From an uncultured virus (IMG/VR IMGVR_UViG_3300044630_001076) (lineage: Duplodnaviria > Heunggongvirae > Uroviricota > Caudoviricetes > Crassvirales): DNA of 64,000 nucleotides. Below are positions 1-64,000 of this stretch, one piece after another. The position numbers and the translations under genes are program-made. The notes below the pieces were generated by a model. It had not been told where the DNA came from, did no database searches, and was given only the letters and a program-made list of their open reading frames with translations. The stretch is taken from the IMG/VR virus record IMGVR_UViG_3300044630_001076; one strand, given 5' to 3'. Positions within the stretch are counted from its first letter, which is position 1. Every line of letters starts with the position of its first letter.

Positions 1-2
1 AT

Positions 3-1295
3 GAGAAAGAATTCGAGCGTTATGGTAATCGCTCTATTGCATCTTTCTTACGTTTAGTAGGAGCTGAGATGCCGTCTAACTCTGACTTAATTAAGTGGGC
101 AGAGCAAGGACGTTTACACACAAAATATGTTAACGTAACAACTACAGCTGTAGCTGGTGCTGATACTGCAACATGGACTGTGAATGATTCTAACGTAACA
201 GTTAACTTCCGTGTTAACCAAACTGTATTCTTGTCAGCTAACGCTGGTTCTGCTTCTGATAAAGCAATCATTACTGCAGTTGACTCTGCTAATGATACCT
301 TTACTGTAGCTTACTACGCAGGTGGTGGACAAACAATTGCTGCATCTACTGTATCAACTGCTTTCGTTTACGGTTCTGAATACACTAAAGGATCTACTGG
401 AATGGTTGGTTCATTAGAATCAGAAGACATCTTCTTCGAGAACAAGCCTATCATCATCAAGGACAAGTACACAGTATCTGGTTCTGACATGGCTCAAATC
501 GGATGGGTTGAAGTAACTTCTGAAAATGGTGCTACTGGATACTTATGGTACATCAAATCTGAGCACGAGACTCGTTTACGTTTCGAAGACTACTTAGAGA
601 TGTCAATGGTTGAAGGTGTTCCTGCTGAGGCTAGTTCAGGTGCTTTGGCTTACTTAACAGTTGCTGCTTCAAACGTACAACCTGGTGCTGCTGGTACTGA
701 AGGTTTATTTGATGCTGTTGCAACTCGTGGTAACGTATGGGCAGGTGGTAACCCTACTACATTGTCAGACTTCGATTCAATCATCCAACGTCTAGACAAG
801 CAAGGTGCTATCCAAGAGAACGTAATTTTCTTGAATCGTCAATTCTCATTCGATATCGATGATATGTTGGCTTCTCAGAACTCTTACGGTACTAACGGTA
901 CTTCTTACGGTTTGTTTAACAACGATGAGAACATGGCTTTGAACTTAGGTTTCAAAGGCTTCAAGCGTGGTTATGACTTCTACAAGACTGACTGGAAATA
1001 CTTGAACGATGCTACTCTTCGTGGTGGAATCGTAGGTGGAGCTATCAATGGTATCTTGGTACCTGCAGGTTCTACTTCAGTATACGATCAAATCTTAGGT
1101 AAAAACGCTAAACGTCCGTTCTTACACGTTCGTTACCGTGCTTCTGAGACTGAAGATCGTCGCTACAAGACTTGGATCACAGGTTCTGCCGGTGGTGCTC
1201 AAACTAGCGATCTAGATGCAATGGAGGTTAACTTCTTATCTGAGCGTGCTTTATGTACACTTGGTGCGAATAACTTCTTCTTGTTCGAAGCTTAG
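3..1295 (+). CDS. Major capsid protein (5' truncated by window)
   Basis: Frame is open from nt 3 (EKEFERYGNRSIASFLRLVGAEMP...), so the true start lies upstream of the window. Strongly biased codons and a following terminator. Resembles Bacteroidetes podovirus capsid proteins (WAEQGRLH, RFEDYLEM, SERALC..GANNF). Confidence 0.85.
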   Translation, partial: EKEFERYGNRSIASFLRLVGAEMPSNSDLIKWAEQGRLHTKYVNVTTTAVAGADTATWTVNDSNVTVNFRVNQTVFLSANAGSASDKAIITAVDSANDTFTVAYYAGGGQTIAASTVSTAFVYGSEYTKGSTGMVGSLESEDIFFENKPIIIKDKYTVSGSDMAQIGWVEVTSENGATGYLWYIKSEHETRLRFEDYLEMSMVEGVPAEASSGALAYLTVAASNVQPGAAGTEGLFDAVATRGNVWAGGNPTTLSDFDSIIQRLDKQGAIQENVIFLNRQFSFDIDDMLASQNSYGTNGTSYGLFNNDENMALNLGFKGFKRGYDFYKTDWKYLNDATLRGGIVGGAINGILVPAGSTSVYDQILGKNAKRPFLHVRYRASETEDRRYKTWITGSAGGAQTSDLDAMEVNFLSERALCTLGANNFFLFEA

Positions 1296-1304
1296 TAAAA
1301 TATT

Positions 1305-1337
1305 GGGGAGGAGCAATCCTCCCCTTATTTCTTTTTT
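1305..1337 (+). terminator. Intrinsic terminator after capsid gene
   Basis: GGGGAGGA-GCAA-TCCTCCCC hairpin followed by TTATTTCTTTTTT. Confidence 0.85.
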
Positions 1338-1358
1338 AAAAATTTAAATTAAAATCAA

Positions 1359-2105
1359 ATGTCAAAATTAGTACTCGAGGACAAAATCTATGTCCTAAAA
1401 AGAAAAACATTTCCAATGTCGTTAATGTTGAATTCGAGAAACACAGCTCGTAAGCCATTATTATATTTCGATGAGGAAACAGGACAAAATCGTCCATTGC
1501 GTTATGCACGTAATCAGAAGTCACCATTTGAAGACGAGCAAGATGGCCACGCTATCTTAGAACCAATTATCTTTGAAGATGGCGTACTTACTGTACCAAA
1601 AAACAATCAAGTATTACAAAAATTCTTAAAATACCACCCAGATAATGGTGTTATATTCCAAGAGTTGGATACTAGAAAAGATGCAACTGAGCAGATTGAT
1701 TGGATGATGGTTCAATTAGAAGCACAAAATGTTGCTATTAATTTAGACATATCTACACGTGAAGCTATTGGCCGTATTGTATTAGGTTCTCGTGTTGATC
1801 GTTTATCAAGCGAAGAATTGAAGCGTGATGTATTAATGTACGCACGTAACAATCCAGACGAGTTCTTGCAAATGACTAATGATCCTGAGTTACGTTTACA
1901 AAACATTGCGGCTAAAGCATTACAAGACAACTTGTTTATGTTAAAGAACAATAAACGTGATATCTACTTTAATTTGCCAGACAATAAAAAGAAACTAATG
2001 GGTGTTCCTTTTGGAGATGACCCAATTAAATTGTTGACTGCTTATCTACAAAGTGACGATGGTATTGAATTATACAAAGTTATTGAGAAGAGATACACCA
2101 AGTAA
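1359..2105 (+). CDS. Conserved hypothetical virion-module protein
   Basis: 248-aa ORF directly after the capsid gene (LRYARNQKSPFEDEQ motif). Confidence 0.7.
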   Translation: MSKLVLEDKIYVLKRKTFPMSLMLNSRNTARKPLLYFDEETGQNRPLRYARNQKSPFEDEQDGHAILEPIIFEDGVLTVPKNNQVLQKFLKYHPDNGVIFQELDTRKDATEQIDWMMVQLEAQNVAINLDISTREAIGRIVLGSRVDRLSSEELKRDVLMYARNNPDEFLQMTNDPELRLQNIAAKALQDNLFMLKNNKRDIYFNLPDNKKKLMGVPFGDDPIKLLTAYLQSDDGIELYKVIEKRYTK

Positions 2106-2111
2106 CAAGAG

Positions 2112-2136
2112 GGAGGACAAAAGTCCTCCTTTTTTT
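2112..2136 (+). terminator. Intrinsic terminator
   Basis: GGAGGAC-AAAA-GTCCTCC followed by T7. Confidence 0.85.
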
Positions 2137-2137
2137 A

Positions 2138-2145
2138 TATCTTTG
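2138..2145 (+). promoter_or_regulatory. Bacteroidetes sigma-ABfr -7 element (TATCTTTG)
   Basis: Matches TAnnTTTG, immediately after the terminator and 5 nt before ATG 2151. Confidence 0.65.
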
Positions 2146-2150
2146 TCATC

Positions 2151-2843
2151 ATGATAAATTCTGTTAGAAATACTGTGATGTCTATTATTAACAAGGATAA
2201 TAATGGATATATAACTCCTGAAGAATTCAACTCGTTTGCCAAGCAAGCTCAGTTGGAAATCTTTAACCAATACTTTGTTGATTTTAGAAATTCAAAACTT
2301 TCTGATTTCAAAGGGTTGGAAACATCTGGATATTCAGATATTACCAAGCAGTTGGATCAAACTATTGACTATTTCTCAAAGAATGTTCCATTAGTTTATA
2401 GTTCAGGTACTCAAACTTTTGCAATGCCAGCAGGTTGGTTTTTGCTTAATGCATTGTATTATAATGACAAAGAAATTGAGCACGTTGATCAAAGAAACGT
2501 ATATAAGTTGTTGCAGTCAAATCTAACAGCACCAAATACTTTATATCCAGCATATGTTATGCAAGGAAACAGTATAACTGTTTATCCATTGACTATAACT
2601 AATAATGTCGAAACGTATTATATACGGTTCCCATACGATCCTAAGTGGACATATACAATGGTGAACGGTAGTCCTTTGTTTAATCAAAGTGCTAACGACT
2701 ATCAAGATTTTGAATTAACAACATCAGACTTTCCAAAATTAGTTGTTAAGATATGTGAGTACGCTGGTACTAGTATTAGAGAACAAGAAGTTGTTGCTAA
2801 TGCTAAATCTGAAGAAGCTTACATGGATCAAATGGCACAATAA
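2151..2843 (+). CDS. Tail ring / head-tail adaptor protein
   Basis: NKDNNGYITPEEFN..AKQAQLEIF motif and position between capsid and tail genes. Confidence 0.6.
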   Translation: MINSVRNTVMSIINKDNNGYITPEEFNSFAKQAQLEIFNQYFVDFRNSKLSDFKGLETSGYSDITKQLDQTIDYFSKNVPLVYSSGTQTFAMPAGWFLLNALYYNDKEIEHVDQRNVYKLLQSNLTAPNTLYPAYVMQGNSITVYPLTITNNVETYYIRFPYDPKWTYTMVNGSPLFNQSANDYQDFELTTSDFPKLVVKICEYAGTSIREQEVVANAKSEEAYMDQMAQ

Positions 2844-3739
2844 TGACTCAAGAAGAATATTACACCAATGATGGGGTAGCACCTACAGACAAAAACTGGG
2901 GCACTTACCAAAATGTCACATTAAAGGAGATTGTTAACAATTTCCAATTAATGTACGTGGATGATGGCGATTTGTTAAATAACATAAATCGCTACAAAAT
3001 CCTATTTCACGCTAAACGTGGATTGCAAGAATTGCAGTATGATGGCAATCGTGTTATCAATGCTTTGCAATTAAGCGTTGGTGATAATTTAAAATTTGTG
3101 TTACCTCCTGACTATGTCAATTGGGTTCGCATTTCTTTATTCTGCGGAGGCATATTGTATCCAATGAGTGAAAATTTGCAAGCTAATTCAGCAACAGAAT
3201 ATTTACAGGATAACACTTATGCTATTACATTTGATGAAAATGGCAATGCGTTAATAGTTACATCTAAATTAGATGCATCAAGATTAATTGGATTGAATCA
3301 ATGCTACTGCGAGTATAACGACCAATGGGGTTGGTATTTGGATGGATTGTGGTATTTTAATTATCCGGGTGGGCAGTACTACGGATTAAATACCGAAGCA
3401 GCCACCGCCAACCCTACGTTTACTATTAATAAAACAGAAGGTGTTATTAATTTTAGTACAGGCGTGCATCGCCAATCAGTTGTATTAGAGTATATCTCTG
3501 ATGGACTATATGGGCTAACAGATGAGCAAATCCCTGTGCCTAAATTAGCCGAAGAGTATTTGTATTCTTACATCAAATGGGCTATCTTAAACACAAAGGC
3601 TAATCAGCCTGAGTACATTATTAATAGAGCTCGTAAAGAAAAAACATCTAATTGGAGAAATACTAAAATCAGATTAAGTAATTTACATCCTGGTCGCTTG
3701 TTAATGAACATGAGAGGCCAATCTAAGTGGATAAAATAA
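2843..3739 (+). CDS. Second tail ring / structural protein
   Basis: ILFHAKRGLQEL, LPPDYVNWVRIS and LEYISDG motifs; translationally coupled to the upstream gene. Confidence 0.6.
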   Translation: MTQEEYYTNDGVAPTDKNWGTYQNVTLKEIVNNFQLMYVDDGDLLNNINRYKILFHAKRGLQELQYDGNRVINALQLSVGDNLKFVLPPDYVNWVRISLFCGGILYPMSENLQANSATEYLQDNTYAITFDENGNALIVTSKLDASRLIGLNQCYCEYNDQWGWYLDGLWYFNYPGGQYYGLNTEAATANPTFTINKTEGVINFSTGVHRQSVVLEYISDGLYGLTDEQIPVPKLAEEYLYSYIKWAILNTKANQPEYIINRARKEKTSNWRNTKIRLSNLHPGRLLMNMRGQSKWIK

Positions 3740-3740
3740 A

Positions 3741-6700
3741 ATGGCAGAATTACAAAGAAATTTCCTACAGGGGATAATGAACAAGGATTTAGATCCTCAT
3801 TTTCTCCCTGATGGTCAATATCGTGATGGATTAAATATTATTGTTGGAGACTCAGATGGACAATTTATTTCTACTGAAGGATCTAACAATGGTTCTGTGC
3901 AAAATTACTTAGGTAATAGATTAATGAATAGTTCTTTGGGATTGACAAACGCCAAATGTATTGGTGCTTTATCATACTCAGAATCAAATTTAATTTATTG
4001 GCTTGTAGCTGCAGATAATGCAGATGCAATATTTGAATACAATGAGACGTTGGATTTAACTACGACTGTACTAAGGGCGGCAAAAACTACACCAACTACG
4101 CCATCGTTACTTAATTTCAATAAGTCATTTTATGTAACAGGGATAAACTATATCAATGGTTTATTATTTTGGACTGATAACTATAATCCTCCAAGAAAGA
4201 TAAACATTGAAAGATGTAAGAACTTTGCTATTAACAACTTTGCTACGGTAACCGCAGCTGATATTAATGTTATTGTTCAGCCTCCTCTTTCATCTCCTAC
4301 TATATCATTCCCATCTGTAGTTGATCCTAATCCAAATAACTTAGAAAATAAGTTTTTATATTTCTCATATAGATATAAATATATTGATGATGAATATAGT
4401 TCATTATCTCCATTTTCTCCTGTGGCTTTTTTACCAAAGCCTTTTGCTTATGACTATGGTGTATCTGAGAACGTATCTATGGTTAACAGTAAGAATGCTG
4501 TAGATATTAAATATAATACTGGTGGTCCAAATGTTAAAGAAGTTCAATTAATATTTATTGATACATTAAGTACTAACGCATATATAATTGATAATATTAA
4601 TAAGCGTGCGAATGGGTTTGGTAATAATCAAGACAAGACTTTTAGATTTCAAAATAATAAAGTATATACAGTACTTCCTTCGGATCAAATCAATAGACTA
4701 TTTGACAATGTCCCATTAAAGGCAAAGTCGCAAGACTTAATTGGTAGCAGGTTGGTTTACGGTAACTATACTCAATTCTTTAATTTGACTGACTATTCAG
4801 GATTACCAATTAATCCTAAATTTTCATTAACATTAATTGGAAATAAGATTACTGACAATCTACCTCATGCTACATTTAAAAGTAATCGTGACTATGAAGT
4901 AGGGATTGTTTATTTAGATGACTATGGCCGCTCAACTACTGTAATTGTTCCTACGGTAAATACTAATACTATTTTTATACCAGCTGATAGGGCAAACTAT
5001 GAAAATAATATTCAAATAACTATAGATAAAAGCTTTGCTCCACCTGCATTTGCTACTTATTATAGATTTGTACTAAAACAAAATAAGCAAGATTATTATA
5101 ATGTTTTTCCATTAACATATTTTAGTGATGGTCAATTTAAGTGGTTTTTAATTAACCAATCTGACGTAGATAAAATATCAGTTGGATCATATTTATATTT
5201 AAAAAACTCAACAAACGCAAATTTAAATACTCAATTTAAAGTATTAGATATCGTATCTAAATCTGCAAACTTTTTAAATAATAATAACCAACAACCTGCT
5301 GGTGTTTACTTTAAAGTTAAAATTGGAAGTAATTTACTTCCTGATGTGTATCAATATAGCTTCACAAATATAAACACAGGAGATGTTGAAGCAATTGCTA
5401 ATTATTTCCCTGTAGCTGAAAACCCCATCTTTTATGGTAATGGTAATGATGATTTAAGAACATCAAATAGTAATAGTATTATTACATCAACACTTGGAGG
5501 TGATGTTAGATTTACAATTCAGATAGATTCAGTTAGTAGCTCTGGAGATACTTATAAAGTATATGCTTTTTACAATAATTTAAATATTTTAATTTCCGAA
5601 AATAATCCAATAACAGCTGGTAGTGATATAACACTTAGTGTTCAATATTTTAATACGGCTCCTACTTTATACCCAATATGCAGAATAAAATTTCTTGCAG
5701 CTACTGGTCATAACTTAGGAGACTATTGGGCCGTAACTTGCAGGAATGGTCAAAGAAATATTTTTGGTGGTCCTAACTGGTCTATTGATGCACCTTATGG
5801 TTATGCTACTGGAAGTAAATGGAATCCAACAACTAGTTTTTTAGGAGACAGAGAAATTAAAGCTGGTGCTTTATTGACTTTTAAAATGAAAGAACCTAAT
5901 AATGGAAATACACAATCTGTGCAATCATTTGTGTGTACAAGAAATTATAGGAACATAGAAGAATGGTTTTTTGAAGATTCTGCATACTCTAAATGGATTC
6001 AATATAGCGGAGTCAGTAGTATTGGCCCTAGAAATGTGTGCTTTAGAAGACTTGTAGACTTTGTAGTTACTAGTGGTAATTGGCAAGGAGAATGCGGTGG
6101 AAGTATTTCTAGTACTACATTAAATTCATGTATGTTCATGTATATATATGGGGTTGATCTTGGAACTGATCCTATAATGGAAGTTATTTTTGATTTTCAG
6201 CAAACTCTTTCTCCTGTATTATTTGAAACGGTACCTACTGATACTAATCAAGATATCTATTATGAGTTAACTAATACATATCCAATTATAAATAATAGCC
6301 ATCAGACAAATGGTACTAATCAAATATTACCAAATCCCGGGGCAGTCCCTCCAGTTGCAGGTCAAAATGGAATTGCTTTTTTAAATAAGCAAGACAGCGT
6401 AGCTTACCCTAACTATGACTTTAATGCATTTGCGTGGAGCAATGGTGTTGAAAGTTTTAGAATTAGAGATGACTTTAATTCGGCTAGAATGGACTTTAGC
6501 CCAAGGGCTAATTCAACTATTGAAGGTTACGCAGAGCAAACACTTGTTCAGGCTTTGACATATAGTGGAGTGTACCAACAGACTACAGCCATTAACAGAC
6601 TGAATGAGTTTAATTTATCACTTGGTAACTTTAAATATTTAGATAGATTCTTTGGTAATATTCAAAAACTTTATGCACGTGATACAGATTTAGTTGTATT

Positions 6701-8702
6701 CCAAGAAAATAAAGTATCTAAGGTTCTTTACGGCAAAAACTTATTAAGTGACTCTGCAGGCGGTGGCACGATTGCTTCTATCCCAGAAGTACTTGGAACT
6801 CAACTAGCATACGTTGGCGAATATGGTATTAGTGACAATCCTGAAAGCTTTGCTATTTGGGGTAATAACTTATACTTCGCAGATGCTAGACGTGGAGCAG
6901 TTTTACAATTAGCTGAGAACGGATTATTTGAAATATCATCTAATGGTATGAAGAACTGGTTTAAAGCTAACCTTGATCCTTCTACCCAAAAACTTGGTAT
7001 GTTTGATCCGTATTTTGAGCATTATGTATTGGTTAATAATACAAATGATGTAAATTATTGTTTATTTGAGGTATCAGATGATGCTGTAAGTTTTTCTAGT
7101 GCAGCTATAACAAATCAGTTTGCATTTGGTATTGAATCTAATAATGAATGGTATATAACTATGCCTACTAACAATTGGCTTACTTTAGATACATTATACG
7201 GAAACACTAGTAAACTTATTAATTTTAGTGCTACAGCTAATACAGGTGCAACAAGAAGCGTTGTTATTACTGTTAAAGGATGCTCAGGAAATTCGCATAA
7301 TGTTACATTTACGCAAGCTACTAGTGTTCCTACAACAACAATTGCACCAACGACAACAATTCCTCCAACGACAACTACAATTGGGCCTACTACTACCTTG
7401 CAACAAGTATGGTATAGAACTACAGCTTGTGTTGATGGATCAACAGTATTTACAACGCAAAGAAACATTGGAACTTTTGCGGTTAATGATAGATTGACAT
7501 TTGGTGGAGCATTCTTTGTGGTTCAAGAGGAATTAACTACTCTTCCTGGTGGGCCATTAATTGCAATGACAGGAACAGGATTAACAGGATGTCCTGCGAC
7601 TACTACTACTGTTGCTCCTACTACCACATTGGCTCCGGTAACATTTACATATACTACGTCATGTGCAGGTGGAGCTGGAACAGGGGTTATTACAATTACA
7701 AGCATTACAGGAGGAACAGGGACAGGCTATCAGTACAGCATCCAGCCTACTCCAGGTATTTGGTATGATTATCCTGCGACAAATCAATTAACAGGATTGG
7801 CAAATAACACATATAATGTGGCAGTTAGAGATAGTTTAGGTAACGGATCAAGCATTACAGGAATAGTGATAAATTGTGGTGCTCCTACTACAACTATTGC
7901 ACCGACAACTACATTGCAACCTGTATGGTATAGAACTACATCTTGCTTAGATGGATCAACAGTCTTTACAACACAGAGAACAATTGGTTCTTTTGCAATT
8001 AATGACAGATTAACATTTGGCGGTGTGTTCTTTGTAGTTCAAGAGGAGTTGTATACTCTTCCTGGTGGTAGCCTAGTTGCTATGGTTGGTACAGGTTTTG
8101 TTGGATGTCCTGCGACTACAACACTACCAACTACACCAGCTCCAACAACTACGTTATCTCCTGTTAGCTTCACATATGCAACATCGTGTGCAGGTGGAGA
8201 AGGAACAGGTGTAATTACCATTACAGGTATATCAGGTGGTACAGGAACAGGTTATCAGTTTAGTATACAACCAACACCGGGTATTTGGTATGACTACCCT
8301 GCTAGTAATCAGTTGACAGGATTAGGCAATGGTACATATACAGTAGCAGTTAGAGATAGTTTAGGAAACGGAACAAGTACACCGGGTATATCAATCTCGT
8401 GTATAACTCCAACTACTACAATTGCTCCAACTACCACAGTTGCACCGACTACTACTACAATTGCTCCAACTACTACAGTAACACCAACAACTACGGTGCC
8501 TCCTGTAACTTGTAGCTTATATCAATTTACAGATGATGTAGGAAATGGTGGATTTGCTTATTACGTTCCATGCGGACAATCAATTGAAACAGAAGTGTTT
8601 ATTAACCCATTTGCATCTCAACAGTTTTGCGTAGCGAATGGTACTTTCCCATTCTCGCCTGATGGAATAGTAATAAATGGACCATTAGGAGCTTGTACAT
8701 AA
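3741..8702 (+). CDS. Tail stabilisation (muzzle, P22 gp10-like) protein, N-terminal part, extended with BACON-like, SprB-like and Thr-rich repeats
   Basis: MNKDLD..LPDGQYRD.LN start, LFWTDNYNPPRKINI and EYGISDNPESFA motifs. C-terminus carries PTTT repeats and duplicated modules. Confidence 0.75.
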   Translation: MAELQRNFLQGIMNKDLDPHFLPDGQYRDGLNIIVGDSDGQFISTEGSNNGSVQNYLGNRLMNSSLGLTNAKCIGALSYSESNLIYWLVAADNADAIFEYNETLDLTTTVLRAAKTTPTTPSLLNFNKSFYVTGINYINGLLFWTDNYNPPRKINIERCKNFAINNFATVTAADINVIVQPPLSSPTISFPSVVDPNPNNLENKFLYFSYRYKYIDDEYSSLSPFSPVAFLPKPFAYDYGVSENVSMVNSKNAVDIKYNTGGPNVKEVQLIFIDTLSTNAYIIDNINKRANGFGNNQDKTFRFQNNKVYTVLPSDQINRLFDNVPLKAKSQDLIGSRLVYGNYTQFFNLTDYSGLPINPKFSLTLIGNKITDNLPHATFKSNRDYEVGIVYLDDYGRSTTVIVPTVNTNTIFIPADRANYENNIQITIDKSFAPPAFATYYRFVLKQNKQDYYNVFPLTYFSDGQFKWFLINQSDVDKISVGSYLYLKNSTNANLNTQFKVLDIVSKSANFLNNNNQQPAGVYFKVKIGSNLLPDVYQYSFTNINTGDVEAIANYFPVAENPIFYGNGNDDLRTSNSNSIITSTLGGDVRFTIQIDSVSSSGDTYKVYAFYNNLNILISENNPITAGSDITLSVQYFNTAPTLYPICRIKFLAATGHNLGDYWAVTCRNGQRNIFGGPNWSIDAPYGYATGSKWNPTTSFLGDREIKAGALLTFKMKEPNNGNTQSVQSFVCTRNYRNIEEWFFEDSAYSKWIQYSGVSSIGPRNVCFRRLVDFVVTSGNWQGECGGSISSTTLNSCMFMYIYGVDLGTDPIMEVIFDFQQTLSPVLFETVPTDTNQDIYYELTNTYPIINNSHQTNGTNQILPNPGAVPPVAGQNGIAFLNKQDSVAYPNYDFNAFAWSNGVESFRIRDDFNSARMDFSPRANSTIEGYAEQTLVQALTYSGVYQQTTAINRLNEFNLSLGNFKYLDRFFGNIQKLYARDTDLVVFQENKVSKVLYGKNLLSDSAGGGTIASIPEVLGTQLAYVGEYGISDNPESFAIWGNNLYFADARRGAVLQLAENGLFEISSNGMKNWFKANLDPSTQKLGMFDPYFEHYVLVNNTNDVNYCLFEVSDDAVSFSSAAITNQFAFGIESNNEWYITMPTNNWLTLDTLYGNTSKLINFSATANTGATRSVVITVKGCSGNSHNVTFTQATSVPTTTIAPTTTIPPTTTTIGPTTTLQQVWYRTTACVDGSTVFTTQRNIGTFAVNDRLTFGGAFFVVQEELTTLPGGPLIAMTGTGLTGCPATTTTVAPTTTLAPVTFTYTTSCAGGAGTGVITITSITGGTGTGYQYSIQPTPGIWYDYPATNQLTGLANNTYNVAVRDSLGNGSSITGIVINCGAPTTTIAPTTTLQPVWYRTTSCLDGSTVFTTQRTIGSFAINDRLTFGGVFFVVQEELYTLPGGSLVAMVGTGFVGCPATTTLPTTPAPTTTLSPVSFTYATSCAGGEGTGVITITGISGGTGTGYQFSIQPTPGIWYDYPASNQLTGLGNGTYTVAVRDSLGNGTSTPGISISCITPTTTIAPTTTVAPTTTTIAPTTTVTPTTTVPPVTCSLYQFTDDVGNGGFAYYVPCGQSIETEVFINPFASQQFCVANGTFPFSPDGIVINGPLGACT
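7407..8400 (+). repeat. Two tandem copies of a ~172-175 aa module separated by Thr/Pro linkers
   Basis: GTATGGTATAGAAC at 7407 and 7923 (516 nt apart); GTTAGAGATAGTTTAGG at 7824 and 8349. Confidence 0.9.
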
Positions 8703-8716
8703 AATGAAATATAATA

Positions 8717-10471
8717 ATGAGAAAATTGAAGTTTGTTTGTGCTCAACCTGCCACCACTTTTTACATATGGCAGGTTGAGACAGTAATTAATAATTTCCTA
8801 AAAAATGGAATACACGGTAGTAACATAGATATATTACTTGCCATTACCGATGATATAATTCCAGAAGATTGGGATACACTAAGGAATCACTATAGTAATG
8901 TGAATTTCTTTTTCTACAATGATACCAGGGAGGATAAATCATATCTACCTGGTATTTATTTTTACCTGCTTAAAAAGTATGTTGAGTCAAATGATTTGAC
9001 AAATACTGCACTATTCTTGCATGATAGCGACATCGTGTTTACAAAAAGAGTAGAGTTCTCTAGTATGGTTAATGATGACATTTGGTATATGAGCGATACA
9101 AACAGCTACATAAACTATGATTACATCCAACAAAAAGGTAACCATGTGTATGAGGATATGTGCGACATTATAGGTATAGATAAGTTGATACCTAAACTAA
9201 TGAACTCTAACTCAGGTGGTGCTCAGTATATTGTAAAAAACACAACTGCTAAGTTTTGGGATAAGGTAGAGAAAGACTCTCTAAAGTTATACAACCATTT
9301 CTGTGCTACCGAGCATTTGCATATACAAAAAAATGACCACGACTACCCAATACAAAAATGGACAGCAGGTATGTGGGCTATACTTTGGAATGCATGGTTA
9401 CATGGACACGAAACAAAGGTAGACAGCAGGTTAGATTTTGGATGGAGCACTAACCACATAAGTGATGTAGATAAGTATTGTATTCTGCACAACTCAGGTG
9501 TACTAAGTAATAATGATGGATTGTTTTTCAAGACAGATTACTTGGCTAAGTTGCCATACAAAGAAGATTTAAAAATAAACCAAGATAAGGCATCCTATTA
9601 TTATTGGTTACAAGTGCAAGAGGCTGGATTAAATTCTCCTATGATAAAGAGTAAATCAGGAGACAAAGTGTCTTTTATATGTACGACCTACGGAAGGTTT
9701 AATTGCGTAAGAAGGATTGTTGCACAGTACCACGCACAAACACATAAGAACAAGGAGCTGATTATATTTAATACAGATGTCGATCATCCTTACACTTTAG
9801 GCATAGACGATCCAACAATAGTTGTGGTGAATAATAACATAGACTTTGTTACAAATCAGCCATACACAAACAGAGGTGACATATGCAGAGATGCAATTGT
9901 TTATGCTACAGGTGACTATTTTATGCTTGCAGATGACGATGATATATATCTGCCTTGGCATATGGAGCAAGCTGTAGATGGGATAACGCGAAACAATAAA
10001 GATGCTTGGAAGCCGGAGAAAAGTTTCTATGCAAACATTAATCATCTTGAGATATCTAAGAATGTAATGGAGGCATCTGTTATTGTTAAGATGGACAGGA
10101 TCCGGGAAATTGGATTTAGAAATGACATAACAGGATACGAAGGATTATCTTGGTATATGAAGTTGGCAGCAGAAGGTCAGTTGAATGAGCAGGATACATA
10201 CTATGTTCCTTCATATTGTTTTAATTGGTCTGATCCACAAGAGATTGGTGGGCATAAGCAAAGTGGGCACATTGACGATGTTAACAACTTCGATAACCAT
10301 AAGTTAAATTGTACAGATTATGCTACAGATTTATTAACTCCCATAAACAATAGTGAGCTTGAGCATGAATATTCAAAGTATTACGACTTCTTTATAAACA
10401 ATAAAAATATTTTTAATAATCATTTATTCGAAAAATATATTTCAATGCATTTATTAAAAGATAATCTGTAA
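8717..10471 (+). CDS. Two-domain glycosyltransferase (N: GT-A fold, HPAT/GT95-like; C: GT2)
   Basis: N-domain has CAQPA..YIWQVE, LHDSDIVF (DxD), GGAQY and WTAGMWA. C-domain has VSFICTTYGR, ELIIFN and ADDDDIYLP. Confidence 0.75.
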   Translation: MRKLKFVCAQPATTFYIWQVETVINNFLKNGIHGSNIDILLAITDDIIPEDWDTLRNHYSNVNFFFYNDTREDKSYLPGIYFYLLKKYVESNDLTNTALFLHDSDIVFTKRVEFSSMVNDDIWYMSDTNSYINYDYIQQKGNHVYEDMCDIIGIDKLIPKLMNSNSGGAQYIVKNTTAKFWDKVEKDSLKLYNHFCATEHLHIQKNDHDYPIQKWTAGMWAILWNAWLHGHETKVDSRLDFGWSTNHISDVDKYCILHNSGVLSNNDGLFFKTDYLAKLPYKEDLKINQDKASYYYWLQVQEAGLNSPMIKSKSGDKVSFICTTYGRFNCVRRIVAQYHAQTHKNKELIIFNTDVDHPYTLGIDDPTIVVVNNNIDFVTNQPYTNRGDICRDAIVYATGDYFMLADDDDIYLPWHMEQAVDGITRNNKDAWKPEKSFYANINHLEISKNVMEASVIVKMDRIREIGFRNDITGYEGLSWYMKLAAEGQLNEQDTYYVPSYCFNWSDPQEIGGHKQSGHIDDVNNFDNHKLNCTDYATDLLTPINNSELEHEYSKYYDFFINNKNIFNNHLFEKYISMHLLKDNL

Positions 10472-10476
10472 ATTTG
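10469..10476 (+). promoter_or_regulatory. Bacteroidetes -7 element (TAAATTTG)
   Basis: TAnnTTTG overlapping the glycosyltransferase stop codon, 19 nt before ATG 10496. Confidence 0.55.
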
Positions 10477-10495
10477 CAAACATATATTTGTTATT

Positions 10496-11239
10496 ATGTA
10501 CATAGACAATTGCCCTAAATGTTATACCATTACGTACTCTCCTAAGCAGGGTGGATGGACTTCGTACCATTCATACTCTCCTGATTGGATGGTGGCAATG
10601 AACAATAATCTTTATACCTTTAAAGATGGTAATTTGTATAAGCATAATGCTAATCAAGTTAGAAATAGCTATTACGGCACATTATATCCATCTAAAATAA
10701 CAACCATATTTAACAATGAACCTTCTCAAACAAAGCAGTTTAAAACTATCGCAACTAACTCCACTACAGCGTGGAGTACTATTGTTTCATCTGATCAGGG
10801 TGATGGCTATGTTGATGATAGCAACTATGCTCTAAAAGAAGGCACATTCTATGCTTATATAAGAAGAAATCCAAATGATGATGATTTGTCATTTATTTCA
10901 GCTCAAGGCATAGGGAATGTCACTTTGTATGCTTCCAATGTATTAAACTTTAATTTTAACATTGGGTCTATAGTAAGTTCTGGAGATAGAGTTTTTTGGA
11001 TGAACGGAAATACAATGACTTTCGCAGGATTTGTAACTAGTCATAACAGCAATAGCATTACTATTAATCAAACAGGGATCGCTCCTGCAAATAATAGCTT
11101 TATATTGTATGTAAAAAATAGTGTGGCAGAATCAACTCCAACAAGAGGAACATACTTAGAAGTAGAGTTTACAAATTACGATACGTCATATACAGAAATG
11201 TTTATGGTGACATCTGATGTATTCAAATCATATTCTTAA
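10496..11239 (+). CDS. C-terminal part of tail stabilisation protein, encoded separately
   Basis: TITYSPKQGGWTSYHSYSPDWM..LYTFKDGNLYKH and KEGTFYAYI motifs, usually the end of the stabilisation protein. Confidence 0.65.
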   Translation: MYIDNCPKCYTITYSPKQGGWTSYHSYSPDWMVAMNNNLYTFKDGNLYKHNANQVRNSYYGTLYPSKITTIFNNEPSQTKQFKTIATNSTTAWSTIVSSDQGDGYVDDSNYALKEGTFYAYIRRNPNDDDLSFISAQGIGNVTLYASNVLNFNFNIGSIVSSGDRVFWMNGNTMTFAGFVTSHNSNSITINQTGIAPANNSFILYVKNSVAESTPTRGTYLEVEFTNYDTSYTEMFMVTSDVFKSYS

Positions 11240-11245
11240 TATAAC

Positions 11246-11253
11246 TATCTTTG
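11246..11253 (+). promoter_or_regulatory. Bacteroidetes -7 element (TATCTTTG)
   Basis: TAnnTTTG 3 nt before ATG 11257. Confidence 0.6.
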
Positions 11254-11256
11254 TAA

Positions 11257-11664
11257 ATGGAATTTAATATTAGGTTGCTAAACGACAGCGACTATGATGA
11301 CACGCTAGTTAAATGGTGGAAAGATTGGGGAGGACAGGCACCACCAAAAGATTCATTGCCATTAAATGGAACAGGTGGATTTATGGTATCAAAGGGTGAT
11401 GTAGATATTTGTGCAGGATTTGCATATTTTACAAACTCTGGTATAGCCTATTGTGAATTTGTCGTATCAAATTTTAATTATAGAGAAAAAGACAGAAAAC
11501 AAGCTATAGAAACTCTTATAAATACTATTAGTGAAGCTAGTAGAAATGCAGGATACAAATATATGTGGGTGTCCTCATTTAATAAAAGTTTGGTTAAAAG
11601 ATATGAGGCTTGTGGTTATATTAAAACGCAAGATGATTGCGTAGAAATGATTAAAAAACTATAA
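11257..11664 (+). CDS. GNAT-like acetyltransferase, head of ejection-protein module
   Basis: ICAGFAYFTNS and SLVKRYEACGY pattern; position before internal virion proteins. Confidence 0.6.
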   Translation: MEFNIRLLNDSDYDDTLVKWWKDWGGQAPPKDSLPLNGTGGFMVSKGDVDICAGFAYFTNSGIAYCEFVVSNFNYREKDRKQAIETLINTISEASRNAGYKYMWVSSFNKSLVKRYEACGYIKTQDDCVEMIKKL

Positions 11665-11665
11665 A

Positions 11666-12460
11666 ATGGGAATAGAAACAGCCATAGGTTTAGGTTTAGC
11701 TGCCGTAGGTTCTGCAACTCAAATTATCCAAGGTGCTAATGCAAAGTCACAAGCGGATAAAGCAGCTACTGATGCCGCTAATCAATTATCACGTATTCAG
11801 GAAGCCGATAGATTCAAAAGTCTACAGTTACCTACATTAGGGTTTGAGTTAGCTCAACAAAATATTCAAGCTGACCAAGCTAATCAGTTACGAGCATTAC
11901 AAGAAACAGGAGCCGCTGGTGTTCTTGGTGGTTTAACTGGGCTTGAGCAACAATCACGTGCACAAGATTTGCAATTAGCGGCACAAGCTAACCAAATGCA
12001 ATCTCAAAGAGATGCAATGCTTGCACAAAATGCACAGCAAATTGAGCAGAATAGAGCTCAAAGAGAAGCTGGGTTAGCTTCTTCTAGATTGCAAGGTGCA
12101 CAGGTAAGAGGGGCACAAGGTGAAGGAATGGTTCAAGCAGGTATTGCAGGATTAGGTCAAATTGGTGGACAAGTTGCTTTGGCATCATTAAAAAATCAAC
12201 CATTGTATGAGACCCCACCAACAAAACAACTTACATCTGAAGAAAGAAATTTGGCAGGATTAAAAGCTACTGGCAGTACTCCTGTTCCAAATTATTTACA
12301 ACCAGAAATAAATAGTATGGCTGGATTAACAAATCAGTTTATGGATTTACGTAATCAGTCATTACCGCAACAACCATTATTAGATGCGTTTACGCAATCA
12401 AGTGCTTATAATCCTTATCCTATTAATTGGATGAGTCAAAATCTAAATTTACCTAGATAA
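11666..12460 (+). CDS. Internal virion / ejection protein
   Basis: Gly/Ala-rich hydrophobic N-terminus and Gln/Ala-rich coiled coil. Confidence 0.6.
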   Translation: MGIETAIGLGLAAVGSATQIIQGANAKSQADKAATDAANQLSRIQEADRFKSLQLPTLGFELAQQNIQADQANQLRALQETGAAGVLGGLTGLEQQSRAQDLQLAAQANQMQSQRDAMLAQNAQQIEQNRAQREAGLASSRLQGAQVRGAQGEGMVQAGIAGLGQIGGQVALASLKNQPLYETPPTKQLTSEERNLAGLKATGSTPVPNYLQPEINSMAGLTNQFMDLRNQSLPQQPLLDAFTQSSAYNPYPINWMSQNLNLPR

Positions 12461-12461
12461 T

Positions 12462-13991
12462 ATGGCAGAATTTGCAGGATATATTGGCAATCAATACCCA
12501 CCAACAGATTGGGGCAAGATAGGAGTTAACCTATTGGAGCAATTTGATAAGGAAAATCAAAGAAGAAAGGACGAAAAAGAGAAAATCGATAATGATTATG
12601 CTGAGTCATTTTCTAAGATTGGTGAGTACGAACAAACAACCGACCAGGATGTTAACGAATTTATATATAAAGGCGTAGACGAAGTGCGTAATGGCATTAA
12701 GACTCAATACGATTTACTTAAGAAAGGAGCCATTACTATGGCTGACTATAAGTTATATAAATCAACAGCTATGTCTGATTGGTCTAGTTTAAATAAAGCA
12801 GTAAAAGGATTCGGTGCAACTATTGAGGCAAGTCAAAAACTTATCACAGAAGGTAAAATGTCTGGTCTTGGTCAGTACAACTCATTAAACTTTGCTAAGT
12901 TGGGGGACTTAAAAACAGCCAAGATTATGGTTAACCCTCAGACTGGTCGTATCTATCGTGCAAACATTGATCCTAAGACAGGAAAGATATCATCTCCTGA
13001 TGATGTTTATAGCCCATCTGCTATGATTAATCCAGCTAATTTAGTAGATTTAAAAGTTAATTTGGATGACCAAATTGACCCTTTCTTAAAGCGTTTAGAA
13101 AAGGTTGGTGTTGCTCGTAATATGGGGAATGGTGTTATTGAGGTTGATGAATCAGCTAGAAATAACCCTGCGTTTAAAACAGCATTAGATGCTCAAGTAA
13201 ATGCAGTAACTGCTACTCCTCGTTCAACAACAAGTATCTTAACTGACTATGTCGGAGACTATCAATTCTTTGAGTCTGAGGCTCAGAAAAAAGAGTTGAT
13301 GGCAAAAGGTATTGATGAGGACAAGTTGATTAAAGTACAGCGAAAGAATGGCATCGCAGAACCTATCTTAACCGAGGATCAAGAGAATGTGGCAAAAGAT
13401 TTTGTGCGTACTCAAATTGAAGTAGGTGTTGGTGGTACCGAGAAAATGACAACTCCTTGGAAGCCTAATGCTCCAAGAGTATCACGAGGAGGAGGATCTG
13501 GTGGATCTAAGAAACCAACTCAAGGAGAACAAAATTTAGTGGCCCTTTTTGATAGTACATCTAGTATAATGCAAGATGTTCTTGCAAATGGAATTAATTC
13601 AGAATATGCTAAAGATATACTTAATAATCTGCAAGATGATTATGAGTTATTACAAGGATCAACAATTAAAAAGAATGCTTCTGGAGGAGTGGATGTATTT
13701 AATCACAATAAAGTTAAAGTATATTCAATTAATAATTTAGCTGACTTTTATAGTGTTCTAAATAAAAAAAGCAGAACTCAAGGTATTGCTGATTATAATA
13801 GATATCTACAATTAGCTCAAGGAGGAGGGACTCCTGCACCTGCAAAACCAGCAGCACAGAAGAAACCAGCTGCACCTAAAAAAACTGCAACTATGGTACA
13901 AATTAATGCCATGACGTCAGCACAAAGAGGTGGGCTTAGTGCAACAGAATATGCTAATTACTTAAAGACTCAAGGTTATACAATAAAATAA
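12462..13991 (+). CDS. Internal virion / ejection protein
   Basis: 509 aa, helical, TDWGKIG N-terminal motif; between the small ejection protein and the giant protein. Confidence 0.55.
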   Translation: MAEFAGYIGNQYPPTDWGKIGVNLLEQFDKENQRRKDEKEKIDNDYAESFSKIGEYEQTTDQDVNEFIYKGVDEVRNGIKTQYDLLKKGAITMADYKLYKSTAMSDWSSLNKAVKGFGATIEASQKLITEGKMSGLGQYNSLNFAKLGDLKTAKIMVNPQTGRIYRANIDPKTGKISSPDDVYSPSAMINPANLVDLKVNLDDQIDPFLKRLEKVGVARNMGNGVIEVDESARNNPAFKTALDAQVNAVTATPRSTTSILTDYVGDYQFFESEAQKKELMAKGIDEDKLIKVQRKNGIAEPILTEDQENVAKDFVRTQIEVGVGGTEKMTTPWKPNAPRVSRGGGSGGSKKPTQGEQNLVALFDSTSSIMQDVLANGINSEYAKDILNNLQDDYELLQGSTIKKNASGGVDVFNHNKVKVYSINNLADFYSVLNKKSRTQGIADYNRYLQLAQGGGTPAPAKPAAQKKPAAPKKTATMVQINAMTSAQRGGLSATEYANYLKTQGYTIK

Positions 13992-13997
13992 CAAAAA

Positions 13998-16900
13998 ATG
14001 CCAGATCAATTACCAGTACCTTCGGCAGAAGAAGCAAAGAAGTTTAAATCATCAGCTTCGTCTAGTGGTTCAACAGGTGGATCAAGCCTACCTGTTCCAT
14101 CGGCTGCTGATATACAAAAATTTAAATCATCTACGGCTCAAAAAAAAAATCCAATTCCTGCGGCTGGAGCTTCTGCTTCCGTGGTTACAAAACCTTCTTC
14201 GGTTTCAAATCAACCGGCAAAACCAGCACCTTCGGCATCATCATCAGCCGCACCTAAACCCGTGAGTGTGATACCTGGCAAAAGCCAAGGTAAATTACTT
14301 ATGGTTCAGCCTAAAAAAACTGCGGGAGAAGCAGCTCTTGAAGCTAGTGAAGCTAAAAGAGATGTATTCTCTCCTAATTTTTACGGAGGTCCTGCCACAA
14401 AAAAACAGCCGACTCAAGCTCCTGCCCCTAAAAAAGTTGGAGCATTAGAAGACATTGGAAATACATTCATGTCTTCTGTAAATCGTTTTGCTTCAGGTAT
14501 TGCTGGAATCCCAAACATGGGTCAACAAGCTGCACTTATGTTGGCTACAAAAATGTATGGAATTGATGATGAATATAATGCATTACCTGTTGCTGCAAAA
14601 AAAGAATTAGGCAATGTATTGTCAGCTGTTAGTGTTGGTAGTTCTATCCCATCACCTGCTTTATCTCGTCAGGCACAAGAATATTTTATTAAAAAAAGTG
14701 ATGAGTTTTTAGAAAACACAAACAAGTCAGATAAATTTTTAAATGAGAGAATTGGTGATTTTTATAAAGCTCCTTCAGTAGAAAAAGCAACTGATTTGTT
14801 TTTAGAGATACCTAAAGGTTTTGCAGGTAGCTTGCCATACATGATTAATCCAATGGCTGGTGCTGTTAGTGCTGCAAGTGAACAATACAATAAAGACATA
14901 CAAGAAGCAGATGGTAAATTAGGATGGGGTCAGTTATTAAATGCTGGGGTTACTGGGGTTAGTGAATTCTACATTGAAAGACTATCAAATCAAATTTTAA
15001 ATAAATCCATTAAACAAGCTATTAATTCGCCTAAAGTCGCAAAAGATTTGGCTGAAGGATTTGTAAAATCCGTATTGAAAGATGTTGGTATGGAGGGTGC
15101 TGGTGAAGGATTAACAGAATTTGTTCAATCAGTAAGTGATGATATTACAAAAGGTAGAGATATTGATTGGGTAAAAACTGCCAATCAAACTTTAGATGCG
15201 GCTATAACAGGTTCAGGTATTGCTGGAGGTATGCGTACTACTGGTGCTGGAGTTGGGTACTTATCTAAGAAGGTTATGTCTGCCGTTGATAAAAAGAAGT
15301 TAGATAAAAATACTGCTGCTATCATGGACCTTAATACTAAGAAAGGACCTGATAACTCACCTGAAGTAAACGCTGTAATTAATAGTAAGATAAATGAGTT
15401 AAATGATCAAAATAAAAATATCATTAACTCTAATGTTGATAAAGTTAAATCTTTATCAGATGCTCAAATTCAAGAAATTGTTAAGATAGATAGTGACATC
15501 CAAACTATTAATAAAAACCGTGATGCCATTGTCGCTGATCCTAACTTAAATGATACAGAAAAGCAATCATTGCTTGACCATTTAAGATCACAGGCTGCAA
15601 CTTTAACTGAGCGTAAAACTGCTGTTGAAAATCAAAAGGCATTAACAGCGGAATCTTTTCCTAAACCTGATGAGTTTGGGACTGTTACATTTGAGTTTCC
15701 ATCTGAGAAAGATATTCCTAGCGAACTTAAAGGTTTAACTCCTACAGGTAGAGGTTCCGCTTCGGATGAAAAAGGTAACAGAAAAATATTTTTATCATTT
15801 AGTCAAGAACAAATAGACCCAATTATCGATGCCATTCAAAAGCAAACAACAAGTCAAGTACCTGTACAGCCAGAAGCCGGAACTAGCCTCCAAGTGGCGG
15901 AAGGAGAACCCCAAGCAGAACCTCAAGTCCCTACCCAAGAAGGTCAAAGGGAAGAAATAGAGAGAAGAAGACAGGAGGAATTATCTCCTTATGCTAGTCA
16001 GACTACTGTATCGGAAGAAACCTTTGAAGGATTGGACCCAGAAGGCAATCCTGTTGTATATGTTGTTAGAACAATGGCTGACGGAAGTAGACAAGTTCGT
16101 TTGCAATTAACAACAGATGGCAAAGTTGAAACTTTCCCTATAGGAAAAGCTGGGAAAGATATTACTTTTAGCAATGCTGAATTGATTGAAAAATCTTATG
16201 CAAGCGAGCCAAAATCCATATCTATAAATAATAATCCTATCAATCCAACAAAAATAAATAAGATAAATGAAAAGTATGATGCAGAATTAGCAGCATTAGA
16301 ACAACCTACTACCCAAGAAGGTCAAGGGCAAGAAGTAACGCCTACTGAAGAAGAATTTGTTTACGAAACAAATCCTGAAAATAAAAATCAATGGGTTGGC
16401 GATTTTGAAATTATTGATAATAGAGGAGGCAAAGCTGATTTAGAAATAAATGGAAGAGAGGGTAATTGGTATGTAGCTAATAATGTTACAGGTAGATTAA
16501 TGATGGCAAGATCAAAGTCGGATGCACAAAATATTATAAACGATGCAGACTCGTATGACTTTGGACAAGGAGAAACATTTACACGTCCTGTTCAAGCACA
16601 ACCTGTACAAAAAACTGCACCCGTATCAAAGATTGGTGAAGTTACAGATGAAGGGGCAAAGCAAGAAAAAATAAATTTAGATGAAGAGGTGTCCCTACTT
16701 GAGCAGTTACTTGAACAGGAAGAAACAGCTCCTACTCAATCCGCTGGTATATCAATATCAAGTGATACCGATATTGAAGAGTTGAGAAATAGGTCTCAGT
16801 CAAGGTCTCAGAAGGCTACAACACAAGAGGAGAAGGATTCTGCCAATACAAGGGTTAAAATTATAGATACAGCGAAGAAGGCTATTAAGACATTAAAGTC

Positions 16901-19900
16901 TATATTCCCTGATGTTGATATTGTAATCCATGACGATGAAGGGAGCTACAATGCTGCTATGTCAGAAGTGAATGGAGTTTCTGGATCTAGAGGCAACTTC
17001 TTTATTGATACAACTCCCGATGGTAAGACAACAGGTAGAATTGATATTAATCTAACTAAGGCTAACTCTAGAACAGTAGCTCATGAGATTGCTCATGGTA
17101 TATTACTAAAGACCTTTGGAGATAATAAGAACTTGTTCAATGATTTTAGAACAAGACTATCTAAGGTTATTAAGAGTGATGTTAATCAGCAACTAAATGA
17201 TTTTGCTAATCAGTATGTTGATCCTGCTACAGGTGAGTTGCTAGATGTAAACCACGAAGAGTTTTTGGCTGAACTGACTGGTATCTTACAACAGCAAGAG
17301 ACTAAAGTATCTGTGACTACAATGCAGAAACTTGCTGCTTTGATTAATGAGTTTGTATCTAAGATTACTAATGGTAAGTTTAAACCTTTTGAGGACACTA
17401 AGAATACTAAGGATGTGGTTGATTTCTTTAACAACATATCTAGTACAATAAGAGAAGGTGGTGAAATACAGGAGTTAAATGGAGGGGGAGAGGTAGGTAC
17501 ATTTAACTTTACTTCAAGAAGTAGTTTAGATGCAAAGGAAGCTCCAAGTGTAGCGAATGATAGCAGGTCTTTCATTAGAGATTTAGTCGAGGATGTAGAC
17601 ATGATAGATTTCAATGGAAGAAAGTTTGTTACCAATATGTATGACTATACTACTGCTGGAACTACTGACTTGGGGAATGGTTTAACTATAAATATGCTCG
17701 GAGGTAAAAACTACGTTCCATATATGATGTCTTTACAGGACAAGAAGATAGGGGATGTTTCTAATCTAGCAGCATTCAATACTAAGGCTCAAGCAGAATC
17801 ATTTGCACGAAACGCAATAAATGGAGATGCATCTTTATTTGCTCCGCACTCAGGTACATTGTCTGAGTCTTGGCAGTTTCAACAACACACGTTTGCGGAA
17901 CTTGTTAACTTGATTTTGGATAAAAATATAATGAGTAATACTGAATTGATTGATTTATTTAATAAAACAATTAGTTCAGAAGCTAGTAAAAAAGCTTTTA
18001 ATGCATTTAAATCCAAGTATGGTAAAAATATATCTAACTTTAATTCGTTTAAAAATAATCCTAAAAAAATAGTAGAACTATTAGATATTAAAAATAATTA
18101 TTCACCAAACTTAAGGAAGGCTCTAAATAATGCTATATCAGCAGACAAGACTTTTCAAAAAGCTATAGGTGTAAAAAACAAAGAAGAGTTTTTTAAAAGA
18201 ATAATGGACCCTCTAAATGATGGCGTTCAGGGTGGAGAGATAATTAACTTAGTTGAATTTGATCCTAAAACATTTCAAATAGTTCAAACAAAGCCAGGAT
18301 CTTTAGACCATCACCCTTCATTTGGGTGGGCTATTCTATCCAAGATAAACGGAATATATCAGCCTACTAAATTTTACCAATCAAGTAATGTAACTGAAAG
18401 TTATGTTAAGTACAATAAGTCAGGTGAGCAGGTTTCAAGAAAGGCTGAAGAAAGTAACTTTGATAAAAAGAATGTATCATCAAGTGCAGGTTCAATTCCA
18501 AAAGTTGCAGAATTTATTGAGCAATCTGAAGTAAAAAGCAGATCTCAATTACCTAGCAATGACGCACAGAAAATTGTTAATCTAGGACGTGCTAATGGCT
18601 TTTCTGATCAGGCTATATCAAATGTGTTGGAGAAACGTGGTTTTACTCAAGGGGCCATTGATATTGCGTTGGGTAACAAGCCCTTTAGTGCTGAAGAGGG
18701 AGCACCTACTGTGCCATTTACTAAAGAGGAAAAGAAAAGCCCATTAAGTAGTATCCCTGGGTACGAGAGAATGATGGGTGAGGTAGATGGAATTATTGAG
18801 AAGTCATTTAAGCGTGGTGTATCTTTTGATAAAACTATGGACAATGCCATGCAGTATATGTCTAAGTCTAAAGTATATGAAGATGCTAACGATACCCAAC
18901 GAGAAGAAATGGTTCGTGAGGTTCGTAAAATGTTTAATAAAAAAGAGAAGAAAGCTCCTAGTGTTAAAAAACTAGGATTAAAAGAACCAGCTAAAAAAAC
19001 TTTAGTTGACACAAAAAAACTTTTAGATGAACGTCTTGTTGAAATAGATCAGTCTATCAAGGAAGGACAAAGAAACTTTAAGCAGGCTGTCAAAGAAATG
19101 GCTACCGAGATTAAAGCTATGCTTCCTAAAGGAATGTTCTCAAAAGCACAAGTATCAACTATTACAAATGCATTAGCAACCAATCTACTTAATCCTAAAT
19201 TGAGAGAAGCTGCTATTGAAAAAGTAAATCGTATTGTCAATAATGTTGAATATGCTACAAAACTTAAAAATGCTTATGACATTAAGGCTGCAATACGTAA
19301 GACTTTAAAAACAGGAAAGGAAATTATTGATGTAGAAAAAACTGTACGCAATTTCTTGAAAATAGATCCTAGATTGGTATCTGATTTGGAGCAATATGTT
19401 GAACGTGCAAATGAAGTGTTTGAGGCTATTAGAAATGTACGTGTTAAAGGCGATGATGTTATTGGTAGAAGTGCTATGATTTTAGCTGATATTAATGCAT
19501 ATGCTGACAAACAAAATGAAATACAAGATGAAATAAATAAAAATTCATTATTAGACAGGTATGATAATTTAGTACAGGAAGGAAAGATAAGCGGAGATAT
19601 GTCATTAAATGATATTAAAAAATACATAGCTTCCATAGAAGAGGATCCAAAGAAAGCCAATGCTAAAAAGTCGGAAAAAGTTAGAGAGTTTACTAAAGAA
19701 GCTTTTGCTGATTTATCTGATACAGTAAAACAAATGATAGAGGATGGAGAGATAGATAAAGAAGATGTTGACTTTGACATGGTGAGCAAATTTGCTGACA
19801 TGGACATTGAGGCTTTGACAATTGATCAGCAATTAAATGCTGTTGATTCACTTGACAATTTTGTTGTCAATGGTGTTACTAGCCGAATGGGTGCTATTTT

Positions 19901-22529
19901 ACAAGCATATACTGGCGTAACAAATTCCGCAAAAGATGCAGGCTCTGGCATGAAAGCTCGCCCATTGTCATATGGTCTAATTGGACGTTTGGCTTATTTA
20001 AGAAAAATAACTACCAAAGGTTTAATGGGTAACCTATTAGGGGGAGTTGCTGCAATAGGTGATCTTTATAATAATTTATCTGCCATATATATATCAAAAA
20101 CGGAATCATTAATTACAGGATTATTCCGTAGCACAGGCATGGCAATTAAGTTCATGAAAAACTCTGGGTTTTCAGGCATAGTTAGGGGATTTGTTCAAGG
20201 AAAGAAAATCGCTAATGACTTTGCTAAAAAGTATGCAGATAAGTTTGAGAAATTAAAACCTAATGGCAAAGCATTTAATGATGCATCAAATGTTTTTGAA
20301 CGTGGTATTTTTGCTGACTTATCTAGAAACATTAAGAATGGTACTCCTGATCAAATTAAAACTGAGTTTGATCGTAGGATGAAACAATTACGATTAACTA
20401 TTGAAACACTTCGTGCAACCGGTAAAAAACAATTAGTTGATAAAGCTAATTTGTATGATGGTGTTTATCAAAAGGTTAAGAACGCTGAAAATATTGAGGA
20501 GGTTAAACTTAATATTGATCCTATTAATCAAGAAGCAGTAAAGGATTTTCAGGATATGTGGAGAAAATATTATTCTGAATTTAAAAAAATGGCTGCTGAT
20601 TATTACAATATAATATTGGATGAGGATGTTAATTACTCACCTGATATGTATGAAAAATTAGCAGAAGAATTATCTGATGATTTAATTACAAAGGGTGCAT
20701 TTAAAATGGCATTTGATGTGGTTAGCACAGAAGAAGTTGGCACATTAAAGAGAAACCAAAGAATAGATGGATTGCCTATAAGTGATAAAACTAAAGAAAT
20801 CAATCGTGTTAGAGATTATGATTTTGATTTCAATAATATCAATGCATTAGAGAAGACTCTTATTGATGTAAGAACAACTCCATATGTACAGCAATTTGAA
20901 GGCTATACTAACTCTCCATCATTTAAAGAAATCTTCCCTGATTTTGATGATAGACAGATGGTTAAAAAGCGTTTGAACTTTAATATTAATTCTTTGCGTG
21001 AAAGACAAGATACTTATTCATCTGATACAGCAAGAAAGATTAATAGATTTGTTACTGCATTAAGTAAATACGGAACACGTATTGGATTAGGATCATTATC
21101 GGCAGCTCCTAAGCAATCTATACCAATGATGGGTAATACCATGATTAATTTAATAAATGATTTAGGTAGCTTTGGAATGGGTGTCGCTGATTTTTGGAAT
21201 AAAGATGCGATGGATTTCTTGGAGAATTCAGGATATGGTATATCGCTACGTGGTGCTGAATCTCAAACATCAATTGACTTTGCTGAAAAATTAATTGATC
21301 GAGCCAACCAAGGAAAAGTAGGTGATCTTAGTGAATCATTATCCAAATTAGGCGATATGTACATCGAGAAGTTCTTAAAGAATCCCGATGTTACAGTTGC
21401 TAATATGGCTTGGCTTGCTTATTACCGAAATAAGTTGAAGTCAATGGGTGTTGACATGAACACATTTGACTGGAAGAATCATGAGCTTAATGAGGAGGCG
21501 GCAGACTATGCTGAATTTAAAGTTCAGGATCAGCAGAACATGAATATCTCTGAGTTGGGAGGTAAGTTACTAGCATCAAAAGATGCTACGACTAAAACTA
21601 TTCGTCAGTTATTATTTCCATTTGCATCTTATCAATTTAACTTAAAAGATAAGAACAATAGAAATATTACAATGCTTACTTCTAAGACATCAACTAATCA
21701 GGAGAAAGTAAATGCAGCTAAATCATTAGCAGCTGGACTTGTGGAATCATATATGTTCCAAACTATTCAAGCATCAATAGGGGTTCTATTGTTAAAAGCA
21801 GCATATGCAGCTATAGGATACGAAGAGCCGGAGGAGGAGAAAACAACTGGAATATGGGATGCTATTAAAAAGGCAATGCCATTTGTAAGAACTACATCGC
21901 CTACCGAAAAGTTCAACGATTCTATATTTGTAGGTAAGAGTATATTTGAATTTGTGGCTCCAATACCACCACAACTTGAATATCTAACTATGCTTGGACT
22001 GAACGATTTATTAGATGTAATCGAAGGTGGTACTCCTGAAGAACAATTGAAGGAAAAGAAAAAGAAAGAAAAAGAATCTGAAATTTCTGTTACAGGACGT
22101 AAAATTAAAAAAAGAAGAAAATTAGCATTTGGACAAATCCCAGAGGATAAGGAAGCGATAAAAATAAAAGAAAAAATGGAACAACCATTTAGATTCTTTG
22201 CTAGAGAAGAACTTCCTTATACTCAAGTAATAGGTGACATTGTAGGTGGTGTTCCTGCTGTAGGTTTAGAGGCACTTCTTGATTTTAAGTCTCGTACAAA
22301 TGAAGCATATAGCGGATCATTTAAAGATAAGTATGGTGAATATGAGTATTCTGAAGAGCAAAAGAAAATACTTAAGCAATCTTTAATACCAAGAGCTATG
22401 GTTGCTTTCAACATAGCACCACGTGAATTCTTAACCATATCTAACAATATTGTTAAGGCAGTCAACAAGAAGGCTAAAGAGGATGCTAAAGAAAAGAAGA
22501 AACAGGAAACAAAAAAGTTTAGATTCTAA
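13998..22529 (+). CDS. Giant polyvalent ejection protein with zincin-like metallopeptidase domain
   Basis: 2843 aa; VAHEIAHG...HEEFLAEL (HExxH + E); modular, long helical C-terminus; last gene of the structural operon. Confidence 0.75.
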   Translation: MPDQLPVPSAEEAKKFKSSASSSGSTGGSSLPVPSAADIQKFKSSTAQKKNPIPAAGASASVVTKPSSVSNQPAKPAPSASSSAAPKPVSVIPGKSQGKLLMVQPKKTAGEAALEASEAKRDVFSPNFYGGPATKKQPTQAPAPKKVGALEDIGNTFMSSVNRFASGIAGIPNMGQQAALMLATKMYGIDDEYNALPVAAKKELGNVLSAVSVGSSIPSPALSRQAQEYFIKKSDEFLENTNKSDKFLNERIGDFYKAPSVEKATDLFLEIPKGFAGSLPYMINPMAGAVSAASEQYNKDIQEADGKLGWGQLLNAGVTGVSEFYIERLSNQILNKSIKQAINSPKVAKDLAEGFVKSVLKDVGMEGAGEGLTEFVQSVSDDITKGRDIDWVKTANQTLDAAITGSGIAGGMRTTGAGVGYLSKKVMSAVDKKKLDKNTAAIMDLNTKKGPDNSPEVNAVINSKINELNDQNKNIINSNVDKVKSLSDAQIQEIVKIDSDIQTINKNRDAIVADPNLNDTEKQSLLDHLRSQAATLTERKTAVENQKALTAESFPKPDEFGTVTFEFPSEKDIPSELKGLTPTGRGSASDEKGNRKIFLSFSQEQIDPIIDAIQKQTTSQVPVQPEAGTSLQVAEGEPQAEPQVPTQEGQREEIERRRQEELSPYASQTTVSEETFEGLDPEGNPVVYVVRTMADGSRQVRLQLTTDGKVETFPIGKAGKDITFSNAELIEKSYASEPKSISINNNPINPTKINKINEKYDAELAALEQPTTQEGQGQEVTPTEEEFVYETNPENKNQWVGDFEIIDNRGGKADLEINGREGNWYVANNVTGRLMMARSKSDAQNIINDADSYDFGQGETFTRPVQAQPVQKTAPVSKIGEVTDEGAKQEKINLDEEVSLLEQLLEQEETAPTQSAGISISSDTDIEELRNRSQSRSQKATTQEEKDSANTRVKIIDTAKKAIKTLKSIFPDVDIVIHDDEGSYNAAMSEVNGVSGSRGNFFIDTTPDGKTTGRIDINLTKANSRTVAHEIAHGILLKTFGDNKNLFNDFRTRLSKVIKSDVNQQLNDFANQYVDPATGELLDVNHEEFLAELTGILQQQETKVSVTTMQKLAALINEFVSKITNGKFKPFEDTKNTKDVVDFFNNISSTIREGGEIQELNGGGEVGTFNFTSRSSLDAKEAPSVANDSRSFIRDLVEDVDMIDFNGRKFVTNMYDYTTAGTTDLGNGLTINMLGGKNYVPYMMSLQDKKIGDVSNLAAFNTKAQAESFARNAINGDASLFAPHSGTLSESWQFQQHTFAELVNLILDKNIMSNTELIDLFNKTISSEASKKAFNAFKSKYGKNISNFNSFKNNPKKIVELLDIKNNYSPNLRKALNNAISADKTFQKAIGVKNKEEFFKRIMDPLNDGVQGGEIINLVEFDPKTFQIVQTKPGSLDHHPSFGWAILSKINGIYQPTKFYQSSNVTESYVKYNKSGEQVSRKAEESNFDKKNVSSSAGSIPKVAEFIEQSEVKSRSQLPSNDAQKIVNLGRANGFSDQAISNVLEKRGFTQGAIDIALGNKPFSAEEGAPTVPFTKEEKKSPLSSIPGYERMMGEVDGIIEKSFKRGVSFDKTMDNAMQYMSKSKVYEDANDTQREEMVREVRKMFNKKEKKAPSVKKLGLKEPAKKTLVDTKKLLDERLVEIDQSIKEGQRNFKQAVKEMATEIKAMLPKGMFSKAQVSTITNALATNLLNPKLREAAIEKVNRIVNNVEYATKLKNAYDIKAAIRKTLKTGKEIIDVEKTVRNFLKIDPRLVSDLEQYVERANEVFEAIRNVRVKGDDVIGRSAMILADINAYADKQNEIQDEINKNSLLDRYDNLVQEGKISGDMSLNDIKKYIASIEEDPKKANAKKSEKVREFTKEAFADLSDTVKQMIEDGEIDKEDVDFDMVSKFADMDIEALTIDQQLNAVDSLDNFVVNGVTSRMGAILQAYTGVTNSAKDAGSGMKARPLSYGLIGRLAYLRKITTKGLMGNLLGGVAAIGDLYNNLSAIYISKTESLITGLFRSTGMAIKFMKNSGFSGIVRGFVQGKKIANDFAKKYADKFEKLKPNGKAFNDASNVFERGIFADLSRNIKNGTPDQIKTEFDRRMKQLRLTIETLRATGKKQLVDKANLYDGVYQKVKNAENIEEVKLNIDPINQEAVKDFQDMWRKYYSEFKKMAADYYNIILDEDVNYSPDMYEKLAEELSDDLITKGAFKMAFDVVSTEEVGTLKRNQRIDGLPISDKTKEINRVRDYDFDFNNINALEKTLIDVRTTPYVQQFEGYTNSPSFKEIFPDFDDRQMVKKRLNFNINSLRERQDTYSSDTARKINRFVTALSKYGTRIGLGSLSAAPKQSIPMMGNTMINLINDLGSFGMGVADFWNKDAMDFLENSGYGISLRGAESQTSIDFAEKLIDRANQGKVGDLSESLSKLGDMYIEKFLKNPDVTVANMAWLAYYRNKLKSMGVDMNTFDWKNHELNEEAADYAEFKVQDQQNMNISELGGKLLASKDATTKTIRQLLFPFASYQFNLKDKNNRNITMLTSKTSTNQEKVNAAKSLAAGLVESYMFQTIQASIGVLLLKAAYAAIGYEEPEEEKTTGIWDAIKKAMPFVRTTSPTEKFNDSIFVGKSIFEFVAPIPPQLEYLTMLGLNDLLDVIEGGTPEEQLKEKKKKEKESEISVTGRKIKKRRKLAFGQIPEDKEAIKIKEKMEQPFRFFAREELPYTQVIGDIVGGVPAVGLEALLDFKSRTNEAYSGSFKDKYGEYEYSEEQKKILKQSLIPRAMVAFNIAPREFLTISNNIVKAVNKKAKEDAKEKKKQETKKFRF
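15829..15960 (+). CDS. Nested +1-frame 43-aa basic protein (MPFKSKQQVKYLYSQKPELASKWRKENPKQNLKSLPKKVKGKK)
   Basis: Read manually ATG 15829 to TAG 15960. Resembles small stand-alone phage MPFKS proteins as I recall them. Its duplicated 3' end differs only at sites synonymous in this frame. Confidence 0.6.
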   Translation: MPFKSKQQVKYLYSQKPELASKWRKENPKQNLKSLPKKVKGKK

Positions 22530-22533
22530 AATA

Positions 22534-22560
22534 AAAATGGGGACCAGAAGTCCCCTTTTT
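22534..22560. terminator. Bidirectional terminator between convergent modules
   Basis: A-tract, GGGGAC-CAGAA-GTCCCC hairpin, then TTTTT. Confidence 0.8.
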
Positions 22561-22590
22561 AAATTAGTTATCAACCTTAAACAAAATGTA

Positions 22591-22944
22591 TTATGAAAGA
22601 AAACGCAACTTGTAAAGTGTAGTATTAATTAACTCTAGAATATTGTCAACCAACTGCTGAAGGTATCCTTCAGTAAGCGTACCACGATATTTCTCAATCT
22701 CAGCAGCTTTACCTTTTAAGTAAGAAACCATATCTACTCCTTCAACAATCTTAAAACTTTTGTATCCTTTAACGATACCGTACTCTCCCTGGTATGCCTC
22801 AGCATATGCATCGAGTTGATCCTCTAGGCCATCATATAATTCTCCTAGTGCTTTGTGTTCAGCAAATGAACTTGTCTGAAGGTGAGCGATATGAGACACA
22901 ACTGTGATTTCAAATAGTGAGCTTAAAAATTCTCCGCAATTCAT
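22591..22944 (-). CDS. Ferritin/Dps-like four-helix protein (DUF5856-like)
   Basis: HIAHLQT.SFAEHKALGELYD...D.YAEAYQG...TLYKLRFL. Confidence 0.7.
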   Translation of the reverse strand: MNCGEFLSSLFEITVVSHIAHLQTSSFAEHKALGELYDGLEDQLDAYAEAYQGEYGIVKGYKSFKIVEGVDMVSYLKGKAAEIEKYRGTLTEGYLQQLVDNILELINTTLYKLRFLS

Positions 22945-23162
22945 TAGTCTATTATTTTAGAAATGAAACTTCTTTCAATGATATCCTCTCTGTTCTTTTT
23001 AGCACGAACAATAGCATTGTTCAACTCAACATTAGATAACATTAATGGAATTTCAGTTCCTGAAATCTCACTCTTAACCCAAACAAAATGATAATTCTCA
23101 AGCTCTGAGGATTTCTTATTTTTGTTATTAATGTAATGTAAGTGTCCTGTTCTTGTTTTCAT
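22944..23162 (-). CDS. Hypothetical protein
   Basis: 72-aa ORF; TAACTTTG -7 motif at 23167-23174 on the minus strand. Confidence 0.6.
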   Translation of the reverse strand: MKTRTGHLHYINNKNKKSSELENYHFVWVKSEISGTEIPLMLSNVELNNAIVRAKKNREDIIERSFISKIID

Positions 23163-23171
23163 ATAGCAAAG

Positions 23172-24368
23172 TTACAATTTCTTTTTTAAATCAAAGTAAT
23201 AATCTGTATGGGATATCTCTCCGCTAAATTTTGGAATAGTCTGAATAGAATACCCACTATAGCAGTCCCCGAAATTATGAGATACCCAGGCAGATGGAGG
23301 TGCAAAGGTCATATAGTTTCGATAGTCAAATTTCTTTGTCCGATCGTAACCTATCCTATGCAAGTCACCTTTCTCGACATGGATGTATTTTGTGTTTATG
23401 TTGTAATGATCAATATAATCATTAATGAATGATATAGCCTTGTCATTTAGATTGTATGGCAAACCCTTGAACATATGCTTGGCATCCTTACCGTGCGTTA
23501 AGATAAACGTGTGGTCACCATATTGGAAGTGCTCCATGAACCTATTAAGGATATGGAACTTAACATCTTTATCTGAATACGTACGATTAAGTAGCATCTG
23601 TATGGTCATATTCGCAATAGATGCGAACGATCCACTATGGTTATCATTTGCTACATTCCGAACAATAACCTCGTTAGCAATGCCAGCTCGTATGCAATTC
23701 TCGATAAGAGCCAATTTACCTTCAACAAAAACTCTAAACATTTCTTCATTTGACATATTCTGATCTAAAGGATGACCGCCTCGAGTAGTATGGCCGTTCC
23801 AACCATCAAGACCATCGCCAAGATCATCAATGACAAGTATATCAAATCTTCCTTGATTATCATATTCCTTACAGAGCGAATTAAATACTTTGTCAAGGTT
23901 TTGTTTGAAAATGGCTTCATTATACTCATATGCAAATAGTGATGTCCCTCCCGGGTTAGGCTCCAAGCCAACGTGCATATCTGACACGGTTGCTTTAATT
24001 GCCACAGGAGAGTTGATTTTAATTTTCGGGATAGATTGTATCTTCTCTGGATTATAGTTGCTGACGATGTCACGAATGACGTCTACCATAGCTTCCGCTT
24101 GTTCGTTGTCAGAAACTTTTACAAATGCCGAATGTGTTTTTGTTTTTACCCAGTAATGAGTTACGTTTGTTGCAGGTGCACCCACGTTATCACACTCATC
24201 TTTTAGTCCTGAGTGTTCTGATTCAATAATCTTTCTTGAGATTCTTTTGCGTAAAGTCTCAATGTCTGAGTCGAGATTAAACTTTGTTTTGACTTCCCTA
24301 GCAATCTGAGACTTAGAGCGTGTCCCTTCTTGGTACAACTCTAGAGCGTACTTGATGTAATCTGTCAT
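23172..24368 (-). CDS. Calcineurin-like metallophosphoesterase with N-terminal HTH-like region
   Basis: SDMHVG, DLGDGLDG, NDNH, THG and GDLH motifs. Confidence 0.75.
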   Translation of the reverse strand: MTDYIKYALELYQEGTRSKSQIAREVKTKFNLDSDIETLRKRISRKIIESEHSGLKDECDNVGAPATNVTHYWVKTKTHSAFVKVSDNEQAEAMVDVIRDIVSNYNPEKIQSIPKIKINSPVAIKATVSDMHVGLEPNPGGTSLFAYEYNEAIFKQNLDKVFNSLCKEYDNQGRFDILVIDDLGDGLDGWNGHTTRGGHPLDQNMSNEEMFRVFVEGKLALIENCIRAGIANEVIVRNVANDNHSGSFASIANMTIQMLLNRTYSDKDVKFHILNRFMEHFQYGDHTFILTHGKDAKHMFKGLPYNLNDKAISFINDYIDHYNINTKYIHVEKGDLHRIGYDRTKKFDYRNYMTFAPPSAWVSHNFGDCYSGYSIQTIPKFSGEISHTDYYFDLKKKL

Positions 24369-24522
24369 TTTGTAGTTTGGTTAAATATTCGATTAGAATT
24401 TGGGTTGAGTCGTAGAGATCCTCGTACTCTTTGTCGATTAGAGATTCATAAATTTCATCAGTTAGTTTGTTGATGAAATTCATTGTTGTATTTGTGAAAT
24501 CTATATGTTCTTTATCCTTCAT
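24313..24522 (-). CDS. Hypothetical protein
   Basis: Start moved to MKDKEH (24522) because the longer ORF runs through a terminator. Confidence 0.55.
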   Translation of the reverse strand: MKDKEHIDFTNTTMNFINKLTDEIYESLIDKEYEDLYDSTQILIEYLTKLQNDRLHQVRSRVVPRRDTL

Positions 24523-24527
24523 TAAGC

Positions 24528-24571
24528 AAAAAAAAATAGGGAGACTGCAAACGAAAAAACCAGCCTCCCTA
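24528..24571 (-). terminator. Intrinsic terminator (minus strand)
   Basis: TAGGGAGGCTG...CAGTCTCCCTA followed by T9 on the minus strand. Confidence 0.75.
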
Positions 24572-24718
24572 ACTAATCGCATTTAACCCAGATAAATTTA
24601 ACAAATAAAATAATAAGTTGTATACCTATATGGGTATAAATATTAAAATTTCACAAGTTTTATACCTTTTAAGGTACAAAATGAGGAGTAAGCAGTTCTT
24701 ACGGTTTGTTTACCCCTA

Positions 24719-24859
24719 CTATTGAATGCTTACAATAAACTCTAACGTCTCAATAATCTCATCAATACTCATACCTGTAGTGAGTATATCAAACTCGGCA
24801 ACGTATCCATTCTCGTGAACTACACGAAAGTAAATACTACTTCTTTTTGCTTTGGACAT
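24719..24859 (-). CDS. Small hypothetical protein (46 aa, MSKAKRSSIYFRVVHENG...)
   Basis: Read manually; overlaps the end of the upstream gene and fills the gap. Confidence 0.5.
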   Translation of the reverse strand: MSKAKRSSIYFRVVHENGYVAEFDILTTGMSIDEIIETLEFIVSIQ

Positions 24860-25121
24860 TTCTTGCAGCGAGCATAAACTCAGTTAAAGATTGTATATCA
24901 TCAAAATAATACTCATCGTAATCGAACAACTCAACCTTCCATTTGGAATTAATAACATCGTCATTCGCATTGGAAATTAGGCATGGCCCATCACCACCAA
25001 ACAAATTTACAATATAATAGTAAAAGTCATTCTCCCCTCCATGCTCCTCTTTGCTTACAAATATTAACTTGAAGTCAAGGTCTATCAGATCTTGTTCTTC
25101 TATTTCACGTTTTCCTATCAT
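24837..25121 (-). CDS. Hypothetical protein
   Basis: 94-aa ORF, coupled to its neighbours. Confidence 0.6.
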   Translation of the reverse strand: MIGKREIEEQDLIDLDFKLIFVSKEEHGGENDFYYYIVNLFGGDGPCLISNANDDVINSKWKVELFDYDEYYFDDIQSLTEFMLAARNVQSKKK

Positions 25122-25471
25122 TCTATTCCGTATGTTTTTAGTAGAATATTTAGTTGCGTATCAAATCCCTGTACTTTAACCGGGTCTAACTCTTGAAGTT
25201 TCAACCCAATACGAAAGAACTCCATCATTCTCTCAGCCGCCTCAACGTGCTGATCGACTGCCTTGTCCCAGTCTGGCTTATCGCAATCCTCCATCGGAAG
25301 GATTTTAGATATCTGCTTATTAATCGTGCGTGTAAGCTCCCACGTTCTCTCCTTGATAATAGGCTTATCAAATGGCCGAGCCTTGAAGTCAAGGTCATCA
25401 GCCATCTCATAAGTTACCTGGAGTAATGCTAAGAACGTGAGCGTTTTTTCTTTCTCAGTCTTGGTTAGCAT
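25118..25471 (-). CDS. Hypothetical protein
   Basis: 117-aa ORF in an operon-like run. Confidence 0.6.
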   Translation of the reverse strand: MLTKTEKEKTLTFLALLQVTYEMADDLDFKARPFDKPIIKERTWELTRTINKQISKILPMEDCDKPDWDKAVDQHVEAAERMMEFFRIGLKLQELDPVKVQGFDTQLNILLKTYGIE

Positions 25472-25682
25472 ATTTCTCTAGGAGTTTATCAAACTGAGCT
25501 TTAGTAATTTTAACGTGCTTCCTTCTGATGAAGAATGCTTCGATGCGGTCAGTTGCTGCCCCAAGGCACCATCTCTTTACACCTTCTTTGGTGTAGTGGT
25601 CATGGTACAATCGGTCATAGTTAATCTCGATTGCTTCGTTACCATCTTCGGTTTTGTAATAGATTAAATGGGCTTTTTTCAT
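25455..25682 (-). CDS. Hypothetical protein
   Basis: 75-aa ORF with overlapping start/stop codons. Confidence 0.55.
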   Translation of the reverse strand: MKKAHLIYYKTEDGNEAIEINYDRLYHDHYTKEGVKRWCLGAATDRIEAFFIRRKHVKITKAQFDKLLEKYANQD

Positions 25683-26005
25683 AATAGACTATAGTTAAGT
25701 AAAATTCTTTTGTTTTCGTTATTTTTAATTATTTGATTACCAGCTAATACATTATCAAGGAACTCATCGATATCAATCTTTTCTAACTCATCAATAACAA
25801 ACATATCCCTTTCTATATCATCATCTAGTTCAATAACACCTTTACCGACATTCATCTTAAAGTATTCTGGTGCTTCGCCTACGATGGCAAATACAATAGT
25901 TCTTTCTTCATCGAACTCATTGTCAAAATGGATTATCGCATCCATAACCTGATCCATCTTATCATCATTGAAAGATTTGACCCATTTAAAAAGACTAGAT
26001 GACAT
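25679..26005 (-). CDS. Hypothetical acidic protein
   Basis: Likely start MSSSLFKW at 26005; the upstream extension overlaps the VRR-NUC gene. Confidence 0.55.
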   Translation of the reverse strand: MSSSLFKWVKSFNDDKMDQVMDAIIHFDNEFDEERTIVFAIVGEAPEYFKMNVGKGVIELDDDIERDMFVIDELEKIDIDEFLDNVLAGNQIIKNNENKRILLNYSLL

Positions 26006-26261
26006 CGCTATCAATTCTGTCTCCTCTAAAAACTTCAGTTCTAAATCCATGTTCTTGTAATTCTTTGAGTCTAAATTCCTGTAATTTTGATAACCTACCT
26101 GTAGGTGTTTTGACTTCGGAGAATAAGACTCCCTTGTCAGGGTGAAGAGCCAAGATATCAGGAAGGCCATTCTTGTTTGCCTTGATAATCTTGATGACAT
26201 AGTATCCTTCTGATTCAAGTTGTTTGATTCGTTTAGATTGGATTTGCTGTTCGGTTGCCAT
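25995..26261 (-). CDS. VRR-NUC domain nuclease / resolvase
   Basis: TEQQIQ...GLPDIL...FSEVK...GRLSKLQ. Confidence 0.85.
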   Translation of the reverse strand: MATEQQIQSKRIKQLESEGYYVIKIIKANKNGLPDILALHPDKGVLFSEVKTPTGRLSKLQEFRLKELQEHGFRTEVFRGDRIDSDVI

Positions 26262-26279
26262 TGCTCTGCTAAGATAAAA

Positions 26280-27728
26280 TTACTTATTTATATATGCAAA
26301 TATATGAGCAATTACATCTACCGTCCACCCATTTCCGAGCATCTTATATCGCTGTGCATTTGACACATGAGCAGTATAATTGTCCTTTACCGTCTGCAAA
26401 CGCTCGCATTCTACCGGTGTAAGTTTTCTGATCCTAGAAGAATTAATCATTAAGTCCGACTTATCTTTGCACAATGCTGGAGATATACCTTCGGTATCAT
26501 ACACCCTGTTTTGTTGGTAAGGCTGTGTGCCATTGTTACTTTCTCCGGATTGATTAAGTTGCCTAACCTCTCTAACCAATTGACCACAAGACTCATCCTC
26601 TCTTGCTCTTGCTGCCAAAGTTCCTGACTTCCCATTCTTTCGATCACGGAATCCTTCATCGGTTCTATAGTCACATCCAACAACCACTAAATTATCTTTT
26701 TGTACTGTCGTTAAACAATTAGTCTTATTGTCATTTCTTGGCTCTAGTTGTTGAATGTTTTTCCCATTTTCATCTGGTCTTCCTCTCATTGCAACAATCT
26801 CAACTGCCTGGCAGTTAATTGTATCCAAGCAATATGTCTTGCCATCTGCTCTTGATAAAGGACCAGCACCACCTGCGTTCTTGTTGTTCTTTAAAGATGG
26901 TCTATCTGGACTACGTCTTTGTAATGAGTGAACAATATGTGTATGTCCTCCAGCATCCGTACGAGTAGACAATGTGACCGATTTTTCGGTATGTATACTT
27001 TGATTATAACAATCAAGCATTGTTCCTTCAACTAAATCATCGTGAGCTCCTGTTAGTTGCTTAAGTCTTCTATTGGTCTCAACACTAACATAATACTTAT
27101 GGTCTACCTCAGGCTCTAATACATCTTTTAATAGTATGCCACGATCCTCAGGTTGTTGTATACCACACTTAAGTTCACCAAACAATCCTTCTTTAACTGC
27201 ACCAATATTTGTCCAATACAAACGCTTACGATTCTGAGCAGATAGTAAAGCCGAGTTAATCATAATGGGATCGATACCAATTGCTCCAGTTAAAACTTCC
27301 TTCCATTTCTGAGACATCATTACATTCTCCAATAGAAAGTATGTTGGCTTTACTTCATTAAGAAGTCTCATATATTCCCAAAACAAATAAGACTGACCTT
27401 CAAACTCAAATCCCTCATCCTTTAATCGCAGGTAGTGGTTAAGAGTTAATATATCTTGGCTATCTTTTGTTGACATACCTTTACGCTTGCCAGCAAAACT
27501 AAACGATTGGCAAGGTGATCCACCAATAAGTAAATCAATCTTAGGAAGGTCTGATCCCTTCACATCAACCACGGATCCGAGTTGTATTGTATCCGGGTAG
27601 TTTGCCATTGTTACTTGTATGGCATACTTATCAATCTCAGAAGCGAAGTACTTGTCGACTTTTATTCCTGCTCTTTCTAGAGCTTGTTGTCCACAGGACA
27701 TCCCATCAAATAGGCTTAGTACATTCAT
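26280..27728 (-). CDS. DNA (cytosine-5) methyltransferase with long variable region
   Basis: LSLFDG, GGSPCQ, LLENV, QNRKRLYW, RKLTPVECERLQ and YKMLGNG motifs. Confidence 0.92.
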   Translation of the reverse strand: MNVLSLFDGMSCGQQALERAGIKVDKYFASEIDKYAIQVTMANYPDTIQLGSVVDVKGSDLPKIDLLIGGSPCQSFSFAGKRKGMSTKDSQDILTLNHYLRLKDEGFEFEGQSYLFWEYMRLLNEVKPTYFLLENVMMSQKWKEVLTGAIGIDPIMINSALLSAQNRKRLYWTNIGAVKEGLFGELKCGIQQPEDRGILLKDVLEPEVDHKYYVSVETNRRLKQLTGAHDDLVEGTMLDCYNQSIHTEKSVTLSTRTDAGGHTHIVHSLQRRSPDRPSLKNNKNAGGAGPLSRADGKTYCLDTINCQAVEIVAMRGRPDENGKNIQQLEPRNDNKTNCLTTVQKDNLVVVGCDYRTDEGFRDRKNGKSGTLAARAREDESCGQLVREVRQLNQSGESNNGTQPYQQNRVYDTEGISPALCKDKSDLMINSSRIRKLTPVECERLQTVKDNYTAHVSNAQRYKMLGNGWTVDVIAHIFAYINK

Positions 27729-28954
27729 GATAAAAAATGTTTTTTAAAATAAGTTAAAGTGTAATCTTTCTTTTCTTGCACGGTTTCGTAAATCTTTTCC
27801 TCAATACCGCCCTTGGCAAATATCCAATAGACATCATTAAACTTCCTGTCAATCGTTGTCATCCTATCTCTTGACTGCCAATAAGATACAGCCGAGAAGT
27901 CAATGTTAAAATAAACCAACACATCTGCATTGCGGAGGCTGATGCCTTCTCTACCACTAACAATTTGGAGGGCTATGTTCTTATCGGTTGAATTAAAAAC
28001 CTCAAGATTATCAGTCAACTTATCCTCATAGACATCCTTAAGCAAATCCCATTCAGATTTAAACTTATAAAAGATACCAATCTTTTTATCCCTGAATTTG
28101 TGAAAAATAAAATGAGCCTTTGAGTCATCAAGTATTTGTCTTTTACCTGACTCCAAGATTACCGTACCACTATACATTTGATGTAACTTGTTCATAAGCT
28201 TTGCTCCTGTGTCAGCCAATATTACATCATCTTTACCTTGTATGACTAAATCTTTCTTTAGTCTATCACATAGTGCATATGTAGATGCTCTCATTGGAAT
28301 CTTATAAACAATTTCGTTTATCTTGGACTCAAATCCTGCAGCCTCCTGTGTGTAGGTAATCATCAATGGATTAACCTTGGCAGTAATCTTTTCCTTCAAA
28401 GCACCTGAGTAGTCATTGACTTTCATTGCACCGATGTACTTAATCTTTATCTTGACATAGTCATTAGCCCACCTGTAAAAGTTTATGTGTTCTTTGAACG
28501 GATTGTTAGGATGCACGTAAAGTTGGTGGTATATCTGACTATGCGACTCAGGGGTAGGTGTGCCTGATAAGAATATAACTTTTGACTTATACTTCTTCAC
28601 CAAGTCTTTAACTTGTTTAGCACGCTTGCTAGGTTTAGGAAATGCCCCTAGGGTATGAGCTTCATCGCATATAATAACATCAAAGTTTGATCCTTCAAGT
28701 TTATGTAACGACTCATAGTTTATACACATAAGTTTAAACTTTGCACCTAAATCTTTATGATCCTTTTGTATGCCAGGTACAACCTTTAGTTTAGTAATAA
28801 ACAAAACATCTTTACATTTTAACTCATCGCATATAGCCAATGATGTTAGGGTCTTGCCTGTCCTAACCTCCATAGCAAGATATAGCAAGCCATGTTGACT
28901 AATAATGCCAAGCCCTTCTTTTACTATTTTTTTCTGATAATTTCTTAGTTCCAT
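27725..28954 (-). CDS. Superfamily 2 (SNF2/DEAD-like) helicase
   Basis: LRNYQ, RTGKT, DEAH, SGTP and SGREGISL motifs; start at MELRNYQ. Confidence 0.85.
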   Translation of the reverse strand: MELRNYQKKIVKEGLGIISQHGLLYLAMEVRTGKTLTSLAICDELKCKDVLFITKLKVVPGIQKDHKDLGAKFKLMCINYESLHKLEGSNFDVIICDEAHTLGAFPKPSKRAKQVKDLVKKYKSKVIFLSGTPTPESHSQIYHQLYVHPNNPFKEHINFYRWANDYVKIKIKYIGAMKVNDYSGALKEKITAKVNPLMITYTQEAAGFESKINEIVYKIPMRASTYALCDRLKKDLVIQGKDDVILADTGAKLMNKLHQMYSGTVILESGKRQILDDSKAHFIFHKFRDKKIGIFYKFKSEWDLLKDVYEDKLTDNLEVFNSTDKNIALQIVSGREGISLRNADVLVYFNIDFSAVSYWQSRDRMTTIDRKFNDVYWIFAKGGIEEKIYETVQEKKDYTLTYFKKHFLS

Positions 28955-28955
28955 A

Positions 28956-29810
28956 TTATAGTCCACAGAACCCTGAGTCGCATTCGTTAAAGTCTGACTC
29001 AAATAGTTCTACTTGTTTAAATGATTCCTTTATCTTATTGTAAGATGTACCTTTAATAAACCTTGCGGTGTCTGTCTCTTGATTAGCAAACCAATTAAAC
29101 TTATCAGGTTGCATATCAGACATCAACTTAAGCAGAGCCGGGTTACGATGAAAGCATCCAACACAATTATTCATGTATGCAAATCGAACAGGCTTATCTT
29201 TCCAAAACTCATGTACCTGCTCACGCAAGATGTTATTCTCAATCAAAGGAAACCTAGGGATCCGGTAATCAATCGAGTGCCACTTGTGTCGGCCACGCTC
29301 GTTGGTAGATTTGATTACTCGGAACTGCTCAATACCATCCTTGCATCTTTTAATCATATTGTTTGCTCTGCGTGTCTCATTAGCACGGAAGCCAATACGC
29401 ATCTCGACAGGCATATTAGTATTTGCACGACACCATTCAAATATCGGATTAACCTTCATGTGAACTGTGCAAAATCTTTGCATAACATTAGGAAGATATT
29501 TATAATACTCCCCATTGTCTTTTCTATTCTTATTGACAATCGAATCGAAGGTAGGACCAGTAATCCAGGTAATCTCTTTGCCTAAGTACTGCTCCAAGTC
29601 CATCATGGTGTACACGATAGCATCTTCTTCCAATGTACCAATAAATTCTTCGCCAATTTTATCACTAACAAACTTACGAACATTATCATCCTTGAATTTG
29701 CAAGTCGGATCAGATGTCCTAACTAACGAGAATAACTCAAAGTCAGCAGGGTAATGAGCAGCCATGTAGGAAGAGGTCTTGCCCCCAGATAAACTATTTA
29801 CTGTCTGCAT
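28956..29810 (-). CDS. PAPS-reductase-like (PP-loop, Cys-cluster) protein
   Basis: SLSGGKTS, RFCT..MK, IGFRANE, NCVGCF and CDSGFCGL motifs. Confidence 0.75.
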   Translation of the reverse strand: MQTVNSLSGGKTSSYMAAHYPADFELFSLVRTSDPTCKFKDDNVRKFVSDKIGEEFIGTLEEDAIVYTMMDLEQYLGKEITWITGPTFDSIVNKNRKDNGEYYKYLPNVMQRFCTVHMKVNPIFEWCRANTNMPVEMRIGFRANETRRANNMIKRCKDGIEQFRVIKSTNERGRHKWHSIDYRIPRFPLIENNILREQVHEFWKDKPVRFAYMNNCVGCFHRNPALLKLMSDMQPDKFNWFANQETDTARFIKGTSYNKIKESFKQVELFESDFNECDSGFCGL

Positions 29811-30426
29811 TGAATTCTGTTAAGTAACTATAATCTGTCTCGTAACTTGATTTGTTTTCTATCGAATAAACTGTCATGTCTATCTGATACCCTGGGTTCT
29901 TATCTATTCTATTGTATGTCCAAGCATTGTCCATCCAAATAATCCTATTGTTAGGATATATAAAATAGTTTCCGTTTTCCATCTTAAATACGTGACCACA
30001 TTTGTGTTCAGGTGTCTCAGAGAAGTTGGTGTCTAGCATACTTTTATTTTCAAATGCCCAATCCAAAGTGAAAAGATATGTGCCTCTTCTCTTGACCCCT
30101 GATATGGATATTAGGTCAGCTCTTAACCCTGACATCCTAGCTCTCACTTGGACATCTACATATGAACTGAAGCAGTCCCAATAGATATACTCAGTCAGCG
30201 GTAACTCTTCTGCATCTTTCTTCCAACAGAAAGCATTGATGGGTCTTCGTGTCCAATTAACTCCGTTCTCAAGGAATGCTTCGAATAGTGGGATTCTCTT
30301 CTCTATTGATGCAACTGAATGCACATCGCATAGGGTGAAGTCTCCATGACCTTTTGTGTGATTAAACAAAAACTCATTTCTAATAAAGCAAGTTAATGTG
30401 GGTATGTTATGATTTAGGTAAGGCAT
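29794..30426 (-). CDS. Conserved phage hypothetical protein
   Basis: MPYLNHNIP...WDCFS...YLFTLDW...EHKCGH...PNNRI. Confidence 0.7.
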   Translation of the reverse strand: MPYLNHNIPTLTCFIRNEFLFNHTKGHGDFTLCDVHSVASIEKRIPLFEAFLENGVNWTRRPINAFCWKKDAEELPLTEYIYWDCFSSYVDVQVRARMSGLRADLISISGVKRRGTYLFTLDWAFENKSMLDTNFSETPEHKCGHVFKMENGNYFIYPNNRIIWMDNAWTYNRIDKNPGYQIDMTVYSIENKSSYETDYSYLTEFNADSK

Positions 30427-30679
30427 CTAGATATCTGTTAATAGCGTTAATTAATTGATTGTAGTCTATGGCATATGCAGTCTTAATTTGAAAGTGTCTG
30501 CGTTGGTGCATCCATAGTTCAGGCATATCAAAAAATTGGATAACCAAGTAATGATACGATCCTGCCGACCTAAGAACCATTATGTTCTTAGAGTTATTCA
30601 CGTTAATAAATGGAAGGTCATTGTCTTTCAAATACTTCCGTATCTTATTTATAAAAGAGTTTGTTATTTTATTTGCCAT
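30407..30679 (-). CDS. Hypothetical protein
   Basis: 90-aa ORF directly downstream of the primase. Confidence 0.55.
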   Translation of the reverse strand: MANKITNSFINKIRKYLKDNDLPFINVNNSKNIMVLRSAGSYHYLVIQFFDMPELWMHQRRHFQIKTAYAIDYNQLINAINRYLDALPKS

Positions 30680-30680
30680 T

Positions 30681-33053
30681 TTATAAAAGTTCTAATTGTT
30701 CTTTGTAATGAATTAACATCCACTTCCCAGCTGCATCACGCCCCTCCTCAGGGTTATTTTTTGTCTTATGCAGAGCATACGTGCGTAGCCATGAGTTGAA
30801 TCTTTGCTTGGAAAGCATTCTAAACATCCCATTGTTGTCAATGATAAACTTGTCGAACGCCTTGTCAGGTCTGAACTTCTCATTGAACGGCACAACCGAT
30901 GCACCAAACTCAGCGATCCACTCAACAAACTCAGCGTTGGTCTCTGCCCTGAACTTACGCTCCTTAAGGTTGACAAACTCACAACGAACCAATCCCGTAG
31001 TCAGGTATGTCTGAAGCAACTTCATCATGTAGTTATCGAACGCACACCAATCATCAGCACCCCAATCGTTGAATAGCAATCGGCCGAACTCATCCTGTGG
31101 CGTGAAGTCCTTCGTATAGAACTGCTTAAACTCCATCTCCCATTTACGTCTCTCGAATGAGTTACCCTTACCCTGAATAGCGTAGTTAGTTGTGATAACA
31201 ACTTTAGGTGACTTATGGAATGGAATCTTAATAGCATCCTTGTTCTTACGCTCGATCGTGATACCCTCAGTAATCACCGAGAACAATCGCTCGAAGTCAA
31301 AGTTCTTCTTCACATCATCGAACACTAGCACCTGGGTGTCAGTAGTCACCAACTGATAGGCGAAAGACTTATCGAAGGAGAATGACTTACCATCAATGGT
31401 CACAAGCTTCTTCATCCGGCTAACACCATTCATGAACAAGCCCTTACCTGTACCACCCTCAGGGTTTTCAGATATCACCTCGTCATTAATAATAACAGCT
31501 GGGCAGTATCCCCCATTCTTAAATGCGTGCAACATAAAGCCAATGGTTGACTCGATTGATGCGATGCGTTTGTCATCGTTGCCACCGATGTTGCGAATGA
31601 ACTGCTTGTAGTCACACTCATCTGATGGGCAGAAGATAAAGTCACGTTGGATAACTTGGTCAGCCCAAATGTATCCACCAAGATCCTCATAGTTTAATAG
31701 CACCGTTGCATCTTTGGTCACCTTGACTACGCCATTTCGATAGTACAGGTACGCCTCATCCTTAGTGTCCTCGACAAAGTAAATGTTCACCGAGTCAAGC
31801 ATCGATAGGAAGTCCTCACGGAAGAACCGAGTCTTGTCAGCAAAGAAATTGTACACGCTCAGATCCTGAAAGTTTGTAAGGATATGGTTAAGCACGAAGT
31901 CTTTAATGTCATCCTCAGTACACATCTCAATCAGGTTCTGATTGATACGCACAAAGATGAATCCCTTGTTACCCTCAGGCACATACTTACGATAGCCATG
32001 CTCTTCCAAGAATCTCTTCAGGTCATAGTGCACCAATGTCACCACACCCTTATCGCTCTTGGTCCAGAATATATTCTTGCTCTCCTCCTCTTCAATCTTA
32101 GTTAAGACTGAGTCAATTGTTCCATCCTCAAACCCGGAGGCTTTAAGTTGAGAACGGACATCCTTTTTTGGCACACCACGATTTAACTGCACCTTCACCT
32201 CGTTAACTCTTTGGGTGTCCTCGAAGTACTTGGTTGCGTGTTGGTCCCTAAGCTTGTATGCTGACTCGACAATTGACTTGACCTCTGACTGAGGGAAGTC
32301 CTCAGACACAAATCCTGCAAAGCGAAACATCGCCTCAGACTTACTTACTCCGTACTGATTGAACGCAGATGCCAAGATGAAAAGATTGTTGTTTCTTGAG
32401 CCACTAACGAAGCCATACTTATTCTCCCACCACTTAGCAAGGCGTGAGATAATCTCATCCTCGTCATCGATAGGTATAGTAGGCCGTTGGTCTTTAGTAA
32501 CGTGATCAATCTCGCCCTCATCTATCTGATTCCAAATGTGAGAATTAGTATTGACAAAGATTGTCGGGTCATAAGACTCGTAGCATACCCGAGAGATATT
32601 CTTAGATGTCTTATCAAACTCAGGGCAATTGTAATACAACTCAAGGGCATTAAAATATGCCTTGTGCTTATCTGGATTCTCAGGTATCTTAACCAATACC
32701 TTCAGGCCATTACCTGATGGAGAAACAAATACCGAGAATGTATATTGGTCAGCCGACAATACTTCCTTCTTAGCCAACATCTCTGCGTGGCTAGGGAAAT
32801 TATCGAAGTCTAAACAAATTAGTCCACTATGCTTAAGCAATGAACCATCATCACGCTTAGAGAAGGTACCGGAGAAGCATATAGCAGGTAAGTCCTGCTT
32901 AAACTTATTGCGAGTATCCTTATCTTTTTCTAACCTGATCTTGCGTACCAGGTCTTTCGACTTACCATCCTTGATGCGAACAAGTATATCAAGTACATCC
33001 TTGTGGAATGGAACCGAAGTCTCTTTTATGTTGCGAAAGATTGTAACTTCCAT
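30681..33053 (-). CDS. Primase-helicase (BT4734/VirE-like N-domain, PriCT, D5/SF3-like helicase)
   Basis: SGLICLDFD, SPSGNGLKV, GSRNNNLF, GGTGKG (Walker A), FDDV and ITTN motifs. Confidence 0.85.
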   Translation of the reverse strand: MEVTIFRNIKETSVPFHKDVLDILVRIKDGKSKDLVRKIRLEKDKDTRNKFKQDLPAICFSGTFSKRDDGSLLKHSGLICLDFDNFPSHAEMLAKKEVLSADQYTFSVFVSPSGNGLKVLVKIPENPDKHKAYFNALELYYNCPEFDKTSKNISRVCYESYDPTIFVNTNSHIWNQIDEGEIDHVTKDQRPTIPIDDEDEIISRLAKWWENKYGFVSGSRNNNLFILASAFNQYGVSKSEAMFRFAGFVSEDFPQSEVKSIVESAYKLRDQHATKYFEDTQRVNEVKVQLNRGVPKKDVRSQLKASGFEDGTIDSVLTKIEEEESKNIFWTKSDKGVVTLVHYDLKRFLEEHGYRKYVPEGNKGFIFVRINQNLIEMCTEDDIKDFVLNHILTNFQDLSVYNFFADKTRFFREDFLSMLDSVNIYFVEDTKDEAYLYYRNGVVKVTKDATVLLNYEDLGGYIWADQVIQRDFIFCPSDECDYKQFIRNIGGNDDKRIASIESTIGFMLHAFKNGGYCPAVIINDEVISENPEGGTGKGLFMNGVSRMKKLVTIDGKSFSFDKSFAYQLVTTDTQVLVFDDVKKNFDFERLFSVITEGITIERKNKDAIKIPFHKSPKVVITTNYAIQGKGNSFERRKWEMEFKQFYTKDFTPQDEFGRLLFNDWGADDWCAFDNYMMKLLQTYLTTGLVRCEFVNLKERKFRAETNAEFVEWIAEFGASVVPFNEKFRPDKAFDKFIIDNNGMFRMLSKQRFNSWLRTYALHKTKNNPEEGRDAAGKWMLIHYKEQLELL

Positions 33054-33085
33054 TGTACTTTTTTAAGATTGATTGGATTATTTAT

Positions 33086-33286
33086 AAAGTTGTACATTTT
33101 AGTGTACAAAAAATGTACAAAATATTTTAAAGTTTACATGGATAACTAATTGATTATTAGTTATTTATATTCTTTAGTGTACAAAATGTACAAAATAAGA
33201 GTAATAATTACAAAAAATAAAAAATACACAAGAGTAATAATTTATATATGTAAGTAAGTGGCTCCTATTTTGTACATCTTTACATG
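33086..33286. repeat. TGTACA-box / IHF-like element, copy 1 (origin-like)
   Basis: TGTACA at 33091, 33103, 33114, 33178, 33187 and 33271; central palindrome 33142-33164. Confidence 0.7.
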
Positions 33287-33287
33287 A

Positions 33288-33602
33288 TTAGAATGGAAGC
33301 TCGTCCCCTTCTTCAATCACAGGTGCTTGAACTGGAGGAGGCGTAGGTGCTGATTGCTTAAGTGCAGTCGATCCACCATCAGAAGTCCAAGCAATCTTAC
33401 CATTACCTAAGTAGTTCTTCTTCTCCTTAGACTCACGCTCTTCCTTAGACTGAGACTCATAGATACCTACTTGGTTGCCATACTGATCGACCTCATCGTT
33501 AACCGAGATAGTAATGTTAAGGTAGTTACCCTTTGCTCCTTTAACTAACTTGTCCTTGGAGATTTTTGATACATCAATAGATGCTGAAATTAATTGTGCC
33601 AT
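33288..33602 (-). CDS. Single-stranded DNA-binding-like protein
   Basis: ASIDVSKI...YLGNGK with acidic DELPF C-terminal tail; start MAQLIS at 33602. Confidence 0.7.
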   Translation of the reverse strand: MAQLISASIDVSKISKDKLVKGAKGNYLNITISVNDEVDQYGNQVGIYESQSKEERESKEKKNYLGNGKIAWTSDGGSTALKQSAPTPPPVQAPVIEEGDELPF

Positions 33603-33615
33603 AATTGTTTTTTGT

Positions 33616-34347
33616 TTATAAAATTTGAGTTGTAAAAAACTGAGTGATGTCATCGGTAGCATTTGCTCCGAAGAACTTTTGATAGACCTCGATAGCCTTG
33701 TATACTTTCTCCCTGCCACGATCTATGAACTCATCGCTGCATTCAAATAGACCTGTCCGACAGGTTTCTTTTTCCACAACGATGAATACCATAGGCTTAC
33801 CGAACAATTGATTGTATATATATGCTTGACTGTCATAATTATATTTTCGAGCTGAAAAGCGAAAATCATCTATGTTCCCAGACGTTTTGAGATCAATGAG
33901 TAATTCGCTACCGACTATGTCTGACTTGCCTTTCCATTGCACGCCACCAATCTCACCAATAGCCGGTACCTCGTACTCGTTACCTGAATCACGAATCATA
34001 TCGTAGAAGGTGAAGTTTCCAAGCAAAGCCTTGACCATACGATCAATGTCATCTGCTTCCTTCTGAAGCAATAACATATCCACACCATGGGATGCAATAG
34101 CCTCCTTGTAGATGTTAGTCGTACGTGTAGATGCTTCGACCTTGGGAAAGTTTACCACCTTCTCAGGCTCAAGAATTGATGCGTGGAAATAAGACCCGGC
34201 CAACATAGCCGGAGTCTTTTCTTTGTCCTTACCAAACTGCATCGGGTTGTATAACAATGCCCCGATGTCAGAGTTAGATAAGTAGTTCTTGCCAACACCC
34301 GAGTAATACTCGGTGTCATTGCGTAGGGTTTCTAAAATTTTATTCAT
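33616..34347 (-). CDS. PD-(D/E)XK exonuclease (RecE/ExoVIII-like, DUF3799)
   Basis: YLSNSDI, GSYFH..ILEP, KGKSD, IDLKT and YDSQAYIY motifs. Confidence 0.8.
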   Translation of the reverse strand: MNKILETLRNDTEYYSGVGKNYLSNSDIGALLYNPMQFGKDKEKTPAMLAGSYFHASILEPEKVVNFPKVEASTRTTNIYKEAIASHGVDMLLLQKEADDIDRMVKALLGNFTFYDMIRDSGNEYEVPAIGEIGGVQWKGKSDIVGSELLIDLKTSGNIDDFRFSARKYNYDSQAYIYNQLFGKPMVFIVVEKETCRTGLFECSDEFIDRGREKVYKAIEVYQKFFGANATDDITQFFTTQIL

Positions 34348-34681
34348 AACTATTAAGTTTTTTTAAGTCGGTTTTAAAAGAATTTATGGCAGTAATCCAA
34401 ACTGATTTAATTAATTTTTCTTGAAACTCCATCCAAGCATTAATCTTTTTATCAGAATCTTCTAAATCATCAATTGCGTAATTAAGTTTAAATAACCAAC
34501 CATCCCACTTTTTAATACCACCTGTAATTACCATCATTGGATTTTTATATGAATAGAAATCGGTATAGTATTCAAAAACAATTTCAATGTCTTCATAACC
34601 AGGTGTATCTTTTATCATTTGCTTAATTAAATCTAACTTCCAATTAACAAATGGGTTCAAAGTAGACTCATCGTATATCAT
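34340..34681 (-). CDS. Hypothetical protein
   Basis: 113-aa AT-rich ORF between Sak and the exonuclease. Confidence 0.55.
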   Translation of the reverse strand: MIYDESTLNPFVNWKLDLIKQMIKDTPGYEDIEIVFEYYTDFYSYKNPMMVITGGIKKWDGWLFKLNYAIDDLEDSDKKINAWMEFQEKLIKSVWITAINSFKTDLKKLNSYE

Positions 34682-35280
34682 TTGCGAAGTTTATTAATTG
34701 CTTTCTTTGTGGCATCCGAGATGTCATACTTAACTGATAACTTTTTAATCACCTCATCGGTGCTCATGCCCATATTGTCGATGACAAAGTTGGACACCTT
34801 CTCCCAATTCGCATCGCCCTCTACCAATGCTACCTTAGATGTAGCCTTAGGCTGAGTCTTGACAGCTTGCATACTTGAATCTGACTCCGATGGGAAGTCC
34901 TCCTTGGCATAGATGTTTAACGCCAGGCCATGCAACGCCAATGCCTTCACCGTAGATCGTTGGATAGTCTTGTTGACCTGCATCGATGTGATGTTAGCCA
35001 ATGGCACGGACTGATTACGCATATCCATTACCGGTAGGTAGTCAATGTGTTCCTGACCTTGGATAGTTACACCCACTTTGACCCAAGCAGTTGATCCATC
35101 CGTGAAGTAATTCATGTAGGTGTCTGACTCGTAAACTGTACGAGACATATCAGGGAATAACTTCTTGCATTCTGCCCAAGCATGAGCCCAAGATAGGTAA
35201 GTTAGGTTACCTCTCTTTTCCGTTTTAGATGAGAGGTTGAGCGAGCTGAGTTGCTCGAATACTGATTTTTCTTTTGACAT
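34678..35280 (-). CDS. Sak-like single-strand annealing protein (DUF1071, Rad52-like)
   Basis: LTYLSWAHAW, LPVMD.RN and NKTIQR..VKALALHGL.L.IYA.ED motifs; TATCTTTG -7 motif at 35305-35312 (minus). Confidence 0.85.
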   Translation of the reverse strand: MSKEKSVFEQLSSLNLSSKTEKRGNLTYLSWAHAWAECKKLFPDMSRTVYESDTYMNYFTDGSTAWVKVGVTIQGQEHIDYLPVMDMRNQSVPLANITSMQVNKTIQRSTVKALALHGLALNIYAKEDFPSESDSSMQAVKTQPKATSKVALVEGDANWEKVSNFVIDNMGMSTDEVIKKLSVKYDISDATKKAINKLRK

Positions 35281-35345
35281 AATTGAATTGGATTAAATGT
35301 TCGACAAAGATAAAATTAAATTTGATATACGCAATAAACTTCTTT

Positions 35346-35660
35346 TTAATGTTCAGCACTTTCTTTATATAGTGCAAAACCAAGTAATAAATAGTTGTAT
35401 AGATCAGCCCATCGGCTATCTAAAGGCTCTGCCTGAACTAAGTTTGGATTCTTAATATGTGCCTGAATGCTTGACAATTGCTTATCAAAAAATATAGACC
35501 ACACCTGCATAGGTGACACGCCAGCACGCTTGGCTGATTGCTTAAAGTTGTTAAGCACATCCACATTCTCAAGCGTGTACTCAGGTTGTTTAGTCAATCT
35601 AATTTCTTCCGCATCTCGAAATAAATCTATAATGGTATTATGGAATTCTTCTTGTGTCAT
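35346..35660 (-). CDS. Nucleotide-modification-associated alpha-helical protein (Nmad1/DUF1599-like)
   Basis: K..EY...D.L.NF...K......DL.NY.LL pattern. Confidence 0.55.
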   Translation of the reverse strand: MTQEEFHNTIIDLFRDAEEIRLTKQPEYTLENVDVLNNFKQSAKRAGVSPMQVWSIFFDKQLSSIQAHIKNPNLVQAEPLDSRWADLYNYLLLGFALYKESAEH

Positions 35661-36103
35661 CTTCTTTTCTTTTTTGAATAGTTATAATAATAAACATATA
35701 AATTGTAAAACCCATTCTCGTTTCTGCGTAGGATTAACTTGTCCTTGCACGCATCACATTGGTAGCTAACCGACTCGGTATTGCCTGACCTTCTGAATAT
35801 CTTATCAGCTTGCTCATCATCGTTCTTATGCCCACACTTGGGACAATTCAAACGATGCTCCAGGAATCCTGACCTGACACGATCCTCGCCATAATCTGCA
35901 CAAGATTTGCCCACCTTGTAAACTTTGATAAATCCTTTGGCCATTTTACGGAAGGATATCTTTCGTTCACATCCTTTGCAATTACCTGTGGCTCTCTCTT
36001 GCTCATCCTCAACCCGATCAAAAAGGTTAATGGCATAATCAAGTTCTGACTCATGCCCACAATGTGGGCAGTCTAATGTATTCTCTCTAATCGTGTATCC
36101 CAT
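35657..36103 (-). CDS. Double zinc-ribbon protein
   Basis: Two CPxCGH...CxxC units. Confidence 0.65.
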   Translation of the reverse strand: MGYTIRENTLDCPHCGHESELDYAINLFDRVEDEQERATGNCKGCERKISFRKMAKGFIKVYKVGKSCADYGEDRVRSGFLEHRLNCPKCGHKNDDEQADKIFRRSGNTESVSYQCDACKDKLILRRNENGFYNLYVYYYNYSKKKRR

Positions 36104-36314
36104 ACAATATTTTATTTTTATCGTATATATTTCTTACTTCTTTGTACAATGCTTCAGTACCTTCGTCAAAACCTTGCTTATATTTTTCGGCCATTTGCTC
36201 TTGCTCCATTGCTTTAGCCTGCTCAAATACTCTATAGTTATGAGTAAAATCTTCTTGGCTATGTGGTGCATGAATAAGATTACTATCTAACCAATCTACT
36301 GTTGTCTGTTTCAT
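36087..36314 (-). CDS. Hypothetical protein (T.V.WL...QAK.ME.EQ family)
   Basis: Motif common in Bacteroidetes phage small genes. Confidence 0.6.
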   Translation of the reverse strand: MKQTTVDWLDSNLIHAPHSQEDFTHNYRVFEQAKAMEQEQMAEKYKQGFDEGTEALYKEVRNIYDKNKILYGIHD

Positions 36315-36546
36315 TTTATGTAATTTTTATATTCTGGATATCTTCTATGTATGTAATGCTTAGTGTCCTTAGACTTCTTGTCAGGCTTCATGTAGCACCC
36401 ACGGTCGCATGACAACAAGCCAAATGCGACAAATAAAATAATTATGCTAATTCTCATGTTTTGGAATTACAAAGATGGCAGCCACCATTACTAATGGCAT
36501 TATAAATACAACAGCAACGATTGCTGAGGCAGTAAAAACTAATACA

Positions 36547-36777
36547 TTAGTAACCGTGGCGAGAAAGCTCTGCTTCATAAGATTTTTTAGTTTTAGTGTA
36601 AACTCTGATTCCTAAATGGTCAACATAAGATGAATCAAACGACTCATCCCAATTCTGATCCTGCAATGGCAGGTTCACATTCACGATTTTTAGTGAGGGT
36701 TTTGTCGAGCCTGGCCTCGAGCCAATCACGATTAATAATACCCCCAAGCTTGTTATAGTTAGCAACATTCTTTTCAT
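36547..36777 (-). CDS. Small membrane-anchored protein
   Basis: N-terminal hydrophobic helix; overlaps the upstream gene. Confidence 0.4.
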   Translation of the reverse strand: MKRMLLTITSLGVLLIVIGSRPGSTKPSLKIVNVNLPLQDQNWDESFDSSYVDHLGIRVYTKTKKSYEAELSRHGY

Positions 36778-37021
36778 TTGATTTGAATTTTTTTATTCCA
36801 TACAATACCGATGCGTGATCTATAGGATAACCATAGCGTTCGCAATACCTTTGAATCTCGCACACCTTTATACCTGCATCCTTGCACAGGTAATAAAAGT
36901 GATGCCGAGCATTTACAACTGGAAATACCTTAGTGTTTCTAAACATATCCAATTTCTTTATACGATGCCGATAGATAATCTTCTTAGCTATCTCATCAAT
37001 CAATTCTACATTTGTTATCAT
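36644..37021 (-). CDS. DnaA C-terminal-like HTH protein
   Basis: VNARHHFYYLC...DHASVLYGIKK resembles DnaA domain IV. Confidence 0.7.
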   Translation of the reverse strand: MITNVELIDEIAKKIIYRHRIKKLDMFRNTKVFPVVNARHHFYYLCKDAGIKVCEIQRYCERYGYPIDHASVLYGIKKFKSNEKNVANYNKLGGIINRDWLEARLDKTLTKNRECEPAIAGSELG

Positions 37022-37307
37022 CTACAAAAAATTATTATTAGTAAAACAAAAACTACCCATGTCATTACGGTGAATACACCGCCAGCTTGCTTCTCGCTCA
37101 TACCTTATATATGTAATGAGCCAACCAAAAAATAACAATACTAAATACAAGCCATAACCCGATGGCCAATAAAATTCTATTTCTTTCTTCCATTGTAAAT
37201 TATAAATAAGATTAAAATTGTTGCAGATAAAAAAAGTAATGCTTGCCACACGAACGAATTAATCGCACAGGTGATGGTCGAAGCCATGCCCACATAGGAC
37301 AATAAGA

Positions 37308-37553
37308 TTAGTCTATACATAAGTAGTTGCTCATAAGGTCATCAAAATCTTTTACCAATCTTGCAGGATCATTCTCGTAAGCGGTGAATAGCCAAGTGGC
37401 ATTCTCATATGCTTGCAAGATATATTTCTTGCTCACCGGATCTCGGTCAAAATTAAATTGCAGATGACTCCAGTTGCTCAATGGCAGTATAAGTCTTCCC
37501 TTCTTTCTGCCCGAAAGTATTAATTCGCGAAAAGGTTCTAGGGCTTGTCTCAT
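37308..37553 (-). CDS. Hypothetical protein
   Basis: 81-aa ORF. Confidence 0.5.
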   Translation of the reverse strand: MRQALEPFRELILSGRKKGRLILPLSNWSHLQFNFDRDPVSKKYILQAYENATWLFTAYENDPARLVKDFDDLMSNYLCID

Positions 37554-37854
37554 ATAATTTTTGTTTAGCGATTGATAATTGAAATTCTAAATTCTCGTGC
37601 CATTGCTTTGGGGCATAGGCTATGTTAAACTCTACTTGATTTGCGAACTCATTCTCGAATTCACGAAAGTTTAAATGATCCTCGGCATACATACAAAGCT
37701 TACGATAACTGTAGGAATCTTTGTCCGAGTAATCCACACAAAAGTCTGAGATTGCCTCCAATATGTCGGAGGTATTGTAACTCTTTATTGTGCCGTTAGC
37801 GATTTGGTTAAGCACATAATTACGGCAGTCGATTAGAAATTCTTGTTTTTTCAT
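37453..37854 (-). CDS. Hypothetical protein
   Basis: 133-aa ORF. Confidence 0.55.
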   Translation of the reverse strand: MKKQEFLIDCRNYVLNQIANGTIKSYNTSDILEAISDFCVDYSDKDSYSYRKLCMYAEDHLNFREFENEFANQVEFNIAYAPKQWHENLEFQLSIAKQKLYETSPRTFSRINTFGQKEGKTYTAIEQLESSAI

Positions 37855-37893
37855 TTGGTAAGGGGGTTAAATTTCGGTTGAAAGTTAGTAGAA

Positions 37894-38097
37894 TTAATTG
37901 GCATTAGCAATCTTTTTCCATTCAATGAATTCCAATATGCATCCGTACAAATCTTTATTACCATCATCGAATATCGAATCAGTAAATGAATCGTATAAAA
38001 CTGACGTATCCTCGAACGCCCAGTCATACTCAAGTTCCTTGTCAATCAAGCCTGCATCTAATACAAGTCTGCTGAATAAATAAAAGTTGTAGTCCAT
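37894..38097 (-). CDS. Hypothetical acidic early protein
   Basis: 67-aa ORF. Confidence 0.55.
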   Translation of the reverse strand: MDYNFYLFSRLVLDAGLIDKELEYDWAFEDTSVLYDSFTDSIFDDGNKDLYGCILEFIEWKKIANAN

Positions 38098-38101
38098 ATG
38101 A

Positions 38102-38359
38102 TTATTTGTTTACCTCATCTAAAATATTAAACACACTTGCCTCGATATTCTCATTGATTTGCTGAAAGATATACTCATCATCAAGCACTTCATTCATAAT
38201 AGAAACTTTGTCTTCACCCGATAAAGAGTAATTAGTATTATGCAATTCATTGTAAGTATCAATTGCTGATTGCACATCCTGTACACTCCATAAGCATTGT
38301 ACGGCATAGCCTCGCTGGCCTAACTCATAAATTAATTCGTGATCTTGTAAATTTTTCAT
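38102..38359 (-). CDS. Hypothetical early protein
   Basis: 85 aa, ELGQRGY...WSVQDVQ. Confidence 0.6.
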   Translation of the reverse strand: MKNLQDHELIYELGQRGYAVQCLWSVQDVQSAIDTYNELHNTNYSLSGEDKVSIMNEVLDDEYIFQQINENIEASVFNILDEVNK

Positions 38360-38371
38360 TTTGATTAAGGT

Positions 38372-38713
38372 TTAAGACCAAGGCTCGTAAGCATTGGCAA
38401 GTAAAACATTATTGTAAAACAATTCTAATGCCATAAAGCTGATCTCATAGATGTATTGGCCATCCACTTGGTCACCATTTATATCATGCAAGTAAAGGTA
38501 AATTGTCTTACCTTCAGTTGGCTCTTGCCACTCGATATACTCGACCTCAAAAGATACTGCAACATTGCAGTCACCAACCTCGAACGGAGCTTTGATTTTG
38601 TAATCCCCGAACAACTTATGCTCATCGATATAAGCATGAATCTTATCAGTTAACTCTGATCTTAACTTTGCAATGCTTTCCATCGTTACTAATGTTTCTA
38701 ATAGATTTTCCAT
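38372..38713 (-). CDS. Hypothetical early protein
   Basis: 113-aa ORF with A-rich leader. Confidence 0.6.
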   Translation of the reverse strand: MENLLETLVTMESIAKLRSELTDKIHAYIDEHKLFGDYKIKAPFEVGDCNVAVSFEVEYIEWQEPTEGKTIYLYLHDINGDQVDGQYIYEISFMALELFYNNVLLANAYEPWS

Positions 38714-38887
38714 CTTGATTAAAGTTTAGTTAAATTATAAGGTACTGCATCCAGACCGTACTCACAAGTGTAGCCTACTGCATTTAATTTTTGAATAAGT
38801 AAATCGCAACCTTCGTAATCCTGTGGCACATACGACCACAGGATTTTACGAACTTCTTTAGGTTGCAATTCGGGGTACTCGAATAAA

Positions 38888-39364
38888 TCAGTCATTTTGA
38901 TTATCGATTATATGATCTTTAAAAATATCCTTCAACTCAGCGATCTCATCATCGCTACAAAAATCGAACTGCTCGATAAACTCATCAAGTGACTCATCAT
39001 TATCCAATCGCCACATCACCTCGCACTCGATAAAGTCATTCCAATCCAAGCTGTTGTACTTGCCCTCCAAATAAGTCAAGTCAAGTTCGAATACTTTCCG
39101 GCCATTCTTAAATCCAATCTTGCTCCAATAATCGCACCCACATTCCTCCGACTCGCACTCGACATTGACACTATACTCTCGGCTGATTTCCTCAAGCCAC
39201 TCCACCGGTGCCACCCATCTTGATTCGATCGAGAAGACCAGTAGACCGGGTTCAGTCACCTCTCTAATGTCTGCCTCATTCTCGGCCACTAATCTCTCTC
39301 TAAGTTTCTCGATTGATTTCGTTTCTCCCACGATCTCAATCCAATTGTAACAAGTGTTTGCCAT
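38888..39364 (-). CDS. YubB/DUF1281-like ferredoxin-fold protein
   Basis: MANTCYNWIEI...FSIESRWVAP.EWLEEIS pattern. Confidence 0.55.
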   Translation of the reverse strand: MANTCYNWIEIVGETKSIEKLRERLVAENEADIREVTEPGLLVFSIESRWVAPVEWLEEISREYSVNVECESEECGCDYWSKIGFKNGRKVFELDLTYLEGKYNSLDWNDFIECEVMWRLDNDESLDEFIEQFDFCSDDEIAELKDIFKDHIIDNQND

Positions 39365-39365
39365 C

Positions 39366-39686
39366 TTATTGGTTATCTAAAAGGTTTAAAATTGGACATA
39401 TTGTTTCTTGGATATCGTACAGGATACCTGCCATTTCCTCATCTTCCTGCTCGCCTCTAATCCATTCGAGTTTAGACCAATAGACCTCGCCTAACTTGTA
39501 AGGCTGGCCATCCTCATGCTCGTAATTTTCGAAATCGATTTCATCGATTGCAGTCTGCACTCGCTTGCCCATCTCTGACTTCTCATAAATTGCATTGACA
39601 TTGTAGCCTCTTTGTATTAATTCTGCAATCAAATCAGTAGTTGCAAATAAGTCTAAGTGACTCGGGTTTTCGTTCATCATTTTCAT
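39366..39686 (-). CDS. Hypothetical early protein
   Basis: 106 aa, ELIQRGY. Confidence 0.6.
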   Translation of the reverse strand: MKMMNENPSHLDLFATTDLIAELIQRGYNVNAIYEKSEMGKRVQTAIDEIDFENYEHEDGQPYKLGEVYWSKLEWIRGEQEDEEMAGILYDIQETICPILNLLDNQ

Positions 39687-39687
39687 C

Positions 39688-39897
39688 TTAAATTTGGTTT
39701 AAATAGTTAATAATAGGTTCTACTTTCTTGGTGTAGGTCGACAAATGGTCGGCCAACTGTTCGCCCACCTCAGTAAAAATTGAGTGATCTAACTCATCAT
39801 TTGTTTCACGGTCGTAGACCTTTACAATAATGACCCCTCCTATAGAGGTCACTATGTGTAGCGAATACTCGCCTGCCTTAATTATTTTCTTGCTCAT
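39688..39897 (-). CDS. Hypothetical early protein
   Basis: 69-aa ORF. Confidence 0.55.
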   Translation of the reverse strand: MSKKIIKAGEYSLHIVTSIGGVIIVKVYDRETNDELDHSIFTEVGEQLADHLSTYTKKVEPIINYLNQI

Positions 39898-40053
39898 TGA
39901 ATTCTGATTTTATAAAGTGAATGATATTAATTAAAAGGATGCCACCACCAAGGTAAGTCCAAAAGCCGTTGGGCTGGTCGACCTCGATAAATAGCATCGA
40001 GATTGCGATTAAGTTTAAAATTGATTTTGCCATTTCGTGAATGTGAGCTTTGC

Positions 40054-40410
40054 TCATTTAGTTAAAAATTTATTTATCTTTTGACTGAAAACATTAGCCA
40101 AAAATCCATCGAGATTTTTAATCTCCTCATTCCAAAAGTAATCGGAATACATCTCGCTTTCTATTGCCTCGATGACCTTTAAATACTCGGCCATCTGCTC
40201 GGCAGGTGATCCCTTCGACAATTGGAAGCCATCACCTGTTGACTCATATTCCTTCCCATCGTCATCTAGCACCCAAACCCGAAGGTTTACAAATCGATCC
40301 CAACTATCCTCATCTCGAGTTGCATAAATTCGAATGTACTCATAGCACCAAACAAACTCACCGGTCTGCTGATTTATATTCAATTTTAAATTTCCTATTT
40401 GATTTATCAT
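40054..40410 (-). CDS. Hypothetical early protein (paralog of 41950..42300)
   Basis: 118 aa; aligns by eye with the 41950 product. Confidence 0.6.
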   Translation of the reverse strand: MINQIGNLKLNINQQTGEFVWCYEYIRIYATRDEDSWDRFVNLRVWVLDDDGKEYESTGDGFQLSKGSPAEQMAEYLKVIEAIESEMYSDYFWNEEIKNLDGFLANVFSQKINKFLTK

Positions 40411-40447
40411 CTTATTTTTTTTATGAGGGGATCGCTCCCCTCGTGAA

Positions 40448-40969
40448 TTATTTTTGTGCTATTAATTTTTTAATGTATCGTTTCACCGATCCATCGGCAA
40501 ACATCGCCTCGATGTCCCCAAATGACCAACTCGCAGTATTCATATTCATATTGATGTAATATCCATCCACATAGGTAATTTTCTCATCAAATATACACTC
40601 GCATTTATGCGTAAATATATACTCAAATTGCAATTCCGTACGGCCATCTCTATCATTCAAATACATTCCATCGGCCGTTTGAATTCTGAACACTCGCTCA
40701 TCAAACCCAAGCTCGTATAACTCCAATCCTATTTCCTTAAGCATCTTGCCGTACTTATCAAAGTCCTTATACATCTGCTCGTAAACGGCCATCTCATTAG
40801 CCACACCCAAAGACTTTAACTCCTCGATTCTTGCTTTGTCATTCGCTACATCCTCGCAAAATCCAGCGAAAATATTATCGCTTGAAATTTTTGTTTTCTC
40901 GTTGATCCTTGCAAATTCAGTTACTAAATTTGAAATGATTTCGTTTTGTTTTGCTGTTAAATTTTTCAT
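40448..40969 (-). CDS. Hypothetical early protein
   Basis: Start at MKNLTAKQ after an A-rich leader. Confidence 0.6.
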   Translation of the reverse strand: MKNLTAKQNEIISNLVTEFARINEKTKISSDNIFAGFCEDVANDKARIEELKSLGVANEMAVYEQMYKDFDKYGKMLKEIGLELYELGFDERVFRIQTADGMYLNDRDGRTELQFEYIFTHKCECIFDEKITYVDGYYINMNMNTASWSFGDIEAMFADGSVKRYIKKLIAQK

Positions 40970-41056
40970 TTGATTTTTTTTTGTGGCGATCCTGGTCACC
41001 GGTGAAATTTATTTTTTGAGTTTATAATGGGAGGGAAACCCTCCCATCTTTACGAT

Positions 41057-41755
41057 CTATCTTACTACAAATCCGAAGGTATCTTTTTTCGCTTTGCCTT
41101 TTGCCTTCAGTCCTAACACCACACCTTCGAGGTTCAGCATCAAGTCATCGGCCTCATCACCATCCACTACTCGAGATCCGAGGTAACTATATGGCATTGG
41201 CTTTTTGTCATCAAATACTACTGCAACATTTGTACCCGACAGGAGAGCTCTGAAGGCATCATCCTCATTGGACTCAGTCCGCGAGAATGTCAAGGTGTAG
41301 CGACTGCCTTTATATTTTAAGACCTTGCCTAAAATTTTAGTGTAATCGTAAAACTCAAGGTGAGGGAAATCGTTAAGGATGTCGATGCCGACTCTATTGT
41401 TTACGATGGCAATCAAATCCAAATCTGATGTACCATTCAATCGGACTGCAATTTTGCCACCTTTTTTCTCGGCTTTCTTATTAAGTAGTCGCAATTCCTT
41501 TGCGATTTGCTCGCAAAATTCCTGGCGATTATTCAAGTACATTTCCGTACGATTTTTTCTCGCCTCTTGGATGCTATTGAATGCTCCACGACCTGCAGTA
41601 AATAGGCACGCAAGGATGCACGACTCCGAGGCATTCGGGCATAGGTTTACACCTTTTGAGTTTTGGGTGTATGGACTCAAATATAAAATATGAGTCTCTA
41701 AAAAATTCTTTTTTGTCTTGGCATTTGTGCCACCATTTGAGATTAATTTTTTCAT
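41057..41755 (-). CDS. Gp88-like (radical-SAM-fold related) phage protein
   Basis: NLCP.AS..C...CL..AGRG, VRLNGTSD and FYDYTK motifs. Confidence 0.7.
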   Translation of the reverse strand: MKKLISNGGTNAKTKKNFLETHILYLSPYTQNSKGVNLCPNASESCILACLFTAGRGAFNSIQEARKNRTEMYLNNRQEFCEQIAKELRLLNKKAEKKGGKIAVRLNGTSDLDLIAIVNNRVGIDILNDFPHLEFYDYTKILGKVLKYKGSRYTLTFSRTESNEDDAFRALLSGTNVAVVFDDKKPMPYSYLGSRVVDGDEADDLMLNLEGVVLGLKAKGKAKKDTFGFVVR

Positions 41756-41949
41756 GATTTTGTAAGGTTTAAATGATTGTATAAAGTTTTTTTTCTACGA
41801 TACGAAACGAGTCCAATTGACTCGCATATTTTTTGGCATCTCTTAATTTTAGGAATGCCTTTACTTGGATGAACTTGCCGATTATTATCGTTTCTACGGC
41901 ATACATTTTTTTCTTGACTAACATAGTAGTAAAATTTAAGGTTTGAAAA

Positions 41950-42300
41950 TTAGATTGAATAAATTGATTTAATAGATGATAAAGCAGAGTCTAAATCCTC
42001 AAAATCTCCGCTCGTAATTGCATCGATAATATCAGATACAACAATTATATACTCTGCTTGTTGACTCGTTAGGTCAAATTCGTAGTTCATTTTGTATTCG
42101 TATCCTTCCGACAAATTACCCTCATTGTCATCTACTTGAATAGAACAAATACCTTGTTCTTCAAACTCGGGACTCGCACAAATACGGAAATCTTTATTTT
42201 CCCATATTAATGCATTTGTATGGAAATCTGAATAAACTTTGAAATCGCCAATTTTGGTAATCATTAAATCTAAATTTTGGAAATTGATAAACTTTGTCAT
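41950..42300 (-). CDS. Hypothetical first early protein
   Basis: 116-aa ORF, first in the leftward unit. Confidence 0.6.
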   Translation of the reverse strand: MTKFINFQNLDLMITKIGDFKVYSDFHTNALIWENKDFRICASPEFEEQGICSIQVDDNEGNLSEGYEYKMNYEFDLTSQQAEYIIVVSDIIDAITSGDFEDLDSALSSIKSIYSI

Positions 42301-42639
42301 AATAGTATTTTTTAATGGGTTAAAAATTTGGTTCGTTTTAAATTGTATGCAATTCTATATATAATATTTTAAACCACCAAAAAAATGTTGAAAAAATGTT
42401 GAATACTTTGTACGATCCTTGCCGTACAGGACGGATCTAATGTGCTTTTAAACGCAATAGAGCGGGATTTTGGGTTAAAAATAGTGTTGAAAAAATTTTG
42501 CGAGTGATTGAAAATATTTTTTGAAATGTTAAAAAGTTTGGGAAAATGAGGGGAGGGGAACCCATCGAGTGCGGATGTTTTATCGGTAATATAATTCCGA
42601 TTTTTGGATGGGCAAAAAATGGGATCAGCCGAAAAGTAA

Positions 42640-42808
42640 TTAGCCAAATTGCTAAATAGTAGCAACTTGGTTAGCCAAATAACTAAATAACTCGGTTCGA
42701 TTATTAGTTAATTAGACAAATATCTAACTGCGAAATGTATGTAGTTAGTCAACTATCTAATTAGCACTATGAGTAATTAGGCGGATGGCTAATTAGCAAA
42801 AAAGCTAA
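42640..42808. repeat. Array of TTAG-N8-CTAA palindromic boxes
   Basis: Perfect boxes at 42640, 42671, 42712, 42745, 42777 and 42793; one-mismatch box at 42761. Confidence 0.85.
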
Positions 42809-42942
42809 ATACTTGCAGGCAATTTGCCCAAATCAGACCCCCCCCGGTCAAGATCGACCGGTTTCCGGTGTGGGGCCGCCGGTCTAAAATAATGGGGATA
42901 CCCAAAAACCATATTTTTCTAACAAAATTTTTACCTTTGCAT

Positions 42943-43206
42943 ATGGAATCACAAAAATACATGGGCCGTAATCAGTTGGTTAATCGGCTTGCTTCACAGG
43001 TAGGATCAAAGGAGATGGCTATAGGTATCTTAAAGAAGCGTGGTCATTTAAATGCTTCTGGTAAACTTACTGCTAAGGGTGCAAAGCGTAATGCTATGAC
43101 AGCTGGAGAGCGTGCTATAGATCGTGCATCTAAATATTCTAAGCGTAATAAAAATGAGTATGTTTATAATCCTATAACTAATAGGGCTACACTTAAAAAT
43201 AAATAA
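42943..43206 (+). CDS. Small basic hypothetical protein
   Basis: Start MESQKY, 3 nt after TACCTTTG (42932-42939). Confidence 0.6.
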   Translation: MESQKYMGRNQLVNRLASQVGSKEMAIGILKKRGHLNASGKLTAKGAKRNAMTAGERAIDRASKYSKRNKNEYVYNPITNRATLKNK

Positions 43207-43208
43207 CT

Positions 43209-43337
43209 ATGGCAAAGGCAAGTTCATTGGGTTCATCTAGAAAGATTTCCTTTGGCAAGAAGGGTACTGGTAAGCATAAAAAGAGCTACGGTCCCAAGGA
43301 CCAAAAGCCAAAAAAGTATCGAGGTCAGGGGAGATAA
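43209..43337 (+). CDS. Small basic protein ending KKYRGQGR (42 aa)
   Basis: Read manually; this C-terminal motif recurs in aquatic phage small proteins. Confidence 0.65.
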   Translation: MAKASSLGSSRKISFGKKGTGKHKKSYGPKDQKPKKYRGQGR

Positions 43338-43438
43338 AATTATAAGACAGATCTTTTTTTTGTTCTGATTTATTTCTATTTAACATAATGTTAGTATAAA
43401 AATCATTGTACTATTCTAAGATGAATTGTACTATTTGT

Positions 43439-43649
43439 AAAGTTGTACATTTTTATGTAGAAAAGATGTACAAAATATTTATAAGTTTACATTTATAACT
43501 TATTGATTATTAATAAGTTATATTATTTATTATTAATAAATGTACAAAATGTACAAAATAGAAAGGAAAATTAGAAAAAATATTTTTTCACTCAGAAATA
43601 AAAAATATATATAGTAGTAATGGGGGGTAAAGTTGTACATCTTTACATG
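43439..43649. repeat. TGTACA-box / IHF-like element, copy 2
   Basis: Homologous to 33086-33286 with conserved box spacing. Confidence 0.7.
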
Positions 43650-43675
43650 GAGAAATTTTTCTGACAGCTATTGTT

Positions 43676-43701
43676 TGGCACGGCATTTGTATATAGATTT
43701 G
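43676..43701 (+). promoter_or_regulatory. Sigma54-like -24/-12 motif plus TAGATTTG -7 motif upstream of groEL
   Basis: TGGCAC-N5-TTGT at 43676-43690; TAGATTTG at 43694-43701. Confidence 0.45.
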
Positions 43702-43720
43702 TAACAAATTAAATCGAAGC

Positions 43721-45265
43721 ATGATAGTTAAAGAAATCTCATTCGGCAAAGAAGGCCGAGACAAATTAATCAAAGGTGTGGATGCGGTGGCGAACGCTGT
43801 CGGCTCTACATTAGGGGCACGAGGCAGGACTGTGCTCATCGAGTCAGAGCAACACGTTGGAGGGATCACGGTCACCAAGGATGGCGTGACAGTTGCTAAG
43901 TCAATTAACTTAATGGACCCGGCTGAGAACCTAGCGGTGATGATCATGCGTGAGGCATCAGAGAAGACTGCCAACTCGGCAGGCGATGGGACAACGACAA
44001 GTATGGTGCTGGCACAGGCCATTATTCATGAGGCCATGGATCAGATTGAGCCAAGCGATAACTTGACACAAGTCTTGCGTGATATACAGGAGGCGAGCAC
44101 AGAGGTGCTGGATAAGTTAGATCAGATGTCGGTTGAGATTACTGATGACAAGCTTAACTCAGTTGCTACAATCTCTGCCAATGGTGACACGGACACAGGG
44201 TCAATAATTGCTGATGCGTACAGTAAGGTGGGGCTGACCGGAGTGGTGACAGTTGAGCCATCCAAGGATGCGTTGACATACTCGGAGATTATTAGTGGCA
44301 TGAAGATAGACAGGGGGTTCACGAGCAAGTACTTTGTGACTGACCATAAGAAGCAAGAGTGCGTGCTAGACGATCCATACATCTTGGTGACAGACCAGCC
44401 TATTAGTCATATTAATGACATCTTCCCAATACTTGAGTTTATATTGGAGGGTAACAAGTCATTGCTAATTATTGGCGAGCTAGAGGAGAATGCTCTGAAT
44501 ACGCTGAACGCCAACAAGATTAAGGCGAAGCTAAAGGTGTGCTCTATTATCCCTCCGCAGTTTGGCTACAAAAAGCATCAGTTGATGGCAGACATTGCTC
44601 ATGCTACAGGTGCTAAGTATTTCTCAGAGCAGACAGGGGACAACTTGGCGATGGTGAGCATCGATGACCTAGGTCGTGCTAAGAAGATTATTAGTGGTCG
44701 GTTCAATACTTTGATCCGTGAGCCAGGTGGCTTGGTGGATGAGCGAGTGGCAGAGCTACAAGAGCAATTAAATGTGGAGACGAGCGGGATCGAGAAGGAC
44801 TTCTTGAAGGAGCGAATAGCTAATCTTGGTGGTGGGGTTGCGGTGATCTATGTTGGGGCTCAGTCTGACATTGAGCAGAAGGAGAAGAAGGACAGAGTGG
44901 ACGATGCGGTGTGTGCTGTTAGAGCTGCGTTAGAAGAGGGCATCCTACCAGGTGGTGGGGTGGCACTAAAAGATGTGGCGATTGGGATGGAGAAAACAAA
45001 CAAGAAGGGCGAGTCTATATTGATGCTTGCACTTATTAGTCCAATGATGAAGATTATTGATAATGCAGGTGGATGGTCAGGAGAGATGAAAGATTATCGC
45101 AAAAATGGCATTGGTGTAAACGTAGTCAATATGACCATTTGTAATATGATGGACATGGGCATCATCGACCCGACTAAGGTGACAAAAGAGGCTGTGCGAA
45201 ATGCGGTATCAGTTGCTACAACTTTATTATCTACAGACACAGTTATAACTAATATCAGAGCTTAA
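43721..45265 (+). CDS. groEL: Chaperonin GroEL (phage-encoded)
   Basis: TKDGVTVAK, AGDGTTT, ISANGD, GMKIDRG, EEGILPGGG and GIIDPTKV motifs; no GGM tail. Confidence 0.95.
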   Translation: MIVKEISFGKEGRDKLIKGVDAVANAVGSTLGARGRTVLIESEQHVGGITVTKDGVTVAKSINLMDPAENLAVMIMREASEKTANSAGDGTTTSMVLAQAIIHEAMDQIEPSDNLTQVLRDIQEASTEVLDKLDQMSVEITDDKLNSVATISANGDTDTGSIIADAYSKVGLTGVVTVEPSKDALTYSEIISGMKIDRGFTSKYFVTDHKKQECVLDDPYILVTDQPISHINDIFPILEFILEGNKSLLIIGELEENALNTLNANKIKAKLKVCSIIPPQFGYKKHQLMADIAHATGAKYFSEQTGDNLAMVSIDDLGRAKKIISGRFNTLIREPGGLVDERVAELQEQLNVETSGIEKDFLKERIANLGGGVAVIYVGAQSDIEQKEKKDRVDDAVCAVRAALEEGILPGGGVALKDVAIGMEKTNKKGESILMLALISPMMKIIDNAGGWSGEMKDYRKNGIGVNVVNMTICNMMDMGIIDPTKVTKEAVRNAVSVATTLLSTDTVITNIRA

Positions 45266-45266
45266 T

Positions 45267-45524
45267 ATGAAAGTAATAGGAAATAATATTTTAATCGTAC
45301 CTCAAGAAGAGGAGACAAAATCAAAAGGGGGCTTATTAATGTCAGCATCTGACACAAAAGAGCTACGCTATAAGAAGGCAACTGTGGCAGCCGTTGGCAA
45401 TGCGGTCGAAGGGGTCATGCCAGGTAACTTTATCTACTTCGATAAAGCGGCAGGTCACGGGATCCGGGTGAACGAGGACATTTACACGGTGATAAGGGTT
45501 CAAGACGTGGTGGTGGTGCTATAG
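45267..45524 (+). CDS. groES: Co-chaperonin GroES
   Basis: Mobile loop EETKSKGGLLM, VAAVG; directly after groEL. Confidence 0.88.
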   Translation: MKVIGNNILIVPQEEETKSKGGLLMSASDTKELRYKKATVAAVGNAVEGVMPGNFIYFDKAAGHGIRVNEDIYTVIRVQDVVVVL

Positions 45525-46007
45525 TTCCACCTTAGGCTTGGACTGTTGCTTTTTAAAGTCCTCATTGGCCCGCTTTGCTACTCTATTGAACTGACGTTCG
45601 GAGTACTTAGTGGGCCTTTTTATTTCTGTAATGGGCTTCTCGCCTAAAAGTCTAGCGTAAACATCACGCATAATGGCTCGGCCCTTGGCAGAAAGCTCAT
45701 ACATGGGCACAGTTCGGTACGATCCTGGTCTAAAAATGCTGATGAGTCCCATATCAATCATATCTTTACGTTTTTTTGGGGCAAATCCTAGGATTTGGTT
45801 GTACTTCTCGATGGACTTGACGTTAAATATGCCTTCCGAGTGGAGAAAACAGAGCATTTGGAAGTAAGGAGCCGAGAGTCCGTAGTGACGAAGGACATAT
45901 TTCTGCACGAGACCTATGTATTTTAGGAAGTCGTGTTGTATCTCCATCCGTGTAACTGGAGGGTATTTTTTTGGTCGGTACACTTTTGGTACCATATATG
46001 TTTTCAT
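45519..46007 (-). CDS. Winged-helix (MarR-like) DNA-binding protein
   Basis: MLCFL...GLI...YELSAKGR pattern; divergent -7 motifs at 46024-46031 (-) and 46033-46040 (+). Confidence 0.55.
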   Translation of the reverse strand: MKTYMVPKVYRPKKYPPVTRMEIQHDFLKYIGLVQKYVLRHYGLSAPYFQMLCFLHSEGIFNVKSIEKYNQILGFAPKKRKDMIDMGLISIFRPGSYRTVPMYELSAKGRAIMRDVYARLLGEKPITEIKRPTKYSERQFNRVAKRANEDFKKQQSKPKVEL

Positions 46008-46063
46008 TTGATTTTATTTTTAACAAATTTACTATCTTTGCTTGATTTTTAATAACAATAAAA

Positions 46064-46273
46064 ATGGCAAAGCAAAAAAGACCAGATACCCCATTAGCTT
46101 CAACACCTATGGTGCGTTGGGTTGATAATATAAAGAATCCTGAGAATGCGGAGTTTGTTACAGAAACAGGGTATAATTTAAGAAAACCAAATAGCCAAGT
46201 AACTCAACAAGAGTTTAATATACGCTATAATATTAAACCAGATTCCATTCCAGTAATTAAAAGAAAAAAATAA
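46064..46273 (+). CDS. Small protein with N-terminal PLAxT motif
   Basis: MAKQKRPDTPLASTPM. Confidence 0.65.
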   Translation: MAKQKRPDTPLASTPMVRWVDNIKNPENAEFVTETGYNLRKPNSQVTQQEFNIRYNIKPDSIPVIKRKK

Positions 46274-46452
46274 TGAAAGGTAAACACCCAGGCTTTAAAG
46301 CAGTAGCTGCTGGCATAGCCAAAAAACAAGGAATCCCAGTAGAGCGTGCAAATGCTATTTTAGCAGCAGGTGCTCGTAAGGCAGGAGCAAAAGCTGTTAA
46401 GGCTAACCCTGCATTAAAGAAAGTATCAGGCGTAATGAAAAAGAAAAAATAA
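46273..46452 (+). CDS. Small Ala/Lys-rich protein (59 aa, MKGKHPGFKAVAAGIAKKQG...)
   Basis: Read manually; TAATG coupling with the upstream gene. Confidence 0.7.
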   Translation: MKGKHPGFKAVAAGIAKKQGIPVERANAILAAGARKAGAKAVKANPALKKVSGVMKKKK

Positions 46453-46453
46453 C

Positions 46454-46894
46454 ATGGCAACTAAGAAAGAAAAAGACAAAGATATTATCATGAGAAGTGC
46501 GAAGCCTGGTCTTCCGGTAAACATCTCTAAGCCAAGCATCCCTCAGAGTTCAAATGCTATGGGTGCTAGTGGCACGATCCTTAACAATGTTAATGTTCGT
46601 CCAACAAGAATGCAGACAGCAAAGTATGATGCTACTTATTTGACAAGAGATTTAGGTGGTGCTTTAAAAAAATCAATTAAAAGTCCCAATTTAGTTGAAA
46701 AAGCTAAAGGTGTTTTAGGTACTGCAATAATGGGGGCAACTATCCCAGTTAATGCAGGAGTTTCTCTATTTAACGTAATTAGTGGTCAAGCAAGATATAA
46801 TAAAAATAAAAGAGCAGGATTAGAGCGTGGAGATAAAGACTTTAAAGTTCGCAACTCATCTATTCCATTAGCAGAAACAGAGTTTAACAATTAA
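46454..46894 (+). CDS. Basic protein with C-terminal RNSSIPLAETEF
   Basis: 146-aa ORF. Confidence 0.65.
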   Translation: MATKKEKDKDIIMRSAKPGLPVNISKPSIPQSSNAMGASGTILNNVNVRPTRMQTAKYDATYLTRDLGGALKKSIKSPNLVEKAKGVLGTAIMGATIPVNAGVSLFNVISGQARYNKNKRAGLERGDKDFKVRNSSIPLAETEFNN

Positions 46895-46901
46895 AATAAT
46901 T

Positions 46902-47120
46902 ATGGCAAAGGTTAAGTCAGATTCAACAACAGTTACTCAGGAAGCAAGAATGCGTATTTCTGAATTAATAAATCAAAAAAGAAAGCAAGAGGATGCACAA
47001 AAAGCAGCTGAACGAGCTAAAGCTAATTTTGATTCTGTTAGATTAAAAGATATGCAAAGAGGATATAAACTTCGTGATTCATCAATGCCTTTAGCACCAA
47101 CACAATTTAACGATATGTAA
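46902..47120 (+). CDS. Basic protein with C-terminal RDSSMPLAPTQF
   Basis: 72-aa ORF. Confidence 0.65.
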   Translation: MAKVKSDSTTVTQEARMRISELINQKRKQEDAQKAAERAKANFDSVRLKDMQRGYKLRDSSMPLAPTQFNDM

Positions 47121-47122
47121 TT

Positions 47123-47263
47123 ATGGCAAAGCAAGAACAAACACCAATGACACGTAAGATGCCTCCTCAAATGATGGGCATTAGCAAGATTGTCGCAGCA
47201 TCTAAGATGATTGACTTAGTTAAGCAAGTAGCCGTTAAAAAGATGGCTAAAAAAATGCGTTAA
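47123..47263 (+). CDS. Small Met/Lys-rich protein (46 aa)
   Basis: Read manually (MAKQEQTPMTRKMPPQMMG...). Confidence 0.6.
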   Translation: MAKQEQTPMTRKMPPQMMGISKIVAASKMIDLVKQVAVKKMAKKMR

Positions 47264-47264
47264 T

Positions 47265-47453
47265 ATGGAAGGCTTAGGAGATTTGGTTGCTAAGGTAACT
47301 GAGACTACTGGCATCAAGAAAGTTGTAGAGGCTGCATTCCCAAATGGGGGCTGTGGCTGTGCACAACGTCAGCAGAAATTAAATGAAATGTTTCCATTCG
47401 GTTCTCCGAAGGATCAATACAATATTGATAAAATAAATGAAAGCAACCGCTAA
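47265..47453 (+). CDS. Conserved small phage protein (GLGD...CGC..RQ.KLN)
   Basis: Motif recognition. Confidence 0.65.
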   Translation: MEGLGDLVAKVTETTGIKKVVEAAFPNGGCGCAQRQQKLNEMFPFGSPKDQYNIDKINESNR

Positions 47454-47715
47454 ATATTACGCATCAAATCCGGAGGCTCGCAAAAAACGCTTAGAATATC
47501 AAGCTGAGTATAACAAGCGACCTGAGCAGTTAAAGAGACGTGCTGAATTGAATAAAATCAACAGAGATCGTGGACAATATGCTGACAAGGATGGCAAAGA
47601 TATGAGCCACAAAAAGAACGGCAGAGTTGTTGAAGAATCTGCTAGTAAAAATAGAGGCTCAAAAAGTAATTCAGCTGGTGACGTGCGTGCTCGAGGAACT
47701 AAAAAGAAAAAATAA
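47437..47715 (+). CDS. Basic protein, degenerate HNH-like
   Basis: DGKDMSH...SKNRG. Confidence 0.55.
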   Translation: MKATAKYYASNPEARKKRLEYQAEYNKRPEQLKRRAELNKINRDRGQYADKDGKDMSHKKNGRVVEESASKNRGSKSNSAGDVRARGTKKKK

Positions 47716-48176
47716 TGGCTAAACAAAAACCATTTGTTAGAAACTCAAGTATCCCGTTGGCTGAAACTCAGTTTGAGCCAGATGCTACTCGTGTTAAAGA
47801 AACATATACAGCTTTTATGCCTGCTGATCCAACAAAAATTGTTGTTAAGCGTTGGGCTGATGGAGAGTATAGACAAAATCCTGATGGATCAACTAGCACA
47901 CACAAGATGGCTAGTTTTGAGGCAGATGGTAAGCATTACGCAGCTCCAACAGTTTATCCAAAAGATAGAAAAGGTACTAAGTCTCGTAATCCAAAAGATT
48001 GGTATGAAGCCCCTAAAAAGGGATGGGCATTTGCTGATACTGCAGAGGCACGTGGAGAAATGTATGGACCATTTAAAAATGCTAAAATTGCAAAAGATTT
48101 TGCGGCTAATGGATATAAAAATCAAGCAACACAAAAAGCAGCATTAGCAAAACTAAATGCTAAAAAGAAAAAGTAA
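47715..48176 (+). CDS. Protein with N-terminal RNSSIPLAETQF
   Basis: 153 aa; NPDGSTSTHKMAS...APTVYP. Confidence 0.65.
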   Translation: MAKQKPFVRNSSIPLAETQFEPDATRVKETYTAFMPADPTKIVVKRWADGEYRQNPDGSTSTHKMASFEADGKHYAAPTVYPKDRKGTKSRNPKDWYEAPKKGWAFADTAEARGEMYGPFKNAKIAKDFAANGYKNQATQKAALAKLNAKKKK

Positions 48177-48481
48177 TGGCTGATATTAAGAATATGTTGG
48201 ACCGATATGGTTTGGCTGGTGTTAACAAGCCTAAACGCCAAACTTCAGGTGGAAAGTCACACGTAGTTCTTGCTAAAGAAGGAGACCAAGTTAAGTTGAT
48301 ACGATTTGGCCAAGCAGGTGTAAAGACTAATCAAACTGTTGGTCAGCGTGAGGCATTTAAGTCTCGTCACGCAAAGAACATTTCAAAAGGCAAGATGTCA
48401 GCTGCGTGGTGGGCCGATAAAGTTAAGTGGTCACCAAGTAAGACAGAATCTCCATCTAAAAAGTGGGTTAAAGGATCATAA
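48176..48481 (+). CDS. Conserved basic phage protein (DUF6321-like)
   Basis: KSHVVLAKEG..VKLIRFGQ...FKSRH...SAAWWA. Confidence 0.7.
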   Translation: MADIKNMLDRYGLAGVNKPKRQTSGGKSHVVLAKEGDQVKLIRFGQAGVKTNQTVGQREAFKSRHAKNISKGKMSAAWWADKVKWSPSKTESPSKKWVKGS

Positions 48482-48482
48482 T

Positions 48483-48620
48483 ATGAAAAAGCTAAACAAA
48501 TTAGGAGTGGAGAACTCTTTGTGGAATAACATTAGAGCGAGCAAAGGGTCAGGCAAAAAGCCCACTAAAGAAATGCTTAAGCAGGAGAAGAAGATAAAAA
48601 AGCAAGAGAAAAAAAAGTAA
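48483..48620 (+). CDS. Small Lys-rich protein (SLWNNIRA)
   Basis: Start MKKLNK at 48483. Confidence 0.6.
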   Translation: MKKLNKLGVENSLWNNIRASKGSGKKPTKEMLKQEKKIKKQEKKK

Positions 48621-48645
48621 TATCTTTGTAACATAAATAATAGTC

Positions 48646-48777
48646 ATGAAAAAAGTAACTAAAAAAACAGCGTTTGATATCAAAGAGGCAAGCAACCAAA
48701 AGTTGAAGCCAGGAGCACGTAAGCACTATGCTGAGAATGCACAAGCTGCGATGAAGAACCAAAAGAAAAAGAAATAA
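48646..48777 (+). CDS. Small basic protein (43 aa, ...ARKHYAENA...)
   Basis: Read manually; preceded by TATCTTTG at 48621-48628. Confidence 0.6.
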   Translation: MKKVTKKTAFDIKEASNQKLKPGARKHYAENAQAAMKNQKKKK

Positions 48778-48778
48778 T

Positions 48779-49042
48779 ATGGGAGTTTTAAATTACACAC
48801 AAGCAGGTCGTGCTGCTGCGGTAACCCCTTCTAACACGGTTAATATTCCTAGCGTATCAGGAGGAGATAACACCCAAGGGTGTACTCTTTACTCAGGATC
48901 GGGAGGAATCATTAAGGTGATGACAATTGGTGGTGACATTGTTACGTTTAACGCTGTTCCTGCTGGCACAATTTTGCAGGTAAAAGTTTTGCGTGTTTAC
49001 GCTGAGGTAACAACTGCAACTGGAATTGTAGCTCTTTGGTAA
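48779..49042 (+). CDS. Head spike base protein (RcGTA Rcc01079-like)
   Basis: AAAVTPS...LY.G.GG.IKV...VTF.AVPAGTIL.V.V.RV...TTATGIVALW. Confidence 0.65.
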   Translation: MGVLNYTQAGRAAAVTPSNTVNIPSVSGGDNTQGCTLYSGSGGIIKVMTIGGDIVTFNAVPAGTILQVKVLRVYAEVTTATGIVALW

Positions 49043-49043
49043 A

Positions 49044-49208
49044 ATGACAGAAGAGGACTTGAAGATAGGAATATTAAATAGCATCGTATTGGCGATTTCT
49101 TTCACCAATATAGAAACGTCCCTTCGCCTATTTTTACTTGTTGTATCAATCGGATACACGTGCCTTAAAATTTACAAGTTATTAAAAGATAAACGTAATG
49201 GGCTTTAA
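49044..49208 (+). CDS. Small membrane protein, holin-like (54 aa)
   Basis: Read manually; two hydrophobic segments and a basic tail. Confidence 0.55.
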   Translation: MTEEDLKIGILNSIVLAISFTNIETSLRLFLLVVSIGYTCLKIYKLLKDKRNGL

Positions 49209-49455
49209 AAATATTTTTAAAGATTCAAACGATATTAATGAGCAATCAGTTGCTGCGTTTGTTTCTCTTACACTAGTTATAATTATCACTATTTGTGATG
49301 TTGTAACTGGTTTGTTAGGGATGGAACTTATTGTTAAAGAATTTATTTTTGTTTCGCTTTTGGCTTTTACTGCGGCAGCTTTAGGAATTGCTGGATACAA
49401 AACATTAAACAATAAAGAAGAAAACAATAAACAAGATGGCGAAACGAGAGAGTAA
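49198..49455 (+). CDS. Holin-like two-TM protein
   Basis: Two hydrophobic helices and a charged C-terminus, in the lysis cluster. Confidence 0.55.
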   Translation: MGFKNIFKDSNDINEQSVAAFVSLTLVIIITICDVVTGLLGMELIVKEFIFVSLLAFTAAALGIAGYKTLNNKEENNKQDGETRE

Positions 49456-49753
49456 TTTAACAGAGAAGGTTACAGAAAAAGCAATTGATTCAATCAAAAT
49501 GCCTGTGACATTTAAAGAGTTTAGTAAAGAGCCTGTTAAAGCAATGTTGTTTATTGTTACATTAGCCATTGGTTATTTATACGTTGACATGAAAATGATG
49601 TATGCAAAAAACATCGATGGTCAATCAGCTAAATTAGATAAAGTGGAAATGAAAATTGATGCATTAACAAATCAATTACGCAAGTCCGATTCCCTATTAT
49701 CTGCAAGTTCAACAAAATTAATGGTTTTATCTGAACTAGGTCATATTAAATGA
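49436..49753 (+). CDS. Membrane-anchored coiled-coil protein (lysis cluster)
   Basis: Single TM segment followed by a heptad region. Confidence 0.55.
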   Translation: MAKRESNLTEKVTEKAIDSIKMPVTFKEFSKEPVKAMLFIVTLAIGYLYVDMKMMYAKNIDGQSAKLDKVEMKIDALTNQLRKSDSLLSASSTKLMVLSELGHIK

Positions 49754-50121
49754 TTTATTGGGTTTACGCATTTATTATTGTGGTAATGGGTGGATGTGTT
49801 TCTGCCGTAGCAGAAGATGATGCCGAAACAAGAGATAAAAAAGTATTGGTAAAAGTCGATGACTTTACTGCCATAATAGAACGTGCAAAAAAGAATCAGG
49901 CAATGGCATTCCAAGTTGGAGCAAAAGCCGATGGTGCAATGGTTAATAAGGTTGAAGCAGTCGCACAAAAAATCAACACATTAGAATCAACGATTGAAAA
50001 GTTAGAGGAAAAAAATGAAAAACTGCAAGAACAAATTAAGACTACTCCTAGTTTGGATATTCCTTTTTCCCTTGACCCAATCATTGACAGCACAGAACTA
50101 CCCGAAGAAAAAGATAATTAA
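49750..50121 (+). CDS. Coiled-coil membrane/lipoprotein, spanin-like
   Basis: Hydrophobic N-terminus ending GGC; coiled coil. Confidence 0.5.
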   Translation: MIYWVYAFIIVVMGGCVSAVAEDDAETRDKKVLVKVDDFTAIIERAKKNQAMAFQVGAKADGAMVNKVEAVAQKINTLESTIEKLEEKNEKLQEQIKTTPSLDIPFSLDPIIDSTELPEEKDN

Positions 50122-50443
50122 CGGTGATACGGTAGTCGTAATGACTGAAAACCAAGCAAATAGCATTAATACATTGTTTCGAAATTTAAAAAAAGATAAC
50201 AAGAAACAATTAGCTACAACGGATTCATTAAAGTCAATTGTTAAGGTATTTGATCAGGATAGAGTAAATTATGTGCAATCGTTAGATAAATCACAGAAGT
50301 TATATATGTTAAGTGAAGAAGAAAACAAAATTTTACTTCAAACACAACAATCATTAAAAATAGGTAGATTTGCACAAGATATTAGTGTTATCACGCTTAT
50401 GTTTACAGTTGTAATATTATTAAAAACATCATTCGATAGATAA
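50015..50443 (+). CDS. Exported protein with C-terminal TM, spanin-like
   Basis: Signal peptide; overlaps the previous gene by 107 nt. Confidence 0.5.
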   Translation: MKNCKNKLRLLLVWIFLFPLTQSLTAQNYPKKKIINGDTVVVMTENQANSINTLFRNLKKDNKKQLATTDSLKSIVKVFDQDRVNYVQSLDKSQKLYMLSEEENKILLQTQQSLKIGRFAQDISVITLMFTVVILLKTSFDR

Positions 50444-50445
50444 AA

Positions 50446-50952
50446 ATGAAAGATCAAAAAACAATTGAAAGAATTGCATTATTGCATCCAAAAGTAAAAG
50501 ATGAAGCAATTCAAATTTATGATGAAATTGTAGCAGCGTTGACAGGGTCAGCAATGTGTCGATTTGCATTTACATTAAGAACGATTGCAGAACAAGATGC
50601 ATTATATGCACAAGGTCGTACAAAACCTGGAGCAAAAGTTACAAACGCAAAGGGTGGTCAATCATACCATAACTATGGTCTTGCAATTGACATTGTTTTA
50701 TTAATTGATAAAGACAAAAACGGAACATTTGAAACAGCAAGCTGGGATTTAAAAACAGATTTTGATGGCGATGGCAAAAGCGATTGGCAAGAAATCGTGG
50801 CAATCTTTAAACGTCATGGATGGGATTGGGGAGGAGATTGGAAATTTTTTGATGCACCACATTTCCAAAAAACATATGGAAAATCTATTTCTGAATTATT
50901 AGCATTGCACAAAGCTAAAAAAGTAGATGCAAAAGGGTATGTTTTAATTTAA
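50446..50952 (+). CDS. Endolysin, M15 L-Ala-D-Glu peptidase
   Basis: RT.AEQDALYAQGRT, SYHNYGLAID and WGGDW...DAPHFQ motifs. Confidence 0.92.
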   Translation: MKDQKTIERIALLHPKVKDEAIQIYDEIVAALTGSAMCRFAFTLRTIAEQDALYAQGRTKPGAKVTNAKGGQSYHNYGLAIDIVLLIDKDKNGTFETASWDLKTDFDGDGKSDWQEIVAIFKRHGWDWGGDWKFFDAPHFQKTYGKSISELLALHKAKKVDAKGYVLI

Positions 50953-50966
50953 TATGCCCCATACAA

Positions 50967-51428
50967 ATGAAAAATCTTATTTATTTATTCGGCATTTTGT
51001 CGATGTATCTTACAATCTCTTGTAAGCCGGCACAAACTGTAACGGTTTATAGAGATGTAATAAAAACAGACACGCTTCGTGACATTAGAACTATTACAAA
51101 GTTTCAAGCTGTACATGATACATTAACAATTGACAACCCCTGCGATTCTTCAGGCATTTTAACGAACTTTTATACTAAGATTAAGGTACCACAAGGGAAG
51201 ATAATAATTCGTTCAGTACAGGGCAAGATTCAGGCCACAGTAGACATTGATTCTATTGAGTCTGTGTACCGAGATAAATATAAATCTCAAGCTACAACTA
51301 GCACGTACAAAAGCGAGAAAGTTATACGTACAAATGAAATTCCTAAGTGGGCTATTTGGTTTATGGCTATTAGTAGTGTTTTGTCGTTTTTATATATTAG
51401 AGATAAAGTTAGTATTTTTGTAAAATAA
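50967..51428 (+). CDS. Lipoprotein with C-terminal TM (unimolecular spanin-like)
   Basis: LTISC lipobox and C-terminal hydrophobic helix; follows the endolysin. Confidence 0.55.
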   Translation: MKNLIYLFGILSMYLTISCKPAQTVTVYRDVIKTDTLRDIRTITKFQAVHDTLTIDNPCDSSGILTNFYTKIKVPQGKIIIRSVQGKIQATVDIDSIESVYRDKYKSQATTSTYKSEKVIRTNEIPKWAIWFMAISSVLSFLYIRDKVSIFVK

Positions 51429-51446
51429 CTAGCAAACAAAAAGCCA

Positions 51447-53996
51447 ATGGCAAGAATTAGTACATATCCAAACGACACTAATGTTATAGGTGCAGATAAA
51501 TGGATTGGTTCAGATGCAAATAATAACAATCAAACCAAGAACTTTACAGCCGATGCAGTAGCCGCCTATTTTAACAGAGCAAGTGTTATTGACACAGGTC
51601 AGTTCTCTTGGAATTTTGTTCCATATTCAACTACAACTGTTCAGTCTGATAAAACATTTTCTTTAGTTGGATATACTAACACTAGTATTAATGTTAATCA
51701 GTTAGAAGGTATTTTAAAAGTATCTTTCTTAACTCTTGCTAATACAACTCCAGGAACATTTATTCAAGAGCAATGGTTAAACAAAATCATTCTTGTTCAT
51801 ATTCCTAATTCACCTAGTGCATACGGTTTATATAAGATTACAAACATTACCTTAACTGGTAATTTCTATTATTTAACTACTGATTTACAGCAAGCAAATA
51901 CAGGAAATATTTTAGCTAATAATCCTGTTGCTTTTGGTCTTTTTGAAGGGGTATCAGGAACTAGTGGTATCTCAGGATCATCAGGTACATCGGGAACTAG
52001 TGGTATCAATGGAACCATGGGTACTTCTGGAACAAGTGGTACGACAGGTACTTCTGGATCGTCTGGATTTACAGGAACATCAGGTACATCAGGTACGACA
52101 GGTACGTCAGGCACAACAGGTACAAGTGGTATATCAGGTGATAGATATCGTGGAACATCAACAACTTCGTTTACATTAGGAACAGCAGGTACTATTACAA
52201 CGCAGACTGGTTTGTCGTTTACTACTGCTCAATCTATTATTATTGTTTACAATGCTAGTAATTACCAAGAATCAGAGATTATATCTTATGATCCAGGTAA
52301 TGGACTATTAACATTTGCGGCACCTAATAGAACAGTTGGTTCAGGAACATATAGTTCTTGGACAATAAACTTGGATGGTGCAAGTGGTGGTGATGGATCA
52401 TCAGGTACTTCAGGTACAAGTGGATTAAATGGTACAAGCGGTGTAAACGGAACTAGTGGTATTACAGGAACTTCGGGTACTACAGGTACGTCAGGGTCTT
52501 CGGGTACTACAGGTACATCGGGTACATCAGGTGCAACAGGAACTTCGGGAACAACAGGAACCTCAGGTATTAATGGTACAAGTGGGTCAAGTGGTTTTAA
52601 TGGGTCAAGTGGTACATCAGGTTCTAGTGGACTTACAGGAACATCAGGTATCTCCGGATCTTCAGGAACCTCAGGTGCAAATGGTATAGCAGCTGGTAGA
52701 ACTTATTATTTCAACCAATCTCAAAACTCAGATGTATCACCATATAAGGTGTTATCAACTGATCCATCAGGAGCAGCACAGCAAACTATTACCAAGACAT
52801 TAACTAATACACAGCAAAATGTATTAGTTCAGCAGTTTTTGACTCCTTCATTAGGATTTTCTGTTATTCCAGGTGGTGTACAGCGTTTTCATTGTCATTT
52901 CTTAAAACCAGCATCTAATGATAATATTCAAACATATGTAACTATTGAACTTGCAAATTCAGCAGGAGTAGGATATGGAACGATATTAAGTACAGGTAAT
53001 TCTGAAGTTGGATGGGTAGATGCATCAACTCCTGTTGAAACAACAGTTGATTTAACATTACCAACAACAACCATTCTGACTACAGATAGAATGATTGTTA
53101 AGATTTACCTTAATAATGATGATAGCACAACACATAATGTAACTTGGTATACAGAAGGTACATCTTATTATTCATTTGTAATTACATCTGTTGGTGCAAC
53201 TGCTGGTACATCTGGAGTAAATGGTACATCAGGTACTAGCGGAGTTAGTGGAACAACAGGCACAAGTGGAACGTCTGGATTAACAGGAACATCAGGTGTT
53301 AATGGAACGAGTGGTACAGATGGTACGTCTGGTACAAGTGGTGCTACAGGAATTAGTGGAACTAGTGGTAGTAGTGGGACATCTGGAATAAGTGGAACAA
53401 GTGGTACTTCTGGAGTAAATGGAACATCAGGAGTAAGTGGTACATCTGGAGTAAGCGGAACATCTGGTGTTAATGGGGCGAACGGAACAAGTGGTGTTAG
53501 CGGAACATCAGGAGTTAATGGGGCGAACGGAACATCGGGCGTTAATGGAACTTCAGGCGTCAACGGTGCAAATGGAACATCGGGCGTTAATGGTGCTAAT
53601 GGTACTTCAGGAACATCAGGTTTGAATGGTGCAGGAGCAACCATATTTTATAGTACCTCAGGAACAGGATATACCCCTGGAGCTCAAGGTATTAGAGTTG
53701 TACCTGTTGGTATTTTAAGCATCAATACAACATATATTATTAGTGTTACTATTACCGGATCATCAAGATGGGCATCAGGTGCCTTTTTATGGAGGCCAAT
53801 TGCTAATAGTCAACTTAGTAACTATGGAGTTGCAGCAGTATATTTCCCAACAAACACAAACATTAACGGACTTGCTTTATACGCAGTATCTACAACAGGT
53901 GGTGGTGGCGGAGCTAGTGATGTAGTTGTTAACTCAAATGCATTTGACATGACCGGTGCCAACTGGAGCTCCACAGTTAGAACAATAGGTAATTAA
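51447..53996 (+). CDS. Fibre protein with Gly-Thr-Ser (Gly-X-Y, collagen-like) repeats
   Basis: MARISTY N-terminus; three GTS/GTT/GVN tracts separated by globular domains; TATTTTTG -7 motif at 51413-51420. Confidence 0.75.
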   Translation: MARISTYPNDTNVIGADKWIGSDANNNNQTKNFTADAVAAYFNRASVIDTGQFSWNFVPYSTTTVQSDKTFSLVGYTNTSINVNQLEGILKVSFLTLANTTPGTFIQEQWLNKIILVHIPNSPSAYGLYKITNITLTGNFYYLTTDLQQANTGNILANNPVAFGLFEGVSGTSGISGSSGTSGTSGINGTMGTSGTSGTTGTSGSSGFTGTSGTSGTTGTSGTTGTSGISGDRYRGTSTTSFTLGTAGTITTQTGLSFTTAQSIIIVYNASNYQESEIISYDPGNGLLTFAAPNRTVGSGTYSSWTINLDGASGGDGSSGTSGTSGLNGTSGVNGTSGITGTSGTTGTSGSSGTTGTSGTSGATGTSGTTGTSGINGTSGSSGFNGSSGTSGSSGLTGTSGISGSSGTSGANGIAAGRTYYFNQSQNSDVSPYKVLSTDPSGAAQQTITKTLTNTQQNVLVQQFLTPSLGFSVIPGGVQRFHCHFLKPASNDNIQTYVTIELANSAGVGYGTILSTGNSEVGWVDASTPVETTVDLTLPTTTILTTDRMIVKIYLNNDDSTTHNVTWYTEGTSYYSFVITSVGATAGTSGVNGTSGTSGVSGTTGTSGTSGLTGTSGVNGTSGTDGTSGTSGATGISGTSGSSGTSGISGTSGTSGVNGTSGVSGTSGVSGTSGVNGANGTSGVSGTSGVNGANGTSGVNGTSGVNGANGTSGVNGANGTSGTSGLNGAGATIFYSTSGTGYTPGAQGIRVVPVGILSINTTYIISVTITGSSRWASGAFLWRPIANSQLSNYGVAAVYFPTNTNINGLALYAVSTTGGGGGASDVVVNSNAFDMTGANWSSTVRTIGN

Positions 53997-54007
53997 AAAA
54001 TAAAAAT

Positions 54008-54343
54008 ATGTATCCGATATATACTTGGACAGTTACAAGAATGCAAGTTTTGCTTGATATTGACTCAATGCTTGATGTTGTATATAATGTAGATTTTATT
54101 GTTACGGCTGAAAAGGAAGGAATAAAACTTTATTCTAAAGACTTTAGCGTATATCTTCCACAACCATTAGTTGGCACAGATTACATTGCATATGATGATT
54201 TAACTAATGACATTGTTATTGGTTGGTGTCAGCAAGTTCTTGGACCTGAATTTACAGAAGGTGTTTATACTAGGTTAAATGATAGAATTGATTTAATTTT
54301 GTCTAGCCAAGACCCAATAGCAAAACCTTTGCCTTGGTCATAA
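54008..54343 (+). CDS. Fibre-associated small protein
   Basis: YTWTV...IAYDDLT.D.VIGW pattern, usual after phage fibre genes. Confidence 0.55.
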   Translation: MYPIYTWTVTRMQVLLDIDSMLDVVYNVDFIVTAEKEGIKLYSKDFSVYLPQPLVGTDYIAYDDLTNDIVIGWCQQVLGPEFTEGVYTRLNDRIDLILSSQDPIAKPLPWS

Positions 54344-54349
54344 AATCCA

Positions 54350-55201
54350 ATGGAAAGACTTTTTTTTCAGAGCTCAATGCCAAGAGCAGGTAGTACTGTT
54401 CTTCAAAATATATTGGCTCAAAATCCTGATATATACGCCACCCCAACAAGTGGCGTATTTGATTTACTTCAATCAGCGAAGTTTACTTATAGCACAGCTA
54501 GAGAGTTCTTAGCACAAGATCCAATTTTAATGAATAAGGCTTTCTTATCTTTCTGCAGAGGAGGGATAGAAAACTTTTATACTCCACTTACAGATAAAAA
54601 GTATGTCATAGATAAATGTCGTGGGTGGGGACTTTCTTATGAGTTTATTAACAAGATACAAGACGATCCTAAAATTATTTGTATTGTAAGGGACTTGCGT
54701 GATATATTCGCATCATTAGAGAAGAAATATAGGCAGTATCCTGAGATGCACAACCCCATGGTTAATTGGCATAATCTAGAAGGAACGACAACACAGAAGC
54801 GTGTTGAGCTGTGGGAGAAAACTGTTCCACTTGGAATATCCTTAGATAGTCTTAGTGAAGTGTTTAGAATGGGTCTAAATAATAATATTCATTTTATAAA
54901 ATATGAGGACTTATGCAATGACCCATCATTAGAGATGACTAAGATATATCAATTCTTTGGTATACCATATTACCAACACGACTTTGATAATATTGAACAG
55001 ATTACACAAGAGGATGATTCTTTGTATGGGCCATTTGGTGACCACAAAATACAACGCAAATTAGAAAAAGTTTCTTCTCGTGCTGAAGATATTTTGGGTA
55101 AAGACGTTTGCAATTATATCTACAATAAGCATAACTGGTATTTTAATAAATTTAATTATACTCATGATAATAGCTTTGATCGGACAGCCTGGGGCAGGTA
55201 A
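54350..55201 (+). CDS. Sulfotransferase family protein
   Basis: 5'-PSB loop SMPRAGST, IDKCR, 3'-PB VRDLRDIFAS and IKYEDL motifs. Confidence 0.85.
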   Translation: MERLFFQSSMPRAGSTVLQNILAQNPDIYATPTSGVFDLLQSAKFTYSTAREFLAQDPILMNKAFLSFCRGGIENFYTPLTDKKYVIDKCRGWGLSYEFINKIQDDPKIICIVRDLRDIFASLEKKYRQYPEMHNPMVNWHNLEGTTTQKRVELWEKTVPLGISLDSLSEVFRMGLNNNIHFIKYEDLCNDPSLEMTKIYQFFGIPYYQHDFDNIEQITQEDDSLYGPFGDHKIQRKLEKVSSRAEDILGKDVCNYIYNKHNWYFNKFNYTHDNSFDRTAWGR

Positions 55202-55589
55202 AACTACGCTTGCTAAAGAATTATTAAAACACAAAGATTATTATCACATCGATGGTGATGATCTTCGTGAGTTATTTAATAATAAAGATTATAGCAGAGA
55301 AGGTAGATTAAAAAATCTAAACAGAGCTAGTGACATAGCCCACTATCTTAGTAGAGAAAAGCCTGTTATACTTTCCTTGATTTATCCTTATCAAGAAGCA
55401 AGAGACTATTTAAATGCATTGCATAGCGATGTCAAATGGTGCTGGCTTAAAACAGATGAGCAAAGAAAAAATCCAGAACTTCAGGTTGATGATTTCGAGA
55501 ACCCTACAAACTCTATAAACTCTATAGAGATTAATACTAGCGAATCAATCCGTTCTTGTTTATTACATCTATTACTTTTTGTGCCTTAA
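55164..55589 (+). CDS. cysC: Adenylyl-sulfate (APS) kinase-like protein
   Basis: GQPGAGKTT, IDGDDLR, DYSREGR..N, SLIYPY and DFENP motifs; start MIIALIG. Confidence 0.75.
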   Translation: MIIALIGQPGAGKTTLAKELLKHKDYYHIDGDDLRELFNNKDYSREGRLKNLNRASDIAHYLSREKPVILSLIYPYQEARDYLNALHSDVKWCWLKTDEQRKNPELQVDDFENPTNSINSIEINTSESIRSCLLHLLLFVP

Positions 55590-57579
55590 TGGATGTCTGA
55601 CATTCAAACATTCGATCAGTATCTTTGTGAGCTGGGCACCAATTCCAATCGCCTTTATCAAATGTTAAATTAGGATCGTTCCAACATCCGTTGCATACTG
55701 ATTTATTTTCGACACGAAAACATTGAAATTCGTGCCATTGCACGGAAAAGTTTGCAATCATAACCACAGGTTTCCCTAATCCCCAAGCAAGCCAGCTAAC
55801 TCCACTACCAAGTCCAATAAAGAAATCACTATTGTCTATGTAGCACATTGTATCCTGAATATTAGGACTGATTATCTGCTCGCAATTATCGAATGGGTTT
55901 TCTTCTAATGATACATTAATTACCTTGTACCCTTTCTCGTGCAGATAGTTAATAACTTCTTGCCATCCTTCTTTGGTCCAAAACTTACATCCGGCTGTTG
56001 AGTTAGTTGCAATAGTAACTGTCTTCTGCAGTATCAATTTTACATTAGTAGGTTTCCATTTAAGATTAGGCTTAATCTCCTCATACTCTAATCCAAGAAT
56101 GTTAGTCGCAGCTTGTTGTAATGGTATGGTATTTGGCAATACAGGCTCCTTGTTTGAATCGTAGAACCAACCTATGTTATATTGTGCATGAATATTCTCA
56201 ACTGTTGATCCGGGCTCTACTATTTCTATCTCAGGATAGTCAAGTATACTGTTCCAAAAACTTGACAAAATTACTTTGCAGTTATGCTTTTTCTGAAACT
56301 CTAAAGCGTAAGGTGCCCAAGCAATATTGTCACCAAGTGATTTGCTGTCGATACAAATCAAAACACGCTTTCCTTCTAAATTAAGCGTACTTTCATATAT
56401 CTTCTTCCCATGTTCGTATACTTCAAGCGACCATTTCTCGTAGTATTGTCTGTTTAATTTTGCCCATGAATTGTTTTGAATTGTGTCCTCATAAACAACT
56501 TCACCTGTACCTGTTTTCCATACTAGGTGGAACCAAGATTTGACAGCAGATTTTATTTCAAAATAAGGGCCGTTGACATTATGTTCTATTATCTGAACGT
56601 CTTGATCTTCGATTGGATTTGATAAGCAATCTATGTAAGTAGTACATAGTTGATTTGCAAATTCCTCTGAATCATCATAAGTAGGTGTTATATAATTTGC
56701 CTTGATTGTATTTAAGTCTGTATCAATAGGCTGTATGTAAGCCGCATATCTTCCGTGATACTGTGGTAGGTTGTGAGCAATGATTGGCAAGTTGTATGCA
56801 ATAGCTTCACGCAATGCAAGTGGATTGCATTCAATTGTGCTATTAAACATAAATACGTTAGCCTCCTTTAAAAATGAGTCCACATCATCACGCTCTCCTA
56901 ATACTCTAACATTTGGTGGCAAATCATTCATCAAAGGCTCCCAATAGTGTTGGAAATTACCAGCTTGATTTCCAATAAAATAAAATGTCCAATCAGGATT
57001 CTTTCTTGCAATCTCTATGCCCTCAGCTTGATTCTTTCCTGGTGTCCACAAACCAACATTAACGACATACTTTGTGTCTTCTTGTTTTTCAGATTCTTTA
57101 GGGTCAATAGGGAATTCAATAACATACTTTAACTTTGTAGGCATATTCTTAAATGTAACCTCTTTATGATAACTAGAGCAGAATGCATATGCATCAGGAT
57201 GAAACTTTCTTTCTTTATCCGGATTAAAAAATACATCGTGACAAGTCTCAATAATTCTATATACTCTATTGGTATTATAGAGTTCACTCATCACCTCGTT
57301 GTCGAATCTCTCAGCCACATCATGTAGGTGAATGATATCAGGTTTAATATTTGCTACTATGTCAAGTAGTTCTGATTTGGTATCACCAAGAGTATATACT
57401 TTGTTACCAAGTATTTCTTTTATCGCATTACGATGCACTACGAAATCAGCTGTGTAGAACTGATATTCTACTACGTGTATATCGTACATTTCGTCTAGTA
57501 ATTGTATCTGCTTAAGAAGAAAAGATGGCATCCCTCCTGTAGATAAGTGAGGGGCTAAGTATAAAATCTTGGATTTCAT
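55537..57579 (-). CDS. GT4-like domain fused to Aah/TibC-family O-heptosyltransferase
   Basis: N: HLSTGGMP, KNQ and ECNPLALREA. C: SKSLGDNIAW, FIGLGSGVSWLAW, and CNGCWND...WCP...FEC iron-finger cysteines. Confidence 0.85.
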   Translation of the reverse strand: MKSKILYLAPHLSTGGMPSFLLKQIQLLDEMYDIHVVEYQFYTADFVVHRNAIKEILGNKVYTLGDTKSELLDIVANIKPDIIHLHDVAERFDNEVMSELYNTNRVYRIIETCHDVFFNPDKERKFHPDAYAFCSSYHKEVTFKNMPTKLKYVIEFPIDPKESEKQEDTKYVVNVGLWTPGKNQAEGIEIARKNPDWTFYFIGNQAGNFQHYWEPLMNDLPPNVRVLGERDDVDSFLKEANVFMFNSTIECNPLALREAIAYNLPIIAHNLPQYHGRYAAYIQPIDTDLNTIKANYITPTYDDSEEFANQLCTTYIDCLSNPIEDQDVQIIEHNVNGPYFEIKSAVKSWFHLVWKTGTGEVVYEDTIQNNSWAKLNRQYYEKWSLEVYEHGKKIYESTLNLEGKRVLICIDSKSLGDNIAWAPYALEFQKKHNCKVILSSFWNSILDYPEIEIVEPGSTVENIHAQYNIGWFYDSNKEPVLPNTIPLQQAATNILGLEYEEIKPNLKWKPTNVKLILQKTVTIATNSTAGCKFWTKEGWQEVINYLHEKGYKVINVSLEENPFDNCEQIISPNIQDTMCYIDNSDFFIGLGSGVSWLAWGLGKPVVMIANFSVQWHEFQCFRVENKSVCNGCWNDPNLTFDKGDWNWCPAHKDTDRMFECQTSIKAQKVIDVINKNGLIR

Positions 57580-57654
57580 TTTTGAATTAATTAGATTAGC
57601 AGTAAATATAAAAGGAAAAATGCTAAATTTGCATATTACTTTAATAAAATAACA

Positions 57655-57909
57655 ATGAAAAAATTAGAAGAACAAGAATTAGCTCGCTTGAACGAAACGA
57701 CAAAAGGTCTTCGTGAAGCACGCACAACAATCGCAGATATTGAGATTTCTTTAAATCGATTAGGGACTCAAAAAAAATCAGTATTATTTAATGCTGAGAA
57801 ATTCGCTGAAGAATTAAACAACATCCAGGAAGAACTTCAACAAAAATACGGCAACGTATTGATTGATACCGTAACTGGAGAAATCAAAGAACAAAATGCT
57901 GATTCGTAA
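57655..57909 (+). CDS. Coiled-coil hypothetical protein
   Basis: LQQKYGNV.ID..TGEI; TAAATTTG -7 motif at 57624-57631. Confidence 0.65.
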   Translation: MKKLEEQELARLNETTKGLREARTTIADIEISLNRLGTQKKSVLFNAEKFAEELNNIQEELQQKYGNVLIDTVTGEIKEQNADS

Positions 57910-58114
57910 AATATCTATTGGACCTGATTACAAGAATGCAATGAACTATACTCATGGGCAAGAAGTCCTTGATAAGTCATATCGTATTCATTTGATCACA
58001 CAAAAGGATGATGGTACAGTTAGTATTTTTATTGAGAAGAATACTGAAGTTATTCTTTGGAAATCAATTGCATCAACTACACCATTTGTCCTCGAGTATA
58101 ATATCGAGTTCTAA
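57896..58114 (+). CDS. Conserved hypothetical protein (IRKISIGPDYK)
   Basis: Motif usual upstream of terminase in this phage group. Confidence 0.65.
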   Translation: MLIRKISIGPDYKNAMNYTHGQEVLDKSYRIHLITQKDDGTVSIFIEKNTEVILWKSIASTTPFVLEYNIEF

Positions 58115-58698
58115 TGAAATCTCCATTTTATTTTATCGTAAAGCCAAAAGATGGTAAGCGATATGATGATGAGCGTAATGGCATCATTATATCTACGTCT
58201 AAGGAAGATTATAAAGCCTCCACTCGTGAGGCTGTTGTAATTGAAACGCCTATTGGATACGATGGTCCTGTTCAGATTGGCGATACAGTCATCGTTCACC
58301 ACAACACATTTAAGTACTACTACGATATGCGTGGTCGAGAGAAGTCATCGTGGAATTATTTCCGTGATGATTTATTTTTTATCGATGATCCATACGCATA
58401 CAAGCATGAGTGTGATACATGGAAAGGAATTGGCCGGTATGTGTTTGTTTCTCCTGTCGAGAACGACCATACTGGCATCACTACCATTGATGCAGAAAAG
58501 CCCCTTGTTGGCAAGATAAAGTATGCGAATGATGAAGTACTTGACCTTGGTCTTAAAGTGGGCGATATGGTCACGTTTGAGCCTGAATCAGAGTATCCAT
58601 TTTGGATTGATGGCGAGAAGGTTTACCGTATGTACACAAAGAACTTAACAATCATATTAGATGAGCAAGATAACAGAGTTAAAGAAGCGAATAATTGA
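58114..58698 (+). CDS. GroES-fold-like protein
   Basis: FIVKP...IGDTVIVHH...GLKVGD.V.F...Y...IDGEK.YRM. Confidence 0.55.
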   Translation: MKSPFYFIVKPKDGKRYDDERNGIIISTSKEDYKASTREAVVIETPIGYDGPVQIGDTVIVHHNTFKYYYDMRGREKSSWNYFRDDLFFIDDPYAYKHECDTWKGIGRYVFVSPVENDHTGITTIDAEKPLVGKIKYANDEVLDLGLKVGDMVTFEPESEYPFWIDGEKVYRMYTKNLTIILDEQDNRVKEANN

Positions 58699-58942
58699 TT
58701 CAGGATACAAAGCTGTAGAAGAGTTAATTAAGGTTGCAGAAGAAAGAATCGTTACTCACGCTGAGGATGACTTAAGTGCAGATAAACTAAAGAATGCAGC
58801 TCAGGCTAAGAAGTTAGCTATTATGGATGCATTTGAGATTCTTAAGCGTGTAGAGGAGGAAAGCAACATCATTGATGGTGTTGTAAATAATCAGGTTAAT
58901 ACTAATCGTGGATTTGCTGAATCTAGAGCAAAAACAAAATGA
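58661..58942 (+). CDS. Putative terminase small subunit
   Basis: Helical 93 aa directly upstream of terL. Confidence 0.55.
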   Translation: MSKITELKKRIIDSGYKAVEELIKVAEERIVTHAEDDLSADKLKNAAQAKKLAIMDAFEILKRVEEESNIIDGVVNNQVNTNRGFAESRAKTK

Positions 58943-61152
58943 GTTTATACAAAATAGTAGATAATGTTGTTCCCCAAAAAATACTTGACAAGAAAAATGC
59001 CAAGAAAGAATGGGAGTATGGCTATAACCCTGAGTTTGATATTGTCATTATATCTAAAGATGGAACTTTGGGTGATATATATGATATTCAAAATCTTAGA
59101 GTAGGATTGCCAAAGACTCCCGAAAAGGTATCATATAAATCTGATAAGTGGGAGCCAATCATATTACCTAAGGAATTGTCACGCATTAAAACAATCTTTG
59201 ATTGGAATAGGCGTGATAACTCTTTTAAGAACCAATGGGTAGATTTTATTGAACAAGAGTTTGACCGAAGGGAGTATGGATATTGGTTTATTAATAATGG
59301 TGTGAAGACTTATATGTCAGGTCATCATTATATGTACCTCACATGGTCTAAGACTGATGTTGGTCATCCAGACTTTCGTGAGTCAAACAGAATATTCTTT
59401 TTATTCTTTGAAGCCTGCAAAGCAGACACAAGATGCTTTGGGATGTGCTATCTAAAAAATAGACGTTCTGGTTTTTCTTTTATGGCCTCCTCTGTTTCCG
59501 TAGATATTGCTACCTTAGCAAAAGATGCTCGTATTGGTATGGTCTCTAAAACAGGACCTGATGCTAAAAAGATGTTTACGGATAAGGTTGTACCTATTGC
59601 CAACAACTATCCATTCTTTTTCCAGCCTGTGCGTGATGGTATGACCACACCAAAGACTGAACTTGCATTCCGTGTTCCTGCAGAAAAGATTACACGCAAG
59701 AATATGGATCAGGAGAAAGATGAAGCGATGGATGGGTTAGATACATCTATTGACTGGCGTAACACAGCAGACAACTCGTACGATGGTGAGAAGCTTCGTT
59801 TCTTGATTGAGGATGAGGCTGCTAAGTTAGAAAAGCCAATGAACATTGAAAATGGTTGGCGTATTCGTAAGACTTGTCTTCGTCTAGGTGCCAGGATCAT
59901 TGGTAAGTGTATGATGGGTTCTACATCGAACGCATTAGATAAAGGTGGAGAAAACTATAAAAAATTATATTATGACTCAGACGTCACAAAAAGAAACAAG
60001 AACGGTCAGACTATATCGGGTCTTTATTCGCTCTTTATACCGATGGAGTATAACTTTGAGGGATACATTGATCAATACGGTCACGCAGTATTAGAGAAAC
60101 CTGAAAAGCCGGTAAAGTCAGCAGAAGGAACTTGGATAACAGAAGGTGTTATTGAGTATTGGAATAATGAGGTATCCTCATTAAAAGCAAATCCCGATGC
60201 ACTTAATGAATTCTATCGACAGTTCCCAAGAACAGAGTCTCATGCATTCCGTGATGAGACTAAATCATCTTTGTATAATTTAACTAAAATCTATCAGCAG
60301 ATTGATTATAACGATGGGCTAATACAGGATCACGTATTAACTCGTGGATTCTTTCATTGGAAAAATGGGGAGAAAGATACAGAGGTTATTTGGACACCAG
60401 ATAAGAATGGTAGATTCTTGGTATCATGGATACCTGAAATTGCATTGCGTAATAATTTTATAACTAAAAATGGAACACGTTATCCTCTCAACGAACACAT
60501 CGGGGCATTTGGATGTGACCCTTACGATATTTCGGGTGCTACTTTTGGTGGGTCGAATGGCTCTCTTCACGGTCTTACTAAGTTCAATATGGCGAATGCT
60601 CCGTCAAATGCGTTCTTCTTAGAATACATTGCTCGTCCACAGACAGCTGAGACATTCTTTGAAGAAGTACTGATGGCTTGTGTATTTTATGGTATGCCAA
60701 TACTTGCCGAGAATAACAAAGCTCGTTTGCTGTACCACTTTAAGAATAGAGGCTATAGAGGATTCTCAATGAACAGACCTGACAAGCACAAAACTAAATT
60801 GTCATTTACTGAGATTGAGATTGGCGGTATACCATCCTCGAGTGAGGATATGAAACAAGCACACGCAGCTGGGATTGGAACTTACATTGAGAAGTATGTA
60901 GGATATGACCTAGAAGGAACATACAGGAATCCTGACGAAATTGGCGATATGCCATTTACTAGAACTCTATTGGATTGGTCTAAATTTAATGTGAACGATA
61001 GAACAAAGTATGATGCTTCTATCAGTTCAGGATTAGCGATTATGGCTAACCAAAAGCATATTTACCTGCCCGAGAAAAAAGAGTCAAAAATTAGCATTAA
61101 ATTTGCAAGATACGATAACAGCGGTTCAGCGAGTAGACTGAAAAATATATGA
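58939..61152 (+). CDS. terL: Terminase large subunit
   Basis: KNRRSGFS (Walker A), IEDEAAK (Walker B), GSTSN, GCDPYD and ENNK motifs. Confidence 0.9.
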   Translation: MSLYKIVDNVVPQKILDKKNAKKEWEYGYNPEFDIVIISKDGTLGDIYDIQNLRVGLPKTPEKVSYKSDKWEPIILPKELSRIKTIFDWNRRDNSFKNQWVDFIEQEFDRREYGYWFINNGVKTYMSGHHYMYLTWSKTDVGHPDFRESNRIFFLFFEACKADTRCFGMCYLKNRRSGFSFMASSVSVDIATLAKDARIGMVSKTGPDAKKMFTDKVVPIANNYPFFFQPVRDGMTTPKTELAFRVPAEKITRKNMDQEKDEAMDGLDTSIDWRNTADNSYDGEKLRFLIEDEAAKLEKPMNIENGWRIRKTCLRLGARIIGKCMMGSTSNALDKGGENYKKLYYDSDVTKRNKNGQTISGLYSLFIPMEYNFEGYIDQYGHAVLEKPEKPVKSAEGTWITEGVIEYWNNEVSSLKANPDALNEFYRQFPRTESHAFRDETKSSLYNLTKIYQQIDYNDGLIQDHVLTRGFFHWKNGEKDTEVIWTPDKNGRFLVSWIPEIALRNNFITKNGTRYPLNEHIGAFGCDPYDISGATFGGSNGSLHGLTKFNMANAPSNAFFLEYIARPQTAETFFEEVLMACVFYGMPILAENNKARLLYHFKNRGYRGFSMNRPDKHKTKLSFTEIEIGGIPSSSEDMKQAHAAGIGTYIEKYVGYDLEGTYRNPDEIGDMPFTRTLLDWSKFNVNDRTKYDASISSGLAIMANQKHIYLPEKKESKISIKFARYDNSGSASRLKNI

Positions 61153-63578
61153 ACGACCCTTTAATAATGATTAATCCGACCAACTTCCCAACACAGTTGG
61201 CAACGGATGCAGAGAAAGCATCTCAAGAGTTTGGATTAAAAGTAGGACAAAGTATCATGTGGGAATGGTTTGCCAAGACAGGCAACAATTGTCGCTACTA
61301 TTCTCAATGGATTGACTTTCACCGCATTAGGCTATATGCTCGTGGTGAACAATCAATCGCAAAATATAAAAGTCAATTCGAAGTTGATGGCGATATGTCG
61401 CATATTAACTTAGACTGGACTCCTGTGCCCATTATTCCTAAGTTTGTTGATATCGTAGTTAATGGAATGAATGACCGCCTTTTTGAGGTAAAAACATATG
61501 CACAGGATTCTATGTCTATGGAAAGAAGAACTCAATTCCAAGAGATGGTTGAGGCTGATATGGTGTCAAAAGAATTTTTAATTCAGACACAGCAAGAGTT
61601 TGGTATTGATGCATTTAATGTTCCTCTTCAAGATTTACCTGAAAATGATCAAGAATTAAATCTTTATATGCAACTTAGATATAAGCCTGCTATTGAGATT
61701 GCAGAAGAGGAGGCAATAAATACAATTTTAGATGTTAACCATTATAGCGATATAAGAAAACGAGTTGATTATGATATTACTACTATTGGTATTGGGATGG
61801 TCAAACATTCTTTTGTTCCAGGAACAGGAGTTAGGGTAGAATATGTTGACCCTGCTAATATGGTATATAGTTACACGGAATCGCCAACATTTGACGATTG
61901 TTTCTATTTTGGTGAAGTTAAGCAAGTACCGATTACTGAACTTATTAAAATCAAGCCAGATATTACTAATGAAGAGTTGGCAGAAATTCAACAACTTGGT
62001 ACAGCTTGGTATAATTATTATGGTGTACTTCGTCCTTATCGTAGTGATTTATTTAATCGTGATGTTGTTACGCTTATGTATTTCAATTACAAAACCGATA
62101 AGACATATGTTTATAAAAAGAAATACACAGACAACGGAGGAACAAGAGTAATTGAGAAGGATGAAAACTTCCAAGTTCCGGAAGGGATGGAGGAGCGTTT
62201 TGAACGTATAGAAAAACGTATCGATGTTTGGTACGAAGGTGTAATGGTTATGGGATCAAGTTACTTGCTTAAGTGGGAACTTGCTAAGAACATGGTTCGT
62301 CCTAAGTCTGCATCTCAATATGCATTGCCTCAGTACATTGCTGTAGCACCACGTATGTATAAAGGAGTTATTGAGTCATTGACTCGTAGAATGATTCCTT
62401 TTGCAGACTTAATTCAATTGACCCATTTAAAGTTGCAACAAGTATTACAGCGTGTTGTACCTGATGGTGTTTACATTGATGCAGATGGTATCAATGAAGT
62501 TGACTTGGGTACAGGTGCTGCCTACAATCCAGAAGATGCCTTGCGTTTATACTTCCAAACAGGTAGTGTTATTGGTAGAAGTATGACCGTAGATGGTGAT
62601 CTTAACCATGGGAAAATACCGATTCAAGAACTTAATACTAATAGCGGACAAGGAAAAATTACTGCATTGATTAATGCATACAATCAGTACCTATCAATGA
62701 TCAGGGATGTTACCGGGTTAAATGAAGCTAGAGATGCATCAACTCCAAACCCTGATGCATTGGTAGGTGTACAAAAACTTGCAGCTCTTAATTCAAACAC
62801 AGCTACTCGCCATATATTGGAGGGAAGTTTATTTATTACTAAGCGTTTATCGGAAGCATTATCTTGCCGTATTGCTGATATTTTAGAATACTCTGATTTT
62901 AAAGAAGAGTTTACTATGCAAATTGGTAAGTATGCAGTTGGTGTTTTAGATGAAATCAAGCATTTGTATTTACATGATTTTGGTGTGTTTATCGAAGTAG
63001 CACCTGATGAAGAAGAAAAGGCTCAATTAGAGGCTAATATTCAAGTTGCCATGCAACGTGACCAAATTAGTTTAGAAGATGCTATTGATATTCGTCAGAT
63101 GAAGAATCTTAAGTTGGCTAATGAATTGCTTAAGCTAAAGCGTAAGAAGAAGCAACAAGAAGACATGAAGAATGAGCAAGCTAAAATTCAAATGCAAACT
63201 CAAGGAAACATTCAGTCATCTCAAGCATCTGCTCAGGCTACACTACAAAAGGTTCAAGCAGAGTCACAAGCTAAAGCACAACTTGCTCAAGCTCAAATGC
63301 AGTTTGATATTCAACGTATGCAGGCAGAGGCTCAGATTAAAGAGCAATTAATGCAAGTTGAATTTTCTTATAATATGCAACTTAAAGGAATGGAGGTAGA
63401 TAAGATTAAGCAGTTGGAGACAGACAGGGAAAAAGCTAAGGATAATAGAACTAAATTACAAGCAACACAGCAGTCTAAGTTAATTGAGCAACGCCAAAAA
63501 GACTTACCTGCTATGAACTTTGAGTCTGAGGAAGATTCATTAGATGGCTTTGATTTAGAGCAGTTTAATCCAAGATAA
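61149..63578 (+). CDS. Portal protein
   Basis: After terL; PIIPKFVDIVVNG and IRDVTGLNEARD motifs; Gln-rich C-terminal barrel typical of podoviruses. Confidence 0.85.
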   Translation: MNDPLIMINPTNFPTQLATDAEKASQEFGLKVGQSIMWEWFAKTGNNCRYYSQWIDFHRIRLYARGEQSIAKYKSQFEVDGDMSHINLDWTPVPIIPKFVDIVVNGMNDRLFEVKTYAQDSMSMERRTQFQEMVEADMVSKEFLIQTQQEFGIDAFNVPLQDLPENDQELNLYMQLRYKPAIEIAEEEAINTILDVNHYSDIRKRVDYDITTIGIGMVKHSFVPGTGVRVEYVDPANMVYSYTESPTFDDCFYFGEVKQVPITELIKIKPDITNEELAEIQQLGTAWYNYYGVLRPYRSDLFNRDVVTLMYFNYKTDKTYVYKKKYTDNGGTRVIEKDENFQVPEGMEERFERIEKRIDVWYEGVMVMGSSYLLKWELAKNMVRPKSASQYALPQYIAVAPRMYKGVIESLTRRMIPFADLIQLTHLKLQQVLQRVVPDGVYIDADGINEVDLGTGAAYNPEDALRLYFQTGSVIGRSMTVDGDLNHGKIPIQELNTNSGQGKITALINAYNQYLSMIRDVTGLNEARDASTPNPDALVGVQKLAALNSNTATRHILEGSLFITKRLSEALSCRIADILEYSDFKEEFTMQIGKYAVGVLDEIKHLYLHDFGVFIEVAPDEEEKAQLEANIQVAMQRDQISLEDAIDIRQMKNLKLANELLKLKRKKKQQEDMKNEQAKIQMQTQGNIQSSQASAQATLQKVQAESQAKAQLAQAQMQFDIQRMQAEAQIKEQLMQVEFSYNMQLKGMEVDKIKQLETDREKAKDNRTKLQATQQSKLIEQRQKDLPAMNFESEEDSLDGFDLEQFNPR

Positions 63579-63617
63579 AATTTATTACTACTTTTGTGCA
63601 AATTAAATTAAATAATA

Positions 63618-64000
63618 ATGGAAAATTTTCAAGTAAAACTGGTAGACTTTGAGGAAAAGTCTGTCCAAGAAGTAGAAGAGACTCTACTTAAAGTACATGA
63701 GGAAAAAACAGGTATCGAGCAGTTCGAAACATCTGAAGAAGTTAAAGTTGATCTATCTGCTGAACCCGACACAGCATTAGGATCAGGAGAAGAGCAATCA
63801 ACTCCGCAGTCATCATTTGGCGATGAAGACGTTCTTTCATATTTGAAAAGCAAGTATAATAGAGAGGTTAACTCTTTAGATGATTTGTTTACACCTGTTG
63901 AGCCTCAAAAGGAATTACTTCCTGAGGATGTTGAAGCATTTTATCGCTTCAAAAAAGAGACAGGGCGTGGACTAGAAGACTTCTATCGTGTTAATCAGGA
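63618..64000 (+). CDS. Putative capsid scaffolding protein (3' truncated)
   Basis: Open acidic ORF MENFQVKLVDFEEKSVQEVEE... after the portal; TACTTTTG -7 motif at 63589-63596. Confidence 0.7.
   Translation, partial: MENFQVKLVDFEEKSVQEVEETLLKVHEEKTGIEQFETSEEVKVDLSAEPDTALGSGEEQSTPQSSFGDEDVLSYLKSKYNREVNSLDDLFTPVEPQKELLPEDVEAFYRFKKETGRGLEDFYRVNQ

Follow-up and report, generated by a model that had tools for sequence, protein, structure and literature searches.

A probable small gene nested in the +1 frame of a giant phage virion gene and maintained in related phages

Whether a short open reading frame (ORF) lying in the +1 frame of a much larger phage gene is itself a gene is the question raised by this locus. 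The window, that is, the whole stretch of 64,000 nucleotides analyzed here, contains on its + strand an ORF of 2,843 codons (13998..22529), inside which the initial annotation had pointed out a 43-codon ORF running from ATG 15829 to TAG 15960, regarded as an overprinted, dual-coding small gene. This ORF was reproduced by ORF listing and translation (15829..15960, + strand, 43 codons plus TAG at 15958-15960) and encodes MPFKSKQQVKYLYSQKPELASKWRKENPKQNLKSLPKKVKGKK. The giant gene holds 19 off-frame + strand ORFs of at least 30 aa, six of which have at least 43 aa, and the length of the 43-codon ORF by itself is not beyond chance; the ORF exceeds chance because of the homology and comparative evidence. 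Taken together, its family with stand-alone homologues, the ORF kept in relatives, the switch in substitution phase that indicates selection on its frame and an AlphaFold2 (AF2) model bear out the proposal, and 15829-15960 is very likely a genuine protein-coding gene lying within the giant virion gene, in its +1 frame.

The giant gene closes a block of virion genes: a capsid-like gene (3..1295) is followed by a run of such genes ending in 13998..22529. The large terminase (58939..61152, +), the portal (61149..63578, +) and the start of a gene in scaffold position (63618..63998, +), which is cut by the window end and carries no cassette (as the DNA of the nested ORF is called here), lie at the other end. 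The window resembles a podophage genome of some 60 kb. The nearest records by portal similarity were MW202828 (64.6%), Flavobacterium Elemovirus phages (47%) and Cellulophaga phage phi38:1 (35%), and with Flavobacterium and Cellulophaga phages among them the host is probably a member of the Flavobacteriia. The giant protein had no match in Pfam or PHROG, 'ejection protein' being a label, and megablast of its gene against phage records gave none either; a HEIAH zincin-like motif is present at residue 1029. Homologous modules of the protein occur at loci L036 and L081, the latter of which matches LPD23 (1.4e-10) and SprT-like (0.0013) domains.

A resemblance of the nested peptide to stand-alone small phage proteins, noted in the initial annotation, was confirmed by database searches. 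Searching 1.84 billion (1.84e9) representative proteins with phmmer returned 55 matches at E<=1e-3, nearly all of 43-70 aa and aligned from the first residue. Members of this family, the MPFKSK family, have 40-70 aa and share the conserved residues M1, P2, F3, S5, Q8 and P17, together with an aromatic residue (W/F) near residue 23, an LP..V motif and a Lys/Arg-rich tail. The window peptide aligns from residue 1, possesses the invariant S5 and Q8, and is 40-63% identical to separately encoded members; it belongs to an extensive family, still without a name, of short basic phage proteins, some of them encoded by separate genes. Annotated examples of such separate genes are gene 48 of Streptomyces phage FlowerPower and a gene situated between portal and head genes in marine phage 023Pt_psg01. 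In PHROGs v4 the family is covered in part by phrog_1375, an entry that carries no function and no mention of nesting; it was matched weakly by the window peptide (E 0.0097, 17.3 bits), by 8 of 25 aligned relatives (best E 8.6e-07) and also by two N-terminal fusion proteins. A Pfam search of the window peptide gave no match, and no Pfam family was common to 79 family members. Identity with DUF3008 (PF11450) was rejected, as none of the 79 members matched that Pfam HMM even at E<=10. The sole lead to DUF3008 is an Atlas cluster (score 0.85), 15% of whose members carry the DUF3008 family.

The nested peptide has a net charge of +12 and a Lys-rich tail. AF2, run with 79 sequences, predicted with confidence (mean pLDDT 86.7) that helices at residues 6-15 and 17-26 form a hairpin, beyond which the Lys-rich tail is extended. 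Foldseek retrieved no PDB structure similar to this model at E<=0.001, and a profile search of PDB sequences retrieved only designed propeller repeats at about 3 bits per repeat, which were discarded as spurious. Across the Pfam, PDB profile and Foldseek searches, with the 79 members included, neither a sequence nor a fold match to characterized proteins was obtained.

The nested layout is not confined to the window. When GenBank phages were searched with the peptide by tblastn, matches were found in Elemovirus phages and MW202828, inside their giant 'structural protein' genes, each with a complete ATG-to-stop ORF of 42-43 aa in the +1 frame of the giant gene; in the Elemovirus record L001 this ORF occupies 3583..3711. 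A degenerate DNA pattern covering the first ten codons (pattern 1) was then scanned over viral contigs and found at least 120 loci; the 120 listed, the window and two GenBank phage loci (L001 and L002) gave 123 instances. Among the matches listed, 118 of the 123 instances were nested in the +1 frame of a longer ORF, with ATG, open frame and stop kept. Pattern 1 fixed the ATG and most bases of codons 1-10, leaving wobble positions and some whole codons free, and as it demands the ATG, start-less cassettes are invisible to it and the figure of 118/123 is conditional on that; the remaining at least 26 codons and the stop were free to vary. The ORF had nevertheless a length of 36-60 aa in 110 of 111 unique cassettes and 84 aa in the remaining one. 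The host genes are of two kinds: giant ORFs, which contain window-type peptides, and a gene of about 380-416 aa in scaffold position, between the portal (phrog_6547) and the capsid-like phrog_13704, in which the small gene is nested instead in many relatives.

Separate genes were also found in number. Pattern 2, aimed at the Arg-10 subtype, found at least 120 loci; among the matches listed, 43 were separate small ORFs, 23 formed the N-terminal part of a protein of at least 100 aa, eight were nested in an ORF of at least 300 aa, 45 lay within a shorter open span (many of these loci have only 636 nt) and one had its own frame open for at least 40 codons upstream. Both forms that a search for stand-alone and nested homologues would distinguish thus exist. 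A profile search of whole records found exactly one family match in 15 of 15 records, six of them 96-100% complete; as each record had been chosen for having a match, the result shows that none has two. In the complete genome G001 the cassette is in the scaffold-position gene, and the giant gene (2,936 aa) has no such spacer, which is the reverse of the window, where it is in the giant gene and absent from the scaffold-position gene. A MAFFT hint of a decayed cassette in the latter was rejected (best DNA score 15, shuffled mean 16.3).

The gene neighborhood was annotated for 13 separate pattern-2 loci. The order at L210 is portal-like gene, small gene, scaffold and major head protein, and at L176 and L194 the small gene is flanked by the large terminase and the portal or probable portal (the 634-aa ORF of L194, which had no PHROG match). 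Structural or packaging neighborhoods were also found at L209, L140, L158, L137, L163 and L171, L146 and L161 being exceptions. At L136 and L172 the small gene begins about 10 nt past the stop of a 1,300-aa giant gene belonging to phrog_32588, which is matched as well by the giant gene of L016 that carries a nested copy. At L138 the small-gene module is fused in frame to a minor-head/DarB-like domain. In relatives, the gene therefore sits in the giant gene, in the scaffold-position gene or directly after the giant gene, and its surroundings point to a head/packaging module.

Which of the two frames is under selection was read from the distribution of differences over codon positions. Nucleotide diversity was computed beyond codon 10, outside the pattern-constrained codons, for window-type peptides (class A, MPFKSK.Q.K[YF]L[YF]SQ), the two-Cys type (class B, ..K.C..) and the ..KYL..TN.. 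type (class C). At peptide positions 1/2/3 it was.218/.103/.379 in class A,.246/.241/.385 in class B and.188/.167/.387 in class C, that is, highest at the third position of the peptide and lowest at the second, which is the third position of the host frame. Pairs of loci with alignable homologous flanks were also compared, and the differences between them therefore arose after nesting. The host flanks (46 pair-sides) displayed the ordinary coding pattern, with 1239/813/2453 differences at main-frame positions 1/2/3 and the peak at the third. Within the cassette the corresponding counts were 259/99/76 over 36 codons, a count that left out 11 different-class pairs with more than 40 of 108 bases differing, and 154/74/57 over codons 11-33 in 29 disjoint pairs; the 29-pair count differs from the flanks with p=5.7e-30 (chi-square). 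Differences silent in the peptide and changing the host protein made up 137 of 285, against 13.9% of possible changes, and those silent in the host frame and changing the peptide 48 of 285, against 19.9%. Selection on the nested frame, claimed initially from the window alone, was thus recovered as frame-specific constraint across homologous genes: judged by these substitution patterns, purifying selection within the cassette follows the peptide frame.

The limits of the conserved segment coincide with those of the ORF. In the comparison of main-frame flanks (33 window-type, class A, rows), the protein flanks of the cassette in giant genes were unrelated between loci. Diversity upstream of the ATG was.68-.69 at 31-90 nt and.56 in the nearest 30 nt. 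It fell to.11-.26 in the initial 120 nt of the ORF, rose to.48 in the final 30 nt and reached.70 immediately past the stop. Within giant genes the cassette is an island of conservation from ATG to stop.

The host frame reads the same DNA (15828..15959, +) as DAIQKQTTSQVPVQPEAGTSLQVAEGEPQAEPQVPTQEGQREEI, an acidic low-complexity spacer of net charge -6 at residues 611-654, in agreement with the low-complexity linker described initially. Among 111 unique cassettes the spacers are composed of 22% E, 13% Q and 11% V, and 110 of 111 are net negative (mean -8.1), the peptides averaging +12.1. The cassettes are richer in GC than their surroundings (.457 vs.336 family-wide,.492 vs.350 in the window), with the excess at the peptide wobble position (GC3.724 vs.199 in host flanks); Lys is encoded by AAG 864 times and AAA 235 times in the cassettes, and by AAA 1091 times and AAG 350 times in the flanks. 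Wobble T before a codon starting with AA, AG or GA was seen in 0 of 1754 cases, since a host-frame stop would arise there. Where the wobble base is G or C, the host codon specifies Glu or Gln in place of Lys, and 110 of 111 spacers are accordingly net negative. It is by the choice of peptide-frame wobble bases that the host frame stays stop-free and acidic; the constraint on this frame concerns only its general character.

These features bear on an alternative in which the main-frame spacer is the selected object and the +1 ORF an untranslated remnant of a captured small gene, its likeness to small proteins being a by-product. The main frame is indeed open, with a recurring motif [DNY]A[IV]Q[KE]Q.., and the acidic composition is itself maintained. 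Yet the main-frame third positions are the least variable and the first the most variable, the reverse of the flanks of the same genes, in pairs that diverged after nesting; no spacer exists where the ORF is absent, as in the giant gene of G001 and the scaffold-position gene of the window; and the near-constant ORF length given above is preserved in all but one cassette. A spacer-only explanation is accordingly judged highly improbable, and the peptide frame is retained as the coding one.

How the nested frame would be translated was considered next to the possibility that ribosomes shift to the +1 frame near 15829, so that the basic peptide is a C-terminal tail made without separate initiation and the product is a truncated N-terminal module ending in basic sequence. 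One database protein has such an in-frame layout: P0003 (1,075 aa) carries the peptide at its C-terminus with 92% identity. No relatives of P0003 were found in viral contigs, and metagenome relatives of its host protein have the usual nested layout. The closest loci found, L132 (66% identity in the best segment, residues 1-1059) and L134 (86% identity, over residues 913-1069 only), are nested as usual, with peptide-frame stops five codons upstream. Upstream of the ATG, the peptide frame is open for only 0-24 codons in the 123 instances, among the matches listed, and in the window it is closed four codons before the ATG; separate homologues, moreover, begin exactly at MPFKS. The kept ATG, the closed upstream frame and these homologues argue for independent initiation rather than frameshifting, which we regard as very improbable indeed.

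The start context was also inspected. Family-wide, the 15 bases before the ATG contain 63% A (background 42.5%), and A occupies -3 in 79%; true gene starts in the window have 53% A upstream, vs 34% at internal ATGs, and the family-wide A-rich context resembles them. The window's own nested start is weaker, with A at 5 of 15 upstream bases and T at -3. A scan upstream of the nested ATG detected no promoter-like site, and Rfam, promoter and terminator scans gave nothing relevant. Initiation in Bacteroidetes is described as Shine-Dalgarno-free and favoring A at -3 (PMC6847099), and the family start context fits initiation of this type.

The 30-nt repeat emphasized in the initial annotation deserves separate treatment. 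The last 30 nt of the nested ORF (15931-15960) recur at 16309-16338 (+) with 26/30 identity, and the four differences all fall on peptide-frame third, that is, main-frame first positions, so that both copies read LPKKVKGKK and a stop in the +1 frame. The repeat and its four peptide-synonymous differences are real, but they provide no independent proof of selection at 16309. The second copy is cut off, its +1 frame being interrupted upstream (stop-QH-stop-NNLLPKKVKGKK-stop) and lacking a start, and it therefore does not constitute an ORF; of its 30 positions, 29 agree with the tail of the functional cassette of L118 and 26 with the window's own. Directly after it stands a VTPT junction, which is also found at the cassette ends of other phages. 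Between the two copies lies a module (15961..16308, +; IERRRQEEL...KYDAELAALEQP) of which similar ones follow the cassette in L118 and L053, and which L036 lacks, its cassette being joined directly to a module further downstream in the window gene. The match to L118, the VTPT junction and relatives such as L036 that join the cassette to downstream modules mark the second copy as a relic of module exchange at the cassette tail. As it matches the working cassette of another phage, the 'synonymous' differences are allelic differences between working cassettes.

That the conserved 132 nt are a recombination hotspot or an RNA structure and non-coding in +1 is the least probable explanation, almost negligible in our estimation: the cassette is a conserved island between unrelated modules and in the window the truncated tail copy sits at a module junction, but the variation is three-base periodic in the peptide phase, homologues at the protein level are encoded by different DNA (e.g. 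in GC-rich Streptomyces phages), Rfam gave no match, and a role as recombination junction is compatible with coding.

With the nested ORF preferred as a gene, the simplest reading, we infer, is an old head-module gene overrun by neighboring genes. The small gene would be the older one, and the large genes would have come to read through it, with its other frame serving them as a flexible, acidic spacer. Translation of the peptide would start independently at ATG 15829 of the late structural mRNA, in likely hosts of the Bacteroidota, where Shine-Dalgarno sites are not in use. As for function, a tentative guess with rather less than even chances is that the helical-hairpin product acts in head assembly, in DNA packaging or as a DNA-bound passenger of the head, a role drawn only from the neighborhood, the fusions and the charge. 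A further, unlikely proposal is that a single-copy head-module gene was swallowed repeatedly by scaffold and giant genes and that the cassette serves as a portable junction for module shuffling; the scaffold and giant virion genes would then grow and swap modules by reading through the small gene. The two products of this DNA are oppositely charged (+12 for the peptide, -6 to -8 for the spacer) and may therefore bind one another; if so, the host protein would carry the small protein into the head.

The locus provides a clear, well-controlled case from a large tailed phage in which both frames of one DNA are under measurable constraint. The direction of overprinting is seemingly reversed, an old small gene being overrun by a large one, and this suggests a route by which giant multi-domain virion proteins arise and have their modules rearranged. 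The locus also offers a clean genetic handle, since a host-silent mutation suffices to abolish the nested start, and a cultured system is available in Flavobacterium sp. BAL314 and its Elemovirus phages. The expectation that gene callers would miss such a gene also held: the family is unannotated in the Elemovirus record L001 and in MW202828, because gene finders forbid genes inside genes, and in the other 67 Elemovirus matches only 'structural protein' is annotated under the match. Subscription journals and supplements aside, no paper with 'MPFKSK' was found, and the literature on Elemovirus, on polyvalent proteins and on phage genes that overlap or are embedded in others yielded no account of the arrangement.

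Several known systems can be compared with this arrangement. Polyvalent proteins, giant multi-domain virion proteins of phages, were reportedly treated by Iyer et al. in 2017. Like them, the window host gene is giant and modular, with modules shuffled between relatives, of which L081 has the LPD23 and SprT-like matches; the window protein itself differs in matching neither Pfam nor PHROG. In the polyvalent-protein literature searched, genes concealed in spacers were not found as part of the concept. Overprinted genes of small viruses have been reviewed (PMC8227390, PMC6195259). In such genes, as here, both frames of one DNA are constrained and the younger reading is of low complexity. The window differs in that the short, well-folded gene would be the old one, through which a long pre-existing gene was extended, and in that genome compression is no obvious driver in a tailed phage of about 60 kb.

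The closest known architecture appears to be that of the embedded Rz1/Rz spanin pair. In phage lambda, Rz1 lies in the +1 frame of Rz. The embedded architecture of these two-component spanin genes has been described (PMC6139136, PMC5295617), and the likeness, as far as these accounts extend, is that a small gene lies wholly inside a larger tailed-phage gene in another frame, and that the pair is embedded or separated across phages. The same is seen in the MPFKSK family, where the small gene lies on the same strand as its host and in another frame, with the 118 of 123 nested instances among the matches listed. Identity with a spanin (Rz1-like o-spanin) was rejected, since the window peptide has no lipoprotein signal, Cys or hydrophobic stretch. 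The differences lie in the hosts: unlike Rz, which is a membrane partner, the host genes of the window family belong to the head module (the giant virion gene and the gene in scaffold position); at least two unrelated genes here harbor one and the same small gene; and all that the host frame makes of the overlap is an acidic spacer.

The small gene, a 43-codon ORF nested in the +1 frame of the giant virion gene (15829..15960, +), is represented among related loci by different peptide types. In class B, recognized among the viral-contig loci L003-L122, the peptides carry two conserved cysteines (..KAC..KWDCKKW..), as in L011 (2899..3030, - strand), and the window-type (class A) peptide has none. 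These Cys-bearing variants are hosted by scaffold-position genes, the alternative hosts of about 400 aa lying between the portal and capsid-like genes, and by some giant genes. One cysteine is placed in each predicted helix, and the pair may bridge the predicted hairpin.

The peptide was also detected as part of longer proteins. The MPFKSK module is repeatedly fused to a C-terminal part containing WDHPGCEDKVGK in L135, L165, L175, L178, and L179, giving proteins of 192-198 aa, and no PHROG match was found for this fusion in these loci. The database protein P0003 (1,075 aa), analyzed as an amino acid sequence, ends at its C-terminus with the peptide in frame (92% identity). The two nearest loci found retain the usual nested arrangement, and P0003 may represent either a frameshifted contig or a genuine fusion.

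The giant gene itself (13998..22529, +) encodes a zincin-like HEIAH motif at residue 1029 (17082..17096); the homologous region of L081 matched the Pfam families LPD23 clearly and SprT-like weakly. Three antisense ORFs (- strand) of 141 aa (17210..17635), 121 aa (18647..19012), and 177 aa (19274..19807) lie inside the gene and may be chance ORFs. Its second direct repeat (16170..16189 and 17934..17953; 20 nt, 90% identity, spacing 1,764 nt) is probably due to chance.

The window starts within the capsid-like gene (phrog_13704, 3..1295) and ends within the scaffold-position gene (63618..63998), and in the usual gene order the latter is followed by the former. The 64 kb probably correspond to approximately one phage genome, circularly permuted.

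Two relatives, L136 (3884..4036, - strand) and L172, carry the small gene as an ORF of its own, which starts about 10 nt past the giant-gene stop. The adjoining giant gene in both loci encodes 1,300 aa (phrog_32588), and a helicase gene (phrog_62) is located on the opposite side, as is also the case in the window.

Follow-up and report, generated by a model that had tools for sequence, protein, structure and literature searches.

An uncultured crAss-related phage appears to carry, 3' of its tail-fibre gene, a virion-decoration module by which it decorates its own fibre. This reading is given a probability of about 0.55, and all evidence for the function of the cassette is comparative. Glycosylation of the fibre is the better supported half of the reading and is fairly probable, while sulfation of the fibre is the weaker half and is put forward tentatively. 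In the host cytoplasm, the TibC-like domain of a fused glycosyltransferase would place a first sugar on Ser/Thr hydroxyls of three Gly-X-Y tracts, which offer 145 candidate hydroxyls per fibre chain, and the fused GT4 domain would then add a second sugar. The phage kinase would turn host APS into PAPS, and a TPST-like sulfotransferase would spend this PAPS on sulfation of the same fibre, with the sulfate going onto the new glycan or onto the protein itself. Every step beyond the intact-looking domains is read from gene neighbourhood.

Gene layout and the collagen-like fibre

The window is the whole 64-kb stretch of DNA that was analysed, and the phage is likely a ~65-kb crAss-related podophage of Flavobacteriaceae-type hosts. 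The ORF listing and profile matches give five intact-looking cassette genes: the fibre, a DUF7936 protein, a sulfotransferase, an APS-kinase-like protein, and a convergent GT4+TibC-like fusion (Table 1). The kinase and fusion genes overlap at their 3' ends by 53 nt. The DUF7936 gene probably belongs to the fibre and not to the enzyme set because its homologues lie directly 3' of the fibre in TibC-less relatives too (e.g., L096, L140, L147, and L149).

Table 1. Positions of the cassette genes, domains, and repeat tracts in the window
Feature	Position	Strand	Description
Fibre ORF	51447-53996	+	849 aa; tail fibre or appendage
Fibre Gly-X-Y tract 1	51948..52145	+	22 triplets; 35 Ser/Thr at X/Y positions
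Fibre Gly-X-Y tract 2	52377..52691	+	35 triplets; 51 Ser/Thr at X/Y positions
Fibre Gly-X-Y tract 3	53205..53636	+	48 triplets; 59 Ser/Thr at X/Y positions
DUF7936 / phrog_7802 small protein	54008..54343	+	111 aa; Pfam, PHROG matches
PAPS-type sulfotransferase	54350..55201	+	283 aa; PF00685, PF13469, phrog_27463, TPST-like fold
Kinase ORF as first listed	55080-55589	+	from GTG at 55080
Miniature APS-kinase-like P-loop kinase	55164..55589	+	141 aa; proposed PAPS supplier; Pfam, PDB sequence matches, model fold
GT4-TibC-like fusion ORF	55537-57579	-	680 aa
TibC/Aah-like (TIGR04414) domain of fusion	55537..56538	-	residues 348-680
GT4 (Glycos_transf_1) domain of fusion	56575..57579	-	residues 1 to ~335; EX7E motif E250...E258

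From its N-terminus, the fibre comprises a virion-anchor segment, three tracts with globular segments between them, and a C-terminal domain of 119 aa. As the earlier note had described, the three Gly-X-Y tracts are long and free of Pro. They are uninterrupted (residues 168-233, 311-415, and 587-730), comprise 105 triplets, 47 of them GTS, and have Ser or Thr at 145 of 210 X/Y positions. They are the sole runs of at least five Gly-X-Y triplets in a six-frame scan of the whole window and are thus not an artefact of composition. Pfam Collagen matches the fibre at 143 bits against a cut-off of 27.2, and PHROG tail-fibre families match it chiefly through the collagen repeats. MW202828.1 has a syntenic 648-aa fibre, with which the N-terminal 41 residues share 44% identity (E 7e-7).

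The GT4-TibC-like fusion and its donor sugar

As judged from alignments, catalytic signatures are retained in both the GT4 and the TibC-like domain of the fusion. The NCBIfam profile TIGR04414 (hepto_Aah_TibC) matches residues 348-675 at 248.2 bits (cut-off 200), and the fusion aligns to TibC (PDB 4rap) with E 1e-48 over TibC residues 60-385. Pfam gives Glycos_transf_1 at 47.5 bits and Glyco_transf_9 at 24.9 bits. In the 4rap alignment, TibC residues Asp110, Thr226, Lys230, and Trp305 and the four iron-finger Cys are retained as D417, T528, K532, W596, and C629/C632/C648/C660 (CxxC...C...C). In TibC, Asp110 is catalytic and Thr226, Lys230, and Trp305 are phosphate and sugar contacts (PMC4358343). 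The retained residues do not vary among the phage fusions with a residue at the aligned position (80-81 fusions), and all 81 fusions keep the Glu pair of the GT4 EX7E motif. The convergent fusion with intact iron-finger Cys that the earlier note had reported is thus borne out.

The Aah-AIDA-I and TibC-TibA systems of E. coli (BAHT; PDB 4RAP/4RB4) are true sequence relatives of the TIGR04414 domain. In both settings, the gene for a cytoplasmic enzyme lies beside that of a long Ser-rich repeat protein, and the only known substrates of the family are repeat proteins that receive their sugars on Ser within the cytoplasm (PMC4358343). Unlike TibC, the phage enzyme is fused behind a GT4 domain, and its HMM match begins at profile position 28, so that the N-terminal beta-barrel is incomplete or replaced. 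The candidate acceptor also differs, being a collagen-like phage fibre, served by a phage-encoded enzyme, instead of an autotransporter beta-helix.

The donor used by this clade is probably not ADP-heptose. Arg286 of TibC, an adenine contact, is Thr in the window fusion (T577) and in 79 of 81 phage fusions. No heptose-pathway genes were found among window ORFs of at least 110 aa, and of 151 genomes from the likely host family, 0 have a match to the heptose-7-phosphate kinase profile TIGR02198 above its cut-off. These results make an ADP-heptose donor doubtful and speak against the heptose transfer proposed earlier. The proposal of self-glycosylation of the fibre finds its support in comparison only.

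Association of the fusion with Ser/Thr-repeat fibres

Counts are from the 80 best matches per search, with naive ORF calls and single-sequence phmmer, and IMG/VR includes near-duplicate contigs. Relatives of the fusion are encoded on 296 IMG/VR contigs. The GT4 and TibC parts lie in a single ORF in 80 of the best 80 of these loci, and the phage fusions are 55-96% identical. Half of the best 80 (40/80) have a collagen-like gene with at least 20 triplets, which is downstream of and convergent to the fusion in 38 of the 40, as in the window. TibC loci without Gly-X-Y often have other Ser/Thr repeat proteins, including TPTQTPTETPT-type arrays (L050, L051, L052, L056, L064, and L069) and YadA-head-like GGxxNxASGxxS arrays (L070 and L078). 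Among loci of at least 15 kb, a Ser/Thr-rich repeat protein is present in 35/42 TibC-anchored loci versus 0/17 TibC-less TerL-anchored loci. At sulfotransferase-anchored loci, Ser/Thr-rich Gly-X-Y proteins are found in 10/13 with TibC versus 1/32 without it.

For a lineage-matched test, 44 distinct TerL relatives were compared, each with at least 7.5 kb of sequence upstream of TerL. TibC and Gly-X-Y occur together in 19, TibC alone in 3, Gly-X-Y alone in 0, and neither in 22 (Fisher p 2e-9). The TibC-positive relatives without a Gly-X-Y fibre are L018, L021, and L074; the fibre gene may be cut off in L018 and L021, and the fibre of L074 is complete and not collagen-like. A quick TerL tree requires at least three changes of TibC state. 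L096, the sole TibC-negative row in a TibC-positive clade and sister to L029, is without Gly-X-Y, and L122, the sole TibC-positive row in a TibC-negative clade, has 134 triplets. These counts support co-variation of the GT4+TibC-like enzyme with Ser/Thr-rich repeat fibres across phage lineages, and the phage's own fibre is the likeliest acceptor because of this companionship.

A TibC-like gene lies within 10 kb in only 7 of 67 contigs chosen by a (Gly-Thr-Ser/Thr)x5 DNA pattern. Among the remaining Gly-Thr-Ser contigs, a search of whole records found one in 5 of 18, including 2 of 4 records estimated to be at least 80% complete. In these samples the association is one-way: TibC is mostly accompanied by a Ser/Thr-repeat fibre, and most sampled Gly-Thr-Ser fibres have no TibC nearby. 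The co-occurrence that the earlier note proposed to test for TIGR04414-like genes is therefore present from enzyme to fibre but not in reverse. The same counts weaken its suggestion that glycans stabilise a Pro-free helix, at least as a general need.

The sulfotransferase and the APS-kinase-like gene

The sulfotransferase gene claimed after the fibre is matched by Sulfotransfer_1 (PF00685, 64 bits), Sulfotransfer_3 (PF13469, 63 bits), and phrog_27463 (E 7e-45). By alignment, both PAPS-binding motifs are kept. The AlphaFold model (pLDDT 87.9) is nearest in fold to protein tyrosine sulfotransferases, not carbohydrate sulfotransferases. Its top structural matches are TPST1/2 (PDB 5wrj, 3ap1-3; Z 19.4-20.1, rmsd 3.5-4.0 A over 249-254 residues), the next family reaches Z 15.8, and the best PDB match of the family profile is TPST1 (E 8.6e-8). 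The 5'-PSB (PRxGST/T), a conserved Lys, and the 3'-PB (RDxR...S) align between the two, although identity is only ~15%. The TPST 'GEE' segment, which we take to hold the catalytic Glu, aligns with an invariant P-T-S in the phage enzyme, and the phage family invariably has Thr at the position of that residue, presumably Glu in TPST. Unlike the tyrosine targets of TPST, the candidate Gly-X-Y acceptor tracts are without Tyr.

As in 37 homologues, the kinase most likely starts at ATG 55164, giving a protein of 141 aa (MIIALIGQPGAGKT), and not at GTG 55080. With this change of start, the APS-kinase-like gene of the earlier note is upheld. Pfam APS_kinase matches at 44.4 bits (cut-off 21.1), covering only profile positions 4-98 of 152, and APS kinases are its best PDB sequence matches. 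The AlphaFold model (pLDDT 91.1) has the APS-kinase fold and motifs; APS kinases fill the top 21 places among its structural matches (Z 18.1-20.3, rmsd 1.5-2.3 A, 127-139 of 141 residues), with a superposition at 1.6 A. Unlike full APS kinases, this short protein has no lid region and carries Tyr in place of the ISPY-motif Ser. Its score against the NCBIfam equivalog TIGR00455 is 41 bits, below the cut-off of 138.7. The pairing with a TPST-like sulfotransferase resembles the supply of donor to TPST by APS kinase/PAPS synthase. A phage copy would secure PAPS, since, among 61 sampled genomes of the likely host family, only 34 have a TIGR00455 match above the cut-off. ATP sulfurylase was not found in the window.

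A mobile pair and alternative readings

The sulfotransferase and kinase form, by their distribution, a separate mobile module. Among the best 80 sulfotransferase loci, the kinase adjoins the sulfotransferase in 68, but TibC lies within 10 kb in only 20 and is missing from that range in 60. This distribution, together with the nearest fold, does not support the claim that the glycan is sulfated. The pair is scattered over the TerL tree (the window and L178; L008; L036; L222 and L223), and L222 and L223, which have it at the corresponding site in the genome, lack both TibC and Gly-X-Y. It usually has partners of its own that are missing in the window, namely a conserved ~290-aa protein just upstream (~66/80, or 70/80 by a looser count) and a small NMNAT-like nucleotidyltransferase (55/80). 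The fusion might then glycosylate the fibre while the pair, an unrelated mobile module at a fibre-3' hot spot, sulfates a different target, be it a virion protein other than the fibre, a component of the host envelope, or a small molecule. The single Ser/Thr-rich Gly-X-Y protein among 32 long TibC-less sulfotransferase loci also favours such a split, which we nevertheless judge unlikely. The fold is nearest to protein-sulfating enzymes, and of the 28 loci with 6 kb on either side, 23 have the pair directly behind a same-strand, fibre-type ORF of at least 800 aa. A 60-aa stretch of at least 50% Ser/Thr occurs in 10 of the 32 TibC-less loci versus 0 of 17 TerL-anchored controls.

It is improbable that the glycosyltransferase and sulfotransferase instead alter glycans or glycoproteins of the host surface in the course of infection, which could block superinfection or keep progeny from re-adsorbing to debris. 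Serotype-converting phage enzymes are a precedent, and surface-modifying accessory genes often adjoin fibre or tailspike genes. Both enzyme sets are absent from MW202828.1, the nearest GenBank relative, as expected of an accessory island, and the nearest named families of the GT4 domain are glycolipid glycosyltransferases, with weak NCBIfam scores of 34 and 30 bits. However, TibC presence tracks the phage's own fibre type even between sister phages, a link that host remodelling does not predict. Inspection by eye found no obvious signal peptide or membrane segment in the three enzymes, and no integrase was found among window ORFs of at least 110 aa. All characterised TibC-family members act on proteins (PMC4358343). 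Synteny inherited in a few phage lineages, without functional meaning and with enzymes possibly inactive, is very improbable. Many TibC loci are close relatives, 30 of the best 80 share TerL, and scans for promoters and terminators found nothing above the level of shuffled sequence. Yet the catalytic residues are invariant over the 81 fusions despite their divergence, within the TerL family gains and losses of TibC go along with those of Gly-X-Y, and their pairing recurs on contigs of 57-116 kb without TerL similarity. Decoration of the phage's own fibre is the reading that we prefer.

Comparison with other glycosylation systems

Mycobacteriophage glycosyltransferases encoded beside structural genes reportedly modify the phages' own virion proteins (Freeman et al. 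2023, Cell Host Microbe). The placement next to structural genes and the proposed own-virion targets are alike in the window. The mycobacteriophage acceptors are said to be C-terminal tails of capsid and tail-tube proteins, the enzymes belong to other families, and that system is not known to include a TibC-like enzyme, a collagen-like acceptor, or sulfation. For the suggested role of the decorated fibre as "bait" for polysaccharide foragers, no precedent was found in the published literature searched.

The repeats of BclA, a collagen-like spore protein, are rich in proline, unlike the fibre tracts. BclA proteins are on the spore surface and not on virions, and their glycosyltransferases are unrelated to TibC. 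BclA is, like the fibre, a bacterial-type Thr-rich Gly-X-Y protein, and BclA of Bacillus and BclA3 of C. difficile (with SgtA) are exosporium proteins O-glycosylated by a dedicated glycosyltransferase (PMC8968730, PMC7157674). BclA-type sugars are believed to aid the hydration network of the triple helix (PMC8968730).

A candidate pathway for a sulfated fibre

The phage may make a sulfated glycoprotein fibre, a tentative reading of the sequence to which we assign a probability of roughly 0.3. The TibC-type enzyme and its fused GT4 domain would place a non-heptose disaccharide on up to 145 Ser/Thr residues in each chain of a Pro-free collagen-like helix. A TPST-like sulfotransferase, supplied by a miniature phage APS kinase, would then sulfate the glycosylated fibre. 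The product would be a proteoglycan-like, polyanionic tail appendage.

Features discussed in the text, with coordinates in the window unless another record is named
Feature	Record	Coordinates	Strand	Length (aa)	Remark
1653-aa structural-block protein	window	3741-8702	+	1653	
Mucin-like Thr/Pro tract	window	8373-8492			near the C-terminus of the 1653-aa protein
GT2-domain protein	window	8717-10471	+	584	directly after the 1653-aa protein
crAss muzzle C-terminal domain	window	10496-11239			
C5 cytosine DNA methylase	window	26280-27728			
Phage GroEL	window	43721-45265			
Fibre	window	51447-53996	+	849	
Sulfotransferase	window	54350-55201	+	283	
APS-kinase-like protein	window	55164-55589	+	141	
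GT4-TibC fusion	window	55537-57579	-	680	
GroES-like gene	window	58114-58698			just upstream of TerL
Repeat fibre	L070	13791-17318			
Repeat fibre	L078	17105-20977			
Conserved ~290-aa protein	L222	9124-9999			
NMNAT/cytidylyltransferase-like protein	L222	11222-11599		125	just downstream of the L222 pair
2OG-Fe(II) oxygenase-like gene	L222	12603-13076		157	between sulfation genes and TerL
TibC-like domain	PP395634.1	7435-8424			Microcystis phage Mel-JY01

The Gly-Thr-Ser fibre

The genes named in the earlier note are all present. The fibre contains three unbroken Gly-X-Y runs of 22, 35 and 48 triplets. GTS accounts for 47 of the triplets, and Pro occurs in none. Ser or Thr occupies 145 of the 210 X/Y positions. 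These tracts are the sole Gly-X-Y runs of at least five triplets in the window when all frames are scanned. The collagen triple-helix repeat PF01391 scores 143.4 bits (cut-off, 27.2) in the fibre, a putative trimer.

Residues 1-41 are 44% identical (E 7e-7) to the syntenic fibre of phage MW202828.1. There, an M15 endolysin, a small gene and a 648-aa fibre without Gly-X-Y are followed directly by a GroES-like gene and the large terminase (TerL). By the shared N-terminus and this gene order, the anchor is conserved, and the distal fibre and enzymes behind it are an exchangeable block.

The GT4-TibC fusion enzyme

Judged from its sequence, the protein encoded convergently to the fibre and sulfation genes is a genuine member of the TibC/Aah heptosyltransferase (BAHT) family. 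Residues 348-675 match TIGR04414 with 248.2 bits (curated cut-off, 200) over profile positions 28-373 of 374, and the match to the TibC structure 4rap has an E value of 1e-48. The GT4 part matches PF00534 (47.5 bits; cut-off, 26.4) and PF13692 (41.2 bits; cut-off, 27). Its EX7E motif, a GT4 signature, is E250-x7-E258 and is invariant in 81 of 81 fusions.

PMC4358343 gives Asp110 as the catalytic base of TibC and Thr226, Lys230 and Trp305 as donor phosphate and sugar contacts. Arg286 touches adenine N1 and is the proposed basis of ADP-sugar specificity. TibC is a ring-shaped dodecamer, and its N-terminal beta-barrel (residues 1-97) is needed for activity. In the fusion, D417 is opposite Asp110 (80 of 81 phage fusions have Asp here and one has a gap), and T528, K532 and W596 are opposite Thr226, Lys230 and Trp305, invariant in the 80-81 fusions having a residue at these columns. 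The intact iron-finger cysteines seen in the earlier note are borne out: C629, C632, C648 and C660 align with Cys339, Cys342, Cys358 and Cys370 of the TibC finger, and this putative finger is kept in 81 of 81 phage fusions. At the Arg286 position lies T577, in an alignment that is gap-free up to the conserved FFIGL motif; 79 of the 81 phage fusions have Thr here. At the N-terminus of the TibC domain, which the GT4 domain precedes, the first profile position matched by the HMM is 28 and the first TibC residue in the PDB alignment is 60.

Two BAHT features known from TibC and Aah are absent from the fusion, namely the adenine-contact Arg and the autotransporter acceptor. Autotransporter families have zero matches in the window, and the repeat protein adjoining the enzymes is the collagen-like fibre.

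Which sugar is transferred

The earlier note proposed heptose transfer from ADP-heptose, and databases automatically label the family "autotransporter O-heptosyltransferase". For the window's clade this donor is doubtful because of the conserved Thr577, the lack of heptose-pathway families in the window and of an over-cut-off heptose-7-phosphate kinase in the likely host family, and the Arg type found with an RfaE-like gene on one contig elsewhere. Heptose-pathway families are absent among window ORFs of at least 110 aa. The heptose-7-phosphate kinase model TIGR02198 is over cut-off in 0 of 151 genomes (best score, 296 bits against 345) of the family of G001, a genome titled Lutibacter MAG that holds the related locus L164; this is the likely host family.

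Among TibC-like genes outside the clade, the Arg286 position holds Arg in L165, L399, L401 and L402, Thr in L162 and L403, and Ala in L163. In this small sample of nine sequences from beyond the clade, a heptose gene is clear in one case: G165 alone carries a strong RfaE-like gene (318.6 bits), and its TibC-like enzyme is of the Arg type. The exchange of Arg for Thr where TibC touches adenine offers a testable handle on BAHT donor specificity.

Spread of the fusion and its link to Ser/Thr-repeat fibres

Relatives of the TibC-like domain are encoded by at least 296 IMG/VR contigs. For each search, the best 80 loci were ranked by similarity to the window; near-duplicates are included and many loci are incomplete. 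ORFs were called naively, and TibC, sulfotransferase and kinase genes were detected by single-sequence phmmer. All 80 best loci of the 296 contigs encode the GT4-TibC fusion in a single ORF, some lengthened to 950-1495 aa by extra N-terminal domains. A protein with at least 8 Gly-X-Y triplets is present in 47 of these 80 loci and one with at least 20 triplets in 40, lying downstream and convergent as in the window in 38 of the 40. The tracts are 60-96% Ser/Thr in X/Y and nearly Pro-free.

TibC loci without Gly-X-Y are often short. Among the long ones, other Ser/Thr arrays are frequent: L050, L051, L052, L056, L064 and L069 have TPTQTPTETPT-type arrays, and L070 and L078 have YadA-head-like GGxxNxASGxxS fibres that end in an endosialidase-chaperone-like tail. 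The L070 and L078 fibres, 1175-1290 aa long, are nearly all ~14-residue GGxxNxASGxxSxV repeats with many Cys, and they adjoin the fusion, a sulfotransferase and a kinase.

Among loci of at least 15 kb, a Ser/Thr-rich repeat protein occurs in 35 of 42 that are TibC-anchored versus 0 of 17 that are TerL-anchored and lack TibC. For sulfotransferase-anchored loci of at least 15 kb, a Ser/Thr-rich Gly-X-Y protein is found in 10 of 13 with TibC versus 1 of 32 lacking it. Where TibC is absent, collagen-like proteins are few and mostly poor in Ser/Thr (0.29 in L227, 0.04 in L243, and 0.06 in L205 and L230).

A lineage-matched comparison covered 44 distinct TerL relatives, each with 7.5 kb or more of sequence ahead of the terminase gene. 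Both TibC and Gly-X-Y are present in 19, TibC alone in 3, Gly-X-Y alone in 0 and neither in 22 (Fisher p 2e-9, a value inflated by relatedness). Because of this inflation, a TerL tree was built. In this quick, midpoint-rooted tree of 41 rows, the TibC state changes at least three times. L096, sister of L029 and the lone TibC-less row within the TibC-bearing clade, encodes two fibres, 1121 and 607 aa long, without Gly-X-Y. L122, the only TibC-bearing row in the other clade, encodes 134 triplets in a fibre of 904 aa; the 332-aa fibre of its neighbour L116 contains none. Discordant rows with TibC and without Gly-X-Y are L018, L021 and L074; L074 encodes a complete fibre of 1715 aa that is not collagen-like.

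Beyond IMG/VR, megablast of the whole cassette against GenBank phages gave zero matches. With the fusion as query, tblastn against GenBank phages gave four records only, all with the TibC half alone: three from two huge uncultured phages and one from Microcystis phage Mel-JY01. The TibC-like domain of this cultured cyanophage (41% identity, E 1e-69) is annotated as methyltransferase FkbM, and the phage could be an experimental system for a TibC-like enzyme. A single-sequence search of bacterial genomes gave four loci only, all on MAG contigs and too few for a view of bacterial contexts.

Gly-Thr-Ser fibres without a TibC-like gene

For the reverse direction, IMG/VR was sampled with a degenerate DNA pattern that encodes Gly-Thr-(Ser/Thr) five times; it matched at least 76 loci on at least 67 contigs. 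Among the matches listed, 7 of 67 pattern-matched contigs have a TibC-like gene within 10 kb. When the whole records of 18 other pattern contigs among the matches listed were searched, five had a TibC-like match, four over cut-off and one at 193 bits; of the whole-searched records, again among the matches listed, that were estimated to be at least 80% complete, two of four had such a match. Three further pattern contigs, those of L049, L080 and L185, are TibC-positive from other sets.

TibC-like enzymes accompany Ser/Thr-repeat fibres, yet many such fibres exist without them. The linkage of TIGR04414-like genes with GTS-repeat proteins that the earlier note proposed to test thus holds in one direction: TibC tracks Ser/Thr fibres, but most Gly-Thr-Ser fibres sampled lack a TibC-like gene nearby. 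This fits optional decoration. On the same result, we rejected the proposed stabilising role as a general need, in which glycosylation would be required to fold Pro-free Gly-Thr-Ser helices.

The sulfotransferase and the APS-kinase-like protein

The sulfotransferase matches PF00685 (64.1 bits) and PF13469 (63.1 bits) above cut-off. Across 40 homologues, its 5'-PSB (P11-R12-x-G14-S15-T16) and 3'-PB (R114-D-x-R117...S122) motifs for PAPS vary little or not at all; they align with PRSGTT and RDGR...S of TPST1. The AlphaFold model (pLDDT 87.9) matches seven TPST entries (Z 19.4-20.1; rmsd 3.5-4.0 Å over 249-254 residues), followed by OLS/CurM (Z 15.8) and heparan sulfate sulfotransferases (Z at most 13.6). 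Foldseek also matches the model to TPST (E 1e-8; TM 0.64-0.66). A single-sequence PDB search gave nothing useful and a family profile was required; the profile of the 40 phage homologues has TPST1 as its best PDB match (E 8.6e-8). In the profile alignment, the invariant P32-T33-S34 of the phage proteins is opposite 'eet' of TPST1. We take the GEE segment of TPST to be the site of the catalytic Glu; with an invariant Pro-Thr-Ser there, the phage protein has a TPST-like fold but is not a TPST.

The APS-kinase-like gene of the earlier note is upheld in its fold. The best PDB sequence matches are APS kinases. APS kinases also fill the first 21 places among the structural matches of its AlphaFold model (pLDDT 91.1; Z 18.1-20.3; rmsd 1.5-2.3 Å; 127-139 of 141 residues), with gluconate kinase next at Z 18.0. 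Pfam APS_kinase (PF01583) scores 44.4 bits (cut-off, 21.1) over profile positions 4-98 of 152 only, and NCBIfam TIGR00455 scores 41 bits against a cut-off of 138.7. The motifs of a functional APS kinase are presumably the P-loop, DGD, the Arg/aromatic/Arg/Asn contacts to APS, (I/V)SPY and the lid. All 38 homologues keep GQPxxGKT, DGD, R35, G47-R48 and N51. The window kinase has IYPY, and six aligned homologues, such as those at L181 and L187, have VSPY. The C-terminal lid is missing (141 aa versus 172-208 in solved APS kinases). The protein is a minimal APS-kinase scaffold. In the likely host family, an APS kinase is over cut-off in only 34 of 61 sampled genomes, so the phage copy could ensure a supply of PAPS in any host that makes APS.

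How closely the pair is linked to the glycosyltransferase

Sulfotransferase relatives are encoded by 130 IMG/VR contigs. Among the best 80 loci of these, the kinase is present in 68, mostly overlapping the sulfotransferase stop, and TibC in just 20. On these counts, the pair is only loosely tied to the glycosyltransferase.

Other genes are frequent near the pair. A small NMNAT-like nucleotidyltransferase is found in 55 of the best 80 loci (PF01467 is shown for L222, a TerL-family locus). A conserved ~290-aa protein lies just upstream of the sulfotransferase in approximately 66 of 80, or 70 by a looser count that includes weaker and distant matches; it has zero Pfam matches, even at E 5. Both genes are similarly placed in most of L168-L245, and neither is present in the window or in its nearest relatives.

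In loci that extend 6 kb to either side, 23 of 28 pairs come after an ORF of at least 800 aa on the same strand. TerL-family rows with the pair are scattered (the window and L178, L008, L036, L222 and L223). In this family the pair always lies between the fibre and the GroES-like gene, in L222 and L223 without TibC or Gly-X-Y. Scattered and mostly TibC-less, the pair is therefore a mobile sub-module of the fibre region. It could act on the fibre protein, on a glycan that the fibre carries, or on something else. The 2OG-Fe(II) oxygenase-like gene of L222 scores 25.7 bits against a Pfam cut-off of 27; 2OG-Fe(II) oxygenases include protein hydroxylases.

Known systems and significance

Self-glycosylation is known for mycobacteriophages. 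To our knowledge, experimental evidence of phage-particle decoration comes only from mycobacteriophage capsids and tail tubes, and post-translational decoration of phage particles is a barely explored field. In literature searches mostly without subscription journals, no paper was found that ties a TibC-like enzyme to phage fibres or describes phage virion sulfation. Glycosylated Thr-rich collagen-like proteins are already known from spore surfaces (PMC8968730, PMC7157674).

If the proposed pathway is correct, the fibre would be the first virion component of any bacteriophage to be sulfated, a chemistry new to phages, and both enzyme families would gain a new class of acceptor. The TibC-like family comprises at least 2465 protein clusters at E 1e-10 or better. 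Receptor-binding fibres would then be sugar-coated by a very common environmental phage gene family, and the coating would influence host range, adsorption, stability, and grazing or immune recognition. Fibre surface chemistry would not be predictable from the fibre sequence alone.

Genome setting and host

The window is most of a ~65-kb phage contig; the contig of the fusion protein itself is 65,017 bp. The PHROG matches of its large terminase and portal are phrog_6681 and phrog_6547. At 44-67% identity, the terminase resembles those of Flavobacterium "elemo", Cellulophaga, Tenacibaculum and Maribacter phages and of the uncultured podophage MW202828.1. By the tblastn result, the cultured phages among these terminase relatives do not carry the cassette. 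The phage is a member of a crAss-related group infecting Flavobacteriia. We infer the host family from the hosts of the TerL relatives, all Flavobacteriaceae genera, and from a 64%-identical match on the Lutibacter MAG contig of L164.

No tRNA was found in the window, and integrase families are absent among its ORFs of at least 110 aa. Scans gave 32 promoter-like sites against a shuffled mean of 31.2, under a model that excludes Bacteroidetes-type promoters, and 6 terminator-like sites against 3.4 in shuffled sequence. Signals no better than shuffled sequence mean that the scan gives no word on operon structure.

In the structural block, the 1653-aa protein has a mucin-like Thr/Pro tract, TSTPGISISCITPTTTIAPTTTVAPTTTTIAPTTTVTPTT. 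The GT2 domain of the 584-aa protein that follows matches PF00535 with 24.4 bits (cut-off, 23.3). These two proteins may be a second enzyme/acceptor pair in the phage.
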